Source: Spirochaetia bacterium (GTDB lineage Bacteria > Spirochaetota > Spirochaetia > SZUA-6 > Bin103). From it: a DNA stretch of 64,000 bases. Below are positions 1-64,000 of this stretch, piece by piece. Where the stretch lies: contig CBDAOI010000003.1 of NCBI GenBank assembly GCA_965198005.1, forward strand, positions 1,024,001-1,088,000, read 5' to 3'. The notes below the pieces were generated by a model. It was given only the letters and a program-made list of their open reading frames with translations. It was not told the DNA's origin and ran no database searches. The position numbers were made by a program, and so were the translations under genes. Numbering within the stretch: position 1 is the stretch's first letter; each line of letters starts with the position of its first letter.

Positions 1-1474
1 CCCTGTTCCGACAGCGCAGCCCGCAGGAATCGGACGACGCGGTCGAATCCGGCGGCTACGTTGGCGAATGGCTGGTAGTCTTCTAGGGAGAAGCCGTCGA
101 GATCCTGGAACAACTCGAACACCACTTTGCGTGCCTCAGTGGCATTCGCCATCGCCGAATCGAGTTCCTGCTCCGTGCGCCGCAGCTCGGGGTCGGAAAG
201 TGCCTCGCGATAGAGGGTGTCGTAGGTCAGACGCTCCGAGAGTTGTCCGAGTACCTGCGTTCGCAAATCTTCGGCGACATTGCCCTGCTCGTCGACCTTG
301 CCAAGCGTACGCGCAATTTCCTTGAGCTTGTCCATGAGCAGCAGGAAGATTCTGCCCTCGATGGTGTCCGATAGTACAAGGTTGTAGACTTGCGCGGTGT
401 GTTGCTGGCCGTAGCGGTGGATCCGTCCGATGCGCTGCTCCACGTCCATCGGGTTCCAAGGAAGATCGAAGTTGAACAGCACGCGGGCAACTTGAAGGTT
501 GATGCCTTCCCGTCCAGCGGCGGTGCATACGAGCGCTCGCGGTCCGTCGGGGTTCTTGAAGCGGCGTTCGGCTGCAAGCTTTGCACCGTGGTCGCCGCCA
601 CGGAGCACGACCACGCCCTGTCCGGGATACGCGCGCTCGATTTCACTCCCGATCAGATCCACCGTGCCGAGATACGTAGCGAAGATGACGACCCTTTCCC
701 TGAGATTCTGCTCCCACAGGGCGCCAAGACCGCGTAGCAGTTTCTCCACCTTCGTCTCTCGGGTTTGGGGAAAGCGTTGCAGCAGTTCGCGAATCCGCTG
801 CCGCTCCTCCGGCAGCGCCAAGCTGACCGCCATGGTAGCTGCGTCTTCACCTGCTGCTGCAGCCTCTCTCCAGAACCGGAATCCGACGCCATTGCAAGCT
901 CGTCTTCGTCCATGCGCTTGAGTAGACGGACCCTTTGCGTGGCCAGGATTGCGTCGACCTGGCCCTGGGAAACCGGATCGTCTCTGGCGATGCCATGCTC
1001 GTCGTGAATGAGATCCCGGGCTTGGTCGTGGAGCTGGTTGCGCGCGTCGATGTCGAGTTGCTGGTCCTTGATGATCGCCTCGTGCAGCGTGAGCATCAGC
1101 AACCGACGGCGCAGTGTGCGGCGCACTGCGGCGAAACTGGAGGCGGCGATCTTCTGGAAGATGGTCATCACGAAACCGAGGGCTCGCCCCTGATTGCCCT
1201 GTCGCTTCGCCAGGGCGAAGCCCTCCTCCAGGTACTCGCGCAGCGCCAGATAGAAGGCGCCCTCCTCCTTCGTCATGGTGAACGACTCGGTGTGCACTCC
1301 CCGGCGCGCGAACAGCGGCGACCCATCAGGCTTGCTGGCGTCGGCCTTGGTGCGGCGGAACACGACCGCATTGAGGCGATGTCGTTGGGCGACCATGTCT
1401 GCCGCGGTAGCGAAGAGTGTCGGGTTCAACAGCTGCATCAGCATCCAGAACCGAAAGTGATCGCCCTGGTGGGG
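1..1474 (-). pseudogene. SNF2/DEAH-box helicase, C-terminal part (frameshift near 865; runs off window start)
   Basis: Minus strand reads PHQGDHFRFWMLMQLL...FRRTKADA, then after a 1-nt shift near 865 KVEKLL...VVIFATYLGT...GREGINLQ...NFDLPWNPMDVEQRIGRIHRYGQ (helicase motifs V/VI). Confidence 0.85.
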
Positions 1475-1716
1475 CCGACCGGAAATCGAACGCCTTCGCC
1501 AAGCACGATCGGCTTATCGCCAGCATCGACACCCTGAAGCGCCGCGCCCGCGTACGCCGTCTCCTTGACGCGCCGCGCTGGGACCTCGTCGTCTTCGATG
1601 AGGCGCATCACCTCACGGCTCACCGAACGGGGCGCAAGGTGCGCAAGACGGAGAACTACAAGCTGGCCGAGGCACTGAAGGACCACACGCGCGATCTGGT
1701 CCTGCTGTCGGCGACG
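1475..1716 (+). pseudogene. Inverted internal segment of the same helicase (motifs II-III)
   Basis: Plus strand reads DRKSNAFAKHDRLIASIDTLK...WDLVVFDEAHHL...LVLLSAT; flipping it rejoins SAT to PHQGD in frame. Confidence 0.85.
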
Positions 1717-1855
1717 CTCGTGCCCGCTCCTGTCCGAGCGGTGCCGCGCGACCGGCGAGCGGCTCTTGGACCTCCGGAGCGCCGCGACGCGCCCCGGCAA
1801 CGGCCCATCCCCCCCGCGCACGCGGCGACTGACGGTTGTCCGGCTTTCGTGGCCC

Positions 1856-2617
1856 CTAGCCCAGCCGCTCGGCTGAGTCACGGTCGGCACGTTGGGCATA
1901 CAGCTTGCGGACGGATTCTCCTTCGAGGTTGATGCGGTGGGCGCCGTGCACGATGCGATCACAGATCGCGTCGGCGATGGTGGGCTCGCCGATTACCTCA
2001 TGCCAGGACGACACCGGCAACTGCGACACCATCAGGGTCGAGGCTCGACCGTGGCGATCTTCGAGCATCTCCAGCAGTGCCAGACGCGCCAGTCCGTCCA
2101 GCGGCTCCAGCGCGAAGTCATCGATGACCACCAATGCCTGCTTCTTGATCTTCTCCAGCTCCCGGACGTAGCTGCCGTCAGCCTTGGCCAGGCGGAGTTC
2201 TCCGAACAGCCGCGCGGCCGCGTAGTAGCCGACCCGGAAGCCGCGCAGACACGCTTGGTGGCCCAGCGCGGAGGCCAGATAGCTCTTCCCGGAACCGCAT
2301 TTGCCGGTGATGATGAGGTCCTGGTGGTGCTGCACCCAGCGGCAGTCGGCCAGCCGCAGCAGTTGGTTCTTGTCCAGGTTGCGGCTCAGCGCGAAGTCCA
2401 CCTCCTCGATGGCGGCCAGGTAGCGAAAGTGGGCCGCCTTCAGCAGCCGCTGCAGGCGCCGCGCATGTCGGTCGTCCCACTCGGCATCCACCAGGTGGGC
2501 CAGCAGCTCGTCGGCGGTCCACTGGGCTGAGCTCTCCAGGGTGGTGCGCAGCGCTCGTGCCATGCCGTGCAGGCGCATCTGGTCGAGCTTGTGCAGGGTG
2601 GCTTGGTTATTGGTCAT
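1856..2617 (-). CDS. istB: IS21 helper ATPase IstB
   Basis: MRLHGM start, Walker A GKCGSGKS, LVVIDDF, LEDRHG, SQLPVSSW, ADAICDRIVHGAHRINLEGESVRK. Confidence 0.95.
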   Translation of the reverse strand: MTNNQATLHKLDQMRLHGMARALRTTLESSAQWTADELLAHLVDAEWDDRHARRLQRLLKAAHFRYLAAIEEVDFALSRNLDKNQLLRLADCRWVQHHQDLIITGKCGSGKSYLASALGHQACLRGFRVGYYAAARLFGELRLAKADGSYVRELEKIKKQALVVIDDFALEPLDGLARLALLEMLEDRHGRASTLMVSQLPVSSWHEVIGEPTIADAICDRIVHGAHRINLEGESVRKLYAQRADRDSAERLG

Positions 2618-2627
2618 CGTCGGTACC

Positions 2628-4183
2628 TCAGTTGTAGTAGTGGCTGCCGCGCACGTTGTCATGGCGGGGGAAGTTCAGCTGCGGTTGGTCGTGCTCCTCC
2701 TCCAGGCCCAGCTTCAGCATGTTCTGAATCCGGCGGTAGGAGCACAGCCCGTAGGAGAGCGCCCGCTGGCAGGCCCGATCGAGGCGCGGTGCGCCATAGC
2801 TCTTCTCCAGGTTCAGGATGCCCAGGCAGGCACGAACCCCTGGGGCGGGTACTTGGCGTCCTTGAGCACCTTTGCGATCACGGCCTCCACGTTGCGGCCC
2901 AGCGCCCGCCCCCAGCGCAGAAATCGTTCCGGGCTCCACTCGGCATACCACCGGTGCTGCGGCGGCATGTGGTCGGGCAGCGTGGTGTAGCCACCCGCAC
3001 GACGATCGCGCTGGTACTCGACCAAGCGCACGTTGTCGTAGTGGATCGAGACGGTGCGCTCGTCGTAGAGCAGCTTGACCTTGGTGCGCGGATCGCGGGT
3101 GCGCAGGTGCCAGGGCACGCTGTAGTAGTGCCGGTCTTCGCGCAGCTCCACGTGATAGTTGAACTGGACCGTCACTTCCCGGATCTGCTGCAGCGGGAAG
3201 TGGTGCCGAGGCAACGGCTTCAGGGTGTGCCGCTCGATCTGCTCGAACAGCTCGCGCCGTGAGTAGGGCAGGCGCTGAAAGCGGCGCGCGTTGTGCTGCT
3301 CCAGCAGCGGCCTGATCGCCGCGTTGAGTTCATCGAGGGAGTGGAAGGTGCGGTCCCGCAACGGCGCGTAGATGCGCTGATAGATCAGCCGTACGGCGTT
3401 CTCGACCAGCGCCTTGTCCCGGGCCCGCCGGACGCGGGCGGGCATGATGACTACCCCGTAGTGCTGGGCGAAGGCGTCGAACTGGGGGTTGATGCCCGGT
3501 TCGTAGGGGTCTGAGCGACTGACCGCGCTGCGCAGGTTGTCCGGGATGATCACCTCGGTGCCGCCGCCGTAGTAGTGCAGCGCCCGCTCGTTGGAGCGGG
3601 CCCAGTCCTCGCCTTGTTGCGTGGCGCTGGCCTCCACATAGGTCAGTTCGCTGGCCGCGAGGATTGCCACGAACGTTTCCACCGGCTGCCCCGCGCCGCT
3701 GTCTGGGTCCACGATGGCCAGCTTGTCGCCGGCGTAGTCGACGAACAGCTTCTCCCCGGCCTTGTGGTCGATGTGCATGCCCACCTCGGTGCCCTTGCGC
3801 CAGAGGTGGAAATGATGGCAGAACTGGCTGCTCTGGTAGCCGTCAGGGTGCGCGCGCTGGTACTCCTCCCAGAGCAACTGCAGCGTTACTCCCTTGCGCC
3901 GCAGCTCCTTGACCATCGTCGGAAACCGTTCGGCCAGTCGCTCATAGCGCGCGTTCGTCTCCGGGGCGCGCGTGCCCTCCAATACGGTCAGCAGCTTGCT
4001 GTCGGGCAGCTCCTGCGCCTGCTCCCAGCTCAGTCCGCTGCCGCGGAACCACTCCAGGTACTTCGCCACCACCGTGCGCGAGACCTTCAGCGCTCGTCCA
4101 ATCGCTCGCTCACTGAGCTCGGTGGTCACCCCGTAGCGGATGACCTCTTTGATCTTCTCCACGCGAATCCTCCTGCGTGCCAT
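2628..4183 (-). pseudogene. istA: IS21 transposase IstA, frameshift near 2835
   Basis: HTH (LSERAIGRALKVSRTVVAKY), AGEKLFVDYAG, IIPDNLRS, DKALVENAV, YYSVPW; C-terminus RACLGIL...HDNVRGSHYYN is in another frame (2628-2835). Confidence 0.9.
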
Positions 4184-4258
4184 GCGACTCCCTCCTATAA
4201 GGTTTTGGGGGGAGCGTAGCGGAGGGTCGGCCGACCCCGTCCGGAAATCAGCCTCCAA

Positions 4259-4351
4259 GTGGCTTTTTTCCGCCGGACGGGTGGCTTTTTATTTCCGGAC
4301 GGCTGGCTCTCTCAAAACGGAATCAGTGGCTTTTTTGCACCGGAATCTGCA
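4259..4351. repeat. IS21 terminal/subterminal repeats
   Basis: Three copies of gtggcttttt plus one degenerate copy (ctggctctct), each followed by a cgga box, ending in CA. Confidence 0.8.
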
Positions 4352-4454
4352 CCTTCATCGCGCGCCCCACCGCAGCGGGCGAGGCGGGTGCGGTAGGGGC
4401 GGCGGCAGAGGCGGGTGCGGCGGTGGACGGTTTCCAATTGGATAAGGTGTCTTC

Positions 4455-4502
4455 GTGAGAGCCTATATCATCAGGCGGCTATTGCTGATCCTGCCCACGC
4501 TG
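4455..4502 (+). pseudogene. 5' stub of OppB/DppB permease
   Basis: GTG-RAYIIRRLLLILPTL, same N-terminus as the permeases starting at 7078 and 15550. Confidence 0.7.
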
Positions 4503-4518
4503 GAAGCTGCCGCGGCAG

Positions 4519-4764
4519 TCAGGCCGCCACGTGTTCCCACTGGATAACCTCGACCACGGTGTGCTTCCGGCGGGCCTCGGCGACGATGGTCTCCAGGCGC
4601 GCCGCCACGGCATCTTCGATCCAGGCCTCGCCGCACTGCGAGCAGACCCGTGCCGGAACTCCGCGGACGACGACGACTCCGGTCTTCAGATCCACGGCAA
4701 AGACCGTCGTGCCCGGTTCCTGCGGCCCCCCGCACAGGGCACATCTGCCCTCGTTCGACTTCAT
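4519..4764 (-). CDS. YgiT-type zinc finger protein (MqsA-like antitoxin)
   Basis: CALCGG...VRGVPARVCSQCGE. Confidence 0.85.
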   Translation of the reverse strand: MKSNEGRCALCGGPQEPGTTVFAVDLKTGVVVVRGVPARVCSQCGEAWIEDAVAARLETIVAEARRKHTVVEVIQWEHVAA

Positions 4765-5091
4765 TAAGTCCTCCTTCGCGTCTTGTAGTCCGCCTCGAAA
4801 TGCTCCAGATCCGGCCGGTAGGCGGTGATCACGTAGCCGATGCCCGCTTCTACACCGACGGCCGCGACAACGTGGAGGGGTTGCTCTCCCATGTGCAACA
4901 AGAGGCAGCTTGGAAGCGGCCTGTCCGTAAGGTACGGCTCGATCACCTGTCCCTTCAAGATAGCGCCTACCTACGACCTCTTCGCGGGAAATGCTCCGCT
5001 CCAGCATCCGTTCCAGGGCGTGAAGCTGCCATCGGATCCTCCCCAGCGCCACAGCATCGCGCAGAGCCGCGAGGTCGAACTCATGCGCCAT
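4764..5091 (-). pseudogene. DUF4258-family putative toxin, frameshifted by a 4-bp duplication
   Basis: HALERMLERSISREEV and IEPYLTDRPLPSCLL...PLHVVAA...VITAYRPD lie in two frames; GTAG-GTAG duplication at about 4967-4974. Confidence 0.8.
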
Positions 5092-5165
5092 CGAGTGCCT
5101 CATTCAGACTGCGGCTACCGGTGACGGGGCTCATTCCGTCACCTCCGCCAGCATGGTCGACTCGC

Positions 5166-6059
5166 CTAATAAGCCGATCTGGCCTCTTGCGCACCCAGAC
5201 GCCCCGCACCACCCCTCAGCCGCGGGTCGAGCAGGTCGCGCACCGCGTCGCCGAACATGTTCAAACAGTAAACGACAATGGTCAGGCAAACACCAGGCCA
5301 GATCGCCAGCCAGGGGGCCACCTCCATGTATTTGCGCCCTTCCCTGCTGAGCATACCTCCCCAGCTGGGAATCTGGACCGGCAGTCCGTATCCGAGGAAG
5401 CTAAGGGCGGCCTCGGAAATAATCACCCCCCCGATGTTGATGCTGAAGATGATGATGACACTCGCCATAATATTGGGCAGCACATGGCGCAACAGGATTT
5501 GGGTCGTGGGGGTGCCAACCGCCCTGGCTGCCAGGAAATAGTCATTGTCTTTAACACCGATAACGGCGCTTCTGACTATTCTCGAAGCGGCAATGCCTCC
5601 GAGGATCCCCAGGACCACGATGATCTGCGGCAAACCCCGCCCCACGATGGACATGACGGTTAACAAGATGAGCAGTCCCGGGAAGGCCATCCAGGCATCG
5701 ACAAACCGCTGCACCACCAGGTCCAGTTTGCCGCCAATAAACCCTGAAATGCCGCCTATCAGGACAGCAACGACGACAATGAGCATAGTCGCTGACAGAC
5801 CGACGACCAACGAAAGCCGAGCCCCGACGATAAGGCGGCTCAATAGGTCTCGCCCCAACTGGTCGGTCCCCAGGAGATACCGGGCTGATGGGCCAGTCAG
5901 CTTGTCTGCCAAGTGTCGCTCACTATATACGTAGGGTGATAGAACGTCTCCAAAGATAGCGACAATGATCAAGATCAAGATGATCATCCCGCTGATAGCA
6001 CCTAGTGGCTTCTCCTTGACCATCCTGATAAAGAAATCGGCCACCCTGCTACCTCTCAT
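5166..6059 (-). CDS. ABC peptide/nickel transporter permease (OppC/DppC)
   Basis: LGTDQLGRDLLSR, RHVLPN, EAALSFLGYG, FGDAVRDLLDPR. Confidence 0.95.
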   Translation of the reverse strand: MRGSRVADFFIRMVKEKPLGAISGMIILILIIVAIFGDVLSPYVYSERHLADKLTGPSARYLLGTDQLGRDLLSRLIVGARLSLVVGLSATMLIVVVAVLIGGISGFIGGKLDLVVQRFVDAWMAFPGLLILLTVMSIVGRGLPQIIVVLGILGGIAASRIVRSAVIGVKDNDYFLAARAVGTPTTQILLRHVLPNIMASVIIIFSINIGGVIISEAALSFLGYGLPVQIPSWGGMLSREGRKYMEVAPWLAIWPGVCLTIVVYCLNMFGDAVRDLLDPRLRGGAGRLGAQEARSAY

Positions 6060-6109
6060 TGGCTCGATCTCTCATTGGCTCGATTGCTGGTGATGGCATC
6101 CCGGTGGCG

Positions 6110-7078
6110 TCACTCATATCGGACCCTGGGGTCTAGGTACGGATAAATCAGATCGATAAGCAGATTGGCGCCTACAACCATGGTGGCGAAAACCAGATTC
6201 ACTCCAGAGACCACCGGGTAGTCTCGTTCCTCGAGTGCACTCACCATAAGACGACCTAACCCCGGCAGAACGAAAATTTGCTCCAAGATAACCGAGCCAC
6301 CTATCAGGAGGGGGAGCTGCAGGCCTACGAGCGTGACTACCGGGATGAGGGCATTCTTGACGGCGTGTCGGATCACCACAGCCCGCTCCCTGAGCCCCTT
6401 GGACCAGGCGGTCCTGATATAGTCCTGCCGGAGCACCTCCAGCATCATGGTGCGGGTCATGCGCATTGTGCTTGCAGCCAGGGCCGTCCCCAGAATCAGG
6501 CTGGGAATGAGGAACATTCCGAGATTCCCCAGCGGGTCTTCCGTGAAAGGAATCAGCACCATCGACGGCGACCATCCCCACCAGATCGCCGGGAAAATCA
6601 TGACCATGGTTCCCAGCCAGAAGTTGGGCGTTGCCATGCCGATGATGGCGGCAGAGCGCCCTACGTAGTCGGCGGCTGTATCCTGGCGGATCGCCGAGTA
6701 GATGCCCACCGGCAGCGCAATCAGGAGCCCGATCACGATTGCCATGAGGCCAAGCTCGATGGTCACCGGCAATCTTTCAAGTATCTGATCCTCTACCGAA
6801 AAGGTGCCAAACAGCGATTCGCCGAGGGTGCCGCGGAAAAAAATGCCACTCATCCAGCGTCCATACTGCACCCACACAGGCACGTCCAATCCAAGTGCAC
6901 GCATGAGAGCTTCACGGTCTATCTCGAGTGTAGAACCAGGGGCCTGGGCTTCCATCCGAGCTTCTATTATGTCTATTACGTTGCCCGGAAGGAACCGGAC
7001 CAAGAGAAAAACGAAGATGGTCAGCAAGAACAAGGTGGGGATTATGAGCAATAACCGCCTGACCACATAGGCTCTCAT
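6110..7078 (-). CDS. ABC peptide/nickel transporter permease (OppB/DppB)
   Basis: MRAYVVRRLL, PNFWLG, DYIRTAWSKGL, RDYPVV, YLDPRVRY. Confidence 0.95.
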   Translation of the reverse strand: MRAYVVRRLLLIIPTLFLLTIFVFLLVRFLPGNVIDIIEARMEAQAPGSTLEIDREALMRALGLDVPVWVQYGRWMSGIFFRGTLGESLFGTFSVEDQILERLPVTIELGLMAIVIGLLIALPVGIYSAIRQDTAADYVGRSAAIIGMATPNFWLGTMVMIFPAIWWGWSPSMVLIPFTEDPLGNLGMFLIPSLILGTALAASTMRMTRTMMLEVLRQDYIRTAWSKGLRERAVVIRHAVKNALIPVVTLVGLQLPLLIGGSVILEQIFVLPGLGRLMVSALEERDYPVVSGVNLVFATMVVGANLLIDLIYPYLDPRVRYE

Positions 7079-7239
7079 GCGCTACACCTCATTATCGCGA
7101 TTCCCACGTTATGCTTTCATCATTGCCACCCGTCTTTTGTCATCACGAGCCGCGATTCTGCTCAATAAGTTAGGGAGCTGGGAAGCCTGTGCCTCCGCAG
7201 CTCCCTTTTCCATGAGATCAGCTACAAAGGGTCAAACGC

Positions 7240-9048
7240 CTAATAGCCCATGGCTTTCTTCAGTTCACTATCAATCCAGAGGCGGGAGAAGACCACCATG
7301 TTTTGCATTCCTCCAAAGCCGCCTTCGCCGTTATAGCTGATCACCCACGGCCAGTGAACGCTAAAGGCTGGCGCCAAAGGCCCCCAGATCGACCAGAACT
7401 GCTCTATTATGCGCCAGTCCATCTGTCTAAACAGCGCCTTCTGTTCCTCGATGGTGGCAGCCACCTGGGCGGCGTCATACAGGGCGTCATATTCCGGGTC
7501 CGAGACTCCAGTGTTCCCGGGATTGCCGCTCCAAAAAAGATGCATATTGATGCTTGGATCAGCCTTGATGCCCAGGACCTGAGGCCCAATCTCCCAGTCT
7601 CCAGCACGTCTTCTAGCGTTAGATTCTGCCATGCTAGGTGTCTCTATGTCCACGGCAACACCAATGTCACGCCAGTACTCTGCGACTAATTCTGCCCAGC
7701 TCACCTCAATCTGCGGGAAGTGCATGTACGTGGTCTTGAATCTCATGCCGTCGGCGCCACGGGGAAGCCCAGCCTCATCAAGCAACCTCTCTGCCCCTGC
7801 CGGGTCATACCTGTGGTATCGCTTGATCTCTTCCGGCCACTCTTCAAATGGGACGTGATAGCCCTTGAATTCCAGGGCGACTATGCCCCGAGGAATCGTA
7901 TCTGCAGCACCCTTGTAGAAGGCATCGTTCATTGTTTCGAGGTCCAGGGCCATCTGCATCGCCTGGCGCACCCTGATGTCGTCCCAGGGCGGCTTGTTGG
8001 TGTTCATGGCAAAGCTAGCATTCGACCGTTCTGACCACGTGTGGAATACGAGCTCGGGGTTGGTCCGCTTGAGGCGATCTGCCGTTTCTATTTCGTTCAA
8101 TTGAGTGGCGCCCGGCCAACCTATGAAATCGATCTTAGCCGTGCGCAGCCCGGCCAGAAATGTGGCCTCTTCAGGGATAACAAGTCCCACTATCTCGTCA
8201 ATATAGGGCAGGCGGTTCTCCGGGTATTTTTCGTCGTAGCCCCAGTAGTTGGGATTCTTGGTCCAGGTTATAGAGCTGCCCTTGGTGAAGTCAGTTATCG
8301 TATAGGGCCCGGTGCCGACAATATTCCTCCAATCCTGCATGTCCCCGTATTGCTCGATTACCTCGGGCGGCTGTATAACAGCATTCCAATCGTCCAAAAT
8401 AAGATTCAGCGCGCGGAGATTTCGCTCCTTCAGCTTCATCACAACCGTATACTTGTCGGTGGCCTCTACCGATTCGAACGGCAAAGCTATGAGGCGACCT
8501 CCCCCTGGGGAAGGGTCGGCTTCACTGAACTGGGTCCCGGTCAATTTATTTCCCAACAGGCGGTGAAAGTTATATTCTACATCGTCGGCCGTCAGCTCGC
8601 GCCCGTTCATCGGTGCCTTATCATGCCAGTGAACGCCTTTACGGATGTGGAAGACATAGGTTGTGTCGTCGGGCTGTTCCCAGCTTTCAGCCAGCGCCCC
8701 GGTCAGGGCGTATAGAGGCGCTATGTAGCCGGTGAGAAAGGGATATGTGTCCCTATCTATTGCCCAGTCCACCATGGCCAGTTTCTCTACAACGCCACTG
8801 GTCATGCCTAACGCTCGGAAGCCAAACCAGACATCACCAGGCTCGAGGTTGAATTTGATGGCCTGGGTCAATGTCCCGCCATACTCTGGCGCGGTCACCA
8901 CGTTGCCGGTGGTGGGGTCGGTCACATACTTCTTGTCGGCGGCCGCTGCCGCCCCCTCTTCATCTGCGCCACCCGCCCAGAGGCCGGTTGCCGTCAGCAC
9001 CAGGACCAACGCAATCGCGAAGGTCATTCTAAACAGGATTTTCATCAT
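7240..9048 (-). CDS. ABC transporter substrate-binding protein, family 5
   Basis: Signal peptide, PEYGG, LAESWE, GTGPY, DIRVRQAM, YDPAGAERLLDEAG. Confidence 0.93.
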   Translation of the reverse strand: MMKILFRMTFAIALVLVLTATGLWAGGADEEGAAAAADKKYVTDPTTGNVVTAPEYGGTLTQAIKFNLEPGDVWFGFRALGMTSGVVEKLAMVDWAIDRDTYPFLTGYIAPLYALTGALAESWEQPDDTTYVFHIRKGVHWHDKAPMNGRELTADDVEYNFHRLLGNKLTGTQFSEADPSPGGGRLIALPFESVEATDKYTVVMKLKERNLRALNLILDDWNAVIQPPEVIEQYGDMQDWRNIVGTGPYTITDFTKGSSITWTKNPNYWGYDEKYPENRLPYIDEIVGLVIPEEATFLAGLRTAKIDFIGWPGATQLNEIETADRLKRTNPELVFHTWSERSNASFAMNTNKPPWDDIRVRQAMQMALDLETMNDAFYKGAADTIPRGIVALEFKGYHVPFEEWPEEIKRYHRYDPAGAERLLDEAGLPRGADGMRFKTTYMHFPQIEVSWAELVAEYWRDIGVAVDIETPSMAESNARRRAGDWEIGPQVLGIKADPSINMHLFWSGNPGNTGVSDPEYDALYDAAQVAATIEEQKALFRQMDWRIIEQFWSIWGPLAPAFSVHWPWVISYNGEGGFGGMQNMVVFSRLWIDSELKKAMGY

Positions 9049-9057
9049 CGTTTCTTC

Positions 9058-9276
9058 CTTGAATGTTATTTCGAGAGTATTGCGTAGCGGATTGCCGCTC
9101 CCTGGCTACTCATACTTCTTGTCGGCGGCCGCCCGCATCTGCGCCACCCGCCCAGAGGCCGGGCGCGCCCGCGCAACGCGGACGGCCAGTCTTGAATGTT
9201 ATTTGAGTCGGATTGCCGCTCCCTGGCTATTCGGGCCCGCAACCGCGGGCGCGCCCGCCAACGCGGACGGCCAGTC
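9058..9276. repeat. Condensed tandem duplication of SBP 5' end and leader
   Basis: cttgaatgttattt twice, cggattgccgctccctggcta twice, aacgcggacggccagtct twice; 9111-9161 copies 8924-8986 with a deletion. Confidence 0.8.
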
Positions 9277-9545
9277 TGAGTAATGGCTGAAGCGCGCGGC
9301 GTGTGACTCAACGGGTTCACCCCGGCCTCACGCCGCGCGCGCGTGCGGCTCTTTGAGTATCATTCTGCACCCCCTTCAATCCCCGAACTCCCTATGGTCA
9401 CAGGCTCGTCTGACCATGTCAAGCGCAGACTCCGGCCGTCCGGCCCGAGCGCGTCGAAGCCAGCATGCATGGTACCGGCTGGATTGTGTCTCATGTGATT
9501 GCCCTGCGTCAAGCCGATGGACCACCGCAGGCCAAGCGCAGGAAC

Positions 9546-10880
9546 TCACGGCATGCCGCGCGCGAGGCGCTCCAGGAGATAGGCGGGCAGATTCACGATC
9601 CGCACGCCGTCAGCGCTGGTTTCCGCGTAGGGCGCCAGGCTCGCGATGTATCCGCGGCGCTGGCCGTGGGAGCGCAGATAGGCAACCAGGCCGCGCATGT
9701 GGCGAAGGTTCACCGTGAGGCTCGCCTTGCACTCGACCGGGACCGTGGTCGTGCCGGTCTTGACGATGAAGTCGATCTCCGACCCCGCCGGCGAGCGTTT
9801 CCAGCCGGCCAGCGGCTGCCCGTCGCGCGCCAGCTCGATCGCGGTCTGGTTTTCGATGATCGCGCCGAGCGGAGTGCGCGCGGCCGGCGCGATCGTGTGA
9901 ACCGCGCTGATGGCCGGCACGGCCGACTCGCGCAGCTCGCGGAGCACACCGGTGTCGAACAGGTAGCGCTTGGGCAGGTAGGCATGACTGGCGTGGGCAC
10001 TCGATCCCTTTTGATCGGAGCGCAGGATCAGGTGCCAGCTCTCCAGGCGCGCGAACACCTCGTTGATCTTTGCGTTCACGCGGCTGCCCGGCGCCGGCAC
10101 CACCGAGGTGTTCTTGGACACGCCGCCCACGAAATTGGCGACGCTGCGCAGGCACGAGGTGGCGATATCGACGCTCTCCTCCCCGAACAGGCGTATGAAG
10201 TCCTGCTCGTAGTCGGCGACGATCTGGCGCCGCATGAGGGCGTGATCCTCGCCCGTCGCGTAGGCCAGCACTACGGCCGGCAGCCCGCCGATTGCGAGAA
10301 ACTCGTCGAACCGGGCGAGCAGATGGTCGTGCCGCTGGTTGCTGATCTGCGTGTTACCACTGAGAACCTCGTCAGCGAGGTGGCCTTGCCCGACCGCCCG
10401 CAGGAACTCGGAAAAGGAAAACGGGCCCAGGACCAGGCGGCGAACGCGGCCCACCGGGTAGCGGGTGTGCGGGCGGAACAGGCGCCTGAGCGTCGAGCCG
10501 GACAGGATTACCGTGGCGCGCGGCCATTCTTCCTTCATGAAGCGCACGAACCCGCCGAGCTTGCGGCTCTCCTGGGCTTCGTCGATGAACAGGATCCGAT
10601 CGGCGTGCGGGCGAAACCCGTGGCGGTCGAGCAGCAGGTCCTGGAACGCGCCAAAGTCGCGGCAATCGTCGAATGCCGCACGTTCCAGCGAGTCCCGCTC
10701 CAGGTTGATCTCGACGGTTGGCTTGGCCGAGCCGGCCAGTACGTGCTCCACGAGCGTCGTTTTCCCCACTTGGCGGGCGCCTTCCAGGAGGAGGACCGGC
10801 TTGTGCGGCAGTGGATCCGCGATGAACCGTTCGAGATCGCGCTCCCTGTGGCGTTCAGTGTACGGGATACCCATATTCAT
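9546..10880 (-). CDS. AAA-family ATPase with DUF4143 C-terminal domain
   Basis: GARQVGKTT, LFIDEAQ, SGS, GPFSFSEFL, GGLPAV, KRYLFDTG, EIDFI...PVECK. Confidence 0.9.
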   Translation of the reverse strand: MNMGIPYTERHRERDLERFIADPLPHKPVLLLEGARQVGKTTLVEHVLAGSAKPTVEINLERDSLERAAFDDCRDFGAFQDLLLDRHGFRPHADRILFIDEAQESRKLGGFVRFMKEEWPRATVILSGSTLRRLFRPHTRYPVGRVRRLVLGPFSFSEFLRAVGQGHLADEVLSGNTQISNQRHDHLLARFDEFLAIGGLPAVVLAYATGEDHALMRRQIVADYEQDFIRLFGEESVDIATSCLRSVANFVGGVSKNTSVVPAPGSRVNAKINEVFARLESWHLILRSDQKGSSAHASHAYLPKRYLFDTGVLRELRESAVPAISAVHTIAPAARTPLGAIIENQTAIELARDGQPLAGWKRSPAGSEIDFIVKTGTTTVPVECKASLTVNLRHMRGLVAYLRSHGQRRGYIASLAPYAETSADGVRIVNLPAYLLERLARGMP

Positions 10881-10944
10881 ACGCTACTATGGTATAGAAT
10901 ATCGGCGATGGCGCCCCACGGTGCAGCGGCAGTTGATCGCTACG

Positions 10945-11076
10945 TCAGACCCGGCCGACGCTGCCGCGCAGGCGGGGGTCGAGCAGGTCGCGCAGCGCGT
11001 CGCCGAACATGTTTACGCTGTACACGACAATCGTCAGGCAGAGACCGGGCCACAGAGCGAGCCGTGGAGCTATCTC
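10945..11076 (-). pseudogene. 3' fragment of OppC/DppC permease
   Basis: EIAPRLALWPGLCLTIVVYSVNMFGDALRDLLDPRLRGSVGRV-stop. Confidence 0.85.
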
Positions 11077-11090
11077 CTGCGGCCTGCTTG

Positions 11091-11128
11091 TTGAAATGAC
11101 CATGTGATGTCCATATGATAGTCATATG
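11091..11128 (+). promoter_or_regulatory. Sigma70 promoter with palindromic operator, probably leaderless
   Basis: TTGAAA-17-TATGAT, ATG 6 nt downstream; inverted repeat catatga-tag-tcatatg at 11112-11128. Confidence 0.7.
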
Positions 11129-11368
11129 CATTTCGTCACTATTGCCAAGCTCAAGGCAACACTGAGCGCCGAGTTGCGGCGAGTCCGCGCGGGGGAGCCG
11201 GTCACGGTTCTCGATCGTACTACGCCGGTAGCGCTCCTCGCGCCGGTTCCGGAAGCCGTCCGCGTGATTCGGGCAGCGAAAGCGCCCTATGCCTACCGGA
11301 CACTGACGCCGCTGATGGCGCGCGATCCGTTGCCGTATCTGGACGAGGAACGTAGCGAAGCTTGGTAG
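11126..11368 (+). CDS. Phd/YefM-family antitoxin
   Basis: VTIAKLKATLSAELRRVRAGEPVTVLDRTTPVALL. Confidence 0.88.
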   Translation: MHFVTIAKLKATLSAELRRVRAGEPVTVLDRTTPVALLAPVPEAVRVIRAAKAPYAYRTLTPLMARDPLPYLDEERSEAW

Positions 11369-11775
11369 CATACCTGGACTCCTCGGTTTTGCTGCGTCAT
11401 ATCCTGCTCGGTGAGGAACCGATCAGGCATGCACTGGCGTTCCCACGGGTGGTGTCGAGCGAGCTGATCGAGATCGAGTGCCGGCGGGTGCTGCATCGCT
11501 GCCGCCTCGCCGGCGAACTCGACGACGAGACCCTGGCGGTGGCGCGCGAACGTCTGGATGCCGTCCTGGCCGCGATCGATCTCCTGGAGATGTCGACGCA
11601 GATCAAACAGCGGGCGATGGACCCGTTTCCCGTACACGTGCGCACTCTCGATGCGCTGCACATCGCGACAGCGCTCGTGCTGGGCGAGGATGTCGGTGGG
11701 ATCGCGCTGTTCTCGCACGACATGGGTATGAATCGCTGCGCCAGATGCCTCGGGTTCACGGCAGCCTTGGCGTAA
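11362..11775 (+). CDS. PIN-domain (VapC-like) toxin
   Basis: AYLDSSVLL...SSELIEIE...RTLDALHIATA...SHD. Confidence 0.9.
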   Translation: MVAYLDSSVLLRHILLGEEPIRHALAFPRVVSSELIEIECRRVLHRCRLAGELDDETLAVARERLDAVLAAIDLLEMSTQIKQRAMDPFPVHVRTLDALHIATALVLGEDVGGIALFSHDMGMNRCARCLGFTAALA

Positions 11776-11910
11776 TGCCTCGTCTGCATGAGCGCCATGA
11801 TGTTGGGCAGCACGTGCCGTGTCGCGTCCGCCGGGGCCACCGATGATGGCCACCGACCGGGCCACGGCGACGGCGGCCGAGCCGCGCTATCGACGAAGGT
11901 GTCCGCGACG

Positions 11911-11982
11911 GACAGTCGCGGTCAGAGGCGGCCGACGCTGCCGCGCAGGCGGGGGTCGAGGGAGAGCCCCCCGAAGGTTGAC
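11911..11982. repeat. Fused repeat: 50-bp copy of 14019-14068 overlapping a 26-bp copy of 13873-13898
   Basis: gacagt(c/g)gcggtcagaggcggccgacgctgccgcgcaggcgggggtcgag joined through a shared cgag to cgagggagagccccccgaaggttgac. Confidence 0.9.
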
Positions 11983-11984
11983 GA

Positions 11985-12386
11985 CTACGGCGTTGGTGAC
12001 AGAATCACCGACCCGACGCGACCGATGTCGGCAAAGTGGCCGTCGGTGGTGAGAACGGTGGCGCCCTCGCGCGCCGCGAGGGCCGCAATCCAGATATCGT
12101 TCGTGGGAATCGGCGTTCCGTGACGGCGCAACTCGACTACGATGTCGGCGTAGTGCGACGCGGCTTCGTCATCCACGTTCAGGATGGCAGCCACCGATTC
12201 CTCAAGGAACTGTCGGAGCCGCTCTTCGTTTTCGCCACGGCGTGTGCCGAGGCGGAACCCCACCCTGAGTTCGCCCAGGACGATGGCCGGCACCAACACC
12301 GACCGGGCCCGGGTCACGGTTCGCACTGCCTCCGGCATTCCTCGCCTGAAGTGGCTGTACCCGGAGGTGTCCAGACAGATGCGCAT
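11985..12386 (-). CDS. vapC: VapC/FitB PIN toxin
   Basis: ICLDTSGYS, IVLGEL, GTPIPTNDIWIAALA, LTTDGHF. Confidence 0.92.
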   Translation of the reverse strand: MRICLDTSGYSHFRRGMPEAVRTVTRARSVLVPAIVLGELRVGFRLGTRRGENEERLRQFLEESVAAILNVDDEAASHYADIVVELRRHGTPIPTNDIWIAALAAREGATVLTTDGHFADIGRVGSVILSPTP

Positions 12387-12637
12387 CAGCGCCAGAGTTC
12401 CTCGTCGACCTGTTGGAACATCCCGGTGTTGGCCTCGAATTCCTGCAGGTCCGCCTCACTCCAGTCGCCTGCATGGCGGCCCAGCCCGTTGTCATACGAT
12501 GCATCAGGAGTGACTCGGAGCGCGCGGCGCAGCAGATCGATCACGGTCGCGTTCAGGGATCCGCCGCGGCGCGTCTTCTCCGCCATCAGGGCCTCCGAGA
12601 CTTCGGCCGGAACATTGCGAACGGTGAGGTGTGTCAT
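12386..12637 (-). CDS. FitA-like ribbon-helix-helix antitoxin
   Basis: MTHLTVRNVP...SLNATVIDLL; stop overlaps toxin start. Confidence 0.85.
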   Translation of the reverse strand: MTHLTVRNVPAEVSEALMAEKTRRGGSLNATVIDLLRRALRVTPDASYDNGLGRHAGDWSEADLQEFEANTGMFQQVDEELWR

Positions 12638-12887
12638 GCGTGTACCCTTTTCCTGCGTTCACTGACTACATTACTTGAATGCACCGGCATGCGTCAATCA
12701 AGGAAATGTAAGTCCCTCTGTCTCTCGGGAGGTGTTCAGCGTCGCGGAGGAGTCCGATAGCCGGATCGTGTGTTGCCTGGGGGGCGGCTGGGAGTCGAGA
12801 CTCCTTGCAGGCGACGCTGCTGCCGGCCCGTTTCGGTCGTTTCGGCCGGATCCCATCCCTGGCTGGTTCGTGGTATTCTGATGCAAC

Positions 12888-13409
12888 GTGTCGTCTCCCC
12901 GCCAGCAGCGTTGGGGTCAGGGGTACCCCGAACTGAAGCCACTTCTGGACCTGTACCTGGCCAGGGTGCGCGACCGACTCGGGGACCGCTTGTCGGCGGT
13001 AGCCCTCTATGGCTCCGTTGCCCGCGGACAGGCGCAGGCGGCGAGCGACGTGGATCTGTTCGTGGTCCATCGCGGCCCGCGTGCTGCCGTGTTCGAGGTA
13101 TTCCTGCACGTCGCGCTGCAGTTGCGGGAACATCCGCTGGTAGGTGAGTTGCAGGCGCGCAAGGTCCCGACCGAGCCGTACGCGGTGTTCCGTACCGAGA
13201 CGGAGCTGGCCGATACCCCCTGGCTCCTGCTGGACATCTGCGACCACGGCATCATTCTGTTCGATCCGCGCCACGTGTTGGCGCGCAAGCTGGCGAGCCT
13301 AAAGCTGCGGCTGCGCGAACTTGGCTCGCGCCGCGTAGAGCTGGCCGACGGTTCGTGGTATTGGGATCTGAAGCCCGATATGCGCCCCGGCGAGGTCATT
13401 GCTCTGTAG
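12888..13409 (+). CDS. Minimal nucleotidyltransferase (MNT)
   Basis: LYGSVARGQAQAASDVDLFVV (GS-x10-DxD), WYWDLKPD. Confidence 0.9.
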   Translation: MSSPRQQRWGQGYPELKPLLDLYLARVRDRLGDRLSAVALYGSVARGQAQAASDVDLFVVHRGPRAAVFEVFLHVALQLREHPLVGELQARKVPTEPYAVFRTETELADTPWLLLDICDHGIILFDPRHVLARKLASLKLRLRELGSRRVELADGSWYWDLKPDMRPGEVIAL

Positions 13410-13426
13410 CGACGCAGCGGTTGCCA

Positions 13427-13897
13427 ATGGACAACGGGGAGCGCGGCCGCAGGCTGATGGCGATGGCCGCCGAGTATCTACAGGATATGGACACAGCCAC
13501 CGGCCGCAAGTCGTGGAACGCGGTGGTTCGCCGGGCGCAGGAAGTGGTCGAACTGGCATTGAAGGGCGTGCTCAGCTACCTGGGGGTGGACTTTCCGAAA
13601 GTGCACGACCCGGCCGCGGTGTTCATCGCTACCTTGTCCGCGCGGGGCATGGCGTTGAGCGCGACGGAGGCGGAGGACGTCACCAACGTCTCGGCTACAC
13701 TGGCGCGCAAGCGGGCGCCAGCGTTCTATTTCGAGCAGGTCGAAGATGAGTCGACGGCCGAGGAGGAGGCGGCCAATGCGCATCGCATCCACCGGATCTG
13801 CATGCGGCTTGTCGCCGCCATCGAGTCGGAACTCCCGGAACCGAATGAGCGCCCCCCCGAGCGAACGGCAGCCGAGGGAGAGCCCCCCGAAGGTTGA
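13427..13897 (+). CDS. HEPN domain protein (MNT-HEPN pair)
   Basis: VRRAQEVVELALKG...PKVHD...RAPAFY, directly downstream of MNT. Confidence 0.88.
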   Translation: MDNGERGRRLMAMAAEYLQDMDTATGRKSWNAVVRRAQEVVELALKGVLSYLGVDFPKVHDPAAVFIATLSARGMALSATEAEDVTNVSATLARKRAPAFYFEQVEDESTAEEEAANAHRIHRICMRLVAAIESELPEPNERPPERTAAEGEPPEG

Positions 13898-13898
13898 C
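13873..13898. repeat. 26-bp direct repeat (second copy)
   Basis: Identical to 11957-11982. Confidence 0.95.
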
Positions 13899-14029
13899 AA
13901 AGATCAACGAGATCGTGCACGGCCGCCTGCTGCGCAGGTATGCGGGCGGTCGCATGGGCCAACCCGATGAGGTCGCCGCCGCGGCGCTGGGCTGACGGAG
14001 CGACCGGCCATGGCCGCCGACAGTGGCGG

Positions 14030-14597
14030 TCAGAGGCGGCCGACGCTGCCGCGCAGGCGGGGGTCGAGCAGGTCGCGCAGCGCGTCGCCGAACATGTTGA
14101 TGCTGTAGACCACGATGGTCAGGCACAGGCCCGGCCAGATCGCCAGCCGCGGCGCCATCTCCATGTACTGGCGCCCTTCCCGGCTGCAGCAGCCCCTGCC
14201 CAGCTATCGACATGATGGTCAGCAACAGCAGCAGGCCCGGGAACGACATCCAGGCATCGACGAATCTCTGCACCAGCAGATCCAGTTTGCCGCCGATGAA
14301 CCCCGCGGTGCCGCCGATCAGCACCGCAACCACCACGTGCAGGGTGGTCGCCGCCAGGCCGACGAACAGCGAGATGCGGGCCCCGTAGATGAGGCGGCTC
14401 AGGAAGTCGCGTCCGAGCTGGTCGGTGCCCAGGGGATACACACTCGATGGGCCGGTCAGCCGATCTGCCAGCTGCATTTGATTCGGATCATGCCCCGCCA
14501 GGGACTCGGCGAAGATGCTGACCAGGACCAACAACAGCAGGACAACGCCTCCGAACGCCCCCAGGGGCTGCTCCTTTATCAGTCTCTTGAGCAGCAT
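14030..14597 (-). pseudogene. OppC/DppC permease with internal deletion of about 90 codons
   Basis: GQGLLQ joined out of frame to SREGRQYM at a CAG overlap (14184-14186), by comparison with the intact paralog at 5166. Confidence 0.88.
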
Positions 14598-15550
14598 TAG
14601 GCGTAACGGACCCGGGGATCCAGATAGGCGTAGATGAGGTCGACCATGAGATTGATTCCCATGACCGCGGCCGCGAACGTCAGGTTTATGCCGGAGACCA
14701 CCGGGTAGTCTCGGTCACGGAGGGCATCGAGCATGAGACGACCCAGCCCCGGCAGGCCGAAGATGTTCTCCATGATCACCGAGCCGCCGATCAGGATCGG
14801 CATCTGCAGACCGATCAGGGTGACCACCGGGATCAGGGCGTTCTTGATGGCGTGTCTGACGATGACGACCCGCTCCTGCAGACCCTTGGACCAGGCGGTC
14901 CTGATGTAGTCCTGCCTGAGCACCTCCAGCATCATGGTGCGCGTCATCCTCATGGTGGCTGCAGCAAGATAGGTCCCCAGAATCAGACTGGGAATGATGA
15001 ACACGGCCATGCTGCCCAGCGGGTCTGCGCGGAACGGAACGAGCGTCAACGGTGGCGACCAGGCCCACCAGATGGCAGGAAAAGTCACTATCAAGGTTGC
15101 CAGCCAGAAGTTGGGCGTTGCCAGGCCGATGATGGCGACCGACCGCCCGACGTAGTCGGCGGCCGTATTGCGGCGCATCGCCGAGTAGATGCCGACCGGC
15201 AGCCCGATCAGCAGACCGATCAGGATCGCCATCACTCCCAGCTGGACGGTTGCCGGCAATCTGCCGAGTATCTTTTCCTCCACGCTCCAGCCTCCCAGCA
15301 GGGTTTCGCCCATGGTGCCTTCAAACAACATGCCGCCTACCCAGCGTCCATACTGCACATGAACCGGCTGGTCCAGGCCCAGCATCTTCTCAACGGCTTC
15401 CCGGTCAATCTGGACTAAGTTATTCATGCGGCCTTCCATGACATCGATCACATCGCCCGGAATGAAGCGCACCGACAGGAATACCAGTATCGACAGCAGC
15501 AAGAAGGTGGGTATCAGGAGCAGAATGCGGCGGATGATATACGCTCTCAT
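14597..15550 (-). CDS. ABC permease OppB/DppB
   Basis: MRAYIIRRILL...DYIRTAWSKGL...YLDPRVRY. Confidence 0.93.
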   Translation of the reverse strand: MRAYIIRRILLLIPTFLLLSILVFLSVRFIPGDVIDVMEGRMNNLVQIDREAVEKMLGLDQPVHVQYGRWVGGMLFEGTMGETLLGGWSVEEKILGRLPATVQLGVMAILIGLLIGLPVGIYSAMRRNTAADYVGRSVAIIGLATPNFWLATLIVTFPAIWWAWSPPLTLVPFRADPLGSMAVFIIPSLILGTYLAAATMRMTRTMMLEVLRQDYIRTAWSKGLQERVVIVRHAIKNALIPVVTLIGLQMPILIGGSVIMENIFGLPGLGRLMLDALRDRDYPVVSGINLTFAAAVMGINLMVDLIYAYLDPRVRYA

Positions 15551-15597
15551 GGAGTCGCGCAGCGACTCCCGTTTCAATCGCCCGCAGGGGCGATTGA
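15551..15597. other. Two adjacent intercistronic hairpins between SBP and permease
   Basis: ggagtcgc-gca-gcgactcc and tcaatcgccc-gcag-gggcgattga. Confidence 0.6.
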
Positions 15598-15598
15598 T

Positions 15599-16593
15599 TC
15601 AGAATCCCATCTCCCGCTTCAGATCCTTGCAGGTATGGGGTCCCGAACCCCCACAGTTCAATGCAAACCAGTGCCGAGAGTCCCCAGCATATCGATCTTA
15701 CCCGAGCGCAGGGCCGCGAGCCGCGCCGCCGGATCTAGCATGACCAGGGAGTTGATCTCATCGACGTAGGGCAAGCGGTTCTGCGGGAACTTCTCGTCGA
15801 AGCCCCAGTAGTCGGGATTCTTGGTCCAGGTCAGAGAGCTGCCTTCGACCACGTCCGTCAGCTCCATGGGCCCAGTGCCAACCAGATTCCTCCAATCCTT
15901 CATGTCGCCGTGTTGCTTGATGACCTCCGGAGGGTAGATATAAGAAATCCAGCCGTCGATGATTCTAGCCAGGCCAGTAAGGTCTCTCTCCTTCAGCTTG
16001 AAAACAACCGTCCCTTGGTCGGTGGCTGTCACGGATTCCGTCTCGGGCAGGGCATAACCGGCGTGCGGCGAGGCTTCGCTGAAGCCGCTGCCGATCCCCA
16101 AGAGGCGATGATAGTTGAACTCAATATCCTCGGCAGTTAATTCTCTCCCATTCATTGGTGCCTTGTCGTGCCAGTGAACGCCCTGGCGGATATGGAAGAT
16201 GATCGTTGTGGGGTCGGGCGTTTCCCAGCTTTCAGCCAGGTGGCCTTTAAAGACAGATAGAGGTTGGGCAGAGGTCCTCCAGTCAAATACGTCCCTATCT
16301 ACTCCCCAGTCCCCGATGCCTAGCTTCTCATTAACCAAGAAAGTCATGTGAGAGCCCGAAAAGCCTCCATCGTACCAGGCATCAGCACTCTTTGGCTCGA
16401 ACGTAGTGCCAAAGGTCAAAGTCCCGCCGTACTCCGGCGCGGTTACCATCTTGCCGGTGGCTGGGTCGAGCACCATCTCCTTCTCCACCGCCGCGGCCGG
16501 CTCCTCCTCTGCAGCAGCCGCCCAGAGGCCGGTTGCGGCCAAGCTGAGCACGAGCACAAACACCAAGGTGTGTGCACCTCTTGAAAGATTCAT
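15599..16593 (-). pseudogene. Family-5 SBP with most of the C-terminal half deleted
   Basis: N-half homologous to the SBP at 7240 up to LRSGKIDM; terminal DLKREMGF-stop retained at 15599-15627. Confidence 0.85.
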
Positions 16594-17003
16594 ATTGATC
16601 TCTCCTCTATTGTCCGATTATGAGAGTTCTGCCGTGGCGAGTTGCCGCTCCCTGCCACTCTCGCGCCCGCAACGCGGGCGGCCAGACAGCGACGGCAATC
16701 TCCAATCGTCAGGCGCGTCGTTAAGCGCGCGGCGTGCGCCTCATGCACTCAGGGGCTCAGGCCGCGCGCCTGGTGTGGTTCTTGGCGTACCAGCTTGCAC
16801 CTCCTTCTTGCGCAGATTTTTCGATTTCGATGCGATGCATACGGCCACGCGCCAGGCGCAGGGTGTCGCCTGGACCGCCTGGCCCGGTAGTTGACGGAGT
16901 GAGGCCGAAGGCGCGGGCGTGCGCCGGAGCACACGCAGGTGCGGCCTGCGCCGCCCGGTCGGCCGGAGCGGTTAGCTAGCTAGTTCTCGGGTGAGTGAAA
17001 GTT

Positions 17004-17017
17004 GGGGGGGGGGGGGG
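17004..17017. repeat. G14 homopolymer tract
   Basis: 14 consecutive G. Confidence 0.9.
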
Positions 17018-17116
17018 TAGAACGGTAGACGCACCGGCCGCTTTGCGGCTAACCGGTGGCTGCGCGGAGGTGTGTGGCCATGCAGCATTCGCATCGGTCG
17101 CGATTCCAAGGCCCTC

Positions 17117-17145
17117 ATCATAGGCGACGTCGCAACAGCCGTCAA
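17117..17145 (-). promoter_or_regulatory. Sigma70-type promoter
   Basis: Minus strand TTGACG-17-TATGAT facing the SBP operon at 16593. Confidence 0.65.
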
Positions 17146-17175
17146 GCGTGCGTGTCGTCTTTTCGTAGCCGTCGG

Positions 17176-18459
17176 TCACGACGCTGCCAGAACCAATACC
17201 CAGTCCTGCAGAATCGGGGTGTCGGGAACGAGCCATTCGCCGTCGGCGGTCGGAGTTACGTCACCGAGCGGGAATTCTCTCCCGGCTATCGGGTCCAGGT
17301 AGCAGGCGCGGTACCTGACCTGCGGTTCGAGCCGGCGGACGAGGGGCCCCCTGACGCCTTTCAGCCAGGTTCTCATCACCTTGGTGGAGCGCGGGAAGTA
17401 GAACACGCGCAGCTCGCCGGGAATGCCGGCGGCATACGGTCTGAACCACAGTTCGTCGGTCGCCGCCGGGAAGATCCATTCCGGGTGCGGCTCGAACCGC
17501 CACCACGGGTAACGCTCCAGTAGCTGCTTGCCGAGCCCCACCTGCTTCGAGCCGGGGAAGCCGGCCGCTTTCTGCCAGGAGGTGTCGCCCCAGGTAGAGC
17601 CGGGCGGAGAGGCGCCGAACGGCGCATCTGGGCGGTTGAACTGCCACATGCCGTCGTCTTCCTCATGGTCCTGCTGGATCATGAAGAAGTCGAAGATCGG
17701 CTCCAGTTCTCCGGCCACCGGGAAGATCCAGGCGCCGTTGTCGGGGATGGCGCCGGGATGGACCGTCAGCAGCCGCTGATAGGGATCGATCTGCTTGACG
17801 TAGCGCGCGGTGTCGTTCAGCGTTGTTTTCTGCTCCTGGCGGGCCTGCTCCTTGTCGTCCGCCAGATACCACGGCATGTTGCCTTCGCCGCAGAGCGTCC
17901 AGACGACGGGGTAGCCGCCGTAGCGGGCGATCAGGTAGCGCCAGAACCCGGCGGCGAAGTGGATCACGTTGAACCCCTTGGCCTTGCGGTCCTGCGCCAA
18001 CCACTTGAACTCGTCCGGCCAGCGCAACCGGCTGCTCATGGCGTGCCACCAATCGTCCGCCAGCCAGAGCAACGGGGTGCCGTCGGCGTGCTGCAGGTAG
18101 CGTCCGTTGGGGGCAACCTCAAGCGCGCCGCGGCGGAGCAGCAGGTTGTCACCGTCGTAGGGGACGATTGCCTGGGCGTCGATCATCCCGCCGCCGGCCG
18201 CGAGCGCCGCATCGCTCCCCCTGGTCACCTCGAGCCTGAACCGGTGCCGTCCCGGCACCCTCGGCGCAAACCTGAGCTTCCACTGCGTCCCGCCGGCCCA
18301 GAAGCAGGGAACCCGGCGGCGGCCGCCACCGGGCTCGTCCACCATGGCGTCCACTTCAAGCTCATTGAAGGGGTCCCGGTGGGCTCCGGTGGCGGCGAAC
18401 GCAATCTCCGTGACTACGTTGGTTACCGCCTCGTACGTATCAGGGCCGTCAGTAGCCAA
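17176..18459 (-). CDS. DUF5060/DUF4038 apiosidase-like glycoside hydrolase, probably with in-frame deletions
   Basis: DPFNE...FWAGGTQWKLRFAP, RYLQHADGTP, KGFNVI|FWRYLIARYG, WTLCGE, LTVHP, DWVLVL. Confidence 0.7.
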   Translation of the reverse strand: MATDGPDTYEAVTNVVTEIAFAATGAHRDPFNELEVDAMVDEPGGGRRRVPCFWAGGTQWKLRFAPRVPGRHRFRLEVTRGSDAALAAGGGMIDAQAIVPYDGDNLLLRRGALEVAPNGRYLQHADGTPLLWLADDWWHAMSSRLRWPDEFKWLAQDRKAKGFNVIHFAAGFWRYLIARYGGYPVVWTLCGEGNMPWYLADDKEQARQEQKTTLNDTARYVKQIDPYQRLLTVHPGAIPDNGAWIFPVAGELEPIFDFFMIQQDHEEDDGMWQFNRPDAPFGASPPGSTWGDTSWQKAAGFPGSKQVGLGKQLLERYPWWRFEPHPEWIFPAATDELWFRPYAAGIPGELRVFYFPRSTKVMRTWLKGVRGPLVRRLEPQVRYRACYLDPIAGREFPLGDVTPTADGEWLVPDTPILQDWVLVLAAS

Positions 18460-20218
18460 GCTTCTGCTTCAGCTCCTGGTCGATCCACAGCCGGGCGATC
18501 ATGGGCGTGTAGTTGGCGCGCGCGCCATTGATCTCGCCGTAGTAGTTCCGTACCCACGGCCAGTACGCGTTTATGAGATAGGGAATCGGGAAGGGGATGT
18601 ACGGCAGCGCCTCATGCTTGTAGATGCCCAACTCTTGAATGATCGCGGTGCGCTCGGCCGCGTCCCGCGAGGCCACCGCTTTGTGGTACTGGTCTTCGTA
18701 CCAACTCCCGTCCACGCTCTCACCGTAGTCCCACTCGGCATAGTTCTTGACCCAGCTGAACTCGATCAGACTCGGGTCGCCGACGCCGCCGCCGCCGCCG
18801 TGATAGATGTAGTACAGCGAGTCGTCATACTCGTGTCCGTGCAGCCGGGCCAGCAGGCCGACCAGCTCGACCGGTATGATCTCGACTTCGACGCCGATGT
18901 CGGCCCACATCGCCTTCACCATCGCCAGCGTATCCTGATGCTCGACGTTGCCCGCTTCCGAGTAGAGCTTCATCGCAAAGCCGTCGGAGTAGCCGGCCTC
19001 GGCCAGCATCTGCTGCGCCTTTTCGGGGTCGTACGTATACAGCTCCTGGATCGTCGGCGAGAGCTGTTCCAGGGGCGTGAACGGGGGTGTGCCGGGCTTG
19101 TACGGGTAGGCGAATACCTCGGCCGCGCCGTAGATCGACGAGGCGATCGATTCCAGGTCGAGCCCGATCATCAGCGCGCGCCGTACGTTCAGGTCGCCGA
19201 ACGGTTCCTGGGTCATCTTCATGCCCAGCGCCCCGCCCAGCGTGGTCAGATACCGCTGCTGGATCAGCTCGGGCGAGGTCTTGGTCAGCGTTGCGGAGTA
19301 CCTGAGCGGAATGTACTGGTGCCAGTCGAGCTTGCCGGTGCGCAGCAGAGCCAGTTGGGTCGACTCGTCGGGAATGACCGGAAAGATCAGCTCGTCGATG
19401 AACGGCATCTGGTACTCCTGGCCGTCGACGGTCGTGGTTCCCCAGTAGTCGGGGTTGCGCGCGTAGGTGGCCTGGGAGCCGGCGGCGTAGTCGGTGAGGA
19501 TGAACGGCCCGGTGCCGGATTGGTTCTGCCAGATGGTATGATCGGTATCCAGCAGTTCCGGCGCGTACATCTGCGCCAGGAAGCCGTAGCCGAAGTCCTG
19601 CGCCCAGCCGGGCGTGAAGGCGTTCATCTCAACCACCAGGGTGTGGGTGTCGGCGGCGACGAAGGCGTCGATGTAGTCGTAGGTGGGGCTGCCCCAGCCG
19701 TCCTCGCGGGCGATGCCGACGTTGCGGGTCAGGCTGCGGGCGGCGTCGGCCGCGGTAAACTCGCGCGGCTCGAAGCCGATGTTGGCGTTGCCGGTCCACA
19801 TCACTCCCCGGCGGATGGCGAAGCTCAGGGTCAGGGGCTCGGCCCAGGTCCAGCTTTCGGCGAGCTGGCCGGTCAGGTACTCCTCGGGCGTGTGCCACAT
19901 CGAGCCGGTAAATTCGTACTCGCCGGTGCCGCGCGGGCCGTAGGTTTCGATGTCGCCGATGAACAGTCTCTCCATGTAGGGAGCGCCCCACACGCGCGTG
20001 ACGTAGCCGACACGCATGCCGTCCCAGTTCCCCGGCGGTCCCTCGCCGCCCCAGTCGAACTTCATGGTGAGGGTTCCCCCATACCGGGGTCCGGCCGGTC
20101 CCGCCATCTCGTCGGCGGCTGCGGCGCTGCCGCTCTCGTCGCCGCCGGCGGCAAACGCGGGAGTTGCTGCCAACACGCACGCCTGGATCACCATCCGGAT
20201 CAAAGACCTGGTCTGCAT
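18449..20218 (-). CDS. ABC substrate-binding protein, family 5
   Basis: PRYGG, LAESW, GTGPF, DLNVRRAL, YDPEKA, WIDQELK. Confidence 0.92.
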   Translation of the reverse strand: MQTRSLIRMVIQACVLAATPAFAAGGDESGSAAAADEMAGPAGPRYGGTLTMKFDWGGEGPPGNWDGMRVGYVTRVWGAPYMERLFIGDIETYGPRGTGEYEFTGSMWHTPEEYLTGQLAESWTWAEPLTLSFAIRRGVMWTGNANIGFEPREFTAADAARSLTRNVGIAREDGWGSPTYDYIDAFVAADTHTLVVEMNAFTPGWAQDFGYGFLAQMYAPELLDTDHTIWQNQSGTGPFILTDYAAGSQATYARNPDYWGTTTVDGQEYQMPFIDELIFPVIPDESTQLALLRTGKLDWHQYIPLRYSATLTKTSPELIQQRYLTTLGGALGMKMTQEPFGDLNVRRALMIGLDLESIASSIYGAAEVFAYPYKPGTPPFTPLEQLSPTIQELYTYDPEKAQQMLAEAGYSDGFAMKLYSEAGNVEHQDTLAMVKAMWADIGVEVEIIPVELVGLLARLHGHEYDDSLYYIYHGGGGGVGDPSLIEFSWVKNYAEWDYGESVDGSWYEDQYHKAVASRDAAERTAIIQELGIYKHEALPYIPFPIPYLINAYWPWVRNYYGEINGARANYTPMIARLWIDQELKQKLGY

Positions 20219-20632
20219 CCAATACGTGGCACCGTGCGGTGCCGGTGTGTTGCTTCAGCCCGTCCGGGCTTCAGTGCGGCAGAAGATGCGGCGTGCGCCG
20301 GCGAACTACGCGTTGGCGGACAAAGGGCTGCCCGACGCTGCTGCGGGTGCTGCGGCTCGGTCAGGCGTCGGAGGCGCCGGGATGCGTAGCAGGCGCGGTC
20401 GCTGCCGCCGTGCTCTCCTGCGGCCGTTCAAGCACCATATCCGAATACCGGCCGGCGGTCAAGCTGATCAACCGAGCAATCGCTACCGTGGGCAACCCTG
20501 GGCGGCTTTCCCTACCGGATGACGTAGTGCGGCGACGGGCCGACTAAACCGAGGGGGCTACCCAGCCATGGCGACGACGTAGTAGGCGTAGCCCCGTTTG
20601 GCGCGCCGTGCTCGTAGCGGCAGCAGCGCGGG

Positions 20633-21130
20633 CTACGGAAGGATGGCCTCCATGACCGGCAGCATGACCGGGATCAGCACCGCCGCCGCTGCCATTACCG
20701 CTACAATCCACCGGGTCTGTACCACAATCTCCTTGTGGACGACGGTGATCTCGTTGCGGAGACGCGCTTCTACGCCGGCGATCTCAGTTCGTACGCCGGC
20801 GATCTCAGTTCGTACGCCGGCGATCTCGTTGCTGAGTCGCGCCTCTACGCCGACGACCTCCTGACGTACGTCGGCGATCTCCTTGCCCAACCCGCCCCGT
20901 ACGTCGGCGATCTCCACACGTAATCCGGAGATCTCCTTGCGCGTCCGCTGTTCCGATTCCGCGACGTGACGGAGAAACCGTTCCTCCAGCAGTTGGAACA
21001 AATGCTCTTTCTGGACCTCGCGCCGCTCTTCCTGGTCATCTTCGAACTGGCGCAGCATCTCCACCAGGGACGCGGTCGCAACGTCCCCCAGGCGCTCCTG
21101 CAGTGGGCGTGGCACCGAAAGCACAGCCAT
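20633..21130 (-). CDS. Coiled-coil heptad-repeat protein with C-terminal membrane anchor (DUF1640/Bdr-like)
   Basis: EIA(G/D)V(R/E) repeats from 21-bp tandem units at 20771-20827; hydrophobic C-terminus. Confidence 0.7.
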   Translation of the reverse strand: MAVLSVPRPLQERLGDVATASLVEMLRQFEDDQEERREVQKEHLFQLLEERFLRHVAESEQRTRKEISGLRVEIADVRGGLGKEIADVRQEVVGVEARLSNEIAGVRTEIAGVRTEIAGVEARLRNEITVVHKEIVVQTRWIVAVMAAAAVLIPVMLPVMEAILP

Positions 21131-21160
21131 GGCTCGCGTCGATCCTACCCCGAGCGTCGG

Positions 21161-21296
21161 TCAGCGTCCACTGCGTCCGGCGCCTCCGGTGCGGCTGATG
21201 GGAGCATCGAGACGTTCTGGTCTTCCAGGATAGCGCTCCGGATAGTCTCCCGTCGGATCGTACTGCCAGTACTCCCGCTCCGCGCCCTCCGCCATG
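21161..21296 (-). pseudogene. Possible Uma2-family endonuclease fragment
   Basis: REYWQYDPTGDY motif only. Confidence 0.4.
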
Positions 21297-21300
21297 GTCG

Positions 21301-21969
21301 TCAGGCGCCCGCCGGGTTGAGGGTGGCGGTGGCGAACACGACGTGGAACGGTTTGCAGTAGATCACCACGCTGGCGTAAGCCGTGAGATCGGTGTCGGCC
21401 GGGATCTCGTAGTTCTGGTCGCCGACGTTGCCCTTGAGCGAGCCCAGGTCGAGGTAGTCGCCGAGGTCGTGGCGATTCGTGGGCTGGGGCGCGGCGGCCA
21501 GCAGGACGTGCAGGTCGGGGCCGTTGGTGGCATTGAACTCCTCGAAGCGCAGCACGTGGCCGATGCCGGGGATATCGTACAGCTTGGCCGTGCCGCTGCC
21601 CTTGTGGAACCGGTCGGCGTCCTGAAACTCGCCGCTGGCCAGCAGTTGCGGCGCGCCGGGCATCGGCTCGACCATCTGCTGGTCGGGCATCGCCGCCGCG
21701 AACCGCTCCACGTCCTTGCGGATGCGCTCCCGCACCCGTTCGGGCAACTCTTCCATCGCGTCCGGGGTGGGGAGGGCGTCCATGATATCGCGCTCCATGG
21801 CGTCCATCTCCGCCGCCGACATGCGTTTCATCTCCGCCGCTCTCGGCACCTCGACCGGAAACGCCTCGCTCACCGTCCGATTGATGAACAGCGGCGATGC
21901 CAGGTACCACCCCACGACCACCACAACCGCGGCCGCAACCGCTCCAACTACCAGTCCACGCCGATTCAT
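21301..21969 (-). CDS. DM13 domain protein
   Basis: WYLASPLF, SGEF, HKGSG, NGPDLHVLL, LKGNVGDQNYEIP, VVIYCKPFHVVF. Confidence 0.88.
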   Translation of the reverse strand: MNRRGLVVGAVAAAVVVVVGWYLASPLFINRTVSEAFPVEVPRAAEMKRMSAAEMDAMERDIMDALPTPDAMEELPERVRERIRKDVERFAAAMPDQQMVEPMPGAPQLLASGEFQDADRFHKGSGTAKLYDIPGIGHVLRFEEFNATNGPDLHVLLAAAPQPTNRHDLGDYLDLGSLKGNVGDQNYEIPADTDLTAYASVVIYCKPFHVVFATATLNPAGA

Positions 21970-22079
21970 GGGTGCAGTGTACTCTACTCGCGGCCAGGGA
22001 GTCCGCCGCCGGTGGGCGCCCCGGCCGCCGCCTGCGCCTGCCCGTGCCATGTCACCGGCACGCACCCGAAGGAGGTTGC

Positions 22080-22775
22080 CGGCTCGGGCAGGTGGGCATC
22101 CCGCTCCTGCAGTACAACTGGGTGATCGGGGCGGGCGCCGGGTTCTCCAACTGGCGCACCTCGGAAACCACGCCGGGGCGCGGCGGCGCGCTGCTGTCGA
22201 GCTTCGACTACGAGCAGGTCAGGATGCGCCGCTCACCGCGTTCGGGCGGATCGGGGAACGGGAGATGTGGGACAACCTGGCCTATTTCCTGCGGGCGGTG
22301 ATCCCGGTGGCGGAAGCGGTCGGCGTGCGCATGGTGGTGCATCCGGCGGATCCGCAGGTGCCCAGCCTGGCCGGCATCGCGCGCATCCTGCGCAGCTCGG
22401 CCGACTACGACCGGCTGTTCGACCTGGTGCCGAGCGCCCACAACGCGATGGTGTTCTGTCTGGGCTGTTTCGCGCAGATGCTCGACAGCGACGGCGTCTA
22501 CGACGCGATTCGCCACTTCGGCGGGTGCGGCCGGATCGGCTACGTCCACTTCCGTAACGTGACCGGGACGCTCGAGCGGTTCACCGAGGTGTATCCCGAC
22601 GAAGGCAAGCTCGACATGGCCGCGGTGATGCGCATCTTCGACCAGCTCGGGTACGACGGCCACGTCATCCCCGACCACACGCCGCACGGGACCGGCGATT
22701 CGGCCATGGGCCACCGGGGGTTCGCGTTCGAGATCGGCTACATGAGGGGCCTCATGCAGGCGGTGGCGTCGCATG
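22080..22775 (+). pseudogene. uxuA: Mannonate dehydratase-like fragment (5' part missing, frameshift near 22222)
   Basis: YNW...RT...GRGGA, MWDNLAYFL, HPADP, VHFRNV, PDH. Confidence 0.75.
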
Positions 22776-22779
22776 AACC

Positions 22780-23090
22780 AGACATGATGGCGACCGAGCA
22801 GCGCGCCTATACCGAGATGGACCGCGAGAACATCATGCGGGCGCTGGGCCTCGACCAGCCGCTGCACGTCCAGTACCTGCGCTGGATCGGCGACCTGGTG
22901 CTGCGCGGCGATCTGGGCACCTCCCTGTGGTCGAGCGAAAAGTGTCGGCCGAAATCATGCGCCGGATCCCGGTAACCGTGGAGCTGGTGCTGCTCGCGAC
23001 CATCCTGACCACCCTGGTGGCGATCCCGATCGGGGTGTACTCGGCGATCCGGCAGGATACGCTCGGCGACCATTGCGCGCGGGTCGCCGC
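22780..23090 (+). pseudogene. OppB/DppB internal fragment
   Basis: LGLDQPLHVQYLRW...GDLGTSL...IPVTVEL...GVYSAIRQDT. Confidence 0.8.
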
Positions 23091-23094
23091 CACC

Positions 23095-23690
23095 CGCCCT
23101 GCGCACCGGCAAGGCCGACGCCATGTTCTCGGTGCCGTGGGAATCGCGCGCCAGCCTGGAACGCACCAGTCCCGATCTCAACCAGTGGGAGTTCGACAAC
23201 TGGGGCAGCTTCATGATCGGGATGCGCAACGATACGGCGCCGTACGACGACCTCCGCGTGCGGCAGGCGCTGGCTGCGGCGATCGACATGCGGACCATCA
23301 TCGACAACGTGTTCGGCGGCAGCGGCGTCATGCTCAACCAGCCGTTCCCGGCGGTCTGGCCGGAGACCTTCTACACGCCGCTCGACCAGTTGAACGCGGA
23401 CACCCAGCGGGCCTACTCCTACGACCCGGACTGGGCGCGTGAGCTGCTGGCCGAGGCGGGGTATCCGGACGGCTTCGAGACCGAGATCATCCTCCCGCCC
23501 TCGGGCCGCGCGGTGGACCTGTTCTCGCTGATCGCGAGCTACTGGGCGGAAATCGGCGTTACGCTGGAGCTCCAGCCGACCGACGAGGCGACCATCCGCA
23601 ACCTCGAACGGACGCGGGGGCACACGCACATGATCTCCTACGAGGGCAGCTCGCCCCATCCGGGCGAGGCGATCTGGGCCAGTTGGGGCC
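23095..23690 (+). pseudogene. Family-5 SBP internal fragment
   Basis: ALRTGKAD...DLRVRQALAAAID...YDPDWARELLAEAGYPDGF. Confidence 0.8.
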
Positions 23691-23993
23691 GGCGTGATCC
23701 GGCTCACCCGGGCCCTGGCCGCGGACAACATCAACGTCAACTGCATCTGCCCCGGGGTGGTGTACGGCGCGACGTGGGAATGGCTGGCGGCAAAGAAGAT
23801 GCAGTACGATCCCGCGACCGCGGGCATGGACCCGAAGGACTACTTCGACCGCTACGTCGGCTCCGCCGGGCCGCTCCAACGCCCGCAGGACCCCGAGGAC
23901 GTGGGCAACGCCGTGGTGTTCCTGGCCTCGGAAGCGGCCCGCAACATCACCGGCCAGGCGCTGAACGTCAACGGCGGCCGGCTCATGCTGTAG
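23691..23993 (+). pseudogene. SDR oxidoreductase C-terminal fragment
   Basis: NINVNCICPG...PEDVGNAVVFLAS...ITGQALNVNGG. Confidence 0.8.
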
Positions 23994-24016
23994 GCACGCC
24001 GGCGAAGTGCGACTGA

Positions 24017-24045
24017 TTGACGACCTTCAGGTGGGGCGATATACT
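24017..24045 (+). promoter_or_regulatory. Strong sigma70-type promoter
   Basis: TTGACG-17-TATACT. Confidence 0.7.
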
Positions 24046-24092
24046 CGATACCGTATCGGTTTCGGACGCGATGATCCTGACGGAGAACCACA

Positions 24093-24629
24093 ATGGCAGA
24101 CAAATACTTCGACGACTTCGTAAACAAGCAGTTGGAGCTAGCCAACACTAGTCCGTCAATCGACTGGACTGCGATGCGTGATGACTGGCTGAAACATCTG
24201 GATGAATTCTATGATTCGGTCAGGCAGTTTCTCGGAGACTACATCGATAAAGACAAAATACGTGTTAAGTGTACCCCAAAGCAGATCAGTGAAGAACACA
24301 TTGGTAGTTCTGAAGCGCAATCACTTGAGGTGCAGATTGGACCCGCAAGAATCGGCTTCGATCCCGTCGGCACAAATCTGATTGGGGCCAGAGGTCGTGT
24401 CGACATGCATGGACCGTATGGTTCGGTTAAATTTGTCTTCGTGCCGAAACAGAACCCCCAGAATCGAATATCCATCCAAGATGCGCCGCTCGAAGAACAC
24501 AGACGCGTGGATATGTCTGGTGAAGAATGGGCGTGGAAAATCTCGACACCGCCTCCAAGCATACGATACATCGAGCTTGAAGAGGAATCATTCCTTTCGG
24601 CGATTATGGAAGTCGCTAGTGCCTCGTAG
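24093..24629 (+). CDS. Hypothetical protein, lower GC
   Basis: 178-aa ORF with GGAG RBS and its own promoter; composition differs visibly from flanks. Confidence 0.75.
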   Translation: MADKYFDDFVNKQLELANTSPSIDWTAMRDDWLKHLDEFYDSVRQFLGDYIDKDKIRVKCTPKQISEEHIGSSEAQSLEVQIGPARIGFDPVGTNLIGARGRVDMHGPYGSVKFVFVPKQNPQNRISIQDAPLEEHRRVDMSGEEWAWKISTPPPSIRYIELEEESFLSAIMEVASAS

Positions 24630-24699
24630 GTTCACACGGATAGGGTTCTCTGGCAAACATCTCGAACTCGTAGATATCGACCGCTACTATAGAGGGCAG

Positions 24700-25320
24700 G
24701 TGGGCATACATCATCACGTCTCTGAACGGCGTATTGCCCAGGGAGTACTGGGAGGATGATTCGATCAACAAGGAAGACTGGCACAACCACATGGGCTCGG
24801 GACCGTTCTGGCCCACGGACGTCGTAGAAGGCAGTCACGTAACCTACGACAAGAACCCGAACTACTGGCAGACCGATCCGTTCCATCCCGAAAACCGCGT
24901 ATCCCGATGAGGCCGAAAAGCTCCTCGATGAAGCAGGCTACGCGCGCGGCGACGACGGCATTCGGTTCGAGACCAGCATCATTGCGGACCCCCAAGCCTC
25001 GGAGCATTACGAAGCATTCCTGGGTTACCTGGAGGATGTCGGCATTCGCGTCAATTCCGACATGATGCCGGATGGCTATACCGGCATCGGCGCACATGAT
25101 CACGGCGGTACCGGCGTCGGCGTGATGGCGGTCATGGTGTGGAACGCACCGTGGCGTCCGTACTACGCCTACGGCAGGGTCGACGGTACTCCGGAATCCG
25201 ACCAGCTGAAGGAGATCTGGGAAGCCGTCAACCTGACCATGGATCCTGACGAGCACGCCCGGCTGTGGCAGGATCTTCACCTGTTCTGGATGCGGCAGTT
25301 GTGGTTCGGACCGGAAGCGA
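24700..25320 (+). pseudogene. Fragmented family-5 SBP
   Basis: GSGPFW...KNPNYWQTDPFHPENR then EAEKLLDEAGYARGDDGIRF. Confidence 0.7.
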
Positions 25321-25747
25321 CTTGCGAACGATGTGCTCACGCATCATCATCTCCTCTTTGGACGGGACGGCGAACTGGCCGCCCCGTGAAACAGCGGCGT
25401 CCATCGCGGAAAGAGCGCACGCAGTCGAGTATCGTGCTCTTGGCGTCCCCTTCCTACGTCGATGACAGGTGGATCATGGTCAGTATAACTGATGACACAC
25501 GGGTCGTCTACATGACCTACCATGACGCCATGACATTGATGTCTTCGGATTACACCCATTGCGCACGGGGGGGCGTGTGTGACAGATGATTGGTATTCAT
25601 CGCGGCGGCACCGGCGCCGACCGCCGGCACCTCCTGCAGCCGGACGCGGAGGTAATTGGCGTTAAGCGACCTGCCCGATCCGCGGCTGAGACGTGGAGGC
25701 GGCGGTCTCGGTGCCTGCCGATACCGGCACTCGACCGGCGGGACGAG

Positions 25748-26478
25748 TCAGGCGCGGCGCGGGTGAACCTTGGCCACGGCGAGCAGCGACTCCACGCAGC
25801 CCCGCAGCGACTCGTCGAACGGGCGGAAGCGTACGCCGTCAGCACCGTGGCCAAGCTGGAGGTCACGACCACTCGGCCCACGGTCTCGAACCGGGCGATG
25901 CTGGCGATGGTGTGATCGCAGACCATGCGCACGCGTCGCAGCGCGTCAAGGTGTCAGCGCGTCGGGGTAGTACGTCCGGTGCGCGCGGCCTCGACCGCGT
26001 CCGTCACCTCGGCGCGCTTGGCGCTGCTCTCGGCTGCGTTGCGACCGCAGATCTGGCCACCGTCGATCACGATGTCCTGGCCGGTCACGAAGCTGGCGTC
26101 GTCGCTGGCCAGGTAGAGTGCGCCCTTGGCGATGTCGTCGGGGAAGCCGGAGCGGGTCAGGGCGACCCGGCGCTTCAGGACCTCGGCCAGGGCCGCCAGA
26201 CTGCGCTCGGTGGCCGCGGCATCGAGGCCGCCGCCCCAGAAGATCGGCGTCGCGATCGCGGCGAGATGCTGTTGACCCGGATGTTGCACGGGCCCAGCTC
26301 CACCGCCGCCACGCGCGTGGCCGCCACCACCGCCGCCTTGGCCGCGCTGTAGAGGATGGACCCGTGGCCGACGCGGTGGGCGGCGACGCTGGCGTTGTTG
26401 ACGATCGAGCCGCCGCCCCCGCGTTTCATGTGCGGGACGGTGTGCTTGATCGCCAGCAGCACGCTGTTGAACAGCAGC
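25748..26478 (-). repeat. Deleted, diverged duplicate of 30577-32247 (epimerase plus SDR)
   Basis: Three colinear blocks matching about 30577-30670, 31244-31339 and 31699-32247. Confidence 0.9.
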
Positions 26479-26653
26479 TCCGACGTTTCGGCTTCCGCGG
26501 CTTCCGCAGCAACCAGGAGGTTGCGGCCAAGTACTTCAGGGATGAAGCCGCCCCGGACTTGAGCACGGCTTGCAACGACCATCCTTCGTTGTTCGAGCGT
26601 TGGCGACACCACGGGCGTGTTCCGGACCGAGTGCCGGCCAGACCGATCCGCTG

Positions 26654-28906
26654 TTATGCCTCCACACGCCTCTCGGGTATCGTGGACGCCGGAAGGGCCT
26701 CTGTTTCGTCGAATCGCTTGCGAACGTCAGCAGCAACCTCGAGCATTTCGGCAGGCGCGCGCACCGTCTCGCCGTCACGCTGACGCAGGGCAATGGCTAG
26801 CGGTGCTACACTCGCGGTCTTCTGCGGATCGCTCCGTAGGACCTCGACGATCTCGCGCTCCGGAACGCCGGCGCTGACCAGCACGGCCACAGCCTCAATC
26901 AGCTCGGGTATCATCGTTTCGTTCTCAGGAGTAAAAGCGGCATACAACGAGCAAAACGCGTCAACGGCTGCCGTGCGCCTCCCTTGTGACAATATCGCAC
27001 ACATCCGGACGTACCGCGCTTTCCAGTCGAAAGATATACGGATGTCCTGGTCGACGGCCTGGCGCCGGCTCTCGAGTTGGTTTGCTGTCAGCAGAGCTTC
27101 GGCGGCGCGGTCAATCCTGACCTGCGTCATGCCCTTGTGAAACAGAGCCGTGGCAATTTGCACCCGCAACTCCGGCGTATCGCTTGATCCGAAACGATCG
27201 ACGATAGCATTACTGGTCTCGATCGACGTACTTGCGTCCCCCATCAATGCGTGAGAGGTACTCTTGTTGTTCATGGCCCGAGCCACCAATACGCGCGGCT
27301 CCGGATCGGCGCTGTGCCCGTAGTGCCTCATCACCGCTTCAGCGGCTGCAATCGCCTCAGGATGGCGGCCAAGCTTGCCCAACGAGGCGCTCTTCTGTAG
27401 TAGTGCACCTGCGACATGCACTTGAATGGCCGCCTCCTTGCAGGCACCAAAGCGCTCCACCACCTCTTCGGATGTCCTGATTGCAGCTTCGGGATTGCCG
27501 AGTCGATCTTGCATCGCGGCCTTATATGCTAACGATTGCGCGGCCCACGCCTGTAGCTCAGCCTCGTCACTCTCCCGGTAGCGCTGTTCGACGTTCTCGA
27601 AGGTCGTAATCGCCGCCGCAAACCAGCCAAGCTCCGCTTGCTCGACTCCCTTGTTGATCAATGTCCGAGCAACTCTGCTCTGGAAATCAAGTGCCTCCAG
27701 TTCCAGCGTGCCGAATAACTTGAGGATTTCCCTTTCGGTATAGAAGACCGCCATGAAGCGCACCAGATTCTGTACAACGGCCGCTTGGTCACGTTCTCGG
27801 CGCAATTGGTAGTAAATGCAGTATAGGGGTTCCGTCACTCTGTACAGCCGCTTCCTGCCACTCCCGTCCCAGATCACCGCGCCACGCTCGACGAGGCGCC
27901 CGAGCATGGTCGACACGGTACGTACGTCCATCCGCGCGCGCCCGGCGATCTCCCCCGTGCTCGACGACTGCCAGAGGTCAGCGATGGCCAGAAAAACGCG
28001 GCATTCGGTTTTGGGGAGAGCTTCCTGGTAGCCACGGAAGGTATCCGTGAGATCGTCGATCAGTTGCACCAACTCTTCCATCAACTGGCGCAGGGTACGA
28101 TGGCGCGCGAATCCGGCGACAATGACCACGAAACGGGGCGAGCCTCCGGTCAGAATTTCAAGCGCCCTCTGCTGGCGTTCGCTCGGCGCCTCACCGCTGA
28201 AGACCTTCCACAGGAGACCGCACTGCGCGGCATCCAACGGTGCGAGAGAGATGATTCTGAACAGTTCGAAAAACGGTTGCCGGGCGTCGTCCAGCCCCTC
28301 GAAGCGGCTGGTCGCGGTGGCGACCAGGATGATCTGCGGCTCCGTCTGCAGCGTCTTGCGCAGCTTCCAACCGAAATCCTCGTCCACGTTCGCGCACATC
28401 GCTTGCAGGTTTTCCACCATGAGGACGAGGCGTCTTCCAAGAGTGTCGGCCGCCTCCAGGACTGCGACTCTGGCACGTTCGTCGAGCTCTCGCTCGCGCC
28501 AACGGGTAGTGAGGTCGGCCCGCGTCTCCCGCAGGTTACGCGCGAGTTCTGAGTCCTGCTCGTCGACTGCCAGGGCCAGATAAAAAAGAACCTCCAGCCA
28601 GAAATCCGCGGCGCTGAACACCTCGTCGCTCTCCTCCATGAAGCGGACCGGCAGCAGGCGCGATGCAAGCTCTGAGTCGGCGCGCAGTTCGGCGGCGACG
28701 CGGGCCAGGAGCATGGTCTTCCCCCTGCCCCTGGGGGCGACGATCAGTGTGTGCTGGCAGGAGTCGGCATCGATGTTCTCGCGGAGAATCTCGAGCCCGG
28801 TGGCGAGTTCATGCTCTCTAACGACGAACTGCTCCCTTATCTCTTCGTCAGACTGGAGCATTCCGGGATTGCGCTTGCGAATGGTCGGCCCCTGCGATGC
28901 GCTCAT
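26654..28906 (-). CDS. STAND-like P-loop ATPase with winged HTH and TPR repeats
   Basis: APRGRGKT Walker A, LMVENL, LTGGSPR, STGEIAGRARMDVRTVSTMLGRL, repeated A.AL.NK...LG...AI units. Confidence 0.8.
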   Translation of the reverse strand: MSASQGPTIRKRNPGMLQSDEEIREQFVVREHELATGLEILRENIDADSCQHTLIVAPRGRGKTMLLARVAAELRADSELASRLLPVRFMEESDEVFSAADFWLEVLFYLALAVDEQDSELARNLRETRADLTTRWRERELDERARVAVLEAADTLGRRLVLMVENLQAMCANVDEDFGWKLRKTLQTEPQIILVATATSRFEGLDDARQPFFELFRIISLAPLDAAQCGLLWKVFSGEAPSERQQRALEILTGGSPRFVVIVAGFARHRTLRQLMEELVQLIDDLTDTFRGYQEALPKTECRVFLAIADLWQSSSTGEIAGRARMDVRTVSTMLGRLVERGAVIWDGSGRKRLYRVTEPLYCIYYQLRRERDQAAVVQNLVRFMAVFYTEREILKLFGTLELEALDFQSRVARTLINKGVEQAELGWFAAAITTFENVEQRYRESDEAELQAWAAQSLAYKAAMQDRLGNPEAAIRTSEEVVERFGACKEAAIQVHVAGALLQKSASLGKLGRHPEAIAAAEAVMRHYGHSADPEPRVLVARAMNNKSTSHALMGDASTSIETSNAIVDRFGSSDTPELRVQIATALFHKGMTQVRIDRAAEALLTANQLESRRQAVDQDIRISFDWKARYVRMCAILSQGRRTAAVDAFCSLYAAFTPENETMIPELIEAVAVLVSAGVPEREIVEVLRSDPQKTASVAPLAIALRQRDGETVRAPAEMLEVAADVRKRFDETEALPASTIPERRVEA

Positions 28907-30152
28907 AGAACCGGCCCCCCCGCGGCACCCCGCGAGCGGTTGGCAATAGGAACGTGGTGATTGCGGAAGCGCGCCGCCCACCAGTCCTTCAGCAGGTGCA
29001 ACCGGAAGCGATAGGTACCGTCGCGTACTTCGAGATAGCCGTCGTGTTCCAGTACGTCCAGGACCTCGGTAATGCGGCCGTGTGCGTCGGACATCACACG
29101 CGAGTAGAGCGCGCCGAGACGGGTGCGGGTGCCAGGCGTGAACGCTCCTTGCGTGGCGGCCTCCGCAAGTATCTCCATGGCGATGGAGCGGCTTCCCTCG
29201 TCGAGTCCGTCTCGGAGCCGGGTCTCGTAGTGGGCGAGGTCGTTCTGGCCGGAGGGGCCGAGCAGCCCGGTGCGGTAGACCCTGTCGACGTCGGCCACGG
29301 TCACGCGGTCGCGGTTCTCCATCACGGAAGAATCGCGCAACCTTGCGAAGAACGACTGTACGTGATGCGGGATACCGATTCCGAGCGCATCGTATACCGC
29401 CGCGGCGACGCCATCCTCTACCGACAGTGAGGCGCTGTTCGCGAGCTGGTCGAAACAAGCCACACTCGCTTCGCGATTCCACGGGCCCAGACGAAAGGGC
29501 TCAAGGTAGTTGATACGATCAGGGATTCCGAGCCGCTGCACCAGCGGCATGAGTCCGATGCTGCCGGACACGATGAGGGTCGGGGAGTCACCGCCAAGAC
29601 GCTGAAACACGCCGCGCAGCCAGCTCAGGAACGCCTCGACCCGGGTAGCGCCATCCTCCGCGCGCAGCATCCGCTTGAGAAAGATCGGGAGTTCGTCGAT
29701 CACCAGAAGAACCCGCCTGTCGTGTTCCGCGCAGCTTTGGAGCAGCCGCTCGCCGTGGTCTCGCCAGTTTCCGGGGTCCAATCCAGCACGGATCTTCAAG
29801 CGAAAGCCGCTCACGCCGATCTCCTCGACGACTCCGAATGCGCGTGCGCTACACTCGCGATACCGCCGAGTCGCGACACGACTGGACGAACCGGGTAGGC
29901 AGCCCGCGCGATGTCGGCGATCACGTCCTCAGGGCAGGTCGCGTCCTCGACATCGGTGAAGAGCGTGACCCATCCGCCGGACCGCGTGAGCCGTCGGCCG
30001 AGTTCCCGCGTGATGCTGGTCTTGCCCATGCGCCGCTGGCCGGTCAGCAGCACGTGGTTGCCGTCGCGTACCCGTCTTTCCAGAATGCGAAGCTCAGGTG
30101 TGCGGTCGAAGAAGTCGTCGCCGCTGACCCAGCCGCCGGTCGCCGATCTCAT
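28903..30152 (-). pseudogene. AAA/STAND-like ATPase, frameshift near 29850
   Basis: FFDR..EL, GQRRMGKTS in one frame; LLVIDELP, VSGSIGL, IPHHVQ, LLKDWW in another. Confidence 0.8.
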
Positions 30153-30194
30153 GTAGAAGCCCCCGTTCGAGTGAGTTGCCGAACAATACACATA

Positions 30195-30238
30195 CAACCC
30201 GAATGGTGTCAACGGAAATGTTGACACCATTCTCGTTG
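30195..30238. promoter_or_regulatory. 13-bp perfect inverted repeat overlapping the ATPase-operon promoter
   Basis: gaatggtgtcaac-ggaaat-gttgacaccattc; minus strand TTGACA-18-TATTGT. Confidence 0.7.
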
Positions 30239-30576
30239 ACGTGGTCGCGAATGACGCACGGAGCGCGGTACCGGCACGAGACCGCGCATGGCGCGCAGGT
30301 ATGGCGCCCCCAGTATGGACGCTGGATATCAGGCGTCGTTCAAGGTGACCTCGGGGAGTCCCTGATCACCGGCTTAGCGGTCGCCGACACTCCTCGGCGA
30401 GCTCCTCTGGCGGATAGTCGACCGCGGATACACCTGCGTCACCGAGCAGAGCGATGAATTCCTCTGCGTGCATCGCGGCCAGTCTTGCGGCTTGAACCAG
30501 GGTCAGGTGGCGCAATCCATTCGCAGCTCCGTGTGTGCCCGCGAAGCACCCACGAGGTGGTCATGGCACGCCGCTA

Positions 30577-31632
30577 TCAGGCGCGGCGCGGGTGAACCTT
30601 GGCCACGGCGAGCAGCGACTCCACGCAGTCCCGCAGCGACTCGTCGAACGGGCGGAAGCGTACGCCGGTCACCGCGCGGATGCGGTCGTTGCGCAGGTCG
30701 CAGCGGGCCCAGATCGCCCGCAGCTCCGCCTCCCGCGCCTTGATTTCCGCGGGGTGCCGGTCGTCGAGCACCGGTTCGGCGAGCCCGAGTTCGGGCAGCA
30801 GGTCGCGTATGCGGCGGCTGATCGCCTCGACGTTGTGGCACTCCGCCGACCACGCGAGGTAGCGTTCGCCGCTGCGTACCTGCAGGCTCTCGAGCAGGCG
30901 GACGTGGCACTCGGCGTCGTCGCGCACGTCGACCGGCATCCACGGCCGATAGGATCCGCTCTGCGGATACTTGCCGAGCAGCATCAGCTCGACGTGGTGC
31001 TGCCACGGCCCCATGTCCTTCTGGTGCGCGGACTGGATCGGCCCCATGTTGTCGGAGGGCAGGCACGCGATCGCCTCCCAGCGGCCGCTACGCGCCGCGG
31101 CCTGCGCGAAGGAGCGCTCGGCGATCAGCTTGCCCATCGCGTAGCCGTGCCGCCCCGGATCATCCCAGTCCGGGTGGGTCTCGTTGGGATAGCGGTCCTC
31201 GTAGAGCACCGGCCGGCGCGCCCGCTCCTCGGGAGCCGCCTCGGTCAGCACCGTGGCCAGGCTGGAGGTCACGACCACCCGGCCCACGGTCTCGGATCGG
31301 TCGATGCTGGCGATGGTGTGATCGCAGACCATGCGCACGTAGTCCAGGTCGTGGTACCGGCTGACGTGCGACACGTGGCACACGCCGTGGCAGCCGGCGA
31401 ACGGTTGGTCGAAGCAGCCGGGGCGGTCCAGGTCGGCGCTGTGGATGGTGAGCCTGCCGGAGGCATGGCCCGGCAGCCGGCGCAGGAACGCGGTGCGCTC
31501 GTCGTCTTCGGCGTCGCGCACGCAGGCGCGCACGCGGTATCCCTTGTCCAGCAGGCGGCGCACCACCCAGCCGCCGATGAATCCGGCGCTGCCGGTCACG
31601 GCAACGGTTCCACCCCTCGGTATCGCACTCAT
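30577..31632 (-). CDS. NAD-dependent epimerase/dehydratase (dihydroflavonol reductase-like)
   Basis: VTGSAGFIG, TSS, YAMGK, VDVRDDAECH. Confidence 0.88.
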   Translation of the reverse strand: MSAIPRGGTVAVTGSAGFIGGWVVRRLLDKGYRVRACVRDAEDDERTAFLRRLPGHASGRLTIHSADLDRPGCFDQPFAGCHGVCHVSHVSRYHDLDYVRMVCDHTIASIDRSETVGRVVVTSSLATVLTEAAPEERARRPVLYEDRYPNETHPDWDDPGRHGYAMGKLIAERSFAQAAARSGRWEAIACLPSDNMGPIQSAHQKDMGPWQHHVELMLLGKYPQSGSYRPWMPVDVRDDAECHVRLLESLQVRSGERYLAWSAECHNVEAISRRIRDLLPELGLAEPVLDDRHPAEIKAREAELRAIWARCDLRNDRIRAVTGVRFRPFDESLRDCVESLLAVAKVHPRRA

Positions 31633-31719
31633 GCGGGTAGTGATAGCACGCGCGGCGGCGGCCGTCCAGCGGTCGCCAGCGCGCCCAGCGCGTCCAGCGC
31701 GTCGCAGCGCGTCAAGGTG

Positions 31720-32579
31720 TCAGGGCGTCGGGGTAGTACGTCCAGTACGCGCGGCCTCGACCGCGTCCGTCACCTCGGCGCGCTTGGCGCTGCTCTCGGC
31801 TGCGTTGCGGCCGCAGATCTGGCCGCCGTCGATCACGATGTCCTGACCGGTCACGAAGCCGGCGTCGTCGCTCGCCAGGTAGAGCGCGCCCTTGGCGATG
31901 TCGTCGGGGAAGCCCGAGCGGGTCAGGGCGACGCGGCGTTCCAGGACCTCGGCCAGGGCCGCCAGACTGCGCTCGGTGGCCGCGGCATCAAGGCCGCCGC
32001 CCCAGAAGATCGGGGTTGCGATCGCGCCCGGCGAGATGCTGTTGACCCGGATGTTGCACGGGCCCAGCTCCACCGCCGCCACCGGGTGGCCGCCACCACC
32101 GCCGCCTTGGCCGCGCTGTAGAGGATGGACCCGTGGCCGACGCGGTGGGCGGCGACGCTGGCATTGTTGATGATCGAGCCGCCGCCCCCGCGTTTCATGT
32201 GCGGGACGGTGTGCTTGATCGCCAGCAGCACGCTGTTGAACAGCAGCCCCAGCGCCGACCGGATCTGCGCCTCCTCGATTTGGTCGATCGGGGGCACGCG
32301 CTCGCCGGCGCCGGCGTTGTTGAACAGGCAGTCGATGCGCCCGAAGCGCGCCACCGCCGCCTGCGCCAGCGCCTGCAGATCGGCCTCGCGCGCCACGTCG
32401 GTGCGGACGAAGATGGCGCGCTCGCCGAGCCGCTCGGCCAGCGCCTCCCCCTTGGCGCGCGAGCGGGCGGCCATCACCACCGCCGCCCCCTGTTGGATGA
32501 ACACTTCGGAGGTGCGCTCGCCGATGCCGCTGGTGGCGCCGGTGATGATCGCGACCTTGCCCTGCAACCTGCCGCCCAC
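31720..32579 (-). pseudogene. SDR oxidoreductase, 1-nt frameshift near 32085
   Basis: TGATSGIG, NNAG, YSAAK, then IRVNSISPG...VTGQDIVIDGG in another frame. Confidence 0.85.
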
Positions 32580-32775
32580 GGCGCGATTGTGCTGCGAACC
32601 TCGCCACGCGGCAAGCGGGAACGCGGGGGTGGCGGGCGCGGGGATCGGAGCCGCGCGGTATTTGACCGACTTGGCGCCATGCGCATCCGGACGCCCGGCA
32701 CGATGGGCCAGAAACCTCCGTCGCGGCCGCGGACGCGCGTTGACATGAGCTGACTCGTTAGGCATTCTGTATAAC

Positions 32776-33021
32776 ATGAAGTCGTTCAACGTGCGGCACA
32801 TCCAGCATCGGCTCGCCGACGTGCTTGCCGAAGTCGAGGGCGGCGAGGAGATCGAGATCGTGCGTCGCGGCCGTCCGGTGGCGCGGATCGTTCCGTTGCG
32901 GTTGGTCGCGCCGCCGTGCGACTGGAGCCACGCCGCGGGTCGCCTGCGGGAAGCCTACTCCGAGCCTGTCGGCGGCATTGCTGCAGCGGATCTCATTGCC
33001 GATGGGCGCGGCGAACGGTGA
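32776..33021 (+). CDS. Phd/YefM-family antitoxin, probably leaderless
   Basis: LADVLAEVEGGEEIEIVRRGRPVARIVP; TTGACA-17-CATTCT upstream. Confidence 0.85.
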   Translation: MKSFNVRHIQHRLADVLAEVEGGEEIEIVRRGRPVARIVPLRLVAPPCDWSHAAGRLREAYSEPVGGIAAADLIADGRGER

Positions 33022-33065
33022 GCCTCTATTACGATTCCGGCGTACTGACTGGAAAGTCACGCTAG
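33018..33065 (+). pseudogene. Stub of PIN toxin
   Basis: GTGA-coupled MSLYYDSGVL followed by a stop. Confidence 0.6.
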
Positions 33066-34747
33066 TCCGCGGGCGGGTTCCAGCGCGGCGGCGAGCTGCT
33101 GTCGGCGGGGTCGGTTACCACCTCCACCACCGCCGGCCGCCCGGCGGCCGCGGCCTGCTCCAGCGCGCCCCGGATCTCGGCGGGACGTTCCACCCGGACG
33201 GCGAACGCGCCCATGGCCGCGGCGACCGCGGCCAGGTCCACGTCGTTGAACTTCCACAGCGGGCTGGAATCGGTGCCGGGCACGCGGGCGAACGCCTTGT
33301 CGTCGCCGGCCTTGTCCTGAATCAGGCCGCGGTTGTTGTTGATCACGATGATCACCGGCACGTTCCAGCGCACCGCGGTCTCGATTTCGCCCAGGTGGTA
33401 CCAGAATCCGCCGTCGCCGGTGAAGCACACCACCTGCCGGTCCGGCAGCGCCAGCTGGGCGCCGACCGCGGCCGGCAGTGCCCAGCCCAGGGACCCGGCA
33501 CAGCGCAGGTAGGACTGCCGCGGATGGTTCAGGTCCACCATCGAAGCGGTCCAGATGCCGGCATGGCCGGTGTCCGATACCAGCACCGCGTCGCGGGCGA
33601 GAAACTCGGTGAGCTCCGTGCACAACCGCTCCGGGATGATCGGAACCGCCTCCGACCGGGCGCGCGGCGCCACCTCCGCGCGCCACTCCCGCACCAGGCC
33701 GCGCACCCGTGACAGCCAGTCGGCCCGGCCGCTCCCGCCCTCCACCGCTTCGATCAGGCGCCGGGTGGTGGCCTTCGCGTCGCCGTGCAGCGAGACCTGG
33801 ATCGAATAGTTGCGGCCCAGCTCCGACGGGTCGAGGTCGATCTGAATCACCGGCGTGTCGACGCTCGGTATCTTCCATTCATTGGTTACCTGGCTGCCGG
33901 TGTGGCTGCCGATGAACAGCACCAGGTCCGCCTCGTGCACCACGCGGTTGGCGCACCAGCGCGAGTAGGTGCCGACCACGCCCACCGCCAGCCGGTGCTG
34001 GTCCGGAATCGTGCCCTTGGCGTTGAGCGAGGTGGCGACCGGGATGGACAGCTTCTCGGCCAGCTCCAGCACCTCGTGCTGCGCCTGTGACGAGGTGACG
34101 CCGCCGCCGGCGACGATGACCGGACGCTCCGCTCCCGCCAGCGCCCGCGCCGCCTGCCGCACCGTGTTCGGATCCGCCTCCGGACGAAACGCGGGCCGCC
34201 GGGTGAAGGGCGACTCCACCAGCACCTCGAGGTCCGCTTCACCCTCCATGATTACGTTGCCGGAGATCCCCTGCAGGTCGAGGTGCACCGGTGCGGTGGC
34301 TCCGGTGGTGGCTTCGCGGAACGCCAGCCGCAGCAGGTGCGGAAACTGCTCGACCGTCTCGACCAGTCCGCTGAACTTGGTTACCGGCGCGAACAGCCCG
34401 GCGTGCTCGATCTCCTGGTACGCGTTCCGGAACTGCTCGGCCGGCGTCTTGCGCCCGGTCAGAGCGATGACCGGGGACAGGGCGAGATAGGCGTCCTGGA
34501 GCCCTGCCGCCAGATTGGCGGCACCGACCGATTGGGCCAGACACAGCGCGGGGCGGTTGCACGCCCGCGCGTACCCGTCGGCCATGTAGGCGGCCGCCTT
34601 CTCGCCGTGCGTCACGATGCTGGTGACGCCGCGCGCGCTCAGTTCCGCGAGCCCGAGCGACGCGATTGCGGGCGACACGAATACGTGCGCAACCCCGTAT
34701 GCGTGCAGCGTCTCCGCGAAGAATGCGGCCCCTGTGGTCCGTCCCAT
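33062..34747 (-). CDS. Thiamine pyrophosphate-binding enzyme (acetolactate synthase-like)
   Basis: HGEKAAAYMADGYAR, GSLGWALP, GDGG...NN. Confidence 0.92.
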   Translation of the reverse strand: MGRTTGAAFFAETLHAYGVAHVFVSPAIASLGLAELSARGVTSIVTHGEKAAAYMADGYARACNRPALCLAQSVGAANLAAGLQDAYLALSPVIALTGRKTPAEQFRNAYQEIEHAGLFAPVTKFSGLVETVEQFPHLLRLAFREATTGATAPVHLDLQGISGNVIMEGEADLEVLVESPFTRRPAFRPEADPNTVRQAARALAGAERPVIVAGGGVTSSQAQHEVLELAEKLSIPVATSLNAKGTIPDQHRLAVGVVGTYSRWCANRVVHEADLVLFIGSHTGSQVTNEWKIPSVDTPVIQIDLDPSELGRNYSIQVSLHGDAKATTRRLIEAVEGGSGRADWLSRVRGLVREWRAEVAPRARSEAVPIIPERLCTELTEFLARDAVLVSDTGHAGIWTASMVDLNHPRQSYLRCAGSLGWALPAAVGAQLALPDRQVVCFTGDGGFWYHLGEIETAVRWNVPVIIVINNNRGLIQDKAGDDKAFARVPGTDSSPLWKFNDVDLAAVAAAMGAFAVRVERPAEIRGALEQAAAAGRPAVVEVVTDPADSSSPPRWNPPAD

Positions 34748-34779
34748 GGCACCTCCCGTAGCGGCGCATAATACACCGG

Positions 34780-34807
34780 TTGACGTTTTCTCATGAGACC
34801 GTATTAT
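34780..34807 (+). promoter_or_regulatory. Sigma70-type promoter for the fli/flh operon
   Basis: TTGACG-16-TATTAT. Confidence 0.55.
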
Positions 34808-34918
34808 AGAACACTACGTTGCCCGCCCCACGCGGCGGGGACGGGGTCGCTGTTCGTGGGAGCCGCTTTCCCGCCCTGGAAGTTGGCCGAGGCGAACCGC
34901 GAAAACTGGGGGAAATGC

Positions 34919-35914
34919 GTGGACGTTATCAGTCAACGCCGCACGGCGCCGCCGCGGCGCACCGGCGACGCCGGCATCGGTCAGCCGGCTGTCAGGCCGC
35001 TCAGCCTGGGGCGGCCGGAGCACCTGTCGCCCGAACAGATCGCCGGACTGTCGGCGGTGCACGAGGGCTTCGCCCGGCGCGCCGGCGAGGCGCTGTCGGC
35101 GTACCTGCGCAGCCCGGTCCGACTCCACCTGAAGACCGTTCAGCAGCTCTCGTACGAGGAGTGCGCCCGGGCCCTGCCGGATCCCGGCGCCCTGGCCGTG
35201 GTGGAGTTGGAGCCGTTCGCCGGCACGGCGCTGCTGGCGGTCGATCAACCGTTCGCGTTTGCGGCGATAGACCGGCTGCTTGGCGGCCGGGGCGACTCTG
35301 CGGCGCCCGCGCGCGGCCTGAGCGACATCGAGCGCGCGGTAATGGAGAACATCGTGCACCGGCTGATGGCGCCTCTGGCCGCGGCGTGGCAGCCGGTACG
35401 GGCGCTCCGGCCGCGGTTGAGCCGCATCGAAACCGCCCCGGAACAGGCCCGGATCGCCGCGCCGCGGGAGGCCGTGGTGCGGCTGACGTTCGACCTCCGC
35501 CTGCGCGCGGCCGGGACCATGCATTTCCTGATTCCTCTTTCGGCCCTGGCCCCGGTCAGGAGCAGGCTCGGACCACGGTCGTGCGGGCACGCCGAGCGCC
35601 GGGAGGAGCGCGGCGCCGAAGCCGGCGGCCGCGGCGGCGGCCGCGCGCGCTCGCAACGGGCGACGCTCGGTGAGTTGCTGCGGGCGGCGCCGTTGCCGGT
35701 GACCGTGGAGCTCGGGGGCGCCTGCGTACCGTTGCGCGCCATCCTCGAGCTGACGGCGGGCGACGTGCTGCCGCTGGACCGGGTGCGGCCGGGCGACGAG
35801 CTGGCGGTTAAGGTAGGCGGCAGAACGAAGTTCATGGGGCGGCCGGGCGTGGTAGGCGGCCGGCTCGCCGTCCAGATCCGGGCACCGGCGCGGGTCGGGG
35901 GCGGGCCGGAATGA
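34919..35914 (+). CDS. fliM: Flagellar switch protein FliM (divergent)
   Basis: RPEHLSPEQI, HEGFAR, QLSYEE, IDRLLGGRG, IETAP, C-terminal SpoA domain. Confidence 0.9.
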   Translation: MDVISQRRTAPPRRTGDAGIGQPAVRPLSLGRPEHLSPEQIAGLSAVHEGFARRAGEALSAYLRSPVRLHLKTVQQLSYEECARALPDPGALAVVELEPFAGTALLAVDQPFAFAAIDRLLGGRGDSAAPARGLSDIERAVMENIVHRLMAPLAAAWQPVRALRPRLSRIETAPEQARIAAPREAVVRLTFDLRLRAAGTMHFLIPLSALAPVRSRLGPRSCGHAERREERGAEAGGRGGGRARSQRATLGELLRAAPLPVTVELGGACVPLRAILELTAGDVLPLDRVRPGDELAVKVGGRTKFMGRPGVVGGRLAVQIRAPARVGGGPE

Positions 35915-36273
35915 GTGCCGCCGACGTGCAGCCCATGCAGCTTGCCAGCCTGCAGCCGGAGGCCGAAACCGGCCACCACCGGACGCCGGCCGACATCGGG
36001 TTCCTGAAGGACGTGGACCTGCGGATCACGGTGGAGCTCGGCGGCACCACGCGGACGATCGGGGAGATTCTGGGCCTCGGCACCGGGTCGGTGATCGAGC
36101 TCGACAAGCTGGCGGGCGAGCCGGTCGAGATCCTGGTCAACCGCACGCCGATCGCCCGCGGCGAGGTGGTGGTGATCGACGACGCGTATGGCGTGCGGGT
36201 CACGGAGATCATGGCCGGCGTGCGGATGGGCGACGATGGAGCGGGCAACGGCTCCCGCGTCGAGGCGGGCTAG
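35911..36273 (+). CDS. fliN: Flagellar switch protein FliN
   Basis: TVELG...IELDKLAGEPVEILVN...GEVVVID..YGVRVTEI. Confidence 0.93.
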   Translation: MSAADVQPMQLASLQPEAETGHHRTPADIGFLKDVDLRITVELGGTTRTIGEILGLGTGSVIELDKLAGEPVEILVNRTPIARGEVVVIDDAYGVRVTEIMAGVRMGDDGAGNGSRVEAG

Positions 36274-36286
36274 CGGCCTGCGCACC

Positions 36287-37003
36287 GTGGGTCGCCGCAG
36301 GCCGGCACGCGCACCCGCGGCACTGGTACTGCTGCTCATCGGGAGCGCGGTGCTTGGGCTGATCGGTCCGCTCGCCGCCCAGGAGCCGCAGCCGTCCACG
36401 CCGGAGCCGGCGGCGGGCGCCGCCGATCCCGCGCGCGACCTGACCCCGCTGCCCGGAACCGGGGAGTCGGCCGCGCTGGCGGTTGCACGCGCTCCCGCCG
36501 GCGGCGCGGCCCCGTCCACCTGGGACTTCGTGCGCATGGTGCTGGTGCTGGCCGCGGTGCTGGCCGCCATCTATCTGGTTTTCCTGTTGGTCAAGCGCAG
36601 CACGTCGGGACGGGTGCGGGAGAACGACCTGATCACCCTGGTCGGCTCGCGCACGCTCGGCGGCGGGCGCCACCTGCACTTGGTGCGGGTGGGTACGTCC
36701 TACTACCTGGTGGGGGCGGCGGACGAGTCGGTCAACCTGATTGCCGAGATTACCGACGGTGAGAGCCTCGACACGCTGAAGCTCGAGCTGTCCACGGCAA
36801 CGGTCGCGGGGCGGCGCAGTTTTGCGGACGTGCTCGGCGAGGCGTTCGGCGGCATCGGCGCGGGCGGCAGCCGGGGCCACGGTCACGGCGTCCTGCTTTC
36901 CGGCGGCGAGGCCGCCGCCGGAAGCGTGCTCGGCCAGCGGCGCCGCGGGGTCCAGAACGTGCACCGTCGACCCGGGCGGGGAGGGGCCGATGCCGGCAGT
37001 TGA
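36287..37003 (+). CDS. fliO: Flagellar biosynthesis protein FliO (start uncertain)
   Basis: DFVRMVLVLAAV TM segment, LHLVRVG..YYLVG, synteny. Confidence 0.8.
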   Translation: MGRRRPARAPAALVLLLIGSAVLGLIGPLAAQEPQPSTPEPAAGAADPARDLTPLPGTGESAALAVARAPAGGAAPSTWDFVRMVLVLAAVLAAIYLVFLLVKRSTSGRVRENDLITLVGSRTLGGGRHLHLVRVGTSYYLVGAADESVNLIAEITDGESLDTLKLELSTATVAGRRSFADVLGEAFGGIGAGGSRGHGHGVLLSGGEAAAGSVLGQRRRGVQNVHRRPGRGGADAGS

Positions 37004-37793
37004 CCGCCGCTGGTGCGCCGGCGGCCTGCTCGCGCTGCTGGTGCTGGGCCAGCTCCTGGCACCGGCCCCGGCGGCCGCCCAGGAGCTGGTGGACGCGCTC
37101 GCCGACGGTGTGGGGTTTCCGTTCGTCGATCTGTCGGTGCGCGACGCCCAGTCGAACCGGGAAGTGCTGCTGTCGCTGCAGTTCCTGCTGCTGCTGGCGG
37201 TGGTGTCGCTGGCGCCTTCCCTGATCGTCCTGATGACCTCGTTCGTGCGGCTGGCGATCGTATTCGACTTGGTCAAGCGGGCCTTGTCGCTGCAGCACGT
37301 GCCGCCGCACCAGGTGCTGATGGGCATCGCCCTGTTTCTCACCCTGTTCATCATGTGGCCCACGCTCGACACGGTGAACCGCACCGCGCTGCAGCCGTTC
37401 GCGCGCGGCGAACTGAACACCGAACAGCTCCTGCAGCGGGCCGAGACGCCGGTGCGGGAGTTCATGTTTCGCCAGCTCGGGGACGACGCCGACAACATCC
37501 GTCTGTTCATGCGCATGCGCGACCTGCCGAAGCCGGCCACGCGCGCCGACGTGCCCACCTACATCCTGATCCCCGCCTTCATCCTGCACGAGCTGACGGT
37601 GGCCTTCAAGATCGGGATTCTGATCTTCGTGCCGTTCGTGATCATCGACCTGGTGGTGGCCACGGCACTGATTTCGATGGGCATCATCGTGCTCCCGCCG
37701 ATGCTGATCTCGCTGCCGTTCAAGCTGATCCTGTTCGTGCTGGTGGACGGCTGGGACCTGATCACGATGCAGGTGATCGCGAGCTTTCGCTGA
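36990..37793 (+). CDS. fliP: Export gate protein FliP
   Basis: SLAPS...MTSFVR, PPHQVL, LIPAFILHEL, PFVIIDLVV, LPFKLILFVLVDGW. Confidence 0.95.
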   Translation: MPAVDRRWCAGGLLALLVLGQLLAPAPAAAQELVDALADGVGFPFVDLSVRDAQSNREVLLSLQFLLLLAVVSLAPSLIVLMTSFVRLAIVFDLVKRALSLQHVPPHQVLMGIALFLTLFIMWPTLDTVNRTALQPFARGELNTEQLLQRAETPVREFMFRQLGDDADNIRLFMRMRDLPKPATRADVPTYILIPAFILHELTVAFKIGILIFVPFVIIDLVVATALISMGIIVLPPMLISLPFKLILFVLVDGWDLITMQVIASFR

Positions 37794-38074
37794 TGGACGG
37801 GGCCATGACAATGGGCGCGGCGGTGACTCTGGCGCGCGACGGCGTGCTGCAGTTGCTGATGATCGCGGGACCGATCCTCGGGGTGAGCGTGATCGTCGGC
37901 CTGGTGATCTCGATTCTCCAGGCGACCACCTCGATTCAGGAGCAGACGCTCACCTTCGTCCCCAAGATCCTCGCCCTGCTCGGCGTGGTATTCCTGCTCG
38001 CGCCCTGGCTCGGCGGTTCGATGGTGGAGTTTACTCGCCGCCTGTACGCGGCGATTCCGGGGATGGCGCTGTGA
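37793..38074 (+). CDS. fliQ: Export gate protein FliQ
   Basis: VGLVISILQATTSIQEQTLTFVPK. Confidence 0.95.
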   Translation: MDGAMTMGAAVTLARDGVLQLLMIAGPILGVSVIVGLVISILQATTSIQEQTLTFVPKILALLGVVFLLAPWLGGSMVEFTRRLYAAIPGMAL

Positions 38075-38916
38075 CCGCGGGCGGACTGCTGGACGGGCTG
38101 GTGACGCTCGACGACTGGTACGTGGGCCTGCTGGTATTTGCCCGGGTGCTCGCCATGATCCAGGTGGCGCCGCTGTTCTCGTCGTCCGCCGTCCCCCAGA
38201 TCGCCAAGTTCGGTCTGGCGCTGTTCCTTACGGTGATTCTGCTGCCGTGGGTGCTGGAGCGCGGCTATCCGGTGCCCGCGTCCGGCGTGCAGTATGCACT
38301 GCTGCTGCTCGGTGAGGCGCTGGTGGGCCTGCTGATCGGGTTTCTGATCTACCTGGCGGTCGCGGCGTTTCAGGTGGCGGGGCAGTTCCTTTCGCTGCAG
38401 CTCGGGTTCGACTCGGCCGAGGTGTTCGACCCGTTCAGCCGCAGCTCGCTGCCGTCGCTCGGCCAGTTGTTCCACCTGCTCGCGCTGCTGGTGTTCCTGA
38501 GCGTCGGCGGGGTGCACCGGTTCATGCTGACCGGCCTGCTCGGTTCGTTCCAGGCGCTGCGTGCCGGCGATCTGGCCGCGCCGGCGCTGCTGGGCACGCT
38601 GTCGCGCGGTCTGGGCACCCTGTTCGCGACCGCGTTCGCCATCGCGTTTCCGGTGTTCGGCGCGCTGGCGCTGGTGTCGGTCGCCCTGGCGCTGTTGGCC
38701 AAGGCGGCGCCGCAGATGAACCTGCTCATTCTGGGCGTGCCGATCGCGACGGCCGCCGGGCTGGTGATCCTGGTGCTGGCGCTGCCGGTGCTGCTGGAGG
38801 CGGTGGCGGCGGTCATCGACGGAGCGTTCGTGGAGTTGCGCCAACTGCTCGCGCGGCTGGCCGCCGAGCCCCGGCCGGCGCTGGATTCGGCCGCGGTCAG
38901 GGGAGGAGCGCTGTGA
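38071..38916 (+). CDS. fliR: Export gate protein FliR
   Basis: FARV...APLFS, AGQFLSLQLGF, KAAPQMNL. Confidence 0.92.
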   Translation: MTAGGLLDGLVTLDDWYVGLLVFARVLAMIQVAPLFSSSAVPQIAKFGLALFLTVILLPWVLERGYPVPASGVQYALLLLGEALVGLLIGFLIYLAVAAFQVAGQFLSLQLGFDSAEVFDPFSRSSLPSLGQLFHLLALLVFLSVGGVHRFMLTGLLGSFQALRAGDLAAPALLGTLSRGLGTLFATAFAIAFPVFGALALVSVALALLAKAAPQMNLLILGVPIATAAGLVILVLALPVLLEAVAAVIDGAFVELRQLLARLAAEPRPALDSAAVRGGAL

Positions 38917-39992
38917 GCGGCTGGTCCGGCGCGGAACACGAGGGGCGTACCGAGGCCCCCAGCGCCGCCCGACTGCGGGCTGCCCGCAGCGCGGGAGTGG
39001 TGCCGCGCACCACCGAGCTGCCGGCGGCGATGACGCTGGTGGGCGCGGTCGCGGCCCTGGCGGTGCTGGGACGTTCGGCGGTGGCCACGGTGAGGGAGAT
39101 GCTGCGCGTGTTCTTGATGCAGGCTGCCACGCCCGAGGTGGCGGCCACGCCGGCGAGCGCCGAGCTGGCATTCTCCTACCTGCTCCGTCTGGTGCTGCCC
39201 GTGGCCGGGATCGGCTTGGTGGCCGCGCTGGCCGGGAATCTGGTGCAGGTCCGGCCGCGGCTCGCGGTCAGACCGGTTGCGCCCGATTGGCACCGGATCG
39301 TTCCCCGGTTCCTCAGTTACTTCAGGCGTGCGCTGTTTTCCGCCGAGGCGGCCTACCGGCTGGCCGCCACCGCGCTCAAGGTGCTGGTCATCGCGGCGCT
39401 CGCGGGCGCGACCATTCACGCCGTGCTCGAGCGGCTGGCCGGTAGCGTGCGGATGCCGCTCGAAGCCGCCGGCGCACTGTTAGCGGCGGCGGCGCTGCGC
39501 ATGGCCGGCAGCGTGGCGCTGCTGCTGCTGGCCCTGGCGATTGCCGACTATCTGGTGCAGCGCCGGCGCCACCGCCGGGCACTGCGGATGACCCCGCGCG
39601 AGGTGCGCGAGGAGCGCCGCCGGCAGGAGCCCGATCCCCAGGTGCGCCGCCGGCTGCGCGCCCGCATGCGCGAGTTGCTGTCGCGCGACCTGGCGCGGCA
39701 GGTGGCGGGTGCGGCGGCGGTCATCACCGGCGGCGCGCGCTGGGCGGTGGCGGTGCGCTGGACCGGGCACGCCCTGGCGGCGCCGGTGGTGGTGGCCAAG
39801 GGGCTGGACGAGGCCGCCGGCAGGATCCGCGCGGCCGCCGCCGCCCACCCGGTGCCGCTGGTGGAGCGCCCGCAGTTGGCGCGGGTGCTGGCCGAGTACG
39901 TCGAGGTCGGCGACCCGGTCCCCGCCGCGTACTTCCGGCCGCTGGCGGAGGCACTGGCGCGGACCGCACCGGGGGAGGTGCCGGATGGCTGA
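38913..39992 (+). CDS. flhB: FlhB, lacking the NPTH autocleavage motif
   Basis: RTEAPS...L..AR..G, LRMT..EV.EE...EPDP, VITGGARWAVA, APVVVAKG, LAR.L. Confidence 0.9.
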   Translation: MSGWSGAEHEGRTEAPSAARLRAARSAGVVPRTTELPAAMTLVGAVAALAVLGRSAVATVREMLRVFLMQAATPEVAATPASAELAFSYLLRLVLPVAGIGLVAALAGNLVQVRPRLAVRPVAPDWHRIVPRFLSYFRRALFSAEAAYRLAATALKVLVIAALAGATIHAVLERLAGSVRMPLEAAGALLAAAALRMAGSVALLLLALAIADYLVQRRRHRRALRMTPREVREERRRQEPDPQVRRRLRARMRELLSRDLARQVAGAAAVITGGARWAVAVRWTGHALAAPVVVAKGLDEAAGRIRAAAAAHPVPLVERPQLARVLAEYVEVGDPVPAAYFRPLAEALARTAPGEVPDG

Positions 39993-41997
39993 CGCAAAGA
40001 CCGCCGGCCCGTACGCCTTCAGCGGCTGGCAGCGGCGCAGCGACGTGCTGGTGGCCCTGTTCGTGATCGTGTTCATCCTGATGATGTTGATTCCGCTGCC
40101 GGCAGTGGTGCTCGACCTGTTCATGGCGCTCAACATCTGTCTCGGCCTGCTGGTCATTCTGATCGTGCTCTACACCCGGAGTCCGTTGGAGTTCACCATC
40201 TTTCCGACGCTGCTGCTGCTGGCCACGGTGTTCGGGCTGGCTCTCAACGTCTCGTCGACGCGGCTGATTCTGGCACAGGGCGCGGCCTTCGAGGGTCGCA
40301 TCGTGCGCGCGTTCGGAAGCTTCGTCGTGGGCGCTCCGGGTACCGCCGGCTACGTCATCGGCGCGATCATCTTCACCATGATCATGGCCGTGCAGTTCGT
40401 GGTCATCACCAAGGGCGCCACGCGGGTAGCCGAGGTGGCGGCCCGCTTCACCCTGGACGCCCTTCCCGGCAAGCAGATGGCGATCGACGCGGAGTACAAC
40501 TCCGGCCTGCTGTCGGAAGCGGAAGCGACGCGGCGCAAGAACGAGCTGCGGCGCGAGACCGACTTCTACGGCGCCATGGACGGCGCCTCGAAGTTCGTGT
40601 CCGGGAACGTGCGCGTCGGGGTTCTGATCACGCTGATCAACCTGGTCGGCGGGCTGATCGTGGGCGTCGCGGTGCGCTCCGAGCCCCTGGCCGCGGCGGC
40701 GGGAACCTACGTGTCGCTGACCATCGGCGACGGCCTGGTAACGCAGCTCCCGGCGCTGCTGATTTCCACCGCCACCGGGATCATCGTGACGCGCGCCGTC
40801 TCCGATGCCTCGTTCGGCCGCGACCTGGCGCGCCAGCTTGCGCTGCACCATCGGCCGTTCTACATCGCCGCGGGTTTCCTCGCGGTGCTTGCCCTGCTGC
40901 CCGGCTTTCCCGTGCACGTGTTGCTGCCGCTGGCCGCGGTGCTCGGCTGGTGCGGCCATGCCATCGGCCGCCGGCAGGCGGGCGCCGCCGGCGCCGAACC
41001 ACCAGCCGCCACCGAGCCGGGCCCTGCCGCGCGGGCGGCGTCGCCGCCAGCCGCCGCCGCGCCGGTGGCCCCCGTGTCACCGGTGGCGCCGCCCGATCCG
41101 CTGGCGGTCGAGTTGGGGTATGGACTGGTGCCGCTGGCCGAGGAGGAGGGCGGTACCGACCTGTTGCAGCGGCTGGCCGCCGTGCGCCGCGCCGCGGCGC
41201 AGGAACGCGGCCTGGTGGTGCCGCCGGTTCGGATTGCCGACAACCTGAACCTGCGGCCCACCGAGTATGCCGTCAAGATCCGCGGCGTCGAGGTGGAGCG
41301 CGACCGCCTGCGCGGCGGCGCGCAGGAGCTGGCTGCCCGCCTGACACGGATCATCGAGCGGCGCGCGGCCGACCTGCTCGGTCGAGAAGACGTGAAGTCG
41401 ATGCTCGAGGCGCTCCGGGGGGACTATCCGACCGTGGTCGAAGAAGCCACGGCGACGCTGTCGGTCGGCGAGATTCAGCGCGTGCTGCAGGCGCTGTTGG
41501 CAGAGGGGGTGTCGATACGCGATCTGGTGGCTATTCTCGAGGCGCTCGGCGACTACGCGCCCGAACGGCGGGACACCGGGTTTCTGGTGGAACGGGTGCG
41601 CCGGACACTGGCGCGGCAGATTTCGCAGCAGCACGCGGGCACGGACGGGGTACTGCACGTCCTGACGCTGGCGCCGGACCTGGAACGGCGGGTGATCGAA
41701 GCCGCCGCGGAGGGCGCCGACGAAGGTCCGAACGGCGGTGCGGCGGCCGGCGGCCGCTCGGCGGAGTGGCGGCGGCACTGGGTCGGCGCCCTGGCGGAGG
41801 CGGTCGCGGAGGCCGAGCGGCGGGGGCACCCGCCGGTGGTGTTGTGCCCCGCGCCGGCACGGGCGTGGGTGCGGGCCGCCACCCGGCGCGAGCTCCCGCA
41901 CCTGGTGTGCCTGGCGGACACCGAGCTGGCCGAGGTCGCCGTGACAGCGCTGGCGGAAGTGCAGCCGGAGCGGCCGGCGGGAGAGGGCGGGCGGTGA
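39985..41997 (+). CDS. flhA: FlhA, lacking cytoplasmic subdomain D2
   Basis: FPTLLL, RVAEVAARFTLDALPGKQMAIDA, FYGAMDGASKFV, TIGDGLV, ELGYGL, VLQALL.EGVSIRDL. Confidence 0.95.
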   Translation: MADAKTAGPYAFSGWQRRSDVLVALFVIVFILMMLIPLPAVVLDLFMALNICLGLLVILIVLYTRSPLEFTIFPTLLLLATVFGLALNVSSTRLILAQGAAFEGRIVRAFGSFVVGAPGTAGYVIGAIIFTMIMAVQFVVITKGATRVAEVAARFTLDALPGKQMAIDAEYNSGLLSEAEATRRKNELRRETDFYGAMDGASKFVSGNVRVGVLITLINLVGGLIVGVAVRSEPLAAAAGTYVSLTIGDGLVTQLPALLISTATGIIVTRAVSDASFGRDLARQLALHHRPFYIAAGFLAVLALLPGFPVHVLLPLAAVLGWCGHAIGRRQAGAAGAEPPAATEPGPAARAASPPAAAAPVAPVSPVAPPDPLAVELGYGLVPLAEEEGGTDLLQRLAAVRRAAAQERGLVVPPVRIADNLNLRPTEYAVKIRGVEVERDRLRGGAQELAARLTRIIERRAADLLGREDVKSMLEALRGDYPTVVEEATATLSVGEIQRVLQALLAEGVSIRDLVAILEALGDYAPERRDTGFLVERVRRTLARQISQQHAGTDGVLHVLTLAPDLERRVIEAAAEGADEGPNGGAAAGGRSAEWRRHWVGALAEAVAEAERRGHPPVVLCPAPARAWVRAATRRELPHLVCLADTELAEVAVTALAEVQPERPAGEGGR

Positions 41998-43295
41998 CCA
42001 CCGCGTACTTCAAGGTGCAGGGCACGACCCCGCGTGAGGCGCTCGCCAACATGAAGCGGCTGTATGGACCGGACGCCCGCATACACTCTCACCGCGTGGT
42101 CAAGATCGGAGGACTGTTCGGCCTGTTCAAGCGCGACGGAGTAGAGATTACCGGGTTCGTGGATCCGCCGGCGGCGTACGCCGCGGCGACCGCGTCGGAA
42201 CCGGCCCCGGCCGACGCGGAGCCGGCCGCGGCCCAGCAGCGGTTGGCGTACGAGCAGCGCCGGATCCTGGAGCAGACGCCCTCCGGGGCCGGTCTGCGGC
42301 GGCTGGTAGACGAGGTGGCGGCACTGCGCGCCCGGCTCGACCGCTCGTTGCCGGAGACCGCCGAGGTGACCGTACGGCTCGGTGAGCATCCGTGTCTGCT
42401 CGCATTGGACGCACTGCTGGTGCGCAACGACTTCGCCCCCGGCTACCGCGCGCGGCTGCTCGATCGGGTACGGTCGGAGTTCACCCTGCAGCAGCTTGAG
42501 GACCGGGCCGCCGTGCACCGCTACGTGGCCCTGCAGATCGGCCGTGCGCTGTCGGTGGCGCAACCCTTGACCGGGACCGACGACACCGCCGCCGGCGGGC
42601 CGCTGGTGTGCATCGTGGTCGGTCCGACCGGCGTCGGCAAGACCACCACAATCGCCAAGCTGGCGGCGATCCACGGCCTCGGCAACGGCGCCGGCGAACG
42701 CCGGAACGTGCACATCGTGACGATCGACAACTATCGCATCGGCGCCCGCCAGCAGATCGAGACCTACGGCGAGATCATGCGCATTCCGGTCACCACGGCC
42801 GAAACCGCGGAGGATCTCAAGAAGGCGGTGGCGCTCGGGCGCGACCTGGACCTCATCTTCGTCGACACGGTCGGCCGCAGTCCGGCCGACTACGCCCGCC
42901 TAGGCGAAATGCGCGCCGTGCTGGAGGCAGCCGGCCGGCGCAGCACGACCCAGCTTGCCGTGAGCGCCACCACCAAGCATCCGGACCTCGAGCAGATCCT
43001 GCGCCAGTTCGAGCCGTTCGGATACGACACCGTGATCGTCACCAAGCTCGACGAGACCGCCGCCATCGGCAACGTGCTGTCCGTGCTGGCGGAGCGCCGC
43101 AAGCCGGTCTCCTACCTGTGCGACGGGCAGGTGGTGCCGCAGGACATCGCACGGGCATCGATCGGACGGTTGCTGGTCAGCCTGGAGGGGTTCGAGCTCG
43201 AGCGTGCGGCGCTGGAGCGTGAGTTCGGGACCTTCGGGGAGGCGCCGGCGCCGTCCGCCGGGAAAGAGCGGATGCCGATCTTGACCTCGCCGTGA
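41994..43295 (+). CDS. flhF: SRP-family GTPase FlhF
   Basis: GPTGVGKTTTIAKLA, DNYRIGA, DTVGRS, TKLDET, GQVVPQDI. Confidence 0.93.
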   Translation: MTTAYFKVQGTTPREALANMKRLYGPDARIHSHRVVKIGGLFGLFKRDGVEITGFVDPPAAYAAATASEPAPADAEPAAAQQRLAYEQRRILEQTPSGAGLRRLVDEVAALRARLDRSLPETAEVTVRLGEHPCLLALDALLVRNDFAPGYRARLLDRVRSEFTLQQLEDRAAVHRYVALQIGRALSVAQPLTGTDDTAAGGPLVCIVVGPTGVGKTTTIAKLAAIHGLGNGAGERRNVHIVTIDNYRIGARQQIETYGEIMRIPVTTAETAEDLKKAVALGRDLDLIFVDTVGRSPADYARLGEMRAVLEAAGRRSTTQLAVSATTKHPDLEQILRQFEPFGYDTVIVTKLDETAAIGNVLSVLAERRKPVSYLCDGQVVPQDIARASIGRLLVSLEGFELERAALEREFGTFGEAPAPSAGKERMPILTSP

Positions 43296-43343
43296 TTTAT
43301 ACCTACGCTCTCGGAAATTGGGTTGTGTCCGTGGGGCGATGCT

Positions 43344-44168
43344 ATGGCGCGTGACAGCCGGGAGCTAGGCGTGGCAGATCCGGTCCCGGAGGCCGCTGAC
43401 GCCGTTCCGGAAGAAGAGCTGTGGAGGCGCTACCGGCAGCGCCGGGATCCCAAGATACGCGACCACTTCATCCGCCAGTACGCGCCGTTGGTCAAGTACG
43501 TGGCCGGCAAGATGGCGGTGGGCATGCCCGGCAACGTGGAGTTCGACGACTTGGTGGGCTACGGCGTGTTCGGGCTGTTCGACGCCATCAAGAAGTTCGA
43601 TCCGACCAAGCACGTCAAGTTCAAGACCTACGCCGTGACGCGGATTCGCGGAGCGATCTTCGACGAGTTGCGCACCATCGACTGGGTGCCGCGCTCGGTG
43701 CGCCAGAAGGCGCGCGAGGTCGAGGAAGCCGTGCGCACCCTGGAAGCGAAGCTCGGACGCGCCGCCACCGACGCCGAGATCGCCAAGAAGATGAACATGC
43801 CCCCGGACGAGTTCCAGCAGCTCATGCTCAAGATCAGCGGCACCTCGATCCTGTCGCTCAGCGACGTGTGGTACAGCGGTGACGACAATGACCGCATCTC
43901 GGTGGCGGAGAGTATCGAGTCTCCGACCAGCCTCAATCCCGATTCGATCGTGGAGAAGGATGAGATCAAGCGGGTGATCGTCGAGGCAATCGGCGAACTG
44001 TCGGAGAAGGAGCAGAAGGTGCTGGTGCTCTACTATTACGAGGATCTCACGCTGAAGGAGATCGGTGAAGTGCTGGAAGTCACCGAGTCGAGAGTCTCCC
44101 AACTCCACACCAAGGCGATCATCCGACTGCGCGCCAAGCTGACCAATCTGAAACGTGGTGTCGCCTGA
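43344..44168 (+). CDS. fliA: RNA polymerase sigma-28 factor (FliA/WhiG)
   Basis: [56 protein letters not shown]. Confidence 0.95.
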
Positions 44169-44255
44169 GCCCGTCTAGCCGAGGCGGGGCGTGCGGCGGC
44201 CGCGCATTCCCCGGCCGGGCGGTAATGCGCAGGGACGGAATGGTCGATATGCAGA

Positions 44256-45581
44256 GTGATGCATTATTCCCGGTACCGCACCCTGGAACGGCAGCAGGTA
44301 GTGCCCCGCAACGGGCACAGCCGATTCGCGCGCGCAGCGCCCCGTGCGCTCCGTAACCAGCAGCCGAGCACGCGCCGCCCGTCCGCCCGCCGGACCCCGA
44401 CTGCGTCCCGCTCCCCGGTCGCACTGCTCGGCGCGACGGCGCGGTCCATGGCCCGCGGCCGGAGCAGCGTGCGCGAGCTGGTGCGCAAGGTCCACGCCGC
44501 CGCGGCCGCACTGTTGTCCCGCATGGTAATCCGGCCGATGCATGCCACCGCCACGGTGCTGCTGGTGGTGGCTGCCCTGACCGCAACCACTCTGGCCCAG
44601 ATCGCCCCCAGCGAGCCCAGCCCACGGCTGTCGCCGCAGGTGTTGACGGACGGACTGGCGACCCCGGCGACGGTGCACTTGGCCGCGGCAGTCCCGGGCA
44701 CGGGCGCAGCGCCGGGTTCGGTCGTGGCATCGTCGGCCGGCGCAGCGACCGGAATCGCTACCGTGGCGACCGCCGGCGCCGCGTTGCCTGCCGAGCCGGC
44801 GAACGCGGCGAACCCGGCGAACCCGGCGGTGTCGACCGCCGCCCAGGGCCTCCCGCCAATCCAGCGGGTTCACCCGCACCAGGTGGTGAGCGGCGATACG
44901 CTGTCGGGGCTGGCGGCGCGGTTCGGGATTACGCTCGATACGATCATCAGTTTCAATGACATCAAGCGTGCCCGCGACCTGCGCGTGGGACGCGAGCTGA
45001 CCATCCCCGCCGCATCGGGAGTGCGCTACGAGGTGCGCCGGGGTGACAGTCTGAGCGGCATCGCGGTGCGCCACGGCGTGGATCTCAGCACCGTGCTCGC
45101 GGCCAATGCGGTGCAGGGCGAGTTGATCACGCCGGGGCAGGTCCTGATGATCCCCGGCGGCCGCCTGGGTGAGAACGAGCTCAACCGCGTGCTCGGACGG
45201 CTGTTCGTGTGGCCGGCCCGCGGGCGACTGACCTCCGGCTACGGTTACCGCAACGATCCGTTCACCGGAATCCGCAAGTTTCACAACGGCATCGACATCG
45301 CCAACGCCCAGGACACCGCGGTGGTAACGGCGATGGGTGGCAGCGTGGCGATGCTGGGTTACAACGGAAACTACGGGCGCTACCTGATCATCCGCCATCA
45401 GGATGGCTTCCAGACTCTGTACGCGCATCTGCACAAGATAGTCGTGGAACGCGGCCAACGGGTGCGTCAGGGACAGCGCGTCGGTTCGATGGGGACCACG
45501 GGATACAGCACCGCCAGTCATCTGCATTTTTCCATCTTCCAGCATGGCCGCCACGTCAATCCGGTGAAGCATCTCGACTGA
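44256..45581 (+). CDS. LysM + M23 peptidase
   Basis: Two LysM repeats (GDTLS/GDSLS), HNGID, HLH. Confidence 0.9.
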   Translation: MMHYSRYRTLERQQVVPRNGHSRFARAAPRALRNQQPSTRRPSARRTPTASRSPVALLGATARSMARGRSSVRELVRKVHAAAAALLSRMVIRPMHATATVLLVVAALTATTLAQIAPSEPSPRLSPQVLTDGLATPATVHLAAAVPGTGAAPGSVVASSAGAATGIATVATAGAALPAEPANAANPANPAVSTAAQGLPPIQRVHPHQVVSGDTLSGLAARFGITLDTIISFNDIKRARDLRVGRELTIPAASGVRYEVRRGDSLSGIAVRHGVDLSTVLAANAVQGELITPGQVLMIPGGRLGENELNRVLGRLFVWPARGRLTSGYGYRNDPFTGIRKFHNGIDIANAQDTAVVTAMGGSVAMLGYNGNYGRYLIIRHQDGFQTLYAHLHKIVVERGQRVRQGQRVGSMGTTGYSTASHLHFSIFQHGRHVNPVKHLD

Positions 45582-45610
45582 GTAAGCCGCACCCCGCGAA
45601 CGTATCTTCC

Positions 45611-45638
45611 CCCATTCTGCACAATTGTGCAGAATGGG
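45611..45638. repeat. Perfect 28-bp palindrome
   Basis: cccattctgcacaattgtgcagaatggg. Confidence 0.9.
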
Positions 45639-45650
45639 TGGCGGATCGGA

Positions 45651-46655
45651 ATGAGGACTGACGCAAGGCAGCGCCGGCGCGGCCGCGGGAGGCGGTGGCT
45701 GGCGATTCTGGCCGCCGGTTGCGTGGCCGCACTGGTCGTTCAGGCTACCGTGATCGGGCCCACGCGCACGGCGCCGTACGATGAAGGGGAGTACCTGTTG
45801 TTCCCGGGCGATTGGCTGGCCACGACCCGGAACGCCTACCCGCAGGTCGGGGCCGGGGGATTTGCCGCGAGCGCGCACGGGGTCGGCGGCAGCGCCGAGG
45901 GAATCGACCCGCCACCGTTGTCGCTCGCCAGCAAGTACTACCGGGTGCGGCGCGGCGACACCTTTACCGGCATCGCTGCCCGGTTCGGGTTGACCCTGGA
46001 CACGATCGCCTCGTTTAACCGGGACGCCGGGGTCGGGGTGCATCAGCTCGCCATCGGCGAGTTGGTCAAGATTCCGAACCAGGATGGGATCTACCTGCCG
46101 GTAGGCGACGATCTGGCGCAACTCAGCCTGGAACAGGGAGTGTTGCCGGAGACGGTGCTGGTAGCCAACGGCGTCGATCTCGACGAGTTGACGCCGGCCA
46201 CGGAATTGTTCTTTCCCGGCGTCCAGCACTCCGGGCACGAGCTGGCCATGGTGACCGGGGCCGCATTCACGCGTCCGACCGCCGGCTGGGTGAGTTCCCG
46301 GTTCGGTCCGCGGATCGACCCGTTCACCGGCACCCGGAGTTTCCACCACGGGGTCGACCTTGCGGCGCCGCATGGGACCGCGGTGCGCGCCACCCAGGAT
46401 GGCAAGGTAGCCGCCACCGGCCACAGCCGGGTGTTGGGCAAGTACATCATCATCACCCACTACGTGGCCGGGTACTCCTCACTGTACGGCCACCTGCATC
46501 GGGTCTACGTGCGCCGCTCCGAACGGGTGCGCGGCGGTGAGCCGATCGGCACCGTCGGCGCTACCGGGCAGGTGACCGGTCCCCACCTGCACTTCGAACT
46601 ACGGCGCGGCAAGATCCGGCTCGACCCCGCGCAGTTCATCTCCGGTCTCCGCTGA
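45651..46655 (+). CDS. LysM + M23 peptidase
   Basis: YRVRRGDT, HHGVD, YGHL, GPHLHFE. Confidence 0.9.
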   Translation: MRTDARQRRRGRGRRWLAILAAGCVAALVVQATVIGPTRTAPYDEGEYLLFPGDWLATTRNAYPQVGAGGFAASAHGVGGSAEGIDPPPLSLASKYYRVRRGDTFTGIAARFGLTLDTIASFNRDAGVGVHQLAIGELVKIPNQDGIYLPVGDDLAQLSLEQGVLPETVLVANGVDLDELTPATELFFPGVQHSGHELAMVTGAAFTRPTAGWVSSRFGPRIDPFTGTRSFHHGVDLAAPHGTAVRATQDGKVAATGHSRVLGKYIIITHYVAGYSSLYGHLHRVYVRRSERVRGGEPIGTVGATGQVTGPHLHFELRRGKIRLDPAQFISGLR

Positions 46656-46722
46656 GTCGGTCCGCCGCTAGCGGTCGGACGGGATGGGCCAAAAGCGGCG
46701 CCCCGGCGGCGGTTTTGGGGCG

Positions 46723-49539
46723 TCAGCTTCCGTGGCAGTGCTTGTATTTCTTGCCGCTGCCACACGGGCACGGTTCGTTGCGGCCGACCTTGGGCCCGGC
46801 GCGCTGTTCCTGCACCGTGCCGGCAACGTTGCGCACCGCGGCCGCCCGCCGGCCGATGGCGCTGCGGGCGCCGCCGCCGTTGGCCGCATCCGGGGCGCCG
46901 GCGCCGGCCGCCGGGGCGAGCGTACCGTTGGTTTCCGGAGCCGCGGTGCGACCGCCGCCGCCGGCGGCAAACTGACCCATCGACAGGTGACGGGCGTGCT
47001 GTCCGCGCTGCGGGCCCTGCTGCCGGGAGTGGCGGATGGTGACTTTGAACACCTTTTCCGCAATTGCGCTGCGGATCTCCGCCAACATCCGGTCGAAGAT
47101 CTGAAACCCCTCCAGCTTGTACTCCAGCAACGGGTTCTTCTGGCTGTAGGCCCGTAGGCGTACCGCCTCCTGCAACGCCCCGAGGTGCTCCAGGTGATCC
47201 TGCCAGCGGGCGTCGATGGCCCGCAGATACTCGTAGCGGATGAACAGGTTGAAGCCTGCGCCGCCCACCTCGGCGGCCTTTTCCTCCAGCGTCGCGCGCA
47301 ACTCCGCCACCACGGTCTGCTCGAACTCGCCGCGCGCAAGACCCGTGTAGTGCTCGGCGGCGTGCCGCGGAGTAAAGAAATAGCGCGACTTGAGGGCTCC
47401 GAGCACGTTCGTCCAGTTGGGTCGCGCGCCCTGTTCGCCATCGGCCTGCTCGAGCAGAGCGGCGACGTCGTCGGCCACGGTATCGGTCACGCGCTTGATC
47501 AGGTCGGTGTCGGCCATGATCTGGTCGCGCTTGGCGTAGATGAACTTGCGCTGCTCGTTGAGCACGTTGTCGAAGTCGAGCAGGTGCTTGCGGAGTTCGA
47601 AGTTCCGCTCCTCGACCCGGCGCTGGGCCCGCTCCAGCGACTTGTTGATCCAGGGATGGGCCAGCGGCTCGCCGTCGGTCATCCCCACGCGGGCGATCAT
47701 GTTGCGCAGGTTCTCCCCGAACAGCCGCATCAGGTCGTCGTCCAGCGAGATGTAGAAGCGCGAGTGGCCGGGGTCGCCCTGGCGTCCGGAACGGCCGCGT
47801 AGCTGGTTGTCGATGCGGCGTGACTCGTGGCGCTCGGTGCCGATCACGTTGAGCCCCCCGGTGTCCCGGACCGCGTCGTAGTTCGCCTGCCACTTGGGCA
47901 GCGCCTCCGCCAGCGCGCGCTCGACCGCGGCGTGGTTGTGCCCGCCCTTGCGCCGCGCCTCGAACTCCACGTTGCCGCCCAGCTTGATGTCGGTGCCGCG
48001 CCCCGCCATGTTGGTGGCAATGGTGACCGCGCCGGACGCCCCGGCCTGAGCGATGATGGCGGCCTCGCGTGCGTGATTCTTGGCGTTGAGCACCTCGTGG
48101 CGAACGCCGCGCCGCGTCAGCGTGGTCGACAACTGCTCCGACTTCTCGATCGAGACGGTGCCCACCAGAACCGGCTGACCCCGTTCGTGGCACTCCGCTA
48201 TCTCGTCCCCGATCGCCGCCAGCTTGTCCTGCTCGGTGGCGAAGATCACGTCGTCGTCGTCGGCGCGCACTACCGGCCGGTTGGTGGGAATGACCACCAC
48301 GTCGAGCCCGTAGATGCGGCTGAACTCCGTGGCCTCGGTATCCGCGGTGCCGGTCATGCCCGACAGCTTGTCGTACAGCTTGAAGTAGTTCTGGAACGTG
48401 ATCGACGCCAAGGTTCGGTTGCGCTGCAGAATCCGGATCCGTTCCTTGGCTTCGATCGCCTGGTGCAGTCCGTCGGAGTACCGCCGGCCGTGCAGGATGC
48501 GGCCGGTGAACTCGTCGACGATCTCGACCTTGCCGTCCTGCACCACGTAGTCGACGTCACGGTGAAACAGACGGTGCGCGCGGAGTGCCTGGGTGAAGTA
48601 GTGGATCAGCTCGAAGTTGTCGTCGGTGAACAGCGAGTCGGCGATGATCTTGCGCTGCTTGAGGATCTGTTCGACGGCGCCCATGCCCTGATCGGTGAAC
48701 GAAATGCGCTTGCTCTTCTCGTCCACCTTGTAGTCGCCGTCGAGCACGAACCCCTCCGCCTCATCGGGGTAGTCGCCGGTTTCCGGATCCTTGGCGACCT
48801 CCCTGAGCTGCCCGACCAGGGGGTTGACCTGGGCGAAACGGGCGGTATCGTCGTCCGCCGCGCCCGAGATGATCAGCGGAGTGCGCGCTTCGTCGATCAG
48901 GATGGAATCGATCTCATCGACGATGCAGAAGTGGTGCCCGCGCTGCGCCTTCTCGCGTTCATCCCACTGCATGTTGTCGCGCAGGTAGTCGAAACCGAAC
49001 TCGTTGTTGGTGCCGTAGGTGACGTCGCAGCGATAGGCGGCATGCTTCTGCACACCGTCCATGTTGGCGAGGACCACACCCACGGAGATCCCGAGCAGGT
49101 CGAACACCCGCCCCATCCAGTCCGCATCGCGCTCGGCCAGATAGTCGTTGACGGTGACGACGTGGACGCCCCGCCCGAGAAGGGCATTGACGTAGGCCGC
49201 GGTTACGCTGGCCAGGGTCTTTCCCTCACCGGTCTTCATCTCGACGATCGAGCCGCGGTGCAGAACCGCCCCGCCCATGAGCTGGCAGTCGTAGATGCGT
49301 TCGCCCAGGCGCCGGCGCGCGGCTTCGCGCACCAGCGCGAATGCCTCCGGCCGCAGGTCGTCCAGTTCGGCGCCGGCCGCGAGCCGCGCGCGCAACCGGG
49401 CGGTGGCGGCGGGGAACGCGGCGGCGTCGAGGGCGAGCATCTCCGCTTCCAGCTCGTTGACCCGCCCCACCAGCGGTGTCAGCGCCTTCAGATCGCGCTC
49501 GCCCTTCGACCCGAGCACCTTCTCAAGCACATTGTCCAT
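46723..49539 (-). CDS. secA: Preprotein translocase SecA
   Basis: [38 protein letters not shown]-terminal [13 protein letters not shown]. Confidence 0.98.
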
Positions 49540-49590
49540 GCTGTGCAATGTAGCTTGCGGTTCCGGCGCCGGTCTACGTACCATTGCGGA

Positions 49591-50784
49591 GTGCGCCGTC
49601 GCGCCCATCTATACGCCCTGCTCGGTACGCTGATGCTGGCCGCCTGCGCGCGGCAACCGACGCCGGAACTGGCCCGCGACGAGTTGTTCACGCTCAGCAT
49701 CGGCCCGCTCGACGAGCAGCTCAATCTGTTGCGCATTGCCGGCGCCGCGGCCCGTTCCGCCACCAGCATCTACATGCGCGACGGGCTGTTCTATATCGCC
49801 AACGGCAGTGGCGACAAGGTGATGCAGCTCTCCTCCTACGGTGACCTGATTCTGCTCATCTACGATCCCGACTCCAATCCCGAACCGGTCGGGTTCGCCC
49901 GCCCCGCCGGCGCCGGCGCGCGCGGCTTCGCTGCTACCCGGAGCGCGGTGCCGCACGCATTCAACCAGCTCAGTCATATCGCGGTGGACCGCGGCGGCCG
50001 CATTGCGGTGGTCGACGCAGTTGCCGCGGCCGGCGGCGCGGCCGGCGGGCAGATCGTGCGGCGGTTCTCGCCGCGGGGCGAGCATCTGGACGACCTCGGT
50101 CAGCAGGGCGCGGGCGGCGCGCCGTTCCCGCTGGTGCATCGTCTCACGGTCACCGCGGACGACGGTCTGGCGGTTACGGCGCGCAGCCTCCGCCAATGGC
50201 TGGTGTTCTGGTACGATGGCGCCGGCACGTTGCTGGAGCGGACGGAGTTGCCGCATGTCCGGCAGGTCGGCGAACAGGAGGCGCTGGTGACTCGGGACGT
50301 GTTTCCCCACCTCCGGGAGCGCCGACTTACGCTGGTGGTGGAGGCCTGGCTCCCGTCCGGCGGCCCGCGCGCGGAGGAGGCCGCCGCGACGAGCGGTACT
50401 CCCGCCGGCGCCGACCGGCTCGGTGGCCCCGAGATCCGCGTGTACGACGTGGCTTCGCGCAGCGTGGTAGCCGAGTTTCCCGTGCCGGACAGCGCAGCCG
50501 AAACGGTAGGCGCGGCATCCTACCATCCGCTCGGAGTGACCAGCGGCGGGCAACTGTTCCTGACCCGGCGGGAGGACGACCGGACCCACTCGCTGCTGAT
50601 CCTGGGCCGTGGTGGTCGGGTGATCACGCGGCGGTTGCTGAAGCTGGAGGAGGCGGGATTGAGTTACGTCAGTTTGGGCATGACGGCCGGCGGCGTGCTG
50701 TTCGGACTGCTGGCCGAAGCCGACACCGCGCGCGTGGTGTGGTGGCGCGGCGATCTGCTGATTTCCGGAGGGAACCTGCATTGA
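49591..50784 (+). CDS. Putative lipoprotein, divergent from secA
   Basis: Lipobox LAAC; beta-propeller-like [17 protein letters not shown]. Confidence 0.75.
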
Positions 50785-52394
50785 CCACGCTTGAGGTCGG
50801 CCCGGCTGCCCATCGCCGGCTCCGCCCCCTGCCGGTGGTGACCGGCGCGGAGATGGCGGAGATCGACCGCCGCGCCCAGACCGAGTATGCGCTGCCCGCC
50901 GACGTACTGATGGAGAACGCGGGCGCCAACGCCTACGCCGCGGTGCGCGAGCACCTGTGGGGGGGATCGGTGCCGGCCGCGCCGTTGGTGTTCATCGCCG
51001 GGCGCGGCAACAACGGCGGTGACGCCCTGGTCATGGCGCGCCACGCCCGCGCCGGCGCCGCGGCCGAGGTGGCGGTGGTGCTCGCCGGCGGCGAACCGCA
51101 GGCGGGCGGCCCGGCGGCCCGGAACCTGTCCGCGTGTCGTGCCGCCGGCATCCCCGTCGTGCGCTGGGAGGGGGAACGCGCCGCCGCCGGCCGGACCATT
51201 GCCGCCGCGGCCTGGATCTTCGACGGCATTGCCGGCACCGGCCTCGCCGGTGCCTTGCGGCCGCCGGCGGCCGCGGTGGTGGCGCAGATCAACGCCGCTC
51301 CCGCGCGCGTGGTGGCGCTCGACGTGCCGAGCGGCCTGTGGGACCGTTACCGTGGCGGTCCCCTGGTGCGCGCGGCCGCCACCGTCACCATGGGGCTGCC
51401 GAAGCGCTGTCTCTACCTGCCGGCCGCTCGCACCGCGGCCGGCGAGGTGCTGGTGGTGGCGGTCGGGTTCCCGCGGCCGCTGCTGACCGCGGGGTGCACG
51501 CTGCTGACCGCGGATCTGTTGCCCGGCCTGCTCCCGGCCACGCCGCCGGACGCGCACAAGGGCACGCGCGGCCACCTGGCGGTGTTCGCCGCGGCCCCCG
51601 GCACCACCGGCGCGGCTCATCTGGCGACGGCCGCGGCCGCCGCCGCCGGTGCGGGCCTGGTCACCCTGTACGTCGACGCCGCGACCTACCGGATCGTGGC
51701 CCCGGCGGCGCGTTCCACCATGATTCGTCAGTTCGAGGCCGCCGGCGAGTCGCAGCCGGCGGCGCGGCTCGGGCGGCACCAGGCACTGCTTGCGGGGCCG
51801 GGCTGGGGGACGCGCCCGGAGCGGCGCGACCTGCTTGCGAAGGTGCTGGAGGCGCCGCTGCCGGGGGTGCTCGATGCGGACGGGCTGACGCTGCTGGCGC
51901 AGCTTGCGGCGGCCGAGGGCGCGCCCCGCACGTTGCACGGCCGCTGGGTGCTGACCCCGCATCCCGGCGAGATGGGCCGCTTGCTCGACCTCCCCACGGC
52001 CGAGGTTACCGCCGATCCGATGGCGGCCGCGGCGGCCGCCGCGGACCGCTGGCAGGCGACGGTGATTCTCAAGGGGCACGTGACCTGCATAGCCGACTAC
52101 GCGGACGTGCCGCCGGCGCTGCTGGACCGCAGCAATCCGGCGCTCGCTACCGGCGGCGCCGGCGACGTGCTGGCGGGGGTGGTGGCCGGCTTGCTGAGCC
52201 GCGGTATGGCGCCCGCGGCGGCGGCGCGCGCGGCAGTGCTGATTCACGCCGAGGCGGGGGACCGGGCACGGCGGGAGCGCGGCTGGTTCCGGGCGGAGGA
52301 TCTGCTCCCGCATATCGGCCGCGCCGCCGGCCCGCGCGAGCCAGCCGAGGGGGATGCCGCGAATGCCGCGAATTCCGTGAACGCGGCTTATTGA
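50781..52394 (+). CDS. nnr: Bifunctional NAD(P)H-hydrate epimerase/dehydratase
   Basis: LMENAG, GRGNNGGD, DVPSG, HKGTRG, DADGL, TPHPGE, ATGGAGDVLAG. Confidence 0.93.
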   Translation: MTTLEVGPAAHRRLRPLPVVTGAEMAEIDRRAQTEYALPADVLMENAGANAYAAVREHLWGGSVPAAPLVFIAGRGNNGGDALVMARHARAGAAAEVAVVLAGGEPQAGGPAARNLSACRAAGIPVVRWEGERAAAGRTIAAAAWIFDGIAGTGLAGALRPPAAAVVAQINAAPARVVALDVPSGLWDRYRGGPLVRAAATVTMGLPKRCLYLPAARTAAGEVLVVAVGFPRPLLTAGCTLLTADLLPGLLPATPPDAHKGTRGHLAVFAAAPGTTGAAHLATAAAAAAGAGLVTLYVDAATYRIVAPAARSTMIRQFEAAGESQPAARLGRHQALLAGPGWGTRPERRDLLAKVLEAPLPGVLDADGLTLLAQLAAAEGAPRTLHGRWVLTPHPGEMGRLLDLPTAEVTADPMAAAAAAADRWQATVILKGHVTCIADYADVPPALLDRSNPALATGGAGDVLAGVVAGLLSRGMAPAAAARAAVLIHAEAGDRARRERGWFRAEDLLPHIGRAAGPREPAEGDAANAANSVNAAY

Positions 52395-52462
52395 CCAGTC
52401 GGCGCCGGGCCGGTATGGTGAGGCTCTGATCGCCCCTGAACGAGAGAGGAGCACGGAGCGCG

Positions 52463-52930
52463 ATGCAACTCTATTTTCTGTCAGTCACAGCCAACCTGCT
52501 TGCGGGTGCCGTCCTGGCCAGCGACTATCTGGTGGGCCGCTATCCCGCCCTGGAGCCGTTGCGCATGCTGTTCGAGCGGCGCGCCACCCGTCTGACCCTG
52601 GCCGTCATCACGGCGCTGGTCGGCGTGTTGAAACTGTTCGTGTACACCAACTATGCGGACGCGGGTCAGGTCGCGCTGCTGGCGGACCTGCTGCCGGCGC
52701 TGGCCGGGATCGTGGCGGGTGCGACCCTGGCCGGTCAGGCGCTGGAGTTCGGCACCGAGCGCGCCGACGAGGCCGCCCCACCCGAGAGCGAGACGGCGCC
52801 CATGGTCGACACCGACGGGACGGTCGAGAAAGCGAGCCGGTTCGCTCAGCGCAACCGGGTGGTGGTCGGCTTCGCCGGAATCGGCGCCGCGGTACTTCAC
52901 TTCCTGTTCGGCGGCGTCGTGCTGTTTTGA
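52463..52930 (+). CDS. Hypothetical membrane protein
   Basis: Four hydrophobic segments, GGAG RBS. Confidence 0.75.
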   Translation: MQLYFLSVTANLLAGAVLASDYLVGRYPALEPLRMLFERRATRLTLAVITALVGVLKLFVYTNYADAGQVALLADLLPALAGIVAGATLAGQALEFGTERADEAAPPESETAPMVDTDGTVEKASRFAQRNRVVVGFAGIGAAVLHFLFGGVVLF

Positions 52931-54967
52931 TCAGCGGCCGGCTGCCGCCGCGGCAGCCTGGGATCGTTTGATCACGTCATCGGCGAGACGTCCGGTCACC
53001 GGCGCGTATTCGGCGAACTCGACCTCGAACGACCCCGTACCCGAGGTCATCGACTTGAGATCGATGGCGTAGCGCAACAGTTCCGCCTGCGGCACCAGCG
53101 CCTTGACCTCGAGCATGCCGCCGCCGATCGGTTCCTGGCCCTGAATGCGTCCGCGCCGCCCGCTCAGGTCCGACAGCACGTCGCCCAGATAATGCTCTTC
53201 GACCGAGACCGTAAGGTTGGAAATCGGCTCCAGCAGCACCGGCCGGGCCTTGCCCAGCGCGTCGCGCAGCGCCCCGCGCGCCGCCAGCGAGAAGGCCAGC
53301 TCGGACGAGTCGACCGAGTGCTCCCTGCCGTCCACCAGCGTCACCTCGATTCCCATCACCGGGTACCCGGCCAGCACGCCGCTGGTCATTCCTTCGCGGA
53401 GCCCTTTCTCGACTCCGGGAATGTAGCCGCGTGAGATGGCGCCGCCGAAGATCTGGTTGACGAACTGGAACTCTTCGCCGCCCCGTGGCACCGGCTTGAC
53501 CTTGATCTCGACCTTGGCGTATTGGCCGTGGCCGCCGGTCTGTTTCTTGTGCTGATACTCGGCCGCCGCCGATCCCGCGATCGTCTCGCGGTAGCCGACC
53601 CGCGGGACCTTGGTCTCGACCTCGATCTTGGCGGCGCGCTTGATCTTGTCCAGCACCACGGTGAGCTGGAGTTCGCCCATGCAGGACGCCACGTTCTCGC
53701 GCGTCTCTCCGTTGTAGGCGACCTTGAAGGTCGGATCTTCCTCCCCGGCGCGGGCCAGGAACTGGCCGAGCTTGTCGTCGTCCTTCTTGGAAGCCGCCGC
53801 CACCGTGACCGCGTGCACCGGCTGCGGCAGATCCAGCGGAGGATAACTGACGTCCGACCCCTGGGCCAGAGTGTCTCCCGTGGCGGCGGTCGACAGCTTG
53901 GTGAGGACGCCGACGTCGCCGGTTGCCAGGGCGGGGGTCTCCGTCAGTTTGCCCCCTTGCAGCAGGTACACCTTCGAAATCCGTTCCTTCTTGCGGTCAC
54001 GCTGGTTGGTCAACTCGGTGTCCGGCTTGAGCGTGCCCTGCATCATCCTGATCCACGACAGCTTGCCCGAGTACTGGTCGAGGCTGGTCTTGAACACGAA
54101 CGCCTCCGGACCGTCCGCGGCGTCGGCGGCGGACGCGTCCGGGGCCGGCGCCGCGAGCTGTACCAGGTCGAGCACGCTGGTGACGCCGGCGCCGGCGGTC
54201 ACGGCGCCCGCTACCACCGGCACCACCGCCCCGGACCGCAGGGCAATGGCGAGACCGGTGCGGATCTCTTCGTCGCTCAGGGTTTCCTCATCGAGGTATT
54301 TCTCCATCAGCACGTCGTCGCCCTCGGCGGCTCCCTCGATGAGATCCTGGCGGTACTGCTCCACCTCGTCGGCCAGCTCGGACGGCACGTCGGCCGCGGC
54401 TTCCCGTCCGTCGTCCTGCACCAGCGCCGTGCCGCGGAGCAGGTCCACCACCCCGGAGAACCCCGCGCCGGCCCCGATCGGAACGGCCACCGGGACGAAG
54501 GTGCCGGGCAGTTTCGCGCGCAGATCGGCGAGCGTGTCGGCGAAGCTGGCGTGCTCCTTGTCCATCTGATTGACGAACACGATCCGCGGCTTGGCCGCGG
54601 CCTCGAGGCGGCGCCACAGCTTGGCGGTCTCGATCTGGACGCCCACGTCGGCGCCGACCGTCACGATCGCGGTTTCGGCCACGTGCAGCGCCGCCACCGC
54701 CTCCCCGATGAAGTCGGCCGAGCCGGGGGTGTCGAGCAGGTTGACCTTGGCGCCATTCCACTCGAGGTGCCCGAGGGCGGTGTGAATCGAGATCCCGCGC
54801 GCTATCTCTTCCTCGGTGCGGTCGCTGACCGACTTGCCGGCGTCCACCGGCGCGAACTTGGGCACCTCGCCGCCGCGCACCAGCGCCAGTTCCATGAGCG
54901 ATGTCTTTCCCGTGCCGCCGTGACCGATGATCGCGACGTTGCGGATGTCGGAAGAAGCGATGCTCAT
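52931..54967 (-). CDS. fusA: Elongation factor G-like protein (EF-G II type)
   Basis: GHGGTGKT, RGISI, DTPG, NQMD, MGELQL, KKQTGGHGQY, HSVDSS. Confidence 0.9.
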   Translation of the reverse strand: MSIASSDIRNVAIIGHGGTGKTSLMELALVRGGEVPKFAPVDAGKSVSDRTEEEIARGISIHTALGHLEWNGAKVNLLDTPGSADFIGEAVAALHVAETAIVTVGADVGVQIETAKLWRRLEAAAKPRIVFVNQMDKEHASFADTLADLRAKLPGTFVPVAVPIGAGAGFSGVVDLLRGTALVQDDGREAAADVPSELADEVEQYRQDLIEGAAEGDDVLMEKYLDEETLSDEEIRTGLAIALRSGAVVPVVAGAVTAGAGVTSVLDLVQLAAPAPDASAADAADGPEAFVFKTSLDQYSGKLSWIRMMQGTLKPDTELTNQRDRKKERISKVYLLQGGKLTETPALATGDVGVLTKLSTAATGDTLAQGSDVSYPPLDLPQPVHAVTVAAASKKDDDKLGQFLARAGEEDPTFKVAYNGETRENVASCMGELQLTVVLDKIKRAAKIEVETKVPRVGYRETIAGSAAAEYQHKKQTGGHGQYAKVEIKVKPVPRGGEEFQFVNQIFGGAISRGYIPGVEKGLREGMTSGVLAGYPVMGIEVTLVDGREHSVDSSELAFSLAARGALRDALGKARPVLLEPISNLTVSVEEHYLGDVLSDLSGRRGRIQGQEPIGGGMLEVKALVPQAELLRYAIDLKSMTSGTGSFEVEFAEYAPVTGRLADDVIKRSQAAAAAAGR

Positions 54968-55215
54968 GGCTGTGATCTCCTTGCAGGCACGTTCGGGGTG
55001 CGCGGCGCGTCGCTCGGGGCGGGGCGACCGGCGCACCGACTCCACATCGTAGACCGGCGCGAACGGCTTGTCAACCGACCGGATCGAACTGGCCATGCCT
55101 GACGAAACCGCACACGACGGGGAGTCGCCTTCGATCATCCAACGGTTACCGAGTCCGCTACACCACGTCGTACATGCGCTGTCCTCCGTGCTGGCCCATC
55201 GGTCTGACGGCCGCC

Positions 55216-55249
55216 TTGCATCCTTCCTGATTTTGCATGACAATGTCAT
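55216..55249 (+). promoter_or_regulatory. TA promoter with palindromic operator
   Basis: TTGCAT-17-GACAAT; atgaca-a-tgtcat at 55237-55249. Confidence 0.6.
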
Positions 55250-55278
55250 TCATTCAAGACCGACAAGGAGAATCGACC

Positions 55279-55542
55279 ATGGCTGCAAATCAGCTCGTCC
55301 AGGCCCGCATCGACGGAGCCGTGAAAGAAGAGGCGGCCGCCGTGCTGGCCGCAATGGGCCTGACCGTGTCCGATGCCGTGCGGCTACTGCTGACCCGGGT
55401 TGCGCAGGACAAGACCCTGCCGTTCGCGCCTCTGATTCCAAACGCCGTCACCATCGAGGCGATGAAGGAAGCCCGCAAGGGCGGCCTCCTGCAATTCGAC
55501 AGCGTGCAAGCTCTCATGGGCGATCTGCATGCGCAAGATTGA
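55279..55542 (+). CDS. dinJ: RelB/DinJ antitoxin
   Basis: VQARID..VKEEAAAVLAAMGLTVSDAVRL...LPF...PN..TIEAM. Confidence 0.92.
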   Translation: MAANQLVQARIDGAVKEEAAAVLAAMGLTVSDAVRLLLTRVAQDKTLPFAPLIPNAVTIEAMKEARKGGLLQFDSVQALMGDLHAQD

Positions 55543-55732
55543 GCGCACCGGCCAGTTCAGGCGCGATTACAAGCGCGAGGCCAGGGGCCAGCACCGGACG
55601 ACACTCGACGCCGACTTGGTGCCCATCCTGGTTGCCCTGGCCGATGACCAGCCGCTGGAGCCTCGGCACTACGACCATGCGCTGAGCGGCGATTGGAAAG
55701 ATCACCGCGATTGCCACGTGAAGCCTCGTTGA
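55529..55732 (+). pseudogene. yafQ: YafQ toxin, C-terminally truncated
   Basis: TGQFRRDYK...DHALSGDWKDHRDCHVKP then stop; the LIY...RLGSHS end is missing. Confidence 0.85.
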
Positions 55733-55763
55733 AGTCCGGCTCCCCCGTGAAACGCCAGTGAGG

Positions 55764-56009
55764 TCATCGCGCCGGCGCGCTGCAGCGCTCCGAGAATGCG
55801 CGCCTGCAGGTACTCGCGCGCGACGTTCCGGCCTCCCAGGGCGGCGCCAGGGTATACAGTCCGCGCCGCAGTTGCCGAACCCGCCCGCTGCGCGTCCAGC
55901 GCGAGAGCTGGCGCCGCAGATCGGCAGGGTCAACGGCCCCCGCCAGCAGCAACCCGGTCTCGAACAGCGGCTCATCCGCCACGATTTCCGCCAACTCCTG
56001 AAATCGCAT
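55764..56009 (-). pseudogene. AbiEi-like type IV antitoxin N-terminal fragment
   Basis: RRQLSRWTRSGRVRQLRRGLY. Confidence 0.65.
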
Positions 56010-56184
56010 TGCCACAAGTTACCATTTTGGGCAGACTATTGCCACAGGAACATCGAAGAGCGCGCGGCTGCTACGTGCCCGAACGCGCGCGCGGCCGCTG
56101 CATCAACGGCGGTGCAACGGCGGTGCCGCACTCGATTGCCTCCCGCGCCTTGGACACGATAGAGTCAGTGCTCAGGCTACCGTA

Positions 56185-56469
56185 GTGATCACCTCCCGCG
56201 CCCACCCGCGCATTCCCTACGGCGAGCCGCAGGCGCTGCTGTCGCTGCTCGTGGTCGCCCCGGCCGGCCTGCCGCTGGCCCTGGCCTGCCGGCGGCTGCA
56301 CCGCAAGGGCTATCGCGTCACCGCCTGGGTAGCAATGGCCGTACTGGCGGTCGCCACCGTCGCCGCCACCCTGATCGCCGGCCTGCTCGGCCCCGCCGCC
56401 ATCATCATCTACGCCCTCGTAATAAGCCTCCCCGTCTGGCTCGCCGGCTCCCTCCTCCGCAAGCATTAG
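56185..56469 (+). CDS. Small membrane protein (possibly partial)
   Basis: Three hydrophobic segments. Confidence 0.55.
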   Translation: MITSRAHPRIPYGEPQALLSLLVVAPAGLPLALACRRLHRKGYRVTAWVAMAVLAVATVAATLIAGLLGPAAIIIYALVISLPVWLAGSLLRKH

Positions 56470-57021
56470 ACCGGCTCCATACACCAGCCCCCAACGGCAC
56501 CAGCCCAAGCCCGCGCTTATTCGGCATTTTCCAATACCGATTTTGGCAGAGAATAGATTGCCAAGAAATCCATGGCCGAATATCTTGTACACTGGAATGT
56601 CATCATCGTCGAGGTTGAGGGTGGTGATGGCGCGGCAGACTGCGTAGCGGCGCTGCTGGCCGCGCTCGCGGCCGACCCGCGACATCGACTTTCCGCTCGG
56701 CGGCCAGTCAATCGCATGGATCCTGGATCTGCTTGTCGATCCCGTTCCGTACCACGTGCAACTCTTCGTCTCGGCACTTCGCAATGCGTGTAGAGCAGAC
56801 CCCTCGCGGGTGTCGCCGGAAACGATCGAGCGTTGTTTTGAAGAGCAGCTCGCGGGCGAAAGCGGAACCGCCCATCCGGAAGCTCAGCGACCGGATTTTC
56901 GACGTCGTGGTGGCCCCCGGCTTGTTGGGAGAACCTGCCTCCGGAGCGCCTCCGCCACGCTGGATGCGCTGGTTGCCGGTTGCTTGACGCCGCTGCGGTT
57001 CGGGAATAGGTTCAGAGAGCC

Positions 57022-58144
57022 ATGCCGGCGTCAGGAAGCCCTGAGCGCAGCGACCGCGCCGTTGCGCTGATCAATGACTTGTTGGCGGCTTCCGCTGAGA
57101 CCGCCAGCGTCGAGTTCAAGGAGAACAACTCCGCGCCCGTTCTGATCGGGAAATACATCTCGGCGCTCGCCAACGCCGCGGCCCTCGAAGAGGAGCACTT
57201 CGGGTACCTGGTGTGGGGGGTGCGTGACTCCGATTACACGGTGATCGGCACCACCTTCGATCCGCACTCGGTCGTACGGAACGGCCAACCGCTGCCGTTT
57301 TGGCTGGCGCAGCGAATCGCCCCGGACGTGGCGTTTCGATTTCAGACCGTGGCACACCCCGCCGGACGGGTGGTGCTGCTGACGATTCCGGCTGCCACGG
57401 TAAGTCCCGTGGACTTTGACCGCACGGCGTATCTCCGGATCGGATCAGCGACGCCACGCCTGGCCGACTACCCCGACCGGCAAAGGGCACTGTGGAGAAA
57501 GCTCCAGCCATTCCTTTGGGAGACCGGCATCGCCGCGAGTTTCCTGACCGAAGATGAGGTGCTTGCCCGCATCGACTATCCCAGCTACTTCGACCTCACC
57601 GACCAGCCGCTGCCGAACAGTCGACACGGTATCGTACAACGTCTGAGCCAGGACCGGATCATCATCCACGATGCCGGAGGCCGCTGGAACATCACCCATC
57701 TCGGGGCAATACCGGTTCATCGACGCACCGCCGCGGTCACGCAACGAAGCACTCGCCGCGTTCATGCGCCGCATGAAACTCTGCGAAGAACAGGGCACGG
57801 GAATCGACAAGGTGGTGGCGGCCGTGGAACGCCGGCAGATGCCGCCACCTGATTTTCAGGTGGGAAACGGCCGGATAGAGGCGACGCGGGCGATTCTCTT
57901 CGCGCCGGCCGGGTTCGCGGACACCATGATTCAGGAACGGGTGCGGGCCTGTTACCAACATGCCGCGCTGAAGTTTCTGGAGCGCGGCGTATTGACCAAT
58001 GCCAGCCTGCGGCAGCGCTTTGGCCTGACTGGACGAGACAGCGCGAAGGTGTCGCAGGTGATCCGCCTCGCCCGCGACCGCGGCCTGATCAAACCTGCCG
58101 ACCCCACACACCTGCGATCCGGCTACGTGCCTTTCTGGGCGTAA
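57022..58144 (+). pseudogene. Schlafen/AlbA_2 plus RecG-C/HATPase-like regulator with internal deletion near 57710
   Basis: VEFKEN...YISALAN...YLVWGV; RSRNEALA..MRR...CEEQGTGI; LTNASLRQRF...YVPFWA. Confidence 0.8.
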
Positions 58145-58379
58145 GCCGGCAAGGTCAGCACCGGGAGCACCTTCCTGGAGCATGCTGCCGACTGGGAGCC
58201 GGGTGCGGTACGTCGCGCCGGCTCTAAACCGCTCTAAATCGACGTGGCGCCGCCGGCACCGAGTCGAGCCCCACTGCCCGCCGACTACGTAGGGCGCACC
58301 GCAGCCGTCATCGATAGACTGTAGATCGTAATAGTGAGGCAGAGCGGCCTCGAGATCGTCGACCATGGCCACGCACGTT

Positions 58380-58569
58380 GCCCGCAAGGGCGGCCTCCTG
58401 CAGTTCGACAGCGTGCAAGCTCTCATGGACGATCTGAATGAGCAAGATTGAGCGCACCGGCCAGTTCAGGCGCGATTACAAGCGCGAGGCCAGGGGCCAG
58501 CACCGGGCGTCACTCGACGCCGACTTGGTGCCCATCCTGGTTGCCCTGGCCGATGACCAGCCGCTGGAG
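58380..58569 (+). repeat. 190-bp direct repeat of 55471-55660 (dinJ end and yafQ start)
   Basis: Colinear, same length, a few substitutions. Confidence 0.92.
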
Positions 58570-58666
58570 GTCGTCGCGCAGTGGGAGCACGAGGCGATCA
58601 GCGAACGCACCGCCGCGGCCCTCGCCGCCAAGCGTGCCCGCGGCGAGCGCATCAGCGGCCAGGCCC
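58570..58666 (+). pseudogene. Serine recombinase fragment
   Basis: [32 protein letters not shown] (resolvase E-helix pattern). Confidence 0.65.
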
Positions 58667-60724
58667 CTAGCGCCACGAAGGCGGCCGCGTGGTAGTCGAG
58701 GCGCCTGCGGGGGTGCGCGGCGCGAAGTGGGTGAAGAACATGGCGAATGCGCCGCGGCCCCGGGTCAGGCTGCGGAGCGTCGTCGAGTACCCGAACATGC
58801 GCGCCAGCGGCGCGTGCGCGGTTACCTGCTCGGCCCCGGCGCGCGACTCCACGCCGAGCACGGTCGCGCCGCGAGTGCCGAGGTTGCCGATTACGTCGCC
58901 GAGAAACTCCGCGGGCACCGTGACGTCCACTTCCATGACCGGCTCCAGCAGCACCGGCTCCGCTTGCCGGCAGGCGTCGGAGAAGGCCAGTGCTCCCGCC
59001 GCCTCGAATGCCACCGCCGACGAGACCGCCTCGTAGGTGGCGGCCTCGACGATGACCGCGATGTCGATGGTCTGGTAACCGTACAGCACACCGGAGCTCA
59101 TGGCGTTGCGGATTCCCCGTTCCAGTGCTTGCGCCACCGCCGCGGGCAAGGTCCCGCCGGCCAGCTCGCTCGCCACCCGGTTGCCGCCGCCCGGCGCCTG
59201 CGGCTCCACCCGCAGGGTGAGCTCGGCCAGGTGCAGGTTCCCGGCGATAGTACGCTGGAAACGTTGGTGGAAGCGGGCGGACCTGCTGATCGACTCGCGG
59301 TAGGAGACCTGCGGCTGACCGACCCGCGTTTCGACCCGGAACTCCGCCGACAGCCGCCGGACCACCACGTCGAGGTGCAACTCACCCATCCCCGAGATCA
59401 CGATCTGGCCGGTCTCCGCACTCTCCTCGACGAAGAAGGTGGGGTCTTCACGTGCGATCAGCTCCAGCGCCCCCCGCAGCCTTCCGGCCTCCGCCAGCGT
59501 GCGCGGCTCCACGGCCGCGGCAATGACGGGTTGCGGAAAGCTCATCCGCTCCAGCAGCAGGTCGACGCCGGCGCCCGCCAGGGTGTCGCCGGTGCGGACG
59601 TGCTTGAATCCGACCGCCACGGCGATGTCGCCGGCGGCGAGCTCGTCCAACGGCTGCGATCGATTGGCGTGCATCCGCAACAGCCGGCCGATCCGCTCGC
59701 GCCCGCCGCGGCCGACGTTGCGCACGGTGGCGCCGGTCTTGAACCGGCCCGCGTACGCCCGCACGTAGGTCAGGAGTCCTGCCTCCCGGTCGGTGCGCAG
59801 CTTGAACGCCAGACCCACGGGAGCGCCGGTCCGCGTGCGCGCCAACGCTACCGGATTGCCGGCACGGTCCAGCGCCGTGGCGGGCGCCAGCTCGTCCGGA
59901 CCCGGCAGGTAGTCGACCACCGCGTCGAGCAGGGGCTGGACACCGACGTCACGCAGTGCCGATCCACAGAACACCGGAAAGAAATCGTTGGCGATGGTGC
60001 GCCGGCGAATCTCGCGCCGCAGCAGCCCGGCCGGTATCGGAGCGCCCTCCAGGTAGCGCGCGGTAATCTCGTCCGAGGTGTTGGCCAGCTCGTCGAGCAG
60101 GCGTTCGCGCGCCGCCGCCGCCGCGCCGGCCAGCTCCGGGGGGATCGGCCCCCGCTCCACCTGTTCCCCGCGGGGACCCTTGAACCGGAGCGCGACCTGG
60201 TCGATCAGGTCGACGATGCCCGTAAACGCGGCCTCGGTCCCGAACGGAAGCTGCAGGGGCACGGGTCGTACGCCGAGCTTGGCCGCCATCTCGCCGACCA
60301 CCGCCTCGAACCGCGCTCCGACCCGGTCGAGCTTGTTGATGAACGCGATGCGCGGCACGCGGTAGCGGTCGCTCTGCCGCCACACCGCCTCGGACTGCGG
60401 TTCGACGCCCTCGACCGCGGAGAAGATCCCGACCGCCCCGTCGAGGACGCGCAGCGCCCGTTCGACCTCGGCCGTGAAATCGACGTGACCGGGGGTGTCG
60501 ATGAGGTTGATCTGGTGGGCGCGCCAGAAGCAGGTGGTGGCCGCCGCGGTAATCGTGATGCCGCGTTCCTGTTCCTGGCTCATCCAGTCCATGGTGGCCT
60601 CGCCGTCGTCGACCTCGCCGATGCGGTGGCTCCGGCCGGTGTAGAACAGGATCCGTTCGGTGGTGGTGGTCTTGCCGGCATCGATATGGGCGATGATGCC
60701 GATGTTGCGGACCCGGTCAGCCAT
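58667..60724 (-). CDS. fusA: Elongation factor G paralog with degenerate domain IV (likely recycling-type EF-G2)
   Basis: [35 protein letters not shown]. Confidence 0.92.
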
Positions 60725-60733
60725 GGGACCCGG

Positions 60734-61501
60734 TCAAGCCGCGCGCCGCGCGCTGGTGCCCGGGAGGAGCAGGGTCGCCATCAGCCGGCACCGCACGCCA
60801 CCGCCGTCGCGGCGCGAGGAGTGGAGCCGGGGACTGCAACACGTGCACTCGGTGACGACCTCGAGGTCACGTACGCCCAGGCGGCGCAGCAGGACCACGT
60901 TGGCCGCGCCCAGGTCGAGGTAACGCAGCCCGGCCGCCGTCCGTACCGCGGCCGGACCGTAGGCGTGCCGAAACCGATCGTACCGGGCCCGGTCGACGTG
61001 GTAGCAGCAGGCGCCGATTCCCGGCCCGATGACTGCCCGCAGCCGGTCGGGCGCGACCCGGAACCGGGACTGCAGCGCGCGCACCGCGACCGCCGCGATG
61101 CCGGTGCCGCGCCAGCCGGAGTGCAGCAGGGCGTAGCCACCCCCGGGGGCAGCCAACATGATCGGCAGACAATCCGCCATGGAGGCCATCAGCACCACGC
61201 CGTGCGCCGCGCAGGCCGGCCCGGCGACGATGCCGTCGGCGCCGTCAGCCGCCCACAGCCCGGGCCCGTCGGCCGCGCCGGCGCCGCTCGGCCACAGCCG
61301 GCGGCAGTCGGATGCGGGTACCACCCGGCGCGAATGGACCTGCCGCACGCGCCGCAGCCGTGCAGGCGCGATTCCCAGCCGTGCGAGCAGCGCCCGGAGC
61401 GGCTCCGGCCGGCGCACGTCGCCGGCTGAGCGCAACGAAACCACGGCCTGAAATCCCGCCCCGACCGGCAGCTCCAACTCGGTGGCGGTGGGCCGGAGCA
61501 T
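60734..61501 (-). CDS. pgeF: PgeF/YfiH (laccase-like) protein
   Basis: QVHS, ADG, ADCLP, HSGWRG, IGPGIGACCY, CTCC. Confidence 0.88.
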   Translation of the reverse strand: MLRPTATELELPVGAGFQAVVSLRSAGDVRRPEPLRALLARLGIAPARLRRVRQVHSRRVVPASDCRRLWPSGAGAADGPGLWAADGADGIVAGPACAAHGVVLMASMADCLPIMLAAPGGGYALLHSGWRGTGIAAVAVRALQSRFRVAPDRLRAVIGPGIGACCYHVDRARYDRFRHAYGPAAVRTAAGLRYLDLGAANVVLLRRLGVRDLEVVTECTCCSPRLHSSRRDGGGVRCRLMATLLLPGTSARRAA

Positions 61502-61527
61502 CGCCCGCGGCCCACCCCGACCGGGCG

Positions 61528-62115
61528 TCAGTCGTCGGATACCGGGACCAGCGCCGCGGCCGCGATCAGCTTCACCGCGTCGCCGATCAGGAACGGCGTC
61601 AGGCCCAGGGCGAGGGCGGTGACCAAGCCGCCGTCGACGAACCGCGCCAGCCAGGGCACCCCGAACAGATAGATCACCAGGTTGCCGGCGAGCATCATCA
61701 GCACCACCTGCCAGCGTTGGCCACCGCTCAGGTAGGAGCGCAGCCAGGCGATGAGCACCGCCGCCGCCAGGAACCCCATCAGGTAGCCGCCCGAGGGACC
61801 GGCCAACACGGCTGCCCCGGCCGCGCCGCCGGCAAAGAAGGGCAGCCCCAGCAAGCCTTGCGCCAGATACGCCGCCACCGCCGCCGGCCCGCGCCACCCC
61901 GGCAGCAACACCGGCAGCAGCAGCACCCCGAACGTCTGCCCGGTAATCGGAATGGGGGTGAATGGCAGGTTGATGCGGATCTGCGCGCACAGTGCCAGCA
62001 GCAGCGATCCGGTGAGCACCGTCACCACGTCGGTCATGATCGGGCCGATACCGGCCGGCGCCAGCGCCCGGTCGGCGGGCCGGTCCGCGTACCTGAAGGA
62101 AAAGCCGTTCGCCAT
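61528..62115 (-). CDS. bioY: Biotin transporter BioY
   Basis: PFTPIPITGQT, GLPFFAGG, GPSGGYLMGF, PFLIGDAVK. Confidence 0.92.
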   Translation of the reverse strand: MANGFSFRYADRPADRALAPAGIGPIMTDVVTVLTGSLLLALCAQIRINLPFTPIPITGQTFGVLLLPVLLPGWRGPAAVAAYLAQGLLGLPFFAGGAAGAAVLAGPSGGYLMGFLAAAVLIAWLRSYLSGGQRWQVVLMMLAGNLVIYLFGVPWLARFVDGGLVTALALGLTPFLIGDAVKLIAAAALVPVSDD

Positions 62116-62234
62116 GGCCCTGACCCTAACTCCGTGCGCCGCCTCACGCAAGCAGCCACGTTGTGCGCGGTTGTGCGCGTTGTGCGCTGTGCGTACTTGA
62201 CGTGCCGTCGGTTGCGGGGCTCTAGTCACGCGAC

Positions 62235-63824
62235 ATGTCAGTTCGCGTGCGCTACGCTCCTTCTCCGACCGGCCGCCAGCACGTCGGCAACGTCCGCACC
62301 GCCCTGTTCGACTACCTGCTGGCGCGTTCCTGCGGCGGCACCTTGGTCCTGCGGATCGAGGATACCGACCGCCGACGGTTCGATCCGGGCGCGCTGCAGG
62401 ACGTGTACGACACCCTCACCTGGCTCGGCCTGCAGTGGGACGAGGGGCCGGACGTGGGCGGGCCGCATGCGCCGTACGTGCAGTCGGAGCGGCTCGACTT
62501 CTACCGCACGGTAGCCGAACGGCTGGTGGAGCGCGGCCATGCCTATCGCTGCTACTGCAGCGCCGAGCGGCTGCAGCGGGTGCGCGCCGCCGCCAACGGC
62601 TACGACCGCAAGTGCCGCACCCTGGCGCCCGCCGAGCGGCTGGAGCAGGAGCGCCGCGGCGGCCGCGCCGTGATCCGATTCAAGGTGCCCCTGGAAGGCG
62701 CCACCCGTTGCGATGACCTGCTGCTGGGCACCGTCGAACGGCAGAACCGGGACCTCAGCCCGGATCCCGTGCTGCTGAAGTCGGACGGCTTTCCGACCTA
62801 TCACCTGGCGGCCACGGCCGACGATCACGCGATGCGCATCAGCCACGTGCTGCGCTCCCAGGAGTGGGTGTCGTCGGCGCCGCTGCATCTCCTGATCTTC
62901 GAGGCGTGCGGCTGGCAGCCGCCGCGCTACGTTCATCTGCCGCCGGTGAACGGTCCCGACGGCAAGAAGCTGGGCAAGCGCCACGGCGCCACCAGCGTCG
63001 GCGAATTCCGCGCGCGCGGGTTCCTGCCGGAGGCGCTGGTCAACTGCCTGGCGCTGCTCGGCTGGTCGCCGGGTGACGACCGCGAGCTGTTTCGCCTCGA
63101 GGAGTTGGCGCAGGTGTTCAGCCTCGAGCGGCTCGGCCGCGCCGGGGCGGTGTTCGACCATCGCAAGCTGGAGTGGTTCAACGGCCACTACATTCGTATG
63201 TTGTCGCCGGCGCGGCTGGCCGCGGCCATGGCGCCCTACCTGCAGGCGGCCGGTATCCAGGTGGCGGACGCGGCGCAGGGAGCGGCCCTCGCCGAGCTGT
63301 TGCGCGAGCGGCTGGCGGTGCTGGACGAGGCGCCGGCACGCGCGGCGTTCCTGGCCGCCGACCGGGAGCTTGCGGCGGCGGAGTTGGTGCCCAAGCGGTT
63401 GACCGCCGTCCGGGCGGCGGCGGTGCTGCGCGGCGCGGAGCCGCTGCTGGAGGAGCCGCCCCGGGCGGCGGACGAGCATGCGCTGGAGGAGCGGCTGCGG
63501 GAGCTGGCCGCCACGCTCGGGGTGAAGTTTGGAGACCTGATGATGACGATTCGACTGGCGACGACCGGGAGCAAGGTATCGCCGCCGCTGTTTGGTTCGC
63601 TACGCCTGCTCGGCGGAGAGCGGGTGCGGCGCCGCCTGGCGCAGGCGCAGGCCACGGTCGAAGCGGCGACCGCCGCGGACCGCACGGCGGCGGGCACTGC
63701 CGCCACCACTGAAGCCTCAGCCGAAGCCTCAGCCGAAGCCGGCAACGATGCCACGGCGCCCGCCACAACGCCGGCAACCGCGACCGACGCCCCCGGCGCC
63801 GCCGCCGACCAGCGCGCAGGCTGA
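62235..63824 (+). CDS. gltX: Glutamate--tRNA ligase
   Basis: [25 protein letters not shown]...DDH, KKLGKR, SPPLF. Confidence 0.95.
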
Positions 63825-63826
63825 CC

Positions 63827-64000
63827 GTGGCAGTTTCCATGGACACCCTGGTGGCGCTGTGCAAGCGGCGCGGCTTCATCTTCCCGTCCAGCGACGTGTA
63901 CGGCGGCCTCGCCTCGGCCTGGGACTACGGCCCCCTCGGCGCGGCCCTCAAGAACCGGCTGCGGGACGTCTGGTGGCGCGAGATGACCCAGCTCCACGAC
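63827..64000 (+). CDS. glyQS: Glycine--tRNA ligase (alpha2 type), 5' part
   Basis: [17 protein letters not shown]...WDYGPLG..LK. Confidence 0.92.

Follow-up and report, generated by a model that had tools for sequence, protein, structure and literature searches.

A flagellar operon of ten intact genes in a bacterium of the class Spirochaetia encodes an export gate whose parts for late-substrate switching, chaperone docking and chemotactic control are all deleted or drifting. The core is inherited vertically under purifying selection, and is very probably maintained for some function other than motility. Whether it persists as a non-switching, ATPase-less putative export gate in an MS/C-ring scaffold is an even call.

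A ten-gene flagellar operon

The window, i.e. the whole stretch of DNA analysed, spans 64,000 nt. Ten intact and mostly overlapping genes fill positions 34919-44168 in the order fliM-N-O-P-Q-R-flhB-flhA-flhF-fliA. A gene model reproduces the earlier ends exactly, with the GTG start of fliM at 34919 and the stop of fliA at 44168. The genes, and the pair that follows them, are:

34919-35914, plus strand: fliM, 331 aa, C-ring protein missing the N-terminal peptide that docks CheY-P; Pfam FliM (1e-45) and FliMN_C (5e-20)
35911-36273, plus strand: fliN, 120 aa, start overlapping the fliM stop by 4 nt; Pfam FliMN_C (3.6e-24)
36287-37003, plus strand: fliO, about 238 aa, alternative start at 36236; Pfam FliO (9e-12)
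36990-37793, plus strand: fliP, 267 aa, pore subunit with I-I-V in its Met loop (37683-37691); Pfam FliP (1.2e-69)
37793-38074, plus strand: fliQ, 93 aa; Pfam Bac_export_3 (3.3e-26)
38071-38916, plus strand: fliR, 281 aa; Pfam Bac_export_1 (1.4e-56)
38913-39992, plus strand: flhB, 359 aa, with GGAR at the NPTH autocleavage site (39729-39740); Pfam Bac_export_2 (9.7e-78)
39985-41997, plus strand: flhA, 670 aa, membrane domain intact, cytoplasmic domain without D2; Pfam FHIPEP (2.6e-207, two stretches)
41994-43295, plus strand: flhF, 433 aa, SRP-type GTPase with no flhG downstream; Pfam SRP54 (1.4e-35)
43344-44168, plus strand: fliA, 274 aa, sigma-28; Pfam Sigma70 regions 2, 3 and 4
44256-45581 and 45627-46655, plus strand: two LysM-M23 peptidase genes tied to fliA by synteny; Pfam LysM and Peptidase_M23

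Pfam E-values range from 9e-12 to 3e-207 across the operon, and neighbouring genes overlap by 1-14 nt at seven of the nine junctions, the two others being gaps of 13 nt (fliN/fliO) and 48 nt (flhF/fliA). This bears out a sequence-only reading of ten open and mostly coupled frames. At ∼70% GC, chance produces long open frames and openness by itself is weak evidence, so the case rests on homology and dN/dS. The same reading held that the membrane cores and the FlhF GTPase are intact, and indeed the FlhA membrane domain is complete (R147, R154, D158 and K203 are invariant in 37/37 aligned sequences) and translated FlhF carries its G motifs, GPTGVGKTT, DTVGR and TKLDE. The LysM-M23 pair lies 3′ of fliA in eight of nine same-genus loci (the ninth contig ends earlier) and in all three sister-genus loci. 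Of the frameshifts ascribed to accessory DNA near the operon there are only hints, in the form of partial matches to UxuA and SDR.

Lost motifs and domains

The sequence-only reading described five modules as altered, and all five are. The sequence in FlhB is VITGGARWAV, against NPTH or NPEH in solved FlhB chains and VITNPTH in canonical kin; all 10 same-genus copies have a degenerate motif, which varies among them. In FlhA, the alignment with the best solved FlhA (12dv_B, E 4e-171) jumps from the counterpart of chain residue 436 to that of 488, leaving 51 residues (437-487) unmatched; a subdomain of about 50 residues, D2 of D1-D4, is gone. The junction lies at residues 443-449 (41311-41331). 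In the AlphaFold2 model, a β-hairpin passes directly into the next helix, and the C-domain has pLDDT mostly 83-95 except in a disordered loop near residues 579-590; alignments and model alike depart from the four-subdomain architecture.

In FliP, the loop reads GIIVLPP and holds no methionine, versus GMIMLPP or GMMMLSP in solved chains. GIIVLPP recurs in 12/12 aligned copies of the host family f1 (13/13 with this genome) and GMIMLPP in 3/3 canonical kin, whose Met loop is thus M-I-M, not MMM. According to PMC8239009, function in Salmonella scaled with the number of methionines in this loop, the first and last of which are 99% conserved. A loop free of methionine counts against export. The FliM peptide LSQDEIDQLL, present in 3/3 aligned canonical kin, is absent here and in seven aligned same-genus copies, and with it the CheY docking site. 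Finally, flhG is gone: 48 nt separate flhF from fliA where canonical kin have FlhG and a 202-aa gene, and a canonical FlhG query finds only weak ParA-like matches in the genome (34% identity over 146 aa).

The lesions occur in every same-genus copy examined, and 17 flagellated relatives of the same order are without them; the losses are functionally coherent, as had been suspected. Judged by what is understood of Salmonella, such lesions would not allow a filament to be assembled.

Flagellar inventory of the genome

The surveyed genome is 90.4% complete in four contigs. Outside the operon it holds fliF, fliG and flgM, each as a solo gene, FliG with all three Pfam domains. The MS ring and C ring set (FliF, FliG, FliM and FliN) is therewith complete, and FliP, FliQ, FliR, FlhB, FlhA and FliO all score above Pfam cut-offs, the gate proteins having flagellar chains as best solved relatives. 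The genome holds no second flhA or flhB.

Searches for axial parts came back empty. Flagellin_N, positive in four flagellated model genomes used as control, has no match in this genome or in 9/10 same-genus genomes, and Flg_bbr_C, Flg_bb_rod (E≤1) and FliE (E≤1) have none in this one. When the genome was searched by tblastn with the proteins from the operon of a flagellated relative, 10 of them Pfam-confirmed, FliF, FliG, FliM and FliN alone gave matches, FlgB, FlgC, FliE and FlgE none. Profiles for FliS, FliD_C and CheW found no match in the genome, FliK was not found, and tblastn was negative for FliH, FliJ and the MotA/MotB stator. No FliI match rises above cut-off; TIGR01026 matches lie below it, in adjacent paired loci that point to F-type/V-type ATPase subunits. 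Likewise, two MotA_ExbB matches were rejected as MotA, both adjoining ExbD genes.

The operon thus belongs to a filament-less inventory, as had been proposed from the sequence. A decaying remnant would have been signalled by absence of fliF, fliG, fliH and fliI; fliF and fliG are present, FliH, FliI and FliJ absent, so half of this sign is there, although flagellar export without the ATPase is known (PMC4230889). The idea of a basal-body device fares worse, as rod, hook, FliE and FliK were not found and nothing extends beyond the inner rings. Nor is an export machine locked in early-substrate mode supported, since early substrates of rod or hook type for such a switch do not exist in this genome. 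A motility flagellum was rejected (the ring set is present, filament, rod/hook and stator are not), and so was a complete flagellar export apparatus, given the state of FlhB NPTH, FlhA D1-D4, FliH/FliI/FliJ and the FliP Met loop.

Reduction in relatives

Operon and synteny are found in 9/10 same-genus genomes, and no stop codon lies inside the FlhA match in any of the nine. Flagellin and rod/hook domains occur in 1/23 genomes of family f1 versus 17/17 in the other families of the order; FliI and MotB (MotB_plug) in 0/23 versus 17/17. The exception is a same-genus bin, G002 (81% complete, 510 contigs), in which flagellin as well as rod genes are carried by contigs that match in GC; this counts against export. 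This bin, together with the incompleteness of the four-contig genome, could be taken as a sign that an ordinary flagellum has its remaining genes in unassembled DNA. That is highly improbable: four single-contig same-genus genomes (G001, G007, G009 and G010; 95-98% complete) are without flagellin, rod/hook domains, FliI and MotB, the lesions themselves do not fit filament assembly as it is known from Salmonella, and fliF directly adjoins fliM in kin loci, where flagellated G030 has about ten genes between them.

In the sister genus, 10/13 genomes have no flhA match and lack the whole gate, which is hence dispensable in some settings, a point against export. Some sister lineages are without FlhA D4 or D3-D4, without FliM/N or FlhF, or without the FlhB C-domain, which the sister genus has deleted; the sister genus keeps its gate without FlhF, FliM and FliN. 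FlhA ends after D1 in two same-genus genomes and after D3 in 9/23 D2-less clusters. The trajectory is reductive, and the erosion of the cytoplasmic docking parts argues against export. The sigma factor gene fliA is present in 22/23 family genomes, including 10 without an flhA match, and in 40/41 relatives, at 76-81% identity to flagellated kin; kept with or without a gate, it is uninformative about the gate. FlgM (E≤0.01) is present in 9/10 gate-less sister-genus genomes, a further point against export.

A second reduced lineage

Among 151 genomes sampled across the class, FlhA without flagellin is confined to this genus and to all five sampled genomes of genus g31 (family f23). Together, three g31 loci give fliO-P-Q-R-flhB-flhA-flhF-fliA, and G055, the sole locus to extend further upstream, also has fliF, fliG, fliH and a weak fliM. 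Rod/hook domains occur in 0/5 g31 genomes. Of three FlhB proteins, one has lost the NPTH motif and two the C-domain. A DUF6115 gene follows fliA in two of the three loci. In the FlhA tree, support is 100/100 for grouping each reduced set with its own flagellated kin, and g31 sits on branches of 0.75-1.17 versus 0.13-0.29 for canonical kin. Thus, g31 kept almost the same core independently, and a second, unrelated lineage with this core indicates that it probably has a job other than swimming. Five other families in the sample have neither flagellin nor FlhA (total loss).

Selection on the gate

Values of dN/dS (Nei-Gojobori, alignments trimmed to gene boundaries, close species pairs with dS 0.1-0.6) are 0.13-0.26 for fliP, 0.13-0.20 for fliQ, 0.22-0.26 for fliR, 0.10-0.15 for the FlhA membrane domain, 0.24-0.26 for its C-domain in species retaining it and 0.18-0.28 for flhF, against 0.14 for the SecA control. 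Values near 1, which would have spoken for decay, are far off, and the gate is not decaying neutrally. In the sister-genus trio, fliP has 0.22-0.30 and flhA 0.29-0.38. Relaxed values for fliM, fliN, fliO and flhB (0.28-0.64) count against export. A hint of expression comes from four sponge metatranscriptome runs of one study, which include short contigs that match fliM, N, P, Q, R, flhA and fliA at 99-100% identity; depth is only 2-6, and the RNA runs may hold carried-over DNA.

A slowly decaying relic is improbable. Its genes would persist through an operon shared with a still-needed fliA, and selection would only purge leaky or toxic pore variants. Graded reductions ending in complete loss in the sister genus, fliA and FlgM retained without a gate, frames open by chance at high GC, the long FlhA branches of reduced lineages and an I-I-V loop compatible with keeping the pore shut are all in keeping with it. 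Yet two independent lineages hold much the same gene set at dS about 1 or saturated, and no stop is reported in the FlhA match of the nine same-genus genomes, three of the sister genus and five g31 genomes (N-terminal piece). Moreover, all losses took out whole domains in frame, and the FlhA C-domain remains constrained where retained. The clean deletion of flhG directly upstream of fliA indicates that fliA does not hold its neighbours in place.

Comparison with known systems

The filament-less basal bodies of Buchnera aphidicola keep rod, hook, rings and the FliI ATPase. Here rod, hook and FliI were not found, and FlhA, FlhB, FliP and FliM are remodelled at the level of domains or motifs; a hook-basal body of Buchnera type was rejected, as the genome has no rod or hook domains. 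Shared with that non-motile symbiont are flagellar type III export genes without flagellin, in Buchnera with basal-body genes and a suspected transport role (PMC8109811, in part). Lysobacter enzymogenes OH11 is also non-flagellated and without fliC, and retains flhA, flhB and fliPQR; for its FT3SS-like system, expression, protein export and an effect on another trait were shown experimentally (PMC7688988, in part). Unlike the present lineage, this gammaproteobacterium secretes to the outside and keeps flgE, flgC, flgG, flgH, flgI, flgD and an active FliI; the portions of PMC7688988 consulted nowhere mention NPTH. Within the spirochaetes, non-motile Sphaerochaeta likewise abandoned periplasmic flagella (PMC3372971, in part). 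In contrast to this total loss, which five sampled families share, the present lineage and g31 stopped part-way.

In Salmonella, MS ring, C ring and export gate form an early assembly intermediate before FliE and rod. It has the same parts (FliF, FliG, FliM, FliN, FliO/P/Q/R, FlhB and FlhA), but is transient, and export of rod and hook proteins follows with the aid of FliH/I/J, whereas in the present lineage it is the final state. Non-flagellar type III secretion denotes a flagellum-derived export gate serving a use other than motility. An injectisome-clade gate was rejected, because FlhA nests in the flagellar FlhA of its own order (100/100) and the best PDB matches are flagellar. Injectisome homologues of FlhB keep NPTH, which FlhB here lacks; chains of the YscU, EscU and Spa40 families are among its solved relatives.

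Possible jobs for the retained core

The core might serve a task other than export, as a polar or membrane scaffold (FliF, FliG and FlhF), as an ion-conducting or proton-motive-force-sensing unit (FlhA membrane domain) or by taking part in sigma-28/FlgM control over cell-wall hydrolases. We consider this unlikely, with evidence on both sides. Conservation is strongest in membrane-embedded parts (FlhA transmembrane region and fliPQR), cytoplasmic substrate-docking domains are repeatedly lost, two LysM-M23 peptidases follow fliA throughout the family and FlhF is retained without its regulator FlhG. In every family copy aligned, rigid, hydrophobic I-I-V stands in place of the Met loop, and a tightening variant sealed the Salmonella pore (PMC8239009, in part). 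A scaffold, however, does not need a five-protein pore, and FliP is still 70-78% identical between species at saturated dS. Further, the sister-genus gate without FlhF, FliM and FliN implies that one scaffold model cannot account for the three reduced lineages together, and a search with the enterobacterial consensus revealed no promoter of sigma-28 type.

Returning to an export gate, the starting point was a periplasmic flagellum of spirochaete type, of which the present genes are the surviving core: MS ring (FliF), switch ring (FliG, FliM and FliN), gate (FliO/P/Q/R, FlhB and FlhA), FlhF as placement GTPase, and sigma-28 with FlgM. The lineage has stripped all axial parts (FliE, rod, hook, filament and cap), the stators, the FliH/I/J ATPase and chemotaxis. 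The gate may still work in a single, non-switching mode driven by the proton motive force; ATPase-independent flagellar export is established (PMC4230889, in part). A few non-axial proteins would then pass from the cytoplasm to the periplasm, the usual destination of spirochaete flagellar substrates, with FlgM as sole recognisable candidate cargo.

It is tempting to propose, if only tentatively, that FliF, FliG, FliO/P/Q/R, the membrane part of FlhB and FlhA form a free-standing functional module, a minimal type III gate. With no rod, needle, ATPase or switch between substrate classes, it would bring proteins to the periplasm or draw on the proton gradient in some other way, and two spirochaete lineages would have reached it independently by stripping a flagellum. 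If true, this gate would be a present-day counterpart to the simple secretion core from which flagella and injectisomes have been proposed to originate.

Operon and its altered modules

Ten co-oriented genes occupy window positions 34919-44168 (fliM, fliN, fliO, fliP, fliQ, fliR, flhB, flhA, flhF and fliA, by Pfam); with the starts chosen, neighbouring genes overlap by 1-14 nt at seven of the nine junctions. The operon is preceded by a divergent thiamine-pyrophosphate enzyme gene; 3' of it, two LysM-M23 peptidase genes are followed by secA on the opposite strand. The window corresponds to C3:1024001-1088000; the genome measures 4.89 Mb at 66% GC, in four contigs, and is rated 90.4% complete. 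Its assignment to the spirochaetes is based on named FlhA homologues and on gene order in kin. A search for related loci among genome contigs returned one distant locus only.

Other features of the window
44256-46655: two LysM-M23 peptidase genes, 3' of fliA in both genera of the family; HxxxD and HxH motifs seen by eye in M23a
26654-29500, minus strand: 948-aa STAND-type NTPase with TPR repeats, within a lower-GC stretch
52931-55249, minus strand: EF-G-family paralogue with a ~100-residue N-terminal extension (stop-to-stop frame)
58667-60733, minus strand: second EF-G-family paralogue, ~3.4 kb from the first

The sequence-only reading had described alterations of the FlhB NPTH site, FlhA D2, the FliP M-gasket, the CheY-docking peptide of FliM and flhG, and all five are seen in alignments or gene order. 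FlhB carries GGAR at the autocleavage site, where solved chains have NPTH or NPEH, and the Met loop of FliP reads I-I-V versus M-I-M or M-M-M in solved chains. Aligned with 12dv_B, the best solved FlhA (E 4e-171), the query advances only from 445 to 449 while chain residues run from 436 to 488; the absent stretch is what we take to be cytoplasmic subdomain D2, which contributes to the cleft where chaperone-substrate complexes dock. PDB entries 6ch2 and 6ch3 are titled as FliT-FliD and FliS-FliC complexes with the FlhA cytoplasmic domain. In the AlphaFold2 model of FlhA the C-domain has pLDDT mostly 83-95 and the next helix is entered directly from the beta-hairpin; a fold search with it retrieved FlhA C-domains only (TM ~0.5), nothing beyond the sequence alignment. 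FliM is without its LSQDEIDQLL peptide, and flhG is missing between flhF and fliA, the place of FlhG and a 202-aa gene in flagellated kin.

Flagellar inventory of the genome

Outside the operon, the genome encodes a solitary fliF on the operon's contig, 85 kb further upstream, a solitary fliG on another contig, with all three domains, and a FlgM of 94 aa elsewhere. Domain searches of the genome gave no match to Flagellin_N, Flg_bbr_C, Flg_bb_rod, FliE, FliS, FliD_C or CheW. A second flhA, flhB or fliPQR was not found, and both MotA_ExbB matches are ExbB-ExbD pairs; the filament-less inventory anticipated from sequence holds. With the FliI/YscN model, only sub-cut-off matches appear, at paired loci, and are interpreted as subunits of F-type and V-type ATPases. 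The genome was also queried with 21 upstream ORFs (17 flagellar, four neighbouring) of the operon of a flagellated same-order relative, ten of whose products are confirmed by Pfam. Only FliF (46%), FliG (62%), FliM (38%) and FliN (56%) among the flagellar queries match; FlgB, FlgC, FliE, FliH, FliJ, FlgE, MotA, MotB and FliL give no match, nor do the two ORFs taken by position for FliK and FlgD, and the relative's FliI matches ATP synthases only. The data rule out an ordinary flagellum. Absence of fliF, fliG, fliH and fliI had been named as the mark of a decaying remnant: fliF and fliG are present, FliH and FliI were not found.

The FliG of the window's genome is 62% identical to that of flagellated kin, and the C-terminal domain is retained in the genus despite the lack of a stator (L004, L043-L051), with ES or DA in the torque-helix region versus ED in canonical kin; FliG of the sister genus, at ~200 aa, is missing this domain. 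What appears to be a V-type ATPase operon lies ~5 kb from the solitary fliG, and there is apparently also an F-type ATP synthase, the latter assigned by match pattern only (contig C4, 1473-1482 kb and 1946-1950 kb).

Relatives in the order and family

Forty relatives were compared, 17 from seven other families of the order and 23 from the window's family. All 17 of the former have three to five Flagellin_N matches and five rod/hook C-domains each, FliI, MotB, and an FlhA match in two pieces, that is, with D2. In the window's family, flagellin and rod/hook domains are absent from 22 of 23 genomes, FliI and MotB from all 23. The operon occurs in 9/10 same-genus genomes, with fliF directly 5' of fliM in seven of the nine loci, and the order fliA, M23, M23, secA is common to all eight loci reaching far enough downstream. 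The lesions are shared by every same-genus copy examined: D2 is deleted in 9/9; the NPTH site is degenerate and variable in 9/9 (DAAR, HGER, HGGR, DPAR, AAAR or DGRR); FliP reads GIIVLPP in all eight loci that include fliP; and the FliM peptide is lost in all seven that include fliM.

One same-genus genome (G002; 81% complete, 510 contigs) carries flagellin and two rod-type genes (FlgC/FlgK-type); the contigs concerned (L054-L058) have 64-66% GC, matching the remainder of the bin, in which FlhA, FliF, FliA, FliI and MotB have no match. The bin may come from a flagellated species whose operon went unassembled, or from a mixture of genomes. GC is 41-43% in the flagellated same-order relatives G030 and G037 and 62% in G031, versus 66-70% in the window's family (L033, L035, L039 and L040 versus the window), a large compositional shift on the branch that lost the flagellum.

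Reduction goes further within the family. FlhA of two genomes (G009, G010) ends after the first D1 helix, and among 23 FlhA clusters without D2 in the protein database, nine extend no further than D3. Four same-genus species (L024 of G001, L026 of G005, L027 of G007, L038 of G006) have fliM and fliN fused in a single frame in which the FliM middle domain runs into the FliN C-domain, the FliM C-domain and FliN N-terminus having been deleted. In the sister genus, 3/13 genomes keep only fliF, fliOPQR, flhB minus its C-domain, flhA with D2, fliA, and FliG minus its C-domain; the other ten have no flhA or fliF match. Since fliA occurs in 22/23 family genomes (70-81% identity) and FlgM in 19/23 (E<=0.01), sigma-28 and FlgM are maintained in their own right in this family.

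Following fliA in all nine same-genus loci, in all five flagellated-kin loci examined and in two of three loci of the genus g31 is a DUF6115 gene, lost from the window's genome (best tblastn E-value 0.67).

DUF6115 gene (~150 aa; N-terminal membrane helix and HTH-like tail)
L024:4271-4732, minus strand: same-genus locus
L033:15907-16371: canonical relative (Pfam, 2.7e-09)

In its position behind the sigma-28 gene it is reminiscent of B. subtilis SwrB (PMC4526659).

A second case in another family

In a class-level sample of 151 genomes, each at least 85% complete, flagellin occurs in 120 and FlhA (E<=1e-100) in 125. Five families (21 genomes) have neither, the pattern published for Sphaerochaeta (PMC3372971, in part). 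FlhA without flagellin is found in only two groups of the sample, the window's genus (5/5, its own genome counted) and g31, a genus of family f23 (5/5); two other f23 genomes in the sample are canonical and fully flagellated. Genome size in g31 is 1.5-1.8 Mb and completeness 94-99%; the three fetched loci have 46-49% GC. All three carry fliO-P-Q-R-flhB-flhA-flhF-fliA; the only one reaching further upstream (G055) shows hslVU-fliF-fliG-fliH followed by a fliI stub and a weak fliM. No flgB, flgC, fliE, fliJ, fliK, flgD, flgE, motAB, fliL, flhG or FapA is present in any of these loci, and rod/hook domains are found in 0/5 g31 genomes. GKDG replaces NPTH of FlhB in one genome, and in two FlhB ends after the linker; FlhA D2 and the FliP Met loop are retained. 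FliP is 70-78% identical among g31 species, with saturated dS, and similar (79%) in a canonical f23 pair.

A maximum-likelihood tree of FlhA places g31 beside the canonical members of f23, and the window's family beside the flagellated kin of its own order, each with 100/100 support; g31 branches are long and composition is heterogeneous, and taxonomy nonetheless agrees with the tree. Judged from these sequences, g31 is a second, independent retention of a reduced core.

Selection on the core

Species pairs with dS 0.1-0.6 were analysed by the Nei-Gojobori method, using only columns aligned with the gene models of the window's genome.

dN/dS by gene
fliP: 0.13-0.26
fliQ: 0.13-0.20
fliR: 0.22-0.26
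flhA, whole: 0.20-0.25
flhA, membrane domain: 0.10-0.15
flhA, C-domain: 0.24-0.26
flhF: 0.18-0.28
fliA: 0.03-0.13
flhB: 0.28-0.44
fliM: 0.31-0.64
fliN: 0.30-0.62
fliO: 0.36-0.45
SecA (control): 0.14
M23 peptidases: 0.16-0.48

Values near 1 had been proposed as the sign of decay; fliPQR (0.13-0.26) and flhA (0.20-0.25) are not near 1 by this crude method, and because strong GC3 bias tends to depress dS, true ratios would be lower still. The sister-genus trio gives 0.22-0.30 for fliP, 0.11-0.16 for fliQ and 0.29-0.38 for flhA. FlhA residues R147, R154, D158 and K203, presumably with a role in proton coupling, are invariant in 37/37 aligned sequences. The data argue strongly against neutral decay of the core.

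Expression and regulation

Short contigs in four RNA-seq runs labelled sponge metagenome, all belonging to a single study, match parts of fliM, fliN, fliP, fliQ, fliR, flhA, fliA and flanking genes at 99-100% identity. Their depth is 2-6, with DNA carry-over possible, and many bins of the operon are uncovered; they are compatible with low-level transcription. A scan for TAAA-N14-16-GCCGATA, the enterobacterial sigma-28 consensus, gave 0 matches; looser forms matched only chance sites and members of two repeat families present in many copies, with no regulon to be named. Repeats of the two families are ~70 nt long and number about 11 and 6; they lie at window ~5557 (C3:1029557) and at ten or more other places in the genome, and are probably parts of mobile-element genes. 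By analogy, the LysM-M23 pair could form a sigma-28-controlled cell-separation module, for which the sigma-D autolysins of Bacillus are a parallel; no promoter was found for these genes.

Function of the retained core

Everything shed has its role in export at the filament stage, in the motor or in chemotactic control: the NPTH switch, the D2 dock of FlhA, the late chaperones, FliK, the CheY dock, FlhG, stators and ATPase. What is retained is exactly the set forming the earliest flagellar assembly intermediate. It is tempting to propose, at about even confidence, that protein still passes through the gate into the periplasm, driven by proton-motive force alone and without an ATPase. Such export is the most likely role because five pore/gate proteins stand at near-housekeeping constraint in three reduced groups and because ATPase-independent flagellar export is known (PMC4230889, in part). 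Weighing against it are the repeated loss of FlhB and FlhA cytoplasmic domains, a FliP pore loop free of methionine, and FlgM as the only cargo candidate. In Salmonella, function scaled with the Met count of this loop, whose outer Met residues are 99% conserved among ~2500 homologues (PMC8239009, in part). These same points keep two other explanations live: the core may be kept for a role other than export, which is unlikely though worth serious thought, or it may be a constrained relic, which we consider less probable still.

Filament-less flagellar systems are already known. That of Buchnera retains rod, hook and FliI, unlike the core described here. So does that of Lysobacter enzymogenes OH11, for which export and other roles have been demonstrated (PMC7688988, in part). 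A limited literature search, of main texts, turned up no description of a core lacking both rod and ATPase, of natural domain losses like those seen here, or of convergent retention; papers on octocoral Spirochaetota and on actinobacterial flagella had no bearing on the system.

Periplasmic export, if confirmed, would make this the simplest type III system known. A natural experiment, run twice independently, defines the smallest flagellar gene set that selection keeps after motility is lost: the NPTH switch, FlhA D2, the CheY dock, FlhG and the ATPase are all sheddable, and so belong to assembly control, not to the core. The system offers a tractable model of gate function without axial cap or ATPase and, as the organism is seen in sponge-derived RNA libraries, the module may bear on symbiont biology.

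Follow-up and report, generated by a model that had tools for sequence, protein, structure and literature searches.

The flhB locus and its self-cleavage position

The window, which is the whole 64,000-nucleotide stretch of Spirochaetia DNA that we analyzed, lies in a source genome (G000) of 4.89 Mb in 4 contigs that is 90% complete by markers. It holds flagellar genes in the order fliO-P-Q-R-flhB-flhA-flhF with overlapping stop and start codons, the expected operon position of flhB, whose start overlaps the stop of fliR by 4 nt. The features are listed below; bit scores refer to the flagellated relative G031.

34793..35914, + strand: FliM of the C ring, 373 aa (Pfam FliM, E = 1e-45; FliMN_C, E = 4.8e-20)
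35911..36273, + strand: FliN of the C ring, 120 aa (Pfam FliMN_C, E = 2.1e-24)
36188..37003, + strand: FliO (Pfam FliO, E = 8.7e-12; start codon uncertain)
36822..37793, + strand: export-gate subunit FliP (Pfam FliP, E = 1e-69; domain at residues 124 to 317 of the open reading frame [ORF]; start codon uncertain)
37790..38074, + strand: export-gate subunit FliQ (Pfam Bac_export_3, E = 1.7e-27; true start a few codons inside)
38071..38916, + strand: export-gate subunit FliR (Pfam Bac_export_1, E = 5.7e-57)
38913..39992, + strand: FlhB, 359 aa, full length, with transmembrane domain, linker, and C-terminal domain (PF01312)
39729..39740, + strand: GGAR, FlhB residues 273 to 276, at the NPTH self-cleavage position of FlhB/SctU proteins, in the turn between strands 269-272 and 277-282
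39985..41997, + strand: FlhA, 670 aa (Pfam FHIPEP, E = 2.6e-207, in two stretches), overlapping the 3' end of flhB by 8 nt
41994..43295, + strand: FlhF, an SRP-type GTPase (Pfam SRP54, E = 1.2e-35; 348 bits to FlhF of G031)
43323..44168, + strand: sigma-28-type (FliA/WhiG-like) sigma factor (Pfam sigma-70 r2, r3, and r4; 445 bits to sigma-28 of G031)

The PF01312 (Bac_export_2) profile matched residues 11 to 349 of FlhB over profile positions 2 to 333 of 335 (262.2 bits; E = 9.7e-78; curated cut-off, 24.4), and phmmer matched the protein to solved FlhB chains at E values from 3.4e-42 (best, 12du_A) to 1.8e-25. Family profile, domain architecture, and operon position all fit, and the protein is FlhB by descent. 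The ORF (38913..39992, + strand) includes ...AAAVITGGARWAVAVRWTGHALAAPVVVAKG..., and its codons at 39720-39752 (gtc atc acc ggc ggc gcg cgc tgg gcg gtg gcg) encode V270 to A280 as VITGGARWAVA, where the FlhB proteins of relatives have VITNPTH(F/Y)AVA in an indel-free alignment. GGAR likewise aligned by phmmer, ungapped, to NPEH or NPTH of solved FlhB chains. The sequence-only reading had reported that GGAR replaces the self-cleavage site NPTH, and the DNA codons, these alignments, and the genus-wide loss described below bear this out. It had placed the site at 39720..39750, of which the start holds and the end falls 2 bases short of the last codon (39752). The flanking motifs that it had described as undisturbed, ALRMTPREVREERRRQEPDPQV and APVVVAKG, are both present, with no indel.

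Contigs from runs X1, X2, and X6, which belong to three studies, span flhB and agreed on GGAR, with 0 differences in 39720-39752; outside this segment the gene differed at only three single bases. The assembly itself may derive from one of these runs. A sequencing error at the site, already thought improbable from the letters, is thus set aside. The sequence-only reading had also allowed that reads might give NPTH or that a separate NPTH-bearing FlhB might exist. Neither was found: independent contigs gave GGAR, and the assembled genome contained a single PF01312 match and hence no second FlhB-family gene, no stand-alone paralogue of the FlhB C-terminal subdomain (three paralogue queries matched FlhB alone), and no NPxH in an FlhB-like context among six-frame ORFs of ≥40 aa.

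The established mechanism of FlhB self-cleavage is Asn-dependent chemistry. Because Asn is absent at the site, and no Asn-Pro dipeptide occurs anywhere in the 359-aa protein, that chemistry cannot occur there, and this FlhB is probably unable to cleave itself. We did not file it as an autocleaving substrate-specificity switch, since GGAR replaces NPTH and the protein lacks Asn-Pro. The earlier proposal that a noncleavable FlhB would not switch to filament export is supported.

An AlphaFold2 model of FlhB (mean pLDDT, 91.7) placed strands at residues 269-272, 277-282, 292-298, and 316-318, with GGAR predicted to sit in a strand-turn-strand. The best Foldseek matches were the uncleaved C-domains of EscU N262A, P263A, and N262D (rmsd of 0.9 Å over 91 to 92 columns); across EscU, YscU, and FlhB C-domains the rmsd was 0.9 to 1.7 Å, and the FliPQR-FlhB chain 6s3l_K was matched over 198 columns. 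The fold of the C-domain is therefore still predicted with confidence.

Distribution of the Asn-Pro loss and selection on FlhB

The sequence-only reading had suggested a search for homologues sharing the substitution. All same-genus genomes with a full-length FlhB (9/9) lacked Asn-Pro at the aligned, ungapped position, which read HGGR, HGER (two genomes), DGRR, DAAR (three genomes), DPAR, or AAAR. The closest database relative (62% identity) has DQAG at the site, and Arg occupied the fourth position in 12 of the 13 clade sequences read. Loss of Asn-Pro is thus common to the genus and variable in sequence. Outside the genus, NP(T/V)H was present in 16/16 FlhB proteins examined from other families of the same order, a count that omits a 17th genome whose flhB is split over contig ends so that the site was not read. 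An exhaustive search followed by MAFFT alignment found Asn-Pro in 150 of 157 FlhB relatives; other representatives without it were P0088 (SPTR), P0111 (GPSG), and P0128 (AVGQ). An unrelated metagenomic FlhB group kept Asn-Pro at 69 of 75 loci, the remaining six reading HAKE (two loci), DGEQ (two loci), DSNG, and DPTE. The contigs of these Asn-Pro-less outsiders, which are fragments and not whole genomes, carry ordinary fliOPQR-flhB or flhB-flhA-flhF segments, one with FliI and FliJ.

To our knowledge, NPTH self-cleavage has been described as highly conserved and essential in every FlhB/SctU protein, and we know the effects of missing cleavage so far from engineered point mutants. Going by titles and the starts of abstracts, a full-text literature search returned no description of a natural FlhB without the cleavage site. 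On partial or remnant flagellar sets, PMC13277936 contained nothing relevant.

We estimated dN/dS by the Nei-Gojobori method, which overestimates the ratio under a strong G+C bias at third codon positions. For FlhB, dN/dS was 0.28 to 0.57 within the genus versus 0.09 to 0.16 in flagellated relatives, and for its C-terminal subdomain the ratio was 0.39 to 0.82 versus 0.07 to 0.11, with two within-genus pairs (0.68 to 0.82) near neutral. Within the genus, FliR (0.19 to 0.28), the N-terminal region of FlhA (0.17 to 0.24), and, in the same genome pairs, sigma-28 (0.03 to 0.13) gave the other values. FlhB evolution is relaxed but nonneutral.

Other lineages have gone further. In three genomes of the sister genus FliF-FliOPQR-FlhB-FlhA remain, FlhB being truncated immediately ahead of the cleavage position by deletion of its C-subdomain, and the C ring and FlhF are lost as well; the other 10 of 13 have lost the whole core (no FlhA, FlhB, or FliF). 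In an unrelated genus of a different order (g25; genomes of 1.2 to 1.8 Mb), the FlhB C-subdomain is likewise deleted just before the cleavage position, and FliF, FliG, FliM, FliOPQR, FlhB, FlhA, FlhF, sigma-28, and additionally FliH are kept in place; flagellin and rod domains were each found in 0/9 of its genomes. An FlhB remnant in this second lineage (G268) has two in-frame TAA stops. Once the ruler and the exported parts are gone, losses from FlhB follow an order: the cleavage site goes first and the C-terminal subdomain next, and the membrane part persists longest, together with FliPQR and FlhA.

Flagellar genes retained and lost

Intact in the genus are FliF, FliG, FliM, FliN, FliOPQR, FlhB, FlhA, FlhF, sigma-28, and FlgM, with fliF, fliG, and flgM dispersed as single genes in G000. 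The G000 FlgM has 94 aa (34.3 to 34.5 bits against a cut-off of 25), and its FliG matched chain 1lkv, the FliG of Thermotoga, at 228 bits. Compared with Thermotoga FliG, the torque helix keeps the Arg and has ES instead of the acidic pair DE, which is ambiguous. FliM in G000 has no N-terminal LSQDEIDxLL CheY-binding peptide, which FliM of G031 does have, and FliN consists of the FliN C-terminal domain alone, the CheX-containing FliY N-terminal part of G031 being missing; the CheY-binding peptide is absent from both proteins. FlhA carries a Pro/Ala-rich insertion in the linker that joins its membrane domain to its cytoplasmic domain. A split FHIPEP match (profile positions 2 to 403 and 455 to 654) recurs in 7 of the 9 further FlhA-bearing genomes of the genus, the other two matching by the first stretch only, and does not occur in the sister genus. 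Sigma-28 orthologues with 69 to 81% identity are found in 22 of the 23 other family genomes (23/24 with G000), and in G000 as in G001 the sigma gene is followed by two genes for LysM-M23 peptidoglycan peptidases. Evidence that the cluster is transcribed is weak: RNA run X10 yielded four short exact contigs at a depth of ∼2.7 in 9 of 30 cluster bins, for which DNA carry-over is possible, and uncovered bins are uninformative.

Flagellin, FliK (PF02120), the rod/hook N-terminal domain, and a FliI-type ATPase over cut-off were not matched in G000, G001, or G003 and were all matched in G031. No TIGR01026 match of G000 exceeded 215.7 bits (cut-off, 379.5); judging by how they score and pair, we take these matches to be F/V-type ATPase genes. 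When 30 operon proteins of G031 were searched with phmmer against all six-frame ORFs of G000, counterparts were found for FliF, FliG, FliM, FliN, FliO, FliP, FliQ, FliR, FlhB, FlhA, FlhF, and sigma-28. The same search gave no match for FlgB, FlgC, FliE, FliH, FliJ, FliK, FlgD, FlgE, FlbD, MotA, MotB, FliL, or FapA; the FliI query found F/V-type ATPase genes only, and the FlhG query found weak MinD/ParA-like matches only. Chemoreceptors (MCP signaling domain) numbered none in G000 versus 17 matches in G031. Two MotA_ExbB-family matches in G000 are taken as ExbB/TolQ-like because the G031 MotA query misses both.

Gene order indicates how the genes were lost. In G031 the order is dprA-topA-xerC-hslVU-flgBC-fliEFGHIJ-?-fliK-flgDE-flbD-motAB (? 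denotes an ORF without a Pfam match), continuing as ?-fliLMY-fliOPQR-flhBAF-flhG-?-sigma28, and in G001 it is dprA-xerC-?-hslU-fliF-fliM-fliOPQR-flhB-flhA-flhF-sigma28. This synteny shows that flagellar genes were deleted in place. With regard to a possible nonflagellar type III secretion system (injectisome), no FliI/YscN-type ATPase passed the cut-off, and both synteny and best matches are flagellar throughout. FlaA, the sheath protein of spirochaete periplasmic flagella, was present in 5/5 families of the order that were tested and in 0/14 control genomes. This occurrence, the operon synteny, and the best solved FlhB (12du_A) underlie the spirochaetal affiliation. Lacking FliE, rod, hook, filament, MotA/MotB, chemotaxis, and FliH/FliI/FliJ, G000 does not encode a functional periplasmic flagellum; it also has neither the ruler partner nor the two substrate classes of an autocleaving switch.

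A gene missing from G000, at 90% completeness, could sit in unassembled sequence; the complete single-contig relatives G001, G007, G009, and G010 have the same loss pattern. Across the 24 genomes of the family, flagellin and rod domains occurred only in the fragmentary G002 (same-genus assignment; 81% complete; 510 contigs), which gave three matches to flagellin, has rod domains like those of FlgB/C and a short paralogue of the FlhB C-subdomain, and in which no full FlhB, FlhA, or FliF was found. This would fit either a flagellated member within the genus or a mixed G002 bin.

Interpretation and comparison with known systems

We consider it probable, at roughly two chances in three, that the protein is a genuine FlhB orthologue that no longer cleaves itself, within a reduced, nonmotile remnant of the spirochaetal periplasmic flagellum. 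The genus is sponge associated, and its relatives in the order have full periplasmic flagella. On this account, in-place deletion would have removed all exported axial parts (rod, hook, and filament) along with the FliK ruler, the MotA/B stator, chemotaxis, and the ATPase complex of FliH/I/J. What would have been kept is FliF as the MS ring; FliG, FliM, and FliN as the C ring; FliO/P/Q/R, FlhB, and FlhA as the gate; and FlhF, sigma-28, and FlgM. With no ruler and no late substrates there would be nothing to switch, so that selection for the Asn-Pro bond would have ceased. Each sublineage would then have drifted to its own four residues at the site, with the neighboring strands and the fold of the C-domain held by weakened purifying selection. 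FlhB would then stay a single chain, to judge from the absence of Asn at the site, and the retained core may still assemble. Since filament, hook, rod, and FliK are gone and the change is variable and genus-wide, we read the loss as a consequence of flagellar reduction and not as a new switching mechanism.

Alternatively, the remaining flagellar genes, flhB included, may do nothing and simply be the last to be deleted, with GGAR a symptom of a dead set. We judge this pure-relic view unlikely. In its favor, the dN/dS of the retained structural genes is 2 to 5 times that of flagellated relatives, reaching the near-neutral values given above for the FlhB C-subdomain; the export ATPase is absent from G000; FliM is shortened in G001; and the FlhB remnant of G268 is interrupted by stops. 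Dispersal of fliF, fliG, and flgM in G000 and the loss of the core from 10 of 13 sister-genus genomes, the other three lacking C ring, FlhF, and FlhB C-subdomain, both fit continuing decay. Nevertheless, 11 to 12 genes have open, full-length frames in 10 species whose FlhB proteins are only 36 to 53% identical, and the ratios for FlhA and FliR are well below 1. The deletions, moreover, took intervening genes and spared the retained set, FliG still resembles its Thermotoga counterpart at the score given above, and nearly the same subset is held in the small genomes of g25, where useless genes should vanish quickly.

A more ambitious extension of the reduced-remnant reading can be offered only tentatively: the MS ring, C ring, FliOPQR-FlhB-FlhA, FlhF, and sigma-28 might form a working, switchless organelle, either a single-mode exporter or a polar or regulatory platform, carved from the periplasmic flagellum independently in at least two nonmotile spirochaete lineages. 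If so, loss of NPTH followed by loss of the C-subdomain would mark the point at which a machine for ordered assembly became one with a single mode, and the system would be a natural counterpart of the initial move from flagellum toward dedicated secretion system.

It is improbable that the gate persists for secretion of the anti-sigma factor FlgM and thereby controls a repurposed sigma-28 regulon, a task for which one export mode of FlhB would suffice. Within the cluster, conservation is strongest for sigma-28 by both its score against G031 and its dN/dS, G000 encodes FlgM, and the LysM-M23 peptidases beside the sigma gene recall the sigma-D-controlled autolysins of Bacillus subtilis. However, the sister genus has sigma-28 in 13/13 genomes (69 to 71% identity) and FlgM-like matches in 12/13, and the gate is absent from 10 of them. 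The pair thus persists without the gate and does not need it, for which we downgraded the idea. A sigma-28 promoter search (TAAA-N14-16-CCGATA, a textbook consensus) gave 1 match genome-wide against ∼4.4 expected, and FlgM in model organisms is a late substrate that needs cleaved FlhB.

Very little probability attaches to a switch that works otherwise, through another cleavage site or chemistry or through a separate NPTH-bearing FlhB or C-subdomain paralogue. Flagellated relatives of the same order do have a second, ∼90-aa FlhB C-subdomain-like gene (short second matches in 13/17 genomes, of which three were read), and the fourth-position Arg recurs across the clade. Against this, G000 has neither Asn-Pro in FlhB nor a second PF01312 match or paralogue, FliK and late substrates are absent, and the replacement residues differ by species, which argues against a new conserved catalytic motif. 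A sequencing or assembly artefact is of negligible probability, given concordant contigs from three studies, Asn-Pro loss in nine other species of the genus, and an intact flhB frame translationally coupled to fliR and flhA.

The genus provides a natural, clade-wide experiment on FlhB without the ruler and the exported parts, in which the order of losses tells the switch role of FlhB apart from its structural part in the gate. Other reduced flagellar systems can be sought in genomes by a sequence marker, the loss of Asn-Pro or of the C-subdomain. The near-identical sets retained in two unrelated nonmotile spirochaete lineages make a use of the export core in its own right (secretion, polarity, or signaling) testable, a question that arises here in symbionts of an early-branching animal.

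Several known systems share parts of this picture. Sphaerochaeta, nonmotile coccoid spirochaetes, have also lost periplasmic flagella and chemotaxis; unlike them, the sponge-associated genus retains 11 to 12 genes intact. WhiG of Streptomyces is a sigma-28-type factor kept by nonflagellated bacteria, and it parallels the strong conservation of the flagellar-type sigma factor after motility loss in this family (23/24 genomes), a parallel covering the sigma factor and not the export gate or FlhB. The stand-alone FlhB C-subdomain paralogues of the order relatives, which we take to be of the YlqH/FlhX type, show that the C-subdomain can exist apart from the membrane part. In G000, by contrast, it is fused and, by its sequence, uncleavable, and in g25 and the sister-genus genomes that keep the gate it is missing.

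Buchnera aphidicola retains rod, hook, and the FliI ATPase. The sponge-associated genus differs in having no rod, hook, FliE, or FliH/I/J, and with rod, hook, and FliE gone, no channel is encoded beyond the inner-membrane gate. The two are alike in being host associated and nonmotile and in keeping genes for the basal body and for type III export although the filament is absent, as far as the available text of PMC8109811 describes the flagellar genes of this aphid symbiont. A precedent for export core, FliF, and FliG as an export-independent platform comes from Campylobacter jejuni, where, according to the accessible part of PMC3760246, a checkpoint formed by the flagellar type III secretion core, MS ring, and rotor activates a signaling system; there, unlike in the sponge-associated genus, the platform serves flagellar gene control in a motile cell.

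The closest likeness in the protein itself is to the laboratory mutants Salmonella FlhB N269A, EscU N262A, P263A, and N262D, and YscU N263A, which also have no cleavable Asn-Pro in the strand-turn-strand. FlhB-C is the docking site of early subunits (PMC8983047), and the Asn269Ala substitution abolishes FlhB cleavage, leaving the apparatus fixed in rod/hook mode (PMC3708937). By analogy with the mutants in the latter source, the G000 protein would be expected to have a C-domain that stays a single chain and is held in the early export state. Unlike in the mutants, the change here is natural and genus-wide, all four residues being replaced by variable sequences, and such a lock would carry no visible cost where neither FliK nor any known early or late substrate remains.

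Loss of the Asn-Pro cleavage site in FlhB

The flhB gene (38913..39992, + strand) encodes a 359-aa protein that includes AAAVITGGARWAVAVRWTGHALAAPVVVAKG. It matches PF01312 (FlhB/HrpN/YscU/SpaS) with 262 bits (residues 11-349 on profile positions 2-333 of 335) and solved FlhB chains at E values of 3.4e-42 to 1.8e-25 (phmmer against solved structures). The sequence-only reading had claimed that the NPTH self-cleavage motif is replaced by GGAR. This was borne out by the ORF translation, by the DNA (nt 39720-39752, gtc atc acc ggc ggc gcg cgc tgg gcg gtg gcg), and by ungapped phmmer pairing of 'vitggarwavavrw' with 'vitnpehfavaikw', 'ivtnpthysvalqy', and 'ivtnpehfsvalry' of the solved chains. GGAR occupies residues 273-276 (nt 39729-39740), and the flanking motifs named in that reading (LRMT..EV, EPDP, and APVVVAKG) were all found.

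An exhaustive search with HMMER across 1.84 billion representatives returned 4905 proteins with E values no higher than 1e-10. When the best 150 of these and seven from a word-indexed search were aligned, Asn-Pro was present at the site in 150 of the 157 proteins and NPTH in 106. A metagenome scan seeded with two of the exceptions, P0128 and P0111, yielded 80 loci (35-50% identity), 75 covering the site; 69 carried NPT(E/H), and six carried HAKE (twice), DGEQ (twice), DSNG, or DPTE. These non-spirochaete loci are L082, L112, L133, L134, L137, and L138; in L138, fliI and fliJ still adjoin the cluster. As judged from these alignments, natural Asn-Pro loss is rare, yet not limited to the window's organism. 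Titles and abstract openings found by full-text literature search described no natural FlhB without the site. A tblastn match (33% identity to FlhB residues 248-335) on a contig of Streptomyces, a genus without flagella, may mark a free-standing FlhB C-subdomain-like gene (L060, 10001-10213).

We then searched for FlhB in 40 related genomes and read the cleavage site in every fetched locus. Full-length FlhB was found in 9 of the 10 other genomes of g1, the window's sponge-associated genus, and Asn-Pro was missing, ungapped, from all nine. The adjacent strands (VVI../..AVALRW) and APVVVAK were retained in these nine, and the sole residue in common, Arg at the fourth position, was shared by 12 of the 13 sequences read from the clade. 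The varied replacements (HGGR, DAAR, AAAR, and others) look like drift, not a new motif.

Residues at the FlhB cleavage site
P0002: DQAG; 62% identity to the query FlhB
P0012: HGRR; same clade as the query
P0069: DAAR; same clade as the query
P0088: SPTR; non-spirochaete
P0111: GPSG; non-spirochaete
P0128: AVGQ; non-spirochaete
P0024: frame-shifted FliR-FlhB prediction, site not judgeable
G004 (g1): HGGR
G003, G009 (g1): HGER
G010 (g1): DGRR
G001, G005, G006 (g1): DAAR
G007 (g1): DPAR
G008 (g1): AAAR

All 16 FlhBs read from the other seven families of the order carry NP(T/V)H; a 17th genome, in which flhB is split across two contig ends, was outside this count. A second, short match (~90 aa) to the C-subdomain alone (the part from the cleavage site onward) was present in 13 of the 17 order genomes. 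FlhB of the window's genome shares 36-53% identity with other g1 members and 33-41% with flagellated families, and its FlhA 64-67% and 56-62%, respectively.

A reduced set of flagellar genes

The flagellar genes of the window and their surroundings are as follows.

34793-44168, + strand: one block of fliM, fliN, fliO, fliP, fliQ, fliR, flhB, flhA, flhF, and a sigma-28-type gene
Directly upstream of fliM, - strand: thiamine-pyrophosphate enzyme gene
40990-41140: Pro/Ala-rich insertion (AGAAGAEPPAATEPGPAARAASPPAAAAPVAPVSPVAPP) in the FlhA linker, between membrane and cytoplasmic domains
44256-45581 and 45627-46655: two LysM-M23 peptidoglycan peptidase genes directly 3' of sigma-28, likewise in the closed relative G001
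3' of the peptidases, opposite strand to the block: secA

The position of the thiamine-pyrophosphate gene indicates that the usual upstream operon half is missing there. The two peptidases may be targets of the surviving sigma-28; their upstream region yielded no textbook sigma-28 promoter. The FlhA insertion divides the Pfam match in two (profile 2-403 and 455-654), as in seven of the nine other g1 genomes with FlhA, G009 and G010 having the first stretch alone; FlhA of the sister genus g2 fits FHIPEP better (700-727 bits, one stretch) than that of g1.

We compared the window's genome (G000), two g1 relatives (G001, G003), one g2 genome (G011), and a flagellated relative from another family of the order (G031).

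Family searches in five genomes
Flagellin (PF00669): G031 only
FliK (PF02120): G031 only
Rod/hook N-terminal domain (PF00460): G031 only
FliI-type ATPase over cut-off (TIGR01026): G031 only
FliF: all five
FliG: G000, G001, G003, G031
Chemoreceptor signalling domain: 17 matches in G031, 0 in the other four
FlgM: G000, 34.3 bits (cut-off 25)
MotA_ExbB: two G000 matches, neither found by G031 MotA and hence taken as ExbB/TolQ-like

When 30 G031 operon proteins served as phmmer queries on the complete six-frame ORF set of G000 (64,482 ORFs), matches were obtained for sigma-28 (445 bits), FlhA (717), FlhB (219), FliP (348), FliG (428), FliF (428), FlhF, FliR, FliQ, FliO, FliN, and FliM. At E up to 1e-3, G000 had no match to FlgB, FlgC, FliE, FliH, FliJ, FliK, FlgD, FlgE, FlbD, MotA, MotB, FliL, FapA, or three unnamed ORFs; the FliI query found F/V-type ATPase genes only, and FlhG nothing beyond weak MinD/ParA-like matches. 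In G000, fliF, fliG, and flgM are intact lone genes with unrelated neighbours; the isolated 94-aa FlgM anti-sigma-28 gene lies outside the window (G000:C3:180104-180280; L072:8087-8371).

Survey of 24 family genomes, including G000 (g1, n = 11; g2, n = 13)
Flagellin: g1, G002 only; g2, 0/13
Rod domain: g1, G002 only; g2, 0/13
FliM: g1, 10/11 (missing in G004, 76% complete); g2, 0/13
FliG: g1, 11/11; g2, 0/13
FliF: g1, 10/11 (not G002); g2, 3/13
FlhA: g1, 10/11 (not G002); g2, 3/13
Sigma-28 orthologue (69-81% identity): g1, 10/11 (not G002); g2, 13/13

Gene order in G031 is dprA, topA, xerC, hslV, hslU, flgB, flgC, fliE, fliF, fliG, fliH, fliI, fliJ, an unnamed ORF, fliK, flgD, flgE, flbD, motA, motB, an unnamed ORF, fliL, fliM, fliY, fliO, fliP, fliQ, fliR, flhB, flhA, flhF, flhG, an unnamed ORF, sigma-28, fapA. 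The closed G001 has dprA, xerC, an unnamed ORF, hslU, fliF, fliM, fliO, fliP, fliQ, fliR, flhB, flhA, flhF, sigma-28, a small ORF, two M23 peptidases, secA, and G011 (L065, C1:3996000-4012000) has dprA, xerC, hslU, fliF, fliO, fliP, fliQ, fliR, truncated flhB, flhA, sigma-28. The missing genes were thus excised from between retained ones. FlaA, which sheathes the periplasmic flagella of spirochaetes, was found in five of five order families tested and in none of 14 control genomes, indicating that the order is spirochaetal and descends from an ancestor with a complete periplasmic flagellum.

The main uncertainty over the timing of flagellar loss is G002 (81% complete, 510 contigs; genes of interest on C183, C212, C64, C79, C262, and C390). 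In it, flagellin is matched three times and FliG several times, one FliG match containing an in-frame TAG; FlgB/C-like domains, a FliM of canonical score, and a short paralogue of the FlhB C-subdomain are also present. Full FlhB, FlhA, FliF, and the sigma-28 orthologue were not found in this assembly, which represents either a flagellated g1 member with unassembled export genes or a mixed bin.

Other features of the window are listed below.

1856-4258: at the start of the window, next to a helicase fragment, an IS21-type pair made up of an IstB ATPase (E 3e-60) and a transposase whose C-terminal domain is of the Mu-transposase family
11362-13897, 32776-33021, and 55764-56015: several genes of toxin-antitoxin type (two PIN-domain proteins accompanied by a FitA-like antitoxin, a nucleotidyltransferase paired with a HEPN protein, a Phd/YefM antitoxin, and an AbiEi-like fragment)
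21716-24016 and 26175-26612: matches to only part of a Pfam profile (positions: UxuA 169-351, solute-binding protein 183-345, short-chain dehydrogenase 80-174), which suggest gene fragments, possibly pseudogenes in a region of reduced coding signal
52931-55249 and 58667-60724, - strand: two EF-G-family GTPase genes with ~3.4 kb between them, one with a ~100-aa N-terminal extension

Loss of the C-subdomain in two lineages

FlhB is absent from 10 of the 13 g2 genomes. In the remaining three (G011, G012, and G015) the match ends between residue equivalents 254 and 269, and G011 and G015 have a TGA stop ~eight codons ahead of the cleavage position; all three retain fliF-fliOPQR-flhB-flhA-sigma28 (L065, L028-L030).

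FlhB was matched with an E value of 1e-20 or lower in every genome of a 301-genome sample from the phylum (completeness 85% or more); nearly all values fell between 1e-94 and 1e-122, against 1.4e-77 for G000. Five lower-scoring genomes were re-checked: three are cut by contig ends, and the others (G176 and G268; 1.5-1.7 Mb) belong to g25, a genus of the same class and a different family and order (genomes of 1.2-1.8 Mb, 48% G+C). Their matches are confined to profile positions 2/4-241. In G176, flhB is an open 238-aa frame ending ...DERMKQLLS with flhA directly next, and in G268 the match is interrupted by two TAA stops. Neither flagellin nor the rod domain was found in the nine g25 genomes. 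The cluster, read in G176 alone (L168, C3:48000-67900), is dprA, topA, xerC, hslV, hslU, fliF (encoding only 312 aa), fliG, fliH, an unnamed ORF, fliM, fliO, fliP, fliQ, fliR, flhB without its C-subdomain, flhA, flhF, sigma-28. This is the subset retained in g1, at the same ancestral hslVU locus, with FliH extra. Because the order to which the window belongs otherwise consists of fully flagellated families, the g1 and g25 reductions are most simply independent.

Selection, fold, and interpretation

Nei-Gojobori dN/dS on codon alignments (crude ratios, because G+C-biased third positions lower dS)
FlhB whole: g1, 0.28-0.57 (six pairs); flagellated relatives of the order, 0.09-0.16 (three pairs)
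FlhB linker: g1, 0.11-0.36; flagellated, 0.02-0.03
FlhB C-subdomain, GGAR column onward: g1, 0.39-0.82; flagellated, 0.07-0.11
FliR: g1, 0.19-0.28; flagellated, 0.05-0.17
FlhA N-terminal 450 aa: g1, 0.17-0.24; flagellated, 0.04-0.10
Sigma-28 (internal control, same g1 pairs): g1 only, 0.03-0.13

In the three g2 genomes, dN/dS was 0.26-0.31 for FlhA and 0.42-0.67 for truncated FlhB. The sigma-28 control indicates that low ratios are still obtainable in the same genomes. We read these values as purifying selection relaxed over the whole core, most strongly at the FlhB C-subdomain, but still present.

According to PMC3708937, FlhB is cleaved between Asn269 and Pro270 of NPTH, and Asn269Ala abolishes cleavage and locks export in rod/hook mode; to that extent, the earlier statement that noncleavable FlhB cannot switch to filament export holds. 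Early subunits dock at FlhB-C (PMC8983047). Our preferred account, to which we assign a probability of roughly 0.68, is that Asn-Pro drifted after FliK and the switch substrates were lost. Lacking FliK, the g1 lineage has no switch signal, and it has neither filament- nor hook-type substrates; selection on the bond would have lapsed, and the C-domain is predicted to stay folded and fused. Removal of the C-subdomain, as seen in g2 and g25, would be the next step, and in these genera FliPQR, the FlhB membrane part, FlhA, and FliF outlast it. Within this account, the chances that the core still assembles and has some activity are about even. Runs recorded as RNA that share words with flhB were sponge metatranscriptomes only (shares 0.11-0.18). 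One of them, X10, contained four exact short contigs (36929-37082, 39771-40025, 43312-43484, and 43554-43763; depth 2.6-2.9), which place the organism or a near-identical strain in the sponge sample; as a sign of transcription they are a weak hint, DNA carry-over being uncontrolled.

That the retained genes are relics without function is unlikely, if the most serious alternative: it accords with the elevated dN/dS, the absence of the ATPase, and the additional gene losses in g2, but poorly with frames kept intact across ten divergent species, with FlhA and FliR ratios of about 0.2, and with the convergent retention seen in a genome of 1.5 Mb. Retention of the gate for FlgM export is improbable. 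Of the 24 family genomes, 20 have FlgM-like matches at E values of 0.01 or lower (over cut-off in 10), and these 20 include genomes without any flagellar export genes; sigma-28 and FlgM persist in ten g2 genomes that lack the gate. Cleavage by another route or with a helper paralogue is very improbable and effectively excluded, given the varying replacements and a search of G000 (4 contigs, 4.89 Mb, 90.4% complete by markers): its own profile search gave a single PF01312 match, three short C-subdomain queries (from two flagellated relatives and G002) matched FlhB alone, and no six-frame ORF of at least 40 aa had NPxH in an FlhB-like context, so the separate NPTH-containing FlhB that the sequence-only reading allowed for was not found in this assembly. 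Nor is GGAR a sequencing or assembly artefact, as that reading had also argued, a chance now vanishingly small given Asn-Pro loss in other g1 genomes and the agreement of Logan contigs spanning flhB from three runs, each belonging to a different study (X1, X2, and X6, one possibly the source of the assembly), which show three single-base differences (38973, 39188, and 39305), none within 39720-39752, and no NPTH.

On the drift account, the wider picture is of a spirochaetal flagellum reduced stepwise, and apparently convergently, to a membrane core, with loss of FlhB self-cleavage as a probable early step. An AlphaFold2 model of FlhB from a 61-sequence alignment (mean pLDDT 91.7, pTM 0.73) predicts GGAR as a turn joining strands 269-272 and 277-282, with strand 292-298, helix 300-311, strand 316-318, and helices 320-329 and 338-349 beyond it. 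Its membrane part is matched by FliPQR-FlhB chain 6s3l_K. Structural work on EscU is reported to show that the cleavage chemistry requires the Asn side chain. The top Foldseek matches were single-chain, noncleaving EscU mutants (P263A, N262A, and N262D; rmsd 0.9 A over 91-92 columns, target-normalised TM-scores 0.86-0.94), followed by YscU, CT091, and FlhB C-domains; wild-type entries rank lower solely because they are deposited as two chains. The C-domain of the window's FlhB is thus predicted to have the same fold as these uncleaved EscU chains.

Follow-up and report, generated by a model that had tools for sequence, protein, structure and literature searches.

The flagellar export-gate protein FlhA encoded in a 64,000-nucleotide stretch of a Spirochaetia bacterium genome (the window; genome G000) lacks subdomain D2 of its C-terminal domain, and the same gap is found throughout its genus. 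We consider it likely that this is a non-flagellated spirochaete genus with a pared-down export core, from which D2 was excised once its docking clients were gone. The sorting of early from late cargo depends centrally on FlhA D2 and on the cleavage site of FlhB, both of which have mostly been studied through engineered point mutants. In the canonical system, D2 and the adjoining D1 helix form a hydrophobic dimple at which FliS, FlgN and FliT dock with filament-type substrates, and this docking comes after the gate has been switched by FliK and cleaved FlhB. In a full-text literature search, a natural FlhA or SctV without D2 was nowhere described.

The D2 gap in FlhA

The flhA gene (39985..41997, plus strand) encodes a 670-aa FHIPEP export-gate protein without D2, as judged by translation, Pfam PF00771 and phmmer. 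Its ATG overlaps the flhB stop codon and its own stop codon overlaps the GTG of flhF, a position that conforms to the gene order fliPQR-flhB-flhA-flhF. The protein scored 691.7 bits against the Pfam FHIPEP profile (PF00771), above the curated cut-off of 29.1, and matched solved FlhAs with an E value of 4e-171 in phmmer. A profile search revealed it to be the single FHIPEP gene in the four contigs of G000. The N-terminal membrane domain with its cytoplasmic loop is conserved (query 2-445 against 12dv_B, 459 bits), and the loop around ...VITKGATRVAEVAARF.LDALPGKQMAID... is almost identical to that of 12dv_B in phmmer.

The Pfam match is split and covers only profile positions 2-403 and 455-654. 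The preliminary description of this DNA had proposed a clean in-frame deletion of D2, and phmmer and Pfam both agree with it: 49 residues are missing and a nine-residue turn stands at the place of D2. The junction text quoted there lies in FlhA residues 432-459 (...IRGVEVERDRLRGG|AQELAARLTRII...), window positions 41281-41345 corresponding to residues 433-454. The junction itself, residues 439-447 (41299..41325, plus strand), puts 9 aa in place of the canonical 58 aa, so that the net loss of 49 aa equals D2. Against the 692-aa FlhA chain 36hw_A2, query residues 25-438 aligned with 26-428 and 448-650 with 487-679; against the 697-aa FlhA chain 12dv_B, residues 2-445 aligned with 2-436 and 449-660 with 488-694. 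Salmonella FlhA residues G368-I372, L413, P415 and A416 are named in PMC9431611, and chain 36hw_A2 carries these same residues. Residues 429-486 of Salmonella FlhA (58 aa) are thus swapped for 9 aa, which gives the net loss of 49 aa. D2 of Salmonella FlhA comprises residues 435-483 (49 aa) according to an excerpt of PMC5916509, and the gap has the same length and position to the residue. The proposal that the gap is bounded by D2 is thus supported by the phmmer breakpoints. In place of the four subdomains D1-D4, the C-domain has D1, D3 and D4, and D2 is missing.

Distribution of the gap

In alignment A1, outside which 49 of the 119 database matches were left, the spacing from anchors to anchors was exactly 58 residues in every D2-bearing FlhA (65/65) and 9-15 in every D2-less row (23/23). 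The gap is common to all 10 FlhAs of genus g1, the genus of G000, so the breakpoint that had been suggested as a point to check in relatives is shared across the genus. All 10 FHIPEP matches of g1 jump profile positions ~403-455; the three matches of g2, its sister genus, span the full profile (2-656). In 9/9 aligned FlhAs of the order's other families, the canonical block LAINPG..DPAFGL..WI..GYTVVD is kept. In the FlhA tree, the 10 D2-less FlhAs lie on one side of a branch with a support of 100/99, and G000 splits off first. Because these sequences are grouped and the g2 matches are full length, the simplest reading of the tree is that the D2 deletion arose once. Two congeners (G009 and G010) have an FlhA that stops directly after D1, without D3 or D4. 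No FHIPEP gene was found in 10 of the 13 genomes of g2, a genus in which D2 is retained though degenerate and the flagellar clients are lost as in g1.

It is vanishingly improbable that the gap stems from faulty assembly, from a pseudogene with a frameshift or from an error in gene calling. The assembly consists of four contigs, is 90% complete and contains several split genes in the window, all of which would suit such an origin. However, the FlhA reading frame is open end to end, the gap recurs in the genomes of nine further species and in 15 database proteins, and an independent DNA run from a separate study (X3) gave a 5193-base contig over window positions 40110-45302 with seven base differences and the identical junction, no insertion or deletion being listed in FlhA downstream of 39802. 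An assembly artefact, which the preliminary description had named as an outcome that would overturn it, is thus refuted by the relatives, alignment A1 and run X3.

No other D2-less FlhA was found among 300 further genomes of the phylum, of which 285 had a single high-scoring match and 14 had low-scoring matches, 10 of the latter being examined (G052, G082, G175 and G309 were left out). The split FHIPEP matches among those examined proved to be contig or frame breaks, and were rejected as D2 deletions. A search for FlhA in genome contigs gave only one irrelevant locus, at 32% identity.

The remaining C-domain, the dimple and the linker

An AlphaFold model of the D2-less C-domain had a pLDDT of 90.6 and a pTM of 0.87, and the blocks with the junction (model residues 71-90) had mean pLDDT values of 96 and 93. 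Like the canonical FlhA C-domains of Salmonella (3a5i, 6ch1), Bacillus (3mix) and Vibrio (7amy), this protein belongs to the FHIPEP family and has its operon place between flhB and flhF, and its modelled D1, D3 and D4 superpose on theirs with TM-scores of 0.81-0.85, normalised to the query. This structure prediction, which had been called for as a check, agrees with the original proposal, in that D1, D3 and D4 are predicted to fold like the solved domains and would have been left foldable after the loss of D2. Unlike those domains, the present FlhA lacks D2 (49 aa) with Asp456 and Phe459, has Ala for Thr490 and has a degenerate linker.

Asp456 and Phe459, both in D2, form the chaperone-binding dimple of Salmonella FlhA together with Thr490, as stated in an excerpt of PMC5916509; the role of Thr490 is also given in PMC13639345. 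None of these is kept here. The equivalents of Asp456 and Phe459 fall within the deleted stretch, as had been expected of a loss of D2, and the Thr490 column is unconserved across the 23 D2-less rows. The earlier remark that the downstream ATH motif reads AAR also extends beyond this protein: T is present in 98% and H in 100% of the 65 D2-bearing rows, while the D2-less rows have G/A and R. These residues belong to the D1 helix, which makes up the second wall of the dimple (Salmonella T490 side; residues 451-455, 41335..41349, plus strand), where conservation is lost: four columns (T, H, L and E) are conserved to at least 97% in the 65 D2-bearing FlhAs, and 0/4 are kept in the 23 D2-less rows.

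Canonical FlhA forms a nonameric ring by way of D3-D3 contacts. D3 is the core of the FlhA ring (PMC13639345, excerpt). With a split by subdomain that is our own, 21 of the 25 D3 columns conserved to at least 90% in D2-bearing FlhAs are kept, which is indirect evidence for a ring. A GYXLI-type motif (as GYGLV) and the Arg391 equivalent are also retained.

The linker (about residues 329-371; 40969..41097, plus strand) is Pro/Ala/Gly-rich, and its conserved end motif is degenerate. In 9/9 flagellated relatives it is 48-50 aa long and charged, with a conserved motif at the end; in 11 FlhAs of family f1 it is 44-79 aa long, with a P+A+G share of 0.47-0.71. The canonical FlhA linker binds FliJ and the neighbouring subunit.

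The injectisome homologue SctV has an equivalent of D2 in SD2, an insertion in SD1. A preprint (bioRxiv 10.1101/2020.11.20.391094) describes SD2 as hyper-flexible and rooted in SD1 by flexible loops, its motion leaving the ring pore unchanged, and as a poorly conserved, major chaperone-binding site at the ring periphery. Such a flexible, poorly conserved and peripheral subdomain fits an excisable module. Nevertheless, all of the solved SctV and FlhA C-domains matched by the model carry D2/SD2, unlike the FlhA described here, which also differs from SctV in being flagellar by operon context and best matches.

The gene cluster and the substrate switch

ORFs of at least 150 aa in the window (G+C 66.8%) were scanned with Pfam. 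All of the cluster genes lie on the plus strand. The cluster begins with fliM (34793..35914; start codon uncertain; Pfam FliM 1e-45, FliMN_C 4.8e-20; 37% tblastn identity to the FliM of a flagellated relative) and fliN (35911..36273), which encodes 120 aa with the FliN C-domain only (FliMN_C 2.1e-24). The relative's 370-aa FliN protein consists of CheX and FliMN_C, and its tblastn match in G000 covers query residues 267-368 only, so the CheX-like part is absent. These genes are followed by fliO (36188..37003; start uncertain; Pfam FliO 8.7e-12), fliP (36822..37793; start uncertain; Pfam FliP 1e-69; 67% identity to the relative's FliP), fliQ (37793..38074; Pfam Bac_export_3 3.2e-26 in the C-part of ORF 37013-38074; 62% identity to the relative's FliQ) and fliR (38071..38916; Pfam Bac_export_1 5.7e-57). 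Downstream of flhB and flhA are flhF (41994..43295; GTG start; an SRP-type GTPase of 433 aa; Pfam SRP54 4.1e-35; 45% identity to the relative's FlhF) and a gene for a sigma-28-like factor (43323..44168; start probably further in; Pfam Sigma70 r2/r3/r4; 81% identity to the relative's FliA). Start and stop codon overlaps run along fliQ-fliR-flhB-flhA-flhF. Two LysM + M23 peptidase genes found with Pfam (44256..46655) are neighbours of the cluster and candidate members of the system, and they are syntenic in both genera, with the same order in G007 and G011. The cluster of G000 is dispersed, with fliF 85 kb off and fliG on another contig. The window also holds further split genes and an IS.

Three RNA-library runs labelled as sponge metagenome gave contigs of 150-418 bases with 0 or 1 base differences, at depths of 2.5-4; the libraries may contain DNA. 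These contigs fall in fliM, fliP, fliR, flhB/flhA, flhA, flhF, the sigma gene and the peptidase genes, and 10-15 of the 30 cluster bins were uncovered in each run. They give a weak hint of transcription of the cluster.

The flhB gene (38913..39992) encodes 359 aa (Pfam PF01312, E 9.7e-78) in which the NPTH autocleavage motif is replaced (TGGAR). In the alignment, NPTH is present in 9/9 FlhBs of the order's other families and replaced in 10/10 FlhBs of genus g1. An excerpt of PMC13639345 states that NPTH cleavage of FlhB is essential to switching, and that the Salmonella flhB mutation P270A abolishes cleavage, locks the gate in the hook-type mode and yields polyhooks. The FlhBs of g1, naturally without NPTH, resemble these cleavage-site mutants; unlike P270A, the change is fixed genus-wide, and no hook protein for export was found in G000. 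The ruler FliK gave no match in G000 (90% complete) in tblastn with the relative's protein, so that neither element of the substrate switch of a working flagellum, FlhB NPTH or FliK, was found.

Flagellar gene inventory

G000 retains FliF, FliG, FliM, FliN, FliOPQR, FlhB, FlhA, FlhF, sigma-28 and FlgM (Pfam 34.3 bits against a cut-off of 25, in a 94-aa ORF). FliF forms the MS ring, FliG, FliM and FliN form the C ring, and FlhF is a GTPase of polar placement. As the genome is 90% complete, single gene absences are not proof. The 31 proteins of a flagellated relative's operon were searched with tblastn against the whole G000 genome, FlhB being assessed by Pfam and alignment instead. Eleven queries had clear orthologues, two had weak paralogues only and 17 had no match. 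The last group includes FlgB, FlgC, FliE, FliH, FliJ, FliK, FlgD, FlgE and FlbD, as well as MotA, MotB, FliL, FapA, CheW and three unnamed proteins. In profile searches of the same 90% complete genome, FlgN, FliD_C and FliW gave no match either.

The distribution of profiles among 31 genomes agreed with this. FliS was present in 13/31 genomes, 12 of other families and G002, and Flagellin_N and the rod/hook C-terminal domain (Flg_bbr_C) were present in the same 13; G000 had none of the three. FliI was above its curated cut-off in 12/31 genomes, all of other families, and the match in G000 was sub-threshold only (215.7 against 379.5 bits), as in non-flagellated control genomes. Thus the axial proteins of a working flagellum (rod, hook, junction, filament and cap) were not found in G000 at 90% completeness, nor were the FliH-FliI-FliJ ATPase complex and the MotA/MotB stator. 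Unlike the canonical setting of FlhA, this genome yielded neither a chaperone nor an ATPase nor an axial client. What is present corresponds to a residual export core, with FliOPQR, FlhB and FlhA intact and no flagellin. Judged from gene content, genus g1 no longer builds a flagellum.

Two genomes deserve separate mention. G002, filed in g1, has flagellin, FliS and rod/hook matches and no FlhA, FliF or sigma match; its assembly has 510 contigs and a completeness of 81%. Should this genome truly belong to g1, the order of events becomes less clear. In G011 of genus g2, FlhB consists of the membrane part only, and FliM/N, FliG and FlhF are absent. A literature search on sponge spirochaetes without flagella gave nothing relevant, and no passage on retained partial flagellar sets was found in the excerpts of an actinobacterial 'degenerative evolution' paper (PMC10746217).

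Selection on the gate

Omega was estimated with the pairwise Nei-Gojobori method, which is rough, dS being close to saturation where the paired species are further apart. Omega of the TM domain was 0.07-0.12 in four close species pairs of the genus, against 0.11-0.13 in flagellated relatives. The D2-less C-domain gave 0.22-0.29 in the four close pairs against 0.08-0.13, and D1a gave 0.21-0.35 against 0-0.03; with omega at 0-0.13 in flagellated relatives, constraint on the C-domain is ~2- to 10-fold weaker than in them. The gate ORFs are unbroken in 10 species at a pairwise FlhA identity of 60-93%, and FliF was found in exactly those of the 31 genomes that have FlhA, without exception. Maintenance across species, as expected of a residual core, is thus observed (10 species intact, omega 0.07-0.29 in close pairs). 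By these comparisons the export core is still under purifying selection.

The preliminary description had suggested selection to keep the folded ring. The C-domain omega of 0.22-0.29 and the 21/25 retained D3 columns support this. On the other hand, the C-domain is relaxed in comparison with flagellated kin, and since two congeners (G009 and G010) lost D3-D4 too, retention of the ring is only partly supported.

These data also bear on whether the cluster is a slowly eroding, functionless remnant in which the D2 deletion is one harmless lesion among several. The absence of FlhA from 10/13 sister-genus genomes indicates that the system is dispensable in close kin and may be slowly decaying. The truncated FlhAs of G009 and G010, the reduction of FlhB to its membrane part in G011 with FliM/N, FliG and FlhF missing, the 2- to 10-fold rise in C-domain omega, the degenerate linker, the broken-up cluster of G000 (fliF 85 kb off, fliG on another contig) and the other split genes and IS in the window all fit such erosion. 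However, the TM-domain omega (0.07-0.12) is not above that of flagellated relatives, none of the gate genes is disrupted in 10 species with FlhA divergence as high as 40%, the deletion keeps the reading frame and follows the domain boundaries, 21/25 D3 core columns are retained and FliF always accompanies FlhA in the 31 genomes. We regard neutral decay as rather unlikely.

Discussion

The simplest account of these findings is the loss of a docking site that had become useless. As the flagellar clients and chaperones are absent, the deletion is better read in this way than as a change in a working flagellum. The clients (flagellins, FlgK/L and FliD) and their chaperones (FliS and FlgN) would have been lost first; g1 and g2 are both without clients and only g1 is without D2, so this order is the simplest one. 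The ruler FliK, the ATPase complex FliH/I/J and the FlhB NPTH site also appear to be gone or changed, and the linker is degenerate. Since no clients or chaperones remained to dock, D2 would have become dispensable. It is an insertion anchored in D1 via two loops, and a single in-frame excision in the stem lineage of the genus could have removed it. The loss of FlhB NPTH, the degenerate linker, the unconserved T490-side helix and the missing clients suggest that the loss of D2 was one step in dismantling the late-export switch. Client loss does not force the excision, because g2 lost the same clients and yet kept a degenerate D2. Any export by the remainder would be switch-less, ATPase-less and driven by the proton motive force, and because the rod is absent, its channel would open into the periplasm.

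The excision of the very part of FlhA to which filament proteins are delivered suggests that the leftover export core now serves another purpose. Constraint on the membrane part equals that in flagellated relatives, and the remainder is therefore probably still working at some non-flagellar task. There are precedents for such a residue. According to an excerpt of PMC7688988, the residual fT3SS genes of Lysobacter enzymogenes OH11 are expressed and needed for non-flagellar secretion and twitching. That system resembles the present one in having no flagellin and in keeping FlhA, FlhB and FliPQR; it differs in having FliI and part of the hook-basal-body genes, FlgD among them. Neither FliI nor FlgD was found here, and the present system is known from genes alone. 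'CORE-only' genomes occur in Myxococci, Chloracidobacterium thermophilum and Succinatimonas, and these genomes, like the Bacillus nanotube platform, keep FliOPQR-FlhB-FlhA with most other flagellar genes gone (PMC6456723, excerpt). The sister-genus genome G011 is near this 'CORE' set plus FliF. Beyond the gene set of 'CORE-only' genomes, g1 has retained the C ring, FliG and FlhF. The nanotube role of CORE is a proposal from one model organism.

It is also possible, though we do not favor it, that D2 and FlhB cleavage were removed for a new chaperone-independent clientele or a membrane-platform role, so that the excision was a gain. Candidate roles would be periplasmic export of non-flagellar proteins, or a nanotube or vesicle platform as in the Bacillus 'CORE' proposal. 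[quoted passage not shown] FliOPQR-FlhB-FlhA has been reported as a nanotube platform, and CORE genes persist in some bacteria without most flagellar genes (PMC6456723 and preprint 10.64898/2026.07.27.740770, excerpts). FliF, FliOPQR, the FlhB membrane part and FlhA are common to both genera, so that this membrane core points to a selected unit, and purifying selection on the TM domain is strong. However, no candidate cargo was found and no new gene joins the cluster in two annotated genomes. The C-domain is relaxed, and lost in G009 and G010, which runs counter to a new docking role. Sequence data do not separate a useful excision from a tolerated one.

The persistence of sigma-28 and FlgM raises the question of a regulatory remnant, in which the gate would control a sigma-28 regulon of non-flagellar genes by exporting or sequestering the anti-sigma factor FlgM. 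In Salmonella, FlgM is secreted as an fT3SS substrate, and in Helicobacter it binds the FlhA C-domain. FlgM is present in G000 and in 8/9 other congeners tested (47-54% identity), sigma factors within the order share 70-81% identity, and Helicobacter FlhA and FlhF modulate fliA-dependent transcription (PMC2883586, excerpt). On the other hand, sigma-28 is kept in 30/31 relatives, also in genomes without the export gate, including 8/8 sampled g2 genomes of which five are gate-less, and the gate-less G013 has an FlgM homologue. The pair therefore needs no gate, and its retention does not explain the gate. Sigma-28-type promoter sites numbered 13 in a scan of the whole G000 genome and 8.8 in shuffled sequence, so that no signal emerged. 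We consider a regulatory remnant very unlikely, and the link between FlgM and the gate was rejected because FlgM and sigma persist in gate-less genomes.

The reading that we prefer, a pared-down export core in a non-flagellated genus, gives a case in which D2, the adjoining dimple wall and the NPTH site are naturally missing while the membrane gate, MS ring and C ring are under purifying selection. It offers a natural test of which parts of the FlhA C-domain are needed for folding and which for a gate role without flagellar clients, and the full-length (g2), D2-less (g1) and D1-only (G009 and G010) FlhAs form a graded series. It also provides a new, phylogenetically distant case for the question of residual flagellar export cores in non-flagellated bacteria. 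By its genes, the stripped set is FliF, FliG, FliM, a short FliN, FliOPQR, an uncleavable FlhB, a D2-less FlhA and FlhF. Tentatively, and at some remove from the data, this set could be an inner-membrane machine that works with neither ATPase nor switch in host-associated spirochaetes, whose hosts are possibly sponges. If this is true, the machine would either export non-flagellar proteins to the periplasm or reshape the polar membrane, the exact excision of D2 and the lost FlhB cleavage would be marks of a changed clientele, and the set would add a third functional class to the type III machines, next to flagellum and injectisome.

Results

The flhA gene (39985-41997, plus strand) is an ORF for a 670-aa protein, which matched the Pfam FHIPEP profile with 691.7 bits and solved FlhA chains with an E value of 4e-171. 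No other FHIPEP gene occurs in the whole genome (G000; four contigs, 4.89 Mb, 90% complete). A preliminary description had pointed to a clean in-frame deletion of D2, the chaperone-docking subdomain of the FlhA cytoplasmic domain (FlhA-C), at 41281-41345 (residues 433-454). The sequence quoted there was found in FlhA at these coordinates and the missing stretch was borne out in full, since all comparisons split the protein at this point: the FHIPEP match passes over profile positions 404-454, and residues 26-428 and 487-679 of 36hw_A2 (692 aa), whose residues agree with the ones that PMC9431611 names for Salmonella FlhA, align to residues 25-438 and 448-650. At the gap site (junction residues 439-447; 41299-41325, plus strand), nine residues stand in place of 58, a net loss of 49. 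As laid out in PMC5916509, D1 comprises residues 362-434 and 484-503, D2 435-483 (49 residues), D3 504-583 and D4 584-682. By these boundaries the gap equals D2 in position and length, so the excision is domain-bounded. The same source describes a dimple that binds Tyr122 of FlgN and is formed by two D2 residues, Asp456 and Phe459, together with Thr490 of D1; both D2 residues are therefore gone, as had been proposed.

An 88-row C-domain alignment (A1) joined the window protein to 70 of the 119 listed database matches, hand-picked as those that seemed both short and close plus a spread of others, with some of these rows duplicating loci, and to 17 of the 19 relatives' loci, two with a cut-off FlhA being left out. 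Exactly 58 residues lie between the anchors in all 65 D2-bearing FlhAs, among them spirochaete, Bacillota and Thermoleophilia records by source names, and 9-15 residues in all 23 D2-less rows. The nearest named database matches carry the source names 'Spirochaetaceae bacterium' and 'Spirochaeta sp.'. The gap is not an assembly artefact, as a contig from an independent DNA run of another study (X3) spans it (40110-45302, 7 base differences), with no insertion or deletion listed within FlhA downstream of 39802.

Residues 362-670 were modeled by AlphaFold2 with A1. The model of the D2-less C-domain had a mean pLDDT of 90.6 and a pTM of 0.87, and the ten-residue blocks around the junction averaged 96 and 93. 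Its top Foldseek match was the FlhA-C structure 3mix (E 7.8e-27), followed by 6ch1, 6ch2, 3a5i and 7amy, with query-normalised TM-scores of 0.81-0.85 and an rmsd of about 3 Å. The predicted fold of D1, D3 and D4 is undisrupted by the loss of D2.

The distribution was examined in 31 genomes, namely the own genus (g1), its sister genus (g2) and 12 genomes from seven other families of the order. FlhA is present in 25 of them (G000, 9 of 10 other g1, 3 of 8 g2 and all 12 from other families). The same breakpoint is common to all 10 g1 FlhAs; the canonical D2 block is present in all nine FlhAs aligned from other families, and the sole aligned g2 protein (G011) has a degenerate D2. In the family as a whole (24 genomes), every one of the 10 g1 genomes with the gene has a FHIPEP match that leaves out about 403-455, and in g2 the match is full length in 3 of 13 genomes, no FHIPEP gene being found in the other 10. 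In a maximum-likelihood tree, a branch with 100/99 support separated the 10 D2-less FlhAs from the others, and G000 was the first to branch. Two g1 FlhAs (G009, L015; G010, L013), nested beside G003 and G004, end directly past the second D1 helix and also lack D3 and D4; their membrane domain is still 67-69% identical to that of G000. Of 301 genomes sampled evenly from the phylum, 300 had FHIPEP, 285 of them with a single high-scoring match by table reading. None of the 10 examined of the 14 low-scoring cases showed the 403-455 skip; all were contig or frame breaks.

The window carries fliM, fliN (120 aa), fliO, fliP, fliQ, fliR, flhB, flhA, flhF and a sigma-28-like gene, with overlapping start and stop codons from fliQ through flhF. 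An unrelated gene on the opposite strand lies upstream of fliM, and two LysM/M23 peptidase genes and then secA lie downstream of the cluster. The full operon of a flagellated relative (G026) reads flgB-flgC-fliE-fliF-fliG-fliH-fliI-fliJ-x-fliK-flgD-flgE-flbD-motA-motB-fliL-fliM-fliN/Y-fliO-P-Q-R-flhB-flhA-flhF-flhG-x-fliA-fapA...cheW. When 31 of its proteins were searched by tblastn against the whole 90%-complete G000 genome, 11 had clear orthologues: FliF (40% identity), FliG (62%), FliM (37%), FliN C-part (57%), FliO (45%), FliP (67%), FliQ (62%), FliR (45%), FlhA (51%), FlhF (45%) and FliA (81%). FliI and FlhG gave weak paralogues only, the FlhB query gave no valid result, and 17 queries had no match. 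Family searches gave a matching picture, and FlgN, FliD_C and FliW were not found in G000. FliI was above the cut-off in 12 of the 31 genomes, FliF in exactly the 25 that hold FlhA, and FliG_C in 23 (all g1, no g2). The fliF gene adjoins fliM in a closed genome (G007); in G000 it is isolated, 85 kb upstream, and fliG, complete with three domains, is isolated on another contig. A tandem array of units of about 633 bp, each holding a roughly 99-aa ORF without a Pfam match, lies upstream of this lone fliG (L042:226-4290; G000:C4:1460226-1464290).

FliS, Flagellin_N and the rod/hook C-domain were each found in 13 of the 31 genomes, the 12 from other families and G002. No other member of the family has matches to flagellin, FliS and the rod/hook domain, yet FlhA, FliF and sigma matches are missing from G002, which the genome grouping places in g1 (81% complete, 510 contigs). 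Either the genome is mis-binned or g1 has a flagellated member.

The autocleavage motif NPTH of FlhB (38913-39992) is replaced by TGGAR. All nine FlhBs aligned from the order's other families have NPTH, and none of the 10 g1 FlhBs retains it. According to PMC13639345, its cleavage is essential for switching and P270A leads to polyhooks. All nine flagellated relatives have a charged FlhA linker of 48-50 aa with a conserved motif at its end; in the 11 FlhAs of the family it is 44-79 aa and Pro/Ala/Gly-rich. Of 66 C-domain columns conserved in at least 90% of the 65 D2-bearing proteins, the D2-less rows retain 43: by our own subdomain split, 16 of 23 in the first part of D1, 0 of 4 in the helix after D2 (the T490 side), 21 of 25 in D3 and 6 of 14 in D4, where five of the changed columns fall in a gappy stretch.

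Nei-Gojobori omega was compared between four close g1 pairs and two pairs of flagellated relatives. The values were 0.07-0.12 versus 0.11-0.13 for the transmembrane domain, 0.21-0.35 versus 0-0.03 for the first part of D1, and 0.22-0.29 versus 0.08-0.13 for D1b, D3 and D4. Omega of the leftover D1 in the cut-off pair (G009/G010) was 0.64.

Evolution followed a different course in g2: the cluster of G011 (L037) is fliF-fliO-P-Q-R-flhB-flhA-sigma, without fliM/N and flhF, and no fliG match was found in the genus. Of the G011 FlhB only the membrane part is left (261 aa; it covers profile positions 3-239 of 335), and the G011 FlhA is full length on a long branch (0.78).

The sigma-28-like gene (43323-44168) has counterparts in 30 of the 31 genomes, with or without the gate (70-81% identity), even where every flagellar export gene has gone. 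A 94-aa FlgM-like anti-sigma factor (L050:3086-3370; G000:C3:180086-180370, minus strand) has homologues in eight of the nine other g1 genomes tested and in the gate-less G013. A promoter scan for the sigma factor gave no signal. Three RNA-library runs labelled 'sponge metagenome' contained short contigs inside most cluster genes; the pieces listed have 0 or 1 base differences at a depth of 2.5-4, and DNA carry-over is possible.

Elsewhere in the window, genes at 31723-32801, 15658-16593, 23123-24016 and 21716-22975 are split or partial, including a short-chain dehydrogenase whose two frames overlap, a pair of solute-binding-protein halves and a UxuA C-part alone. They are either pseudogenes or assembly indel errors. 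An IS21-type IstB ATPase gene (1856-2662, minus strand) points to mobile elements in the vicinity of the rearranged cluster. A nucleotidyltransferase and HEPN gene pair (12888-13897, plus strand) resembles a toxin-antitoxin module. Two EF-G-like genes (52931-55249 and 58667-60733, both minus strand) lie less than 6 kb apart, with Schlafen AlbA_2 and HATPase_c_4 ORFs between them (57022-58144).

Discussion

The structural part of the preliminary interpretation stands: the excision is bounded by D2, the dimple residues are lost and the predicted fold is kept. Its functional part, selection to keep the folded ring, has partial support and needs to be reframed. Judged from gene content, the lineage lacks flagellar clients, and what it keeps appears to be the remainder of an export core rather than a flagellum whose FlhA is unusual. 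D2 would have been lost along with the other parts of the late-export and switching apparatus, and the substrate switch seems to have been dismantled as a whole in g1, the loss of D2 standing alongside the changes in FlhB and the linker.

The omega values suggest that the membrane part of FlhA in g1 is under constraint as strong as ever and that the cytoplasmic part is relaxed, not free. Since FliF, FliOPQR, the membrane part of FlhB and FlhA are kept in both g1 and g2, the sequences suggest that selection acts on the membrane core as a unit. The sigma-28/FlgM pair is independent of the gate, as the sigma factor is kept with or without it and FlgM occurs in gate-less G013; the sigma factor probably has a non-flagellar regulon. 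The RNA-run contigs hint faintly, given possible DNA carry-over, at transcription of the cluster and a sponge habitat.

Residual cores of a similar general kind are described in PMC7688988, for Lysobacter enzymogenes OH11 with Buchnera also named, and in PMC6456723, for 'CORE-only' genomes. Our literature search turned up no naturally occurring FlhA or SctV that lacks D2.
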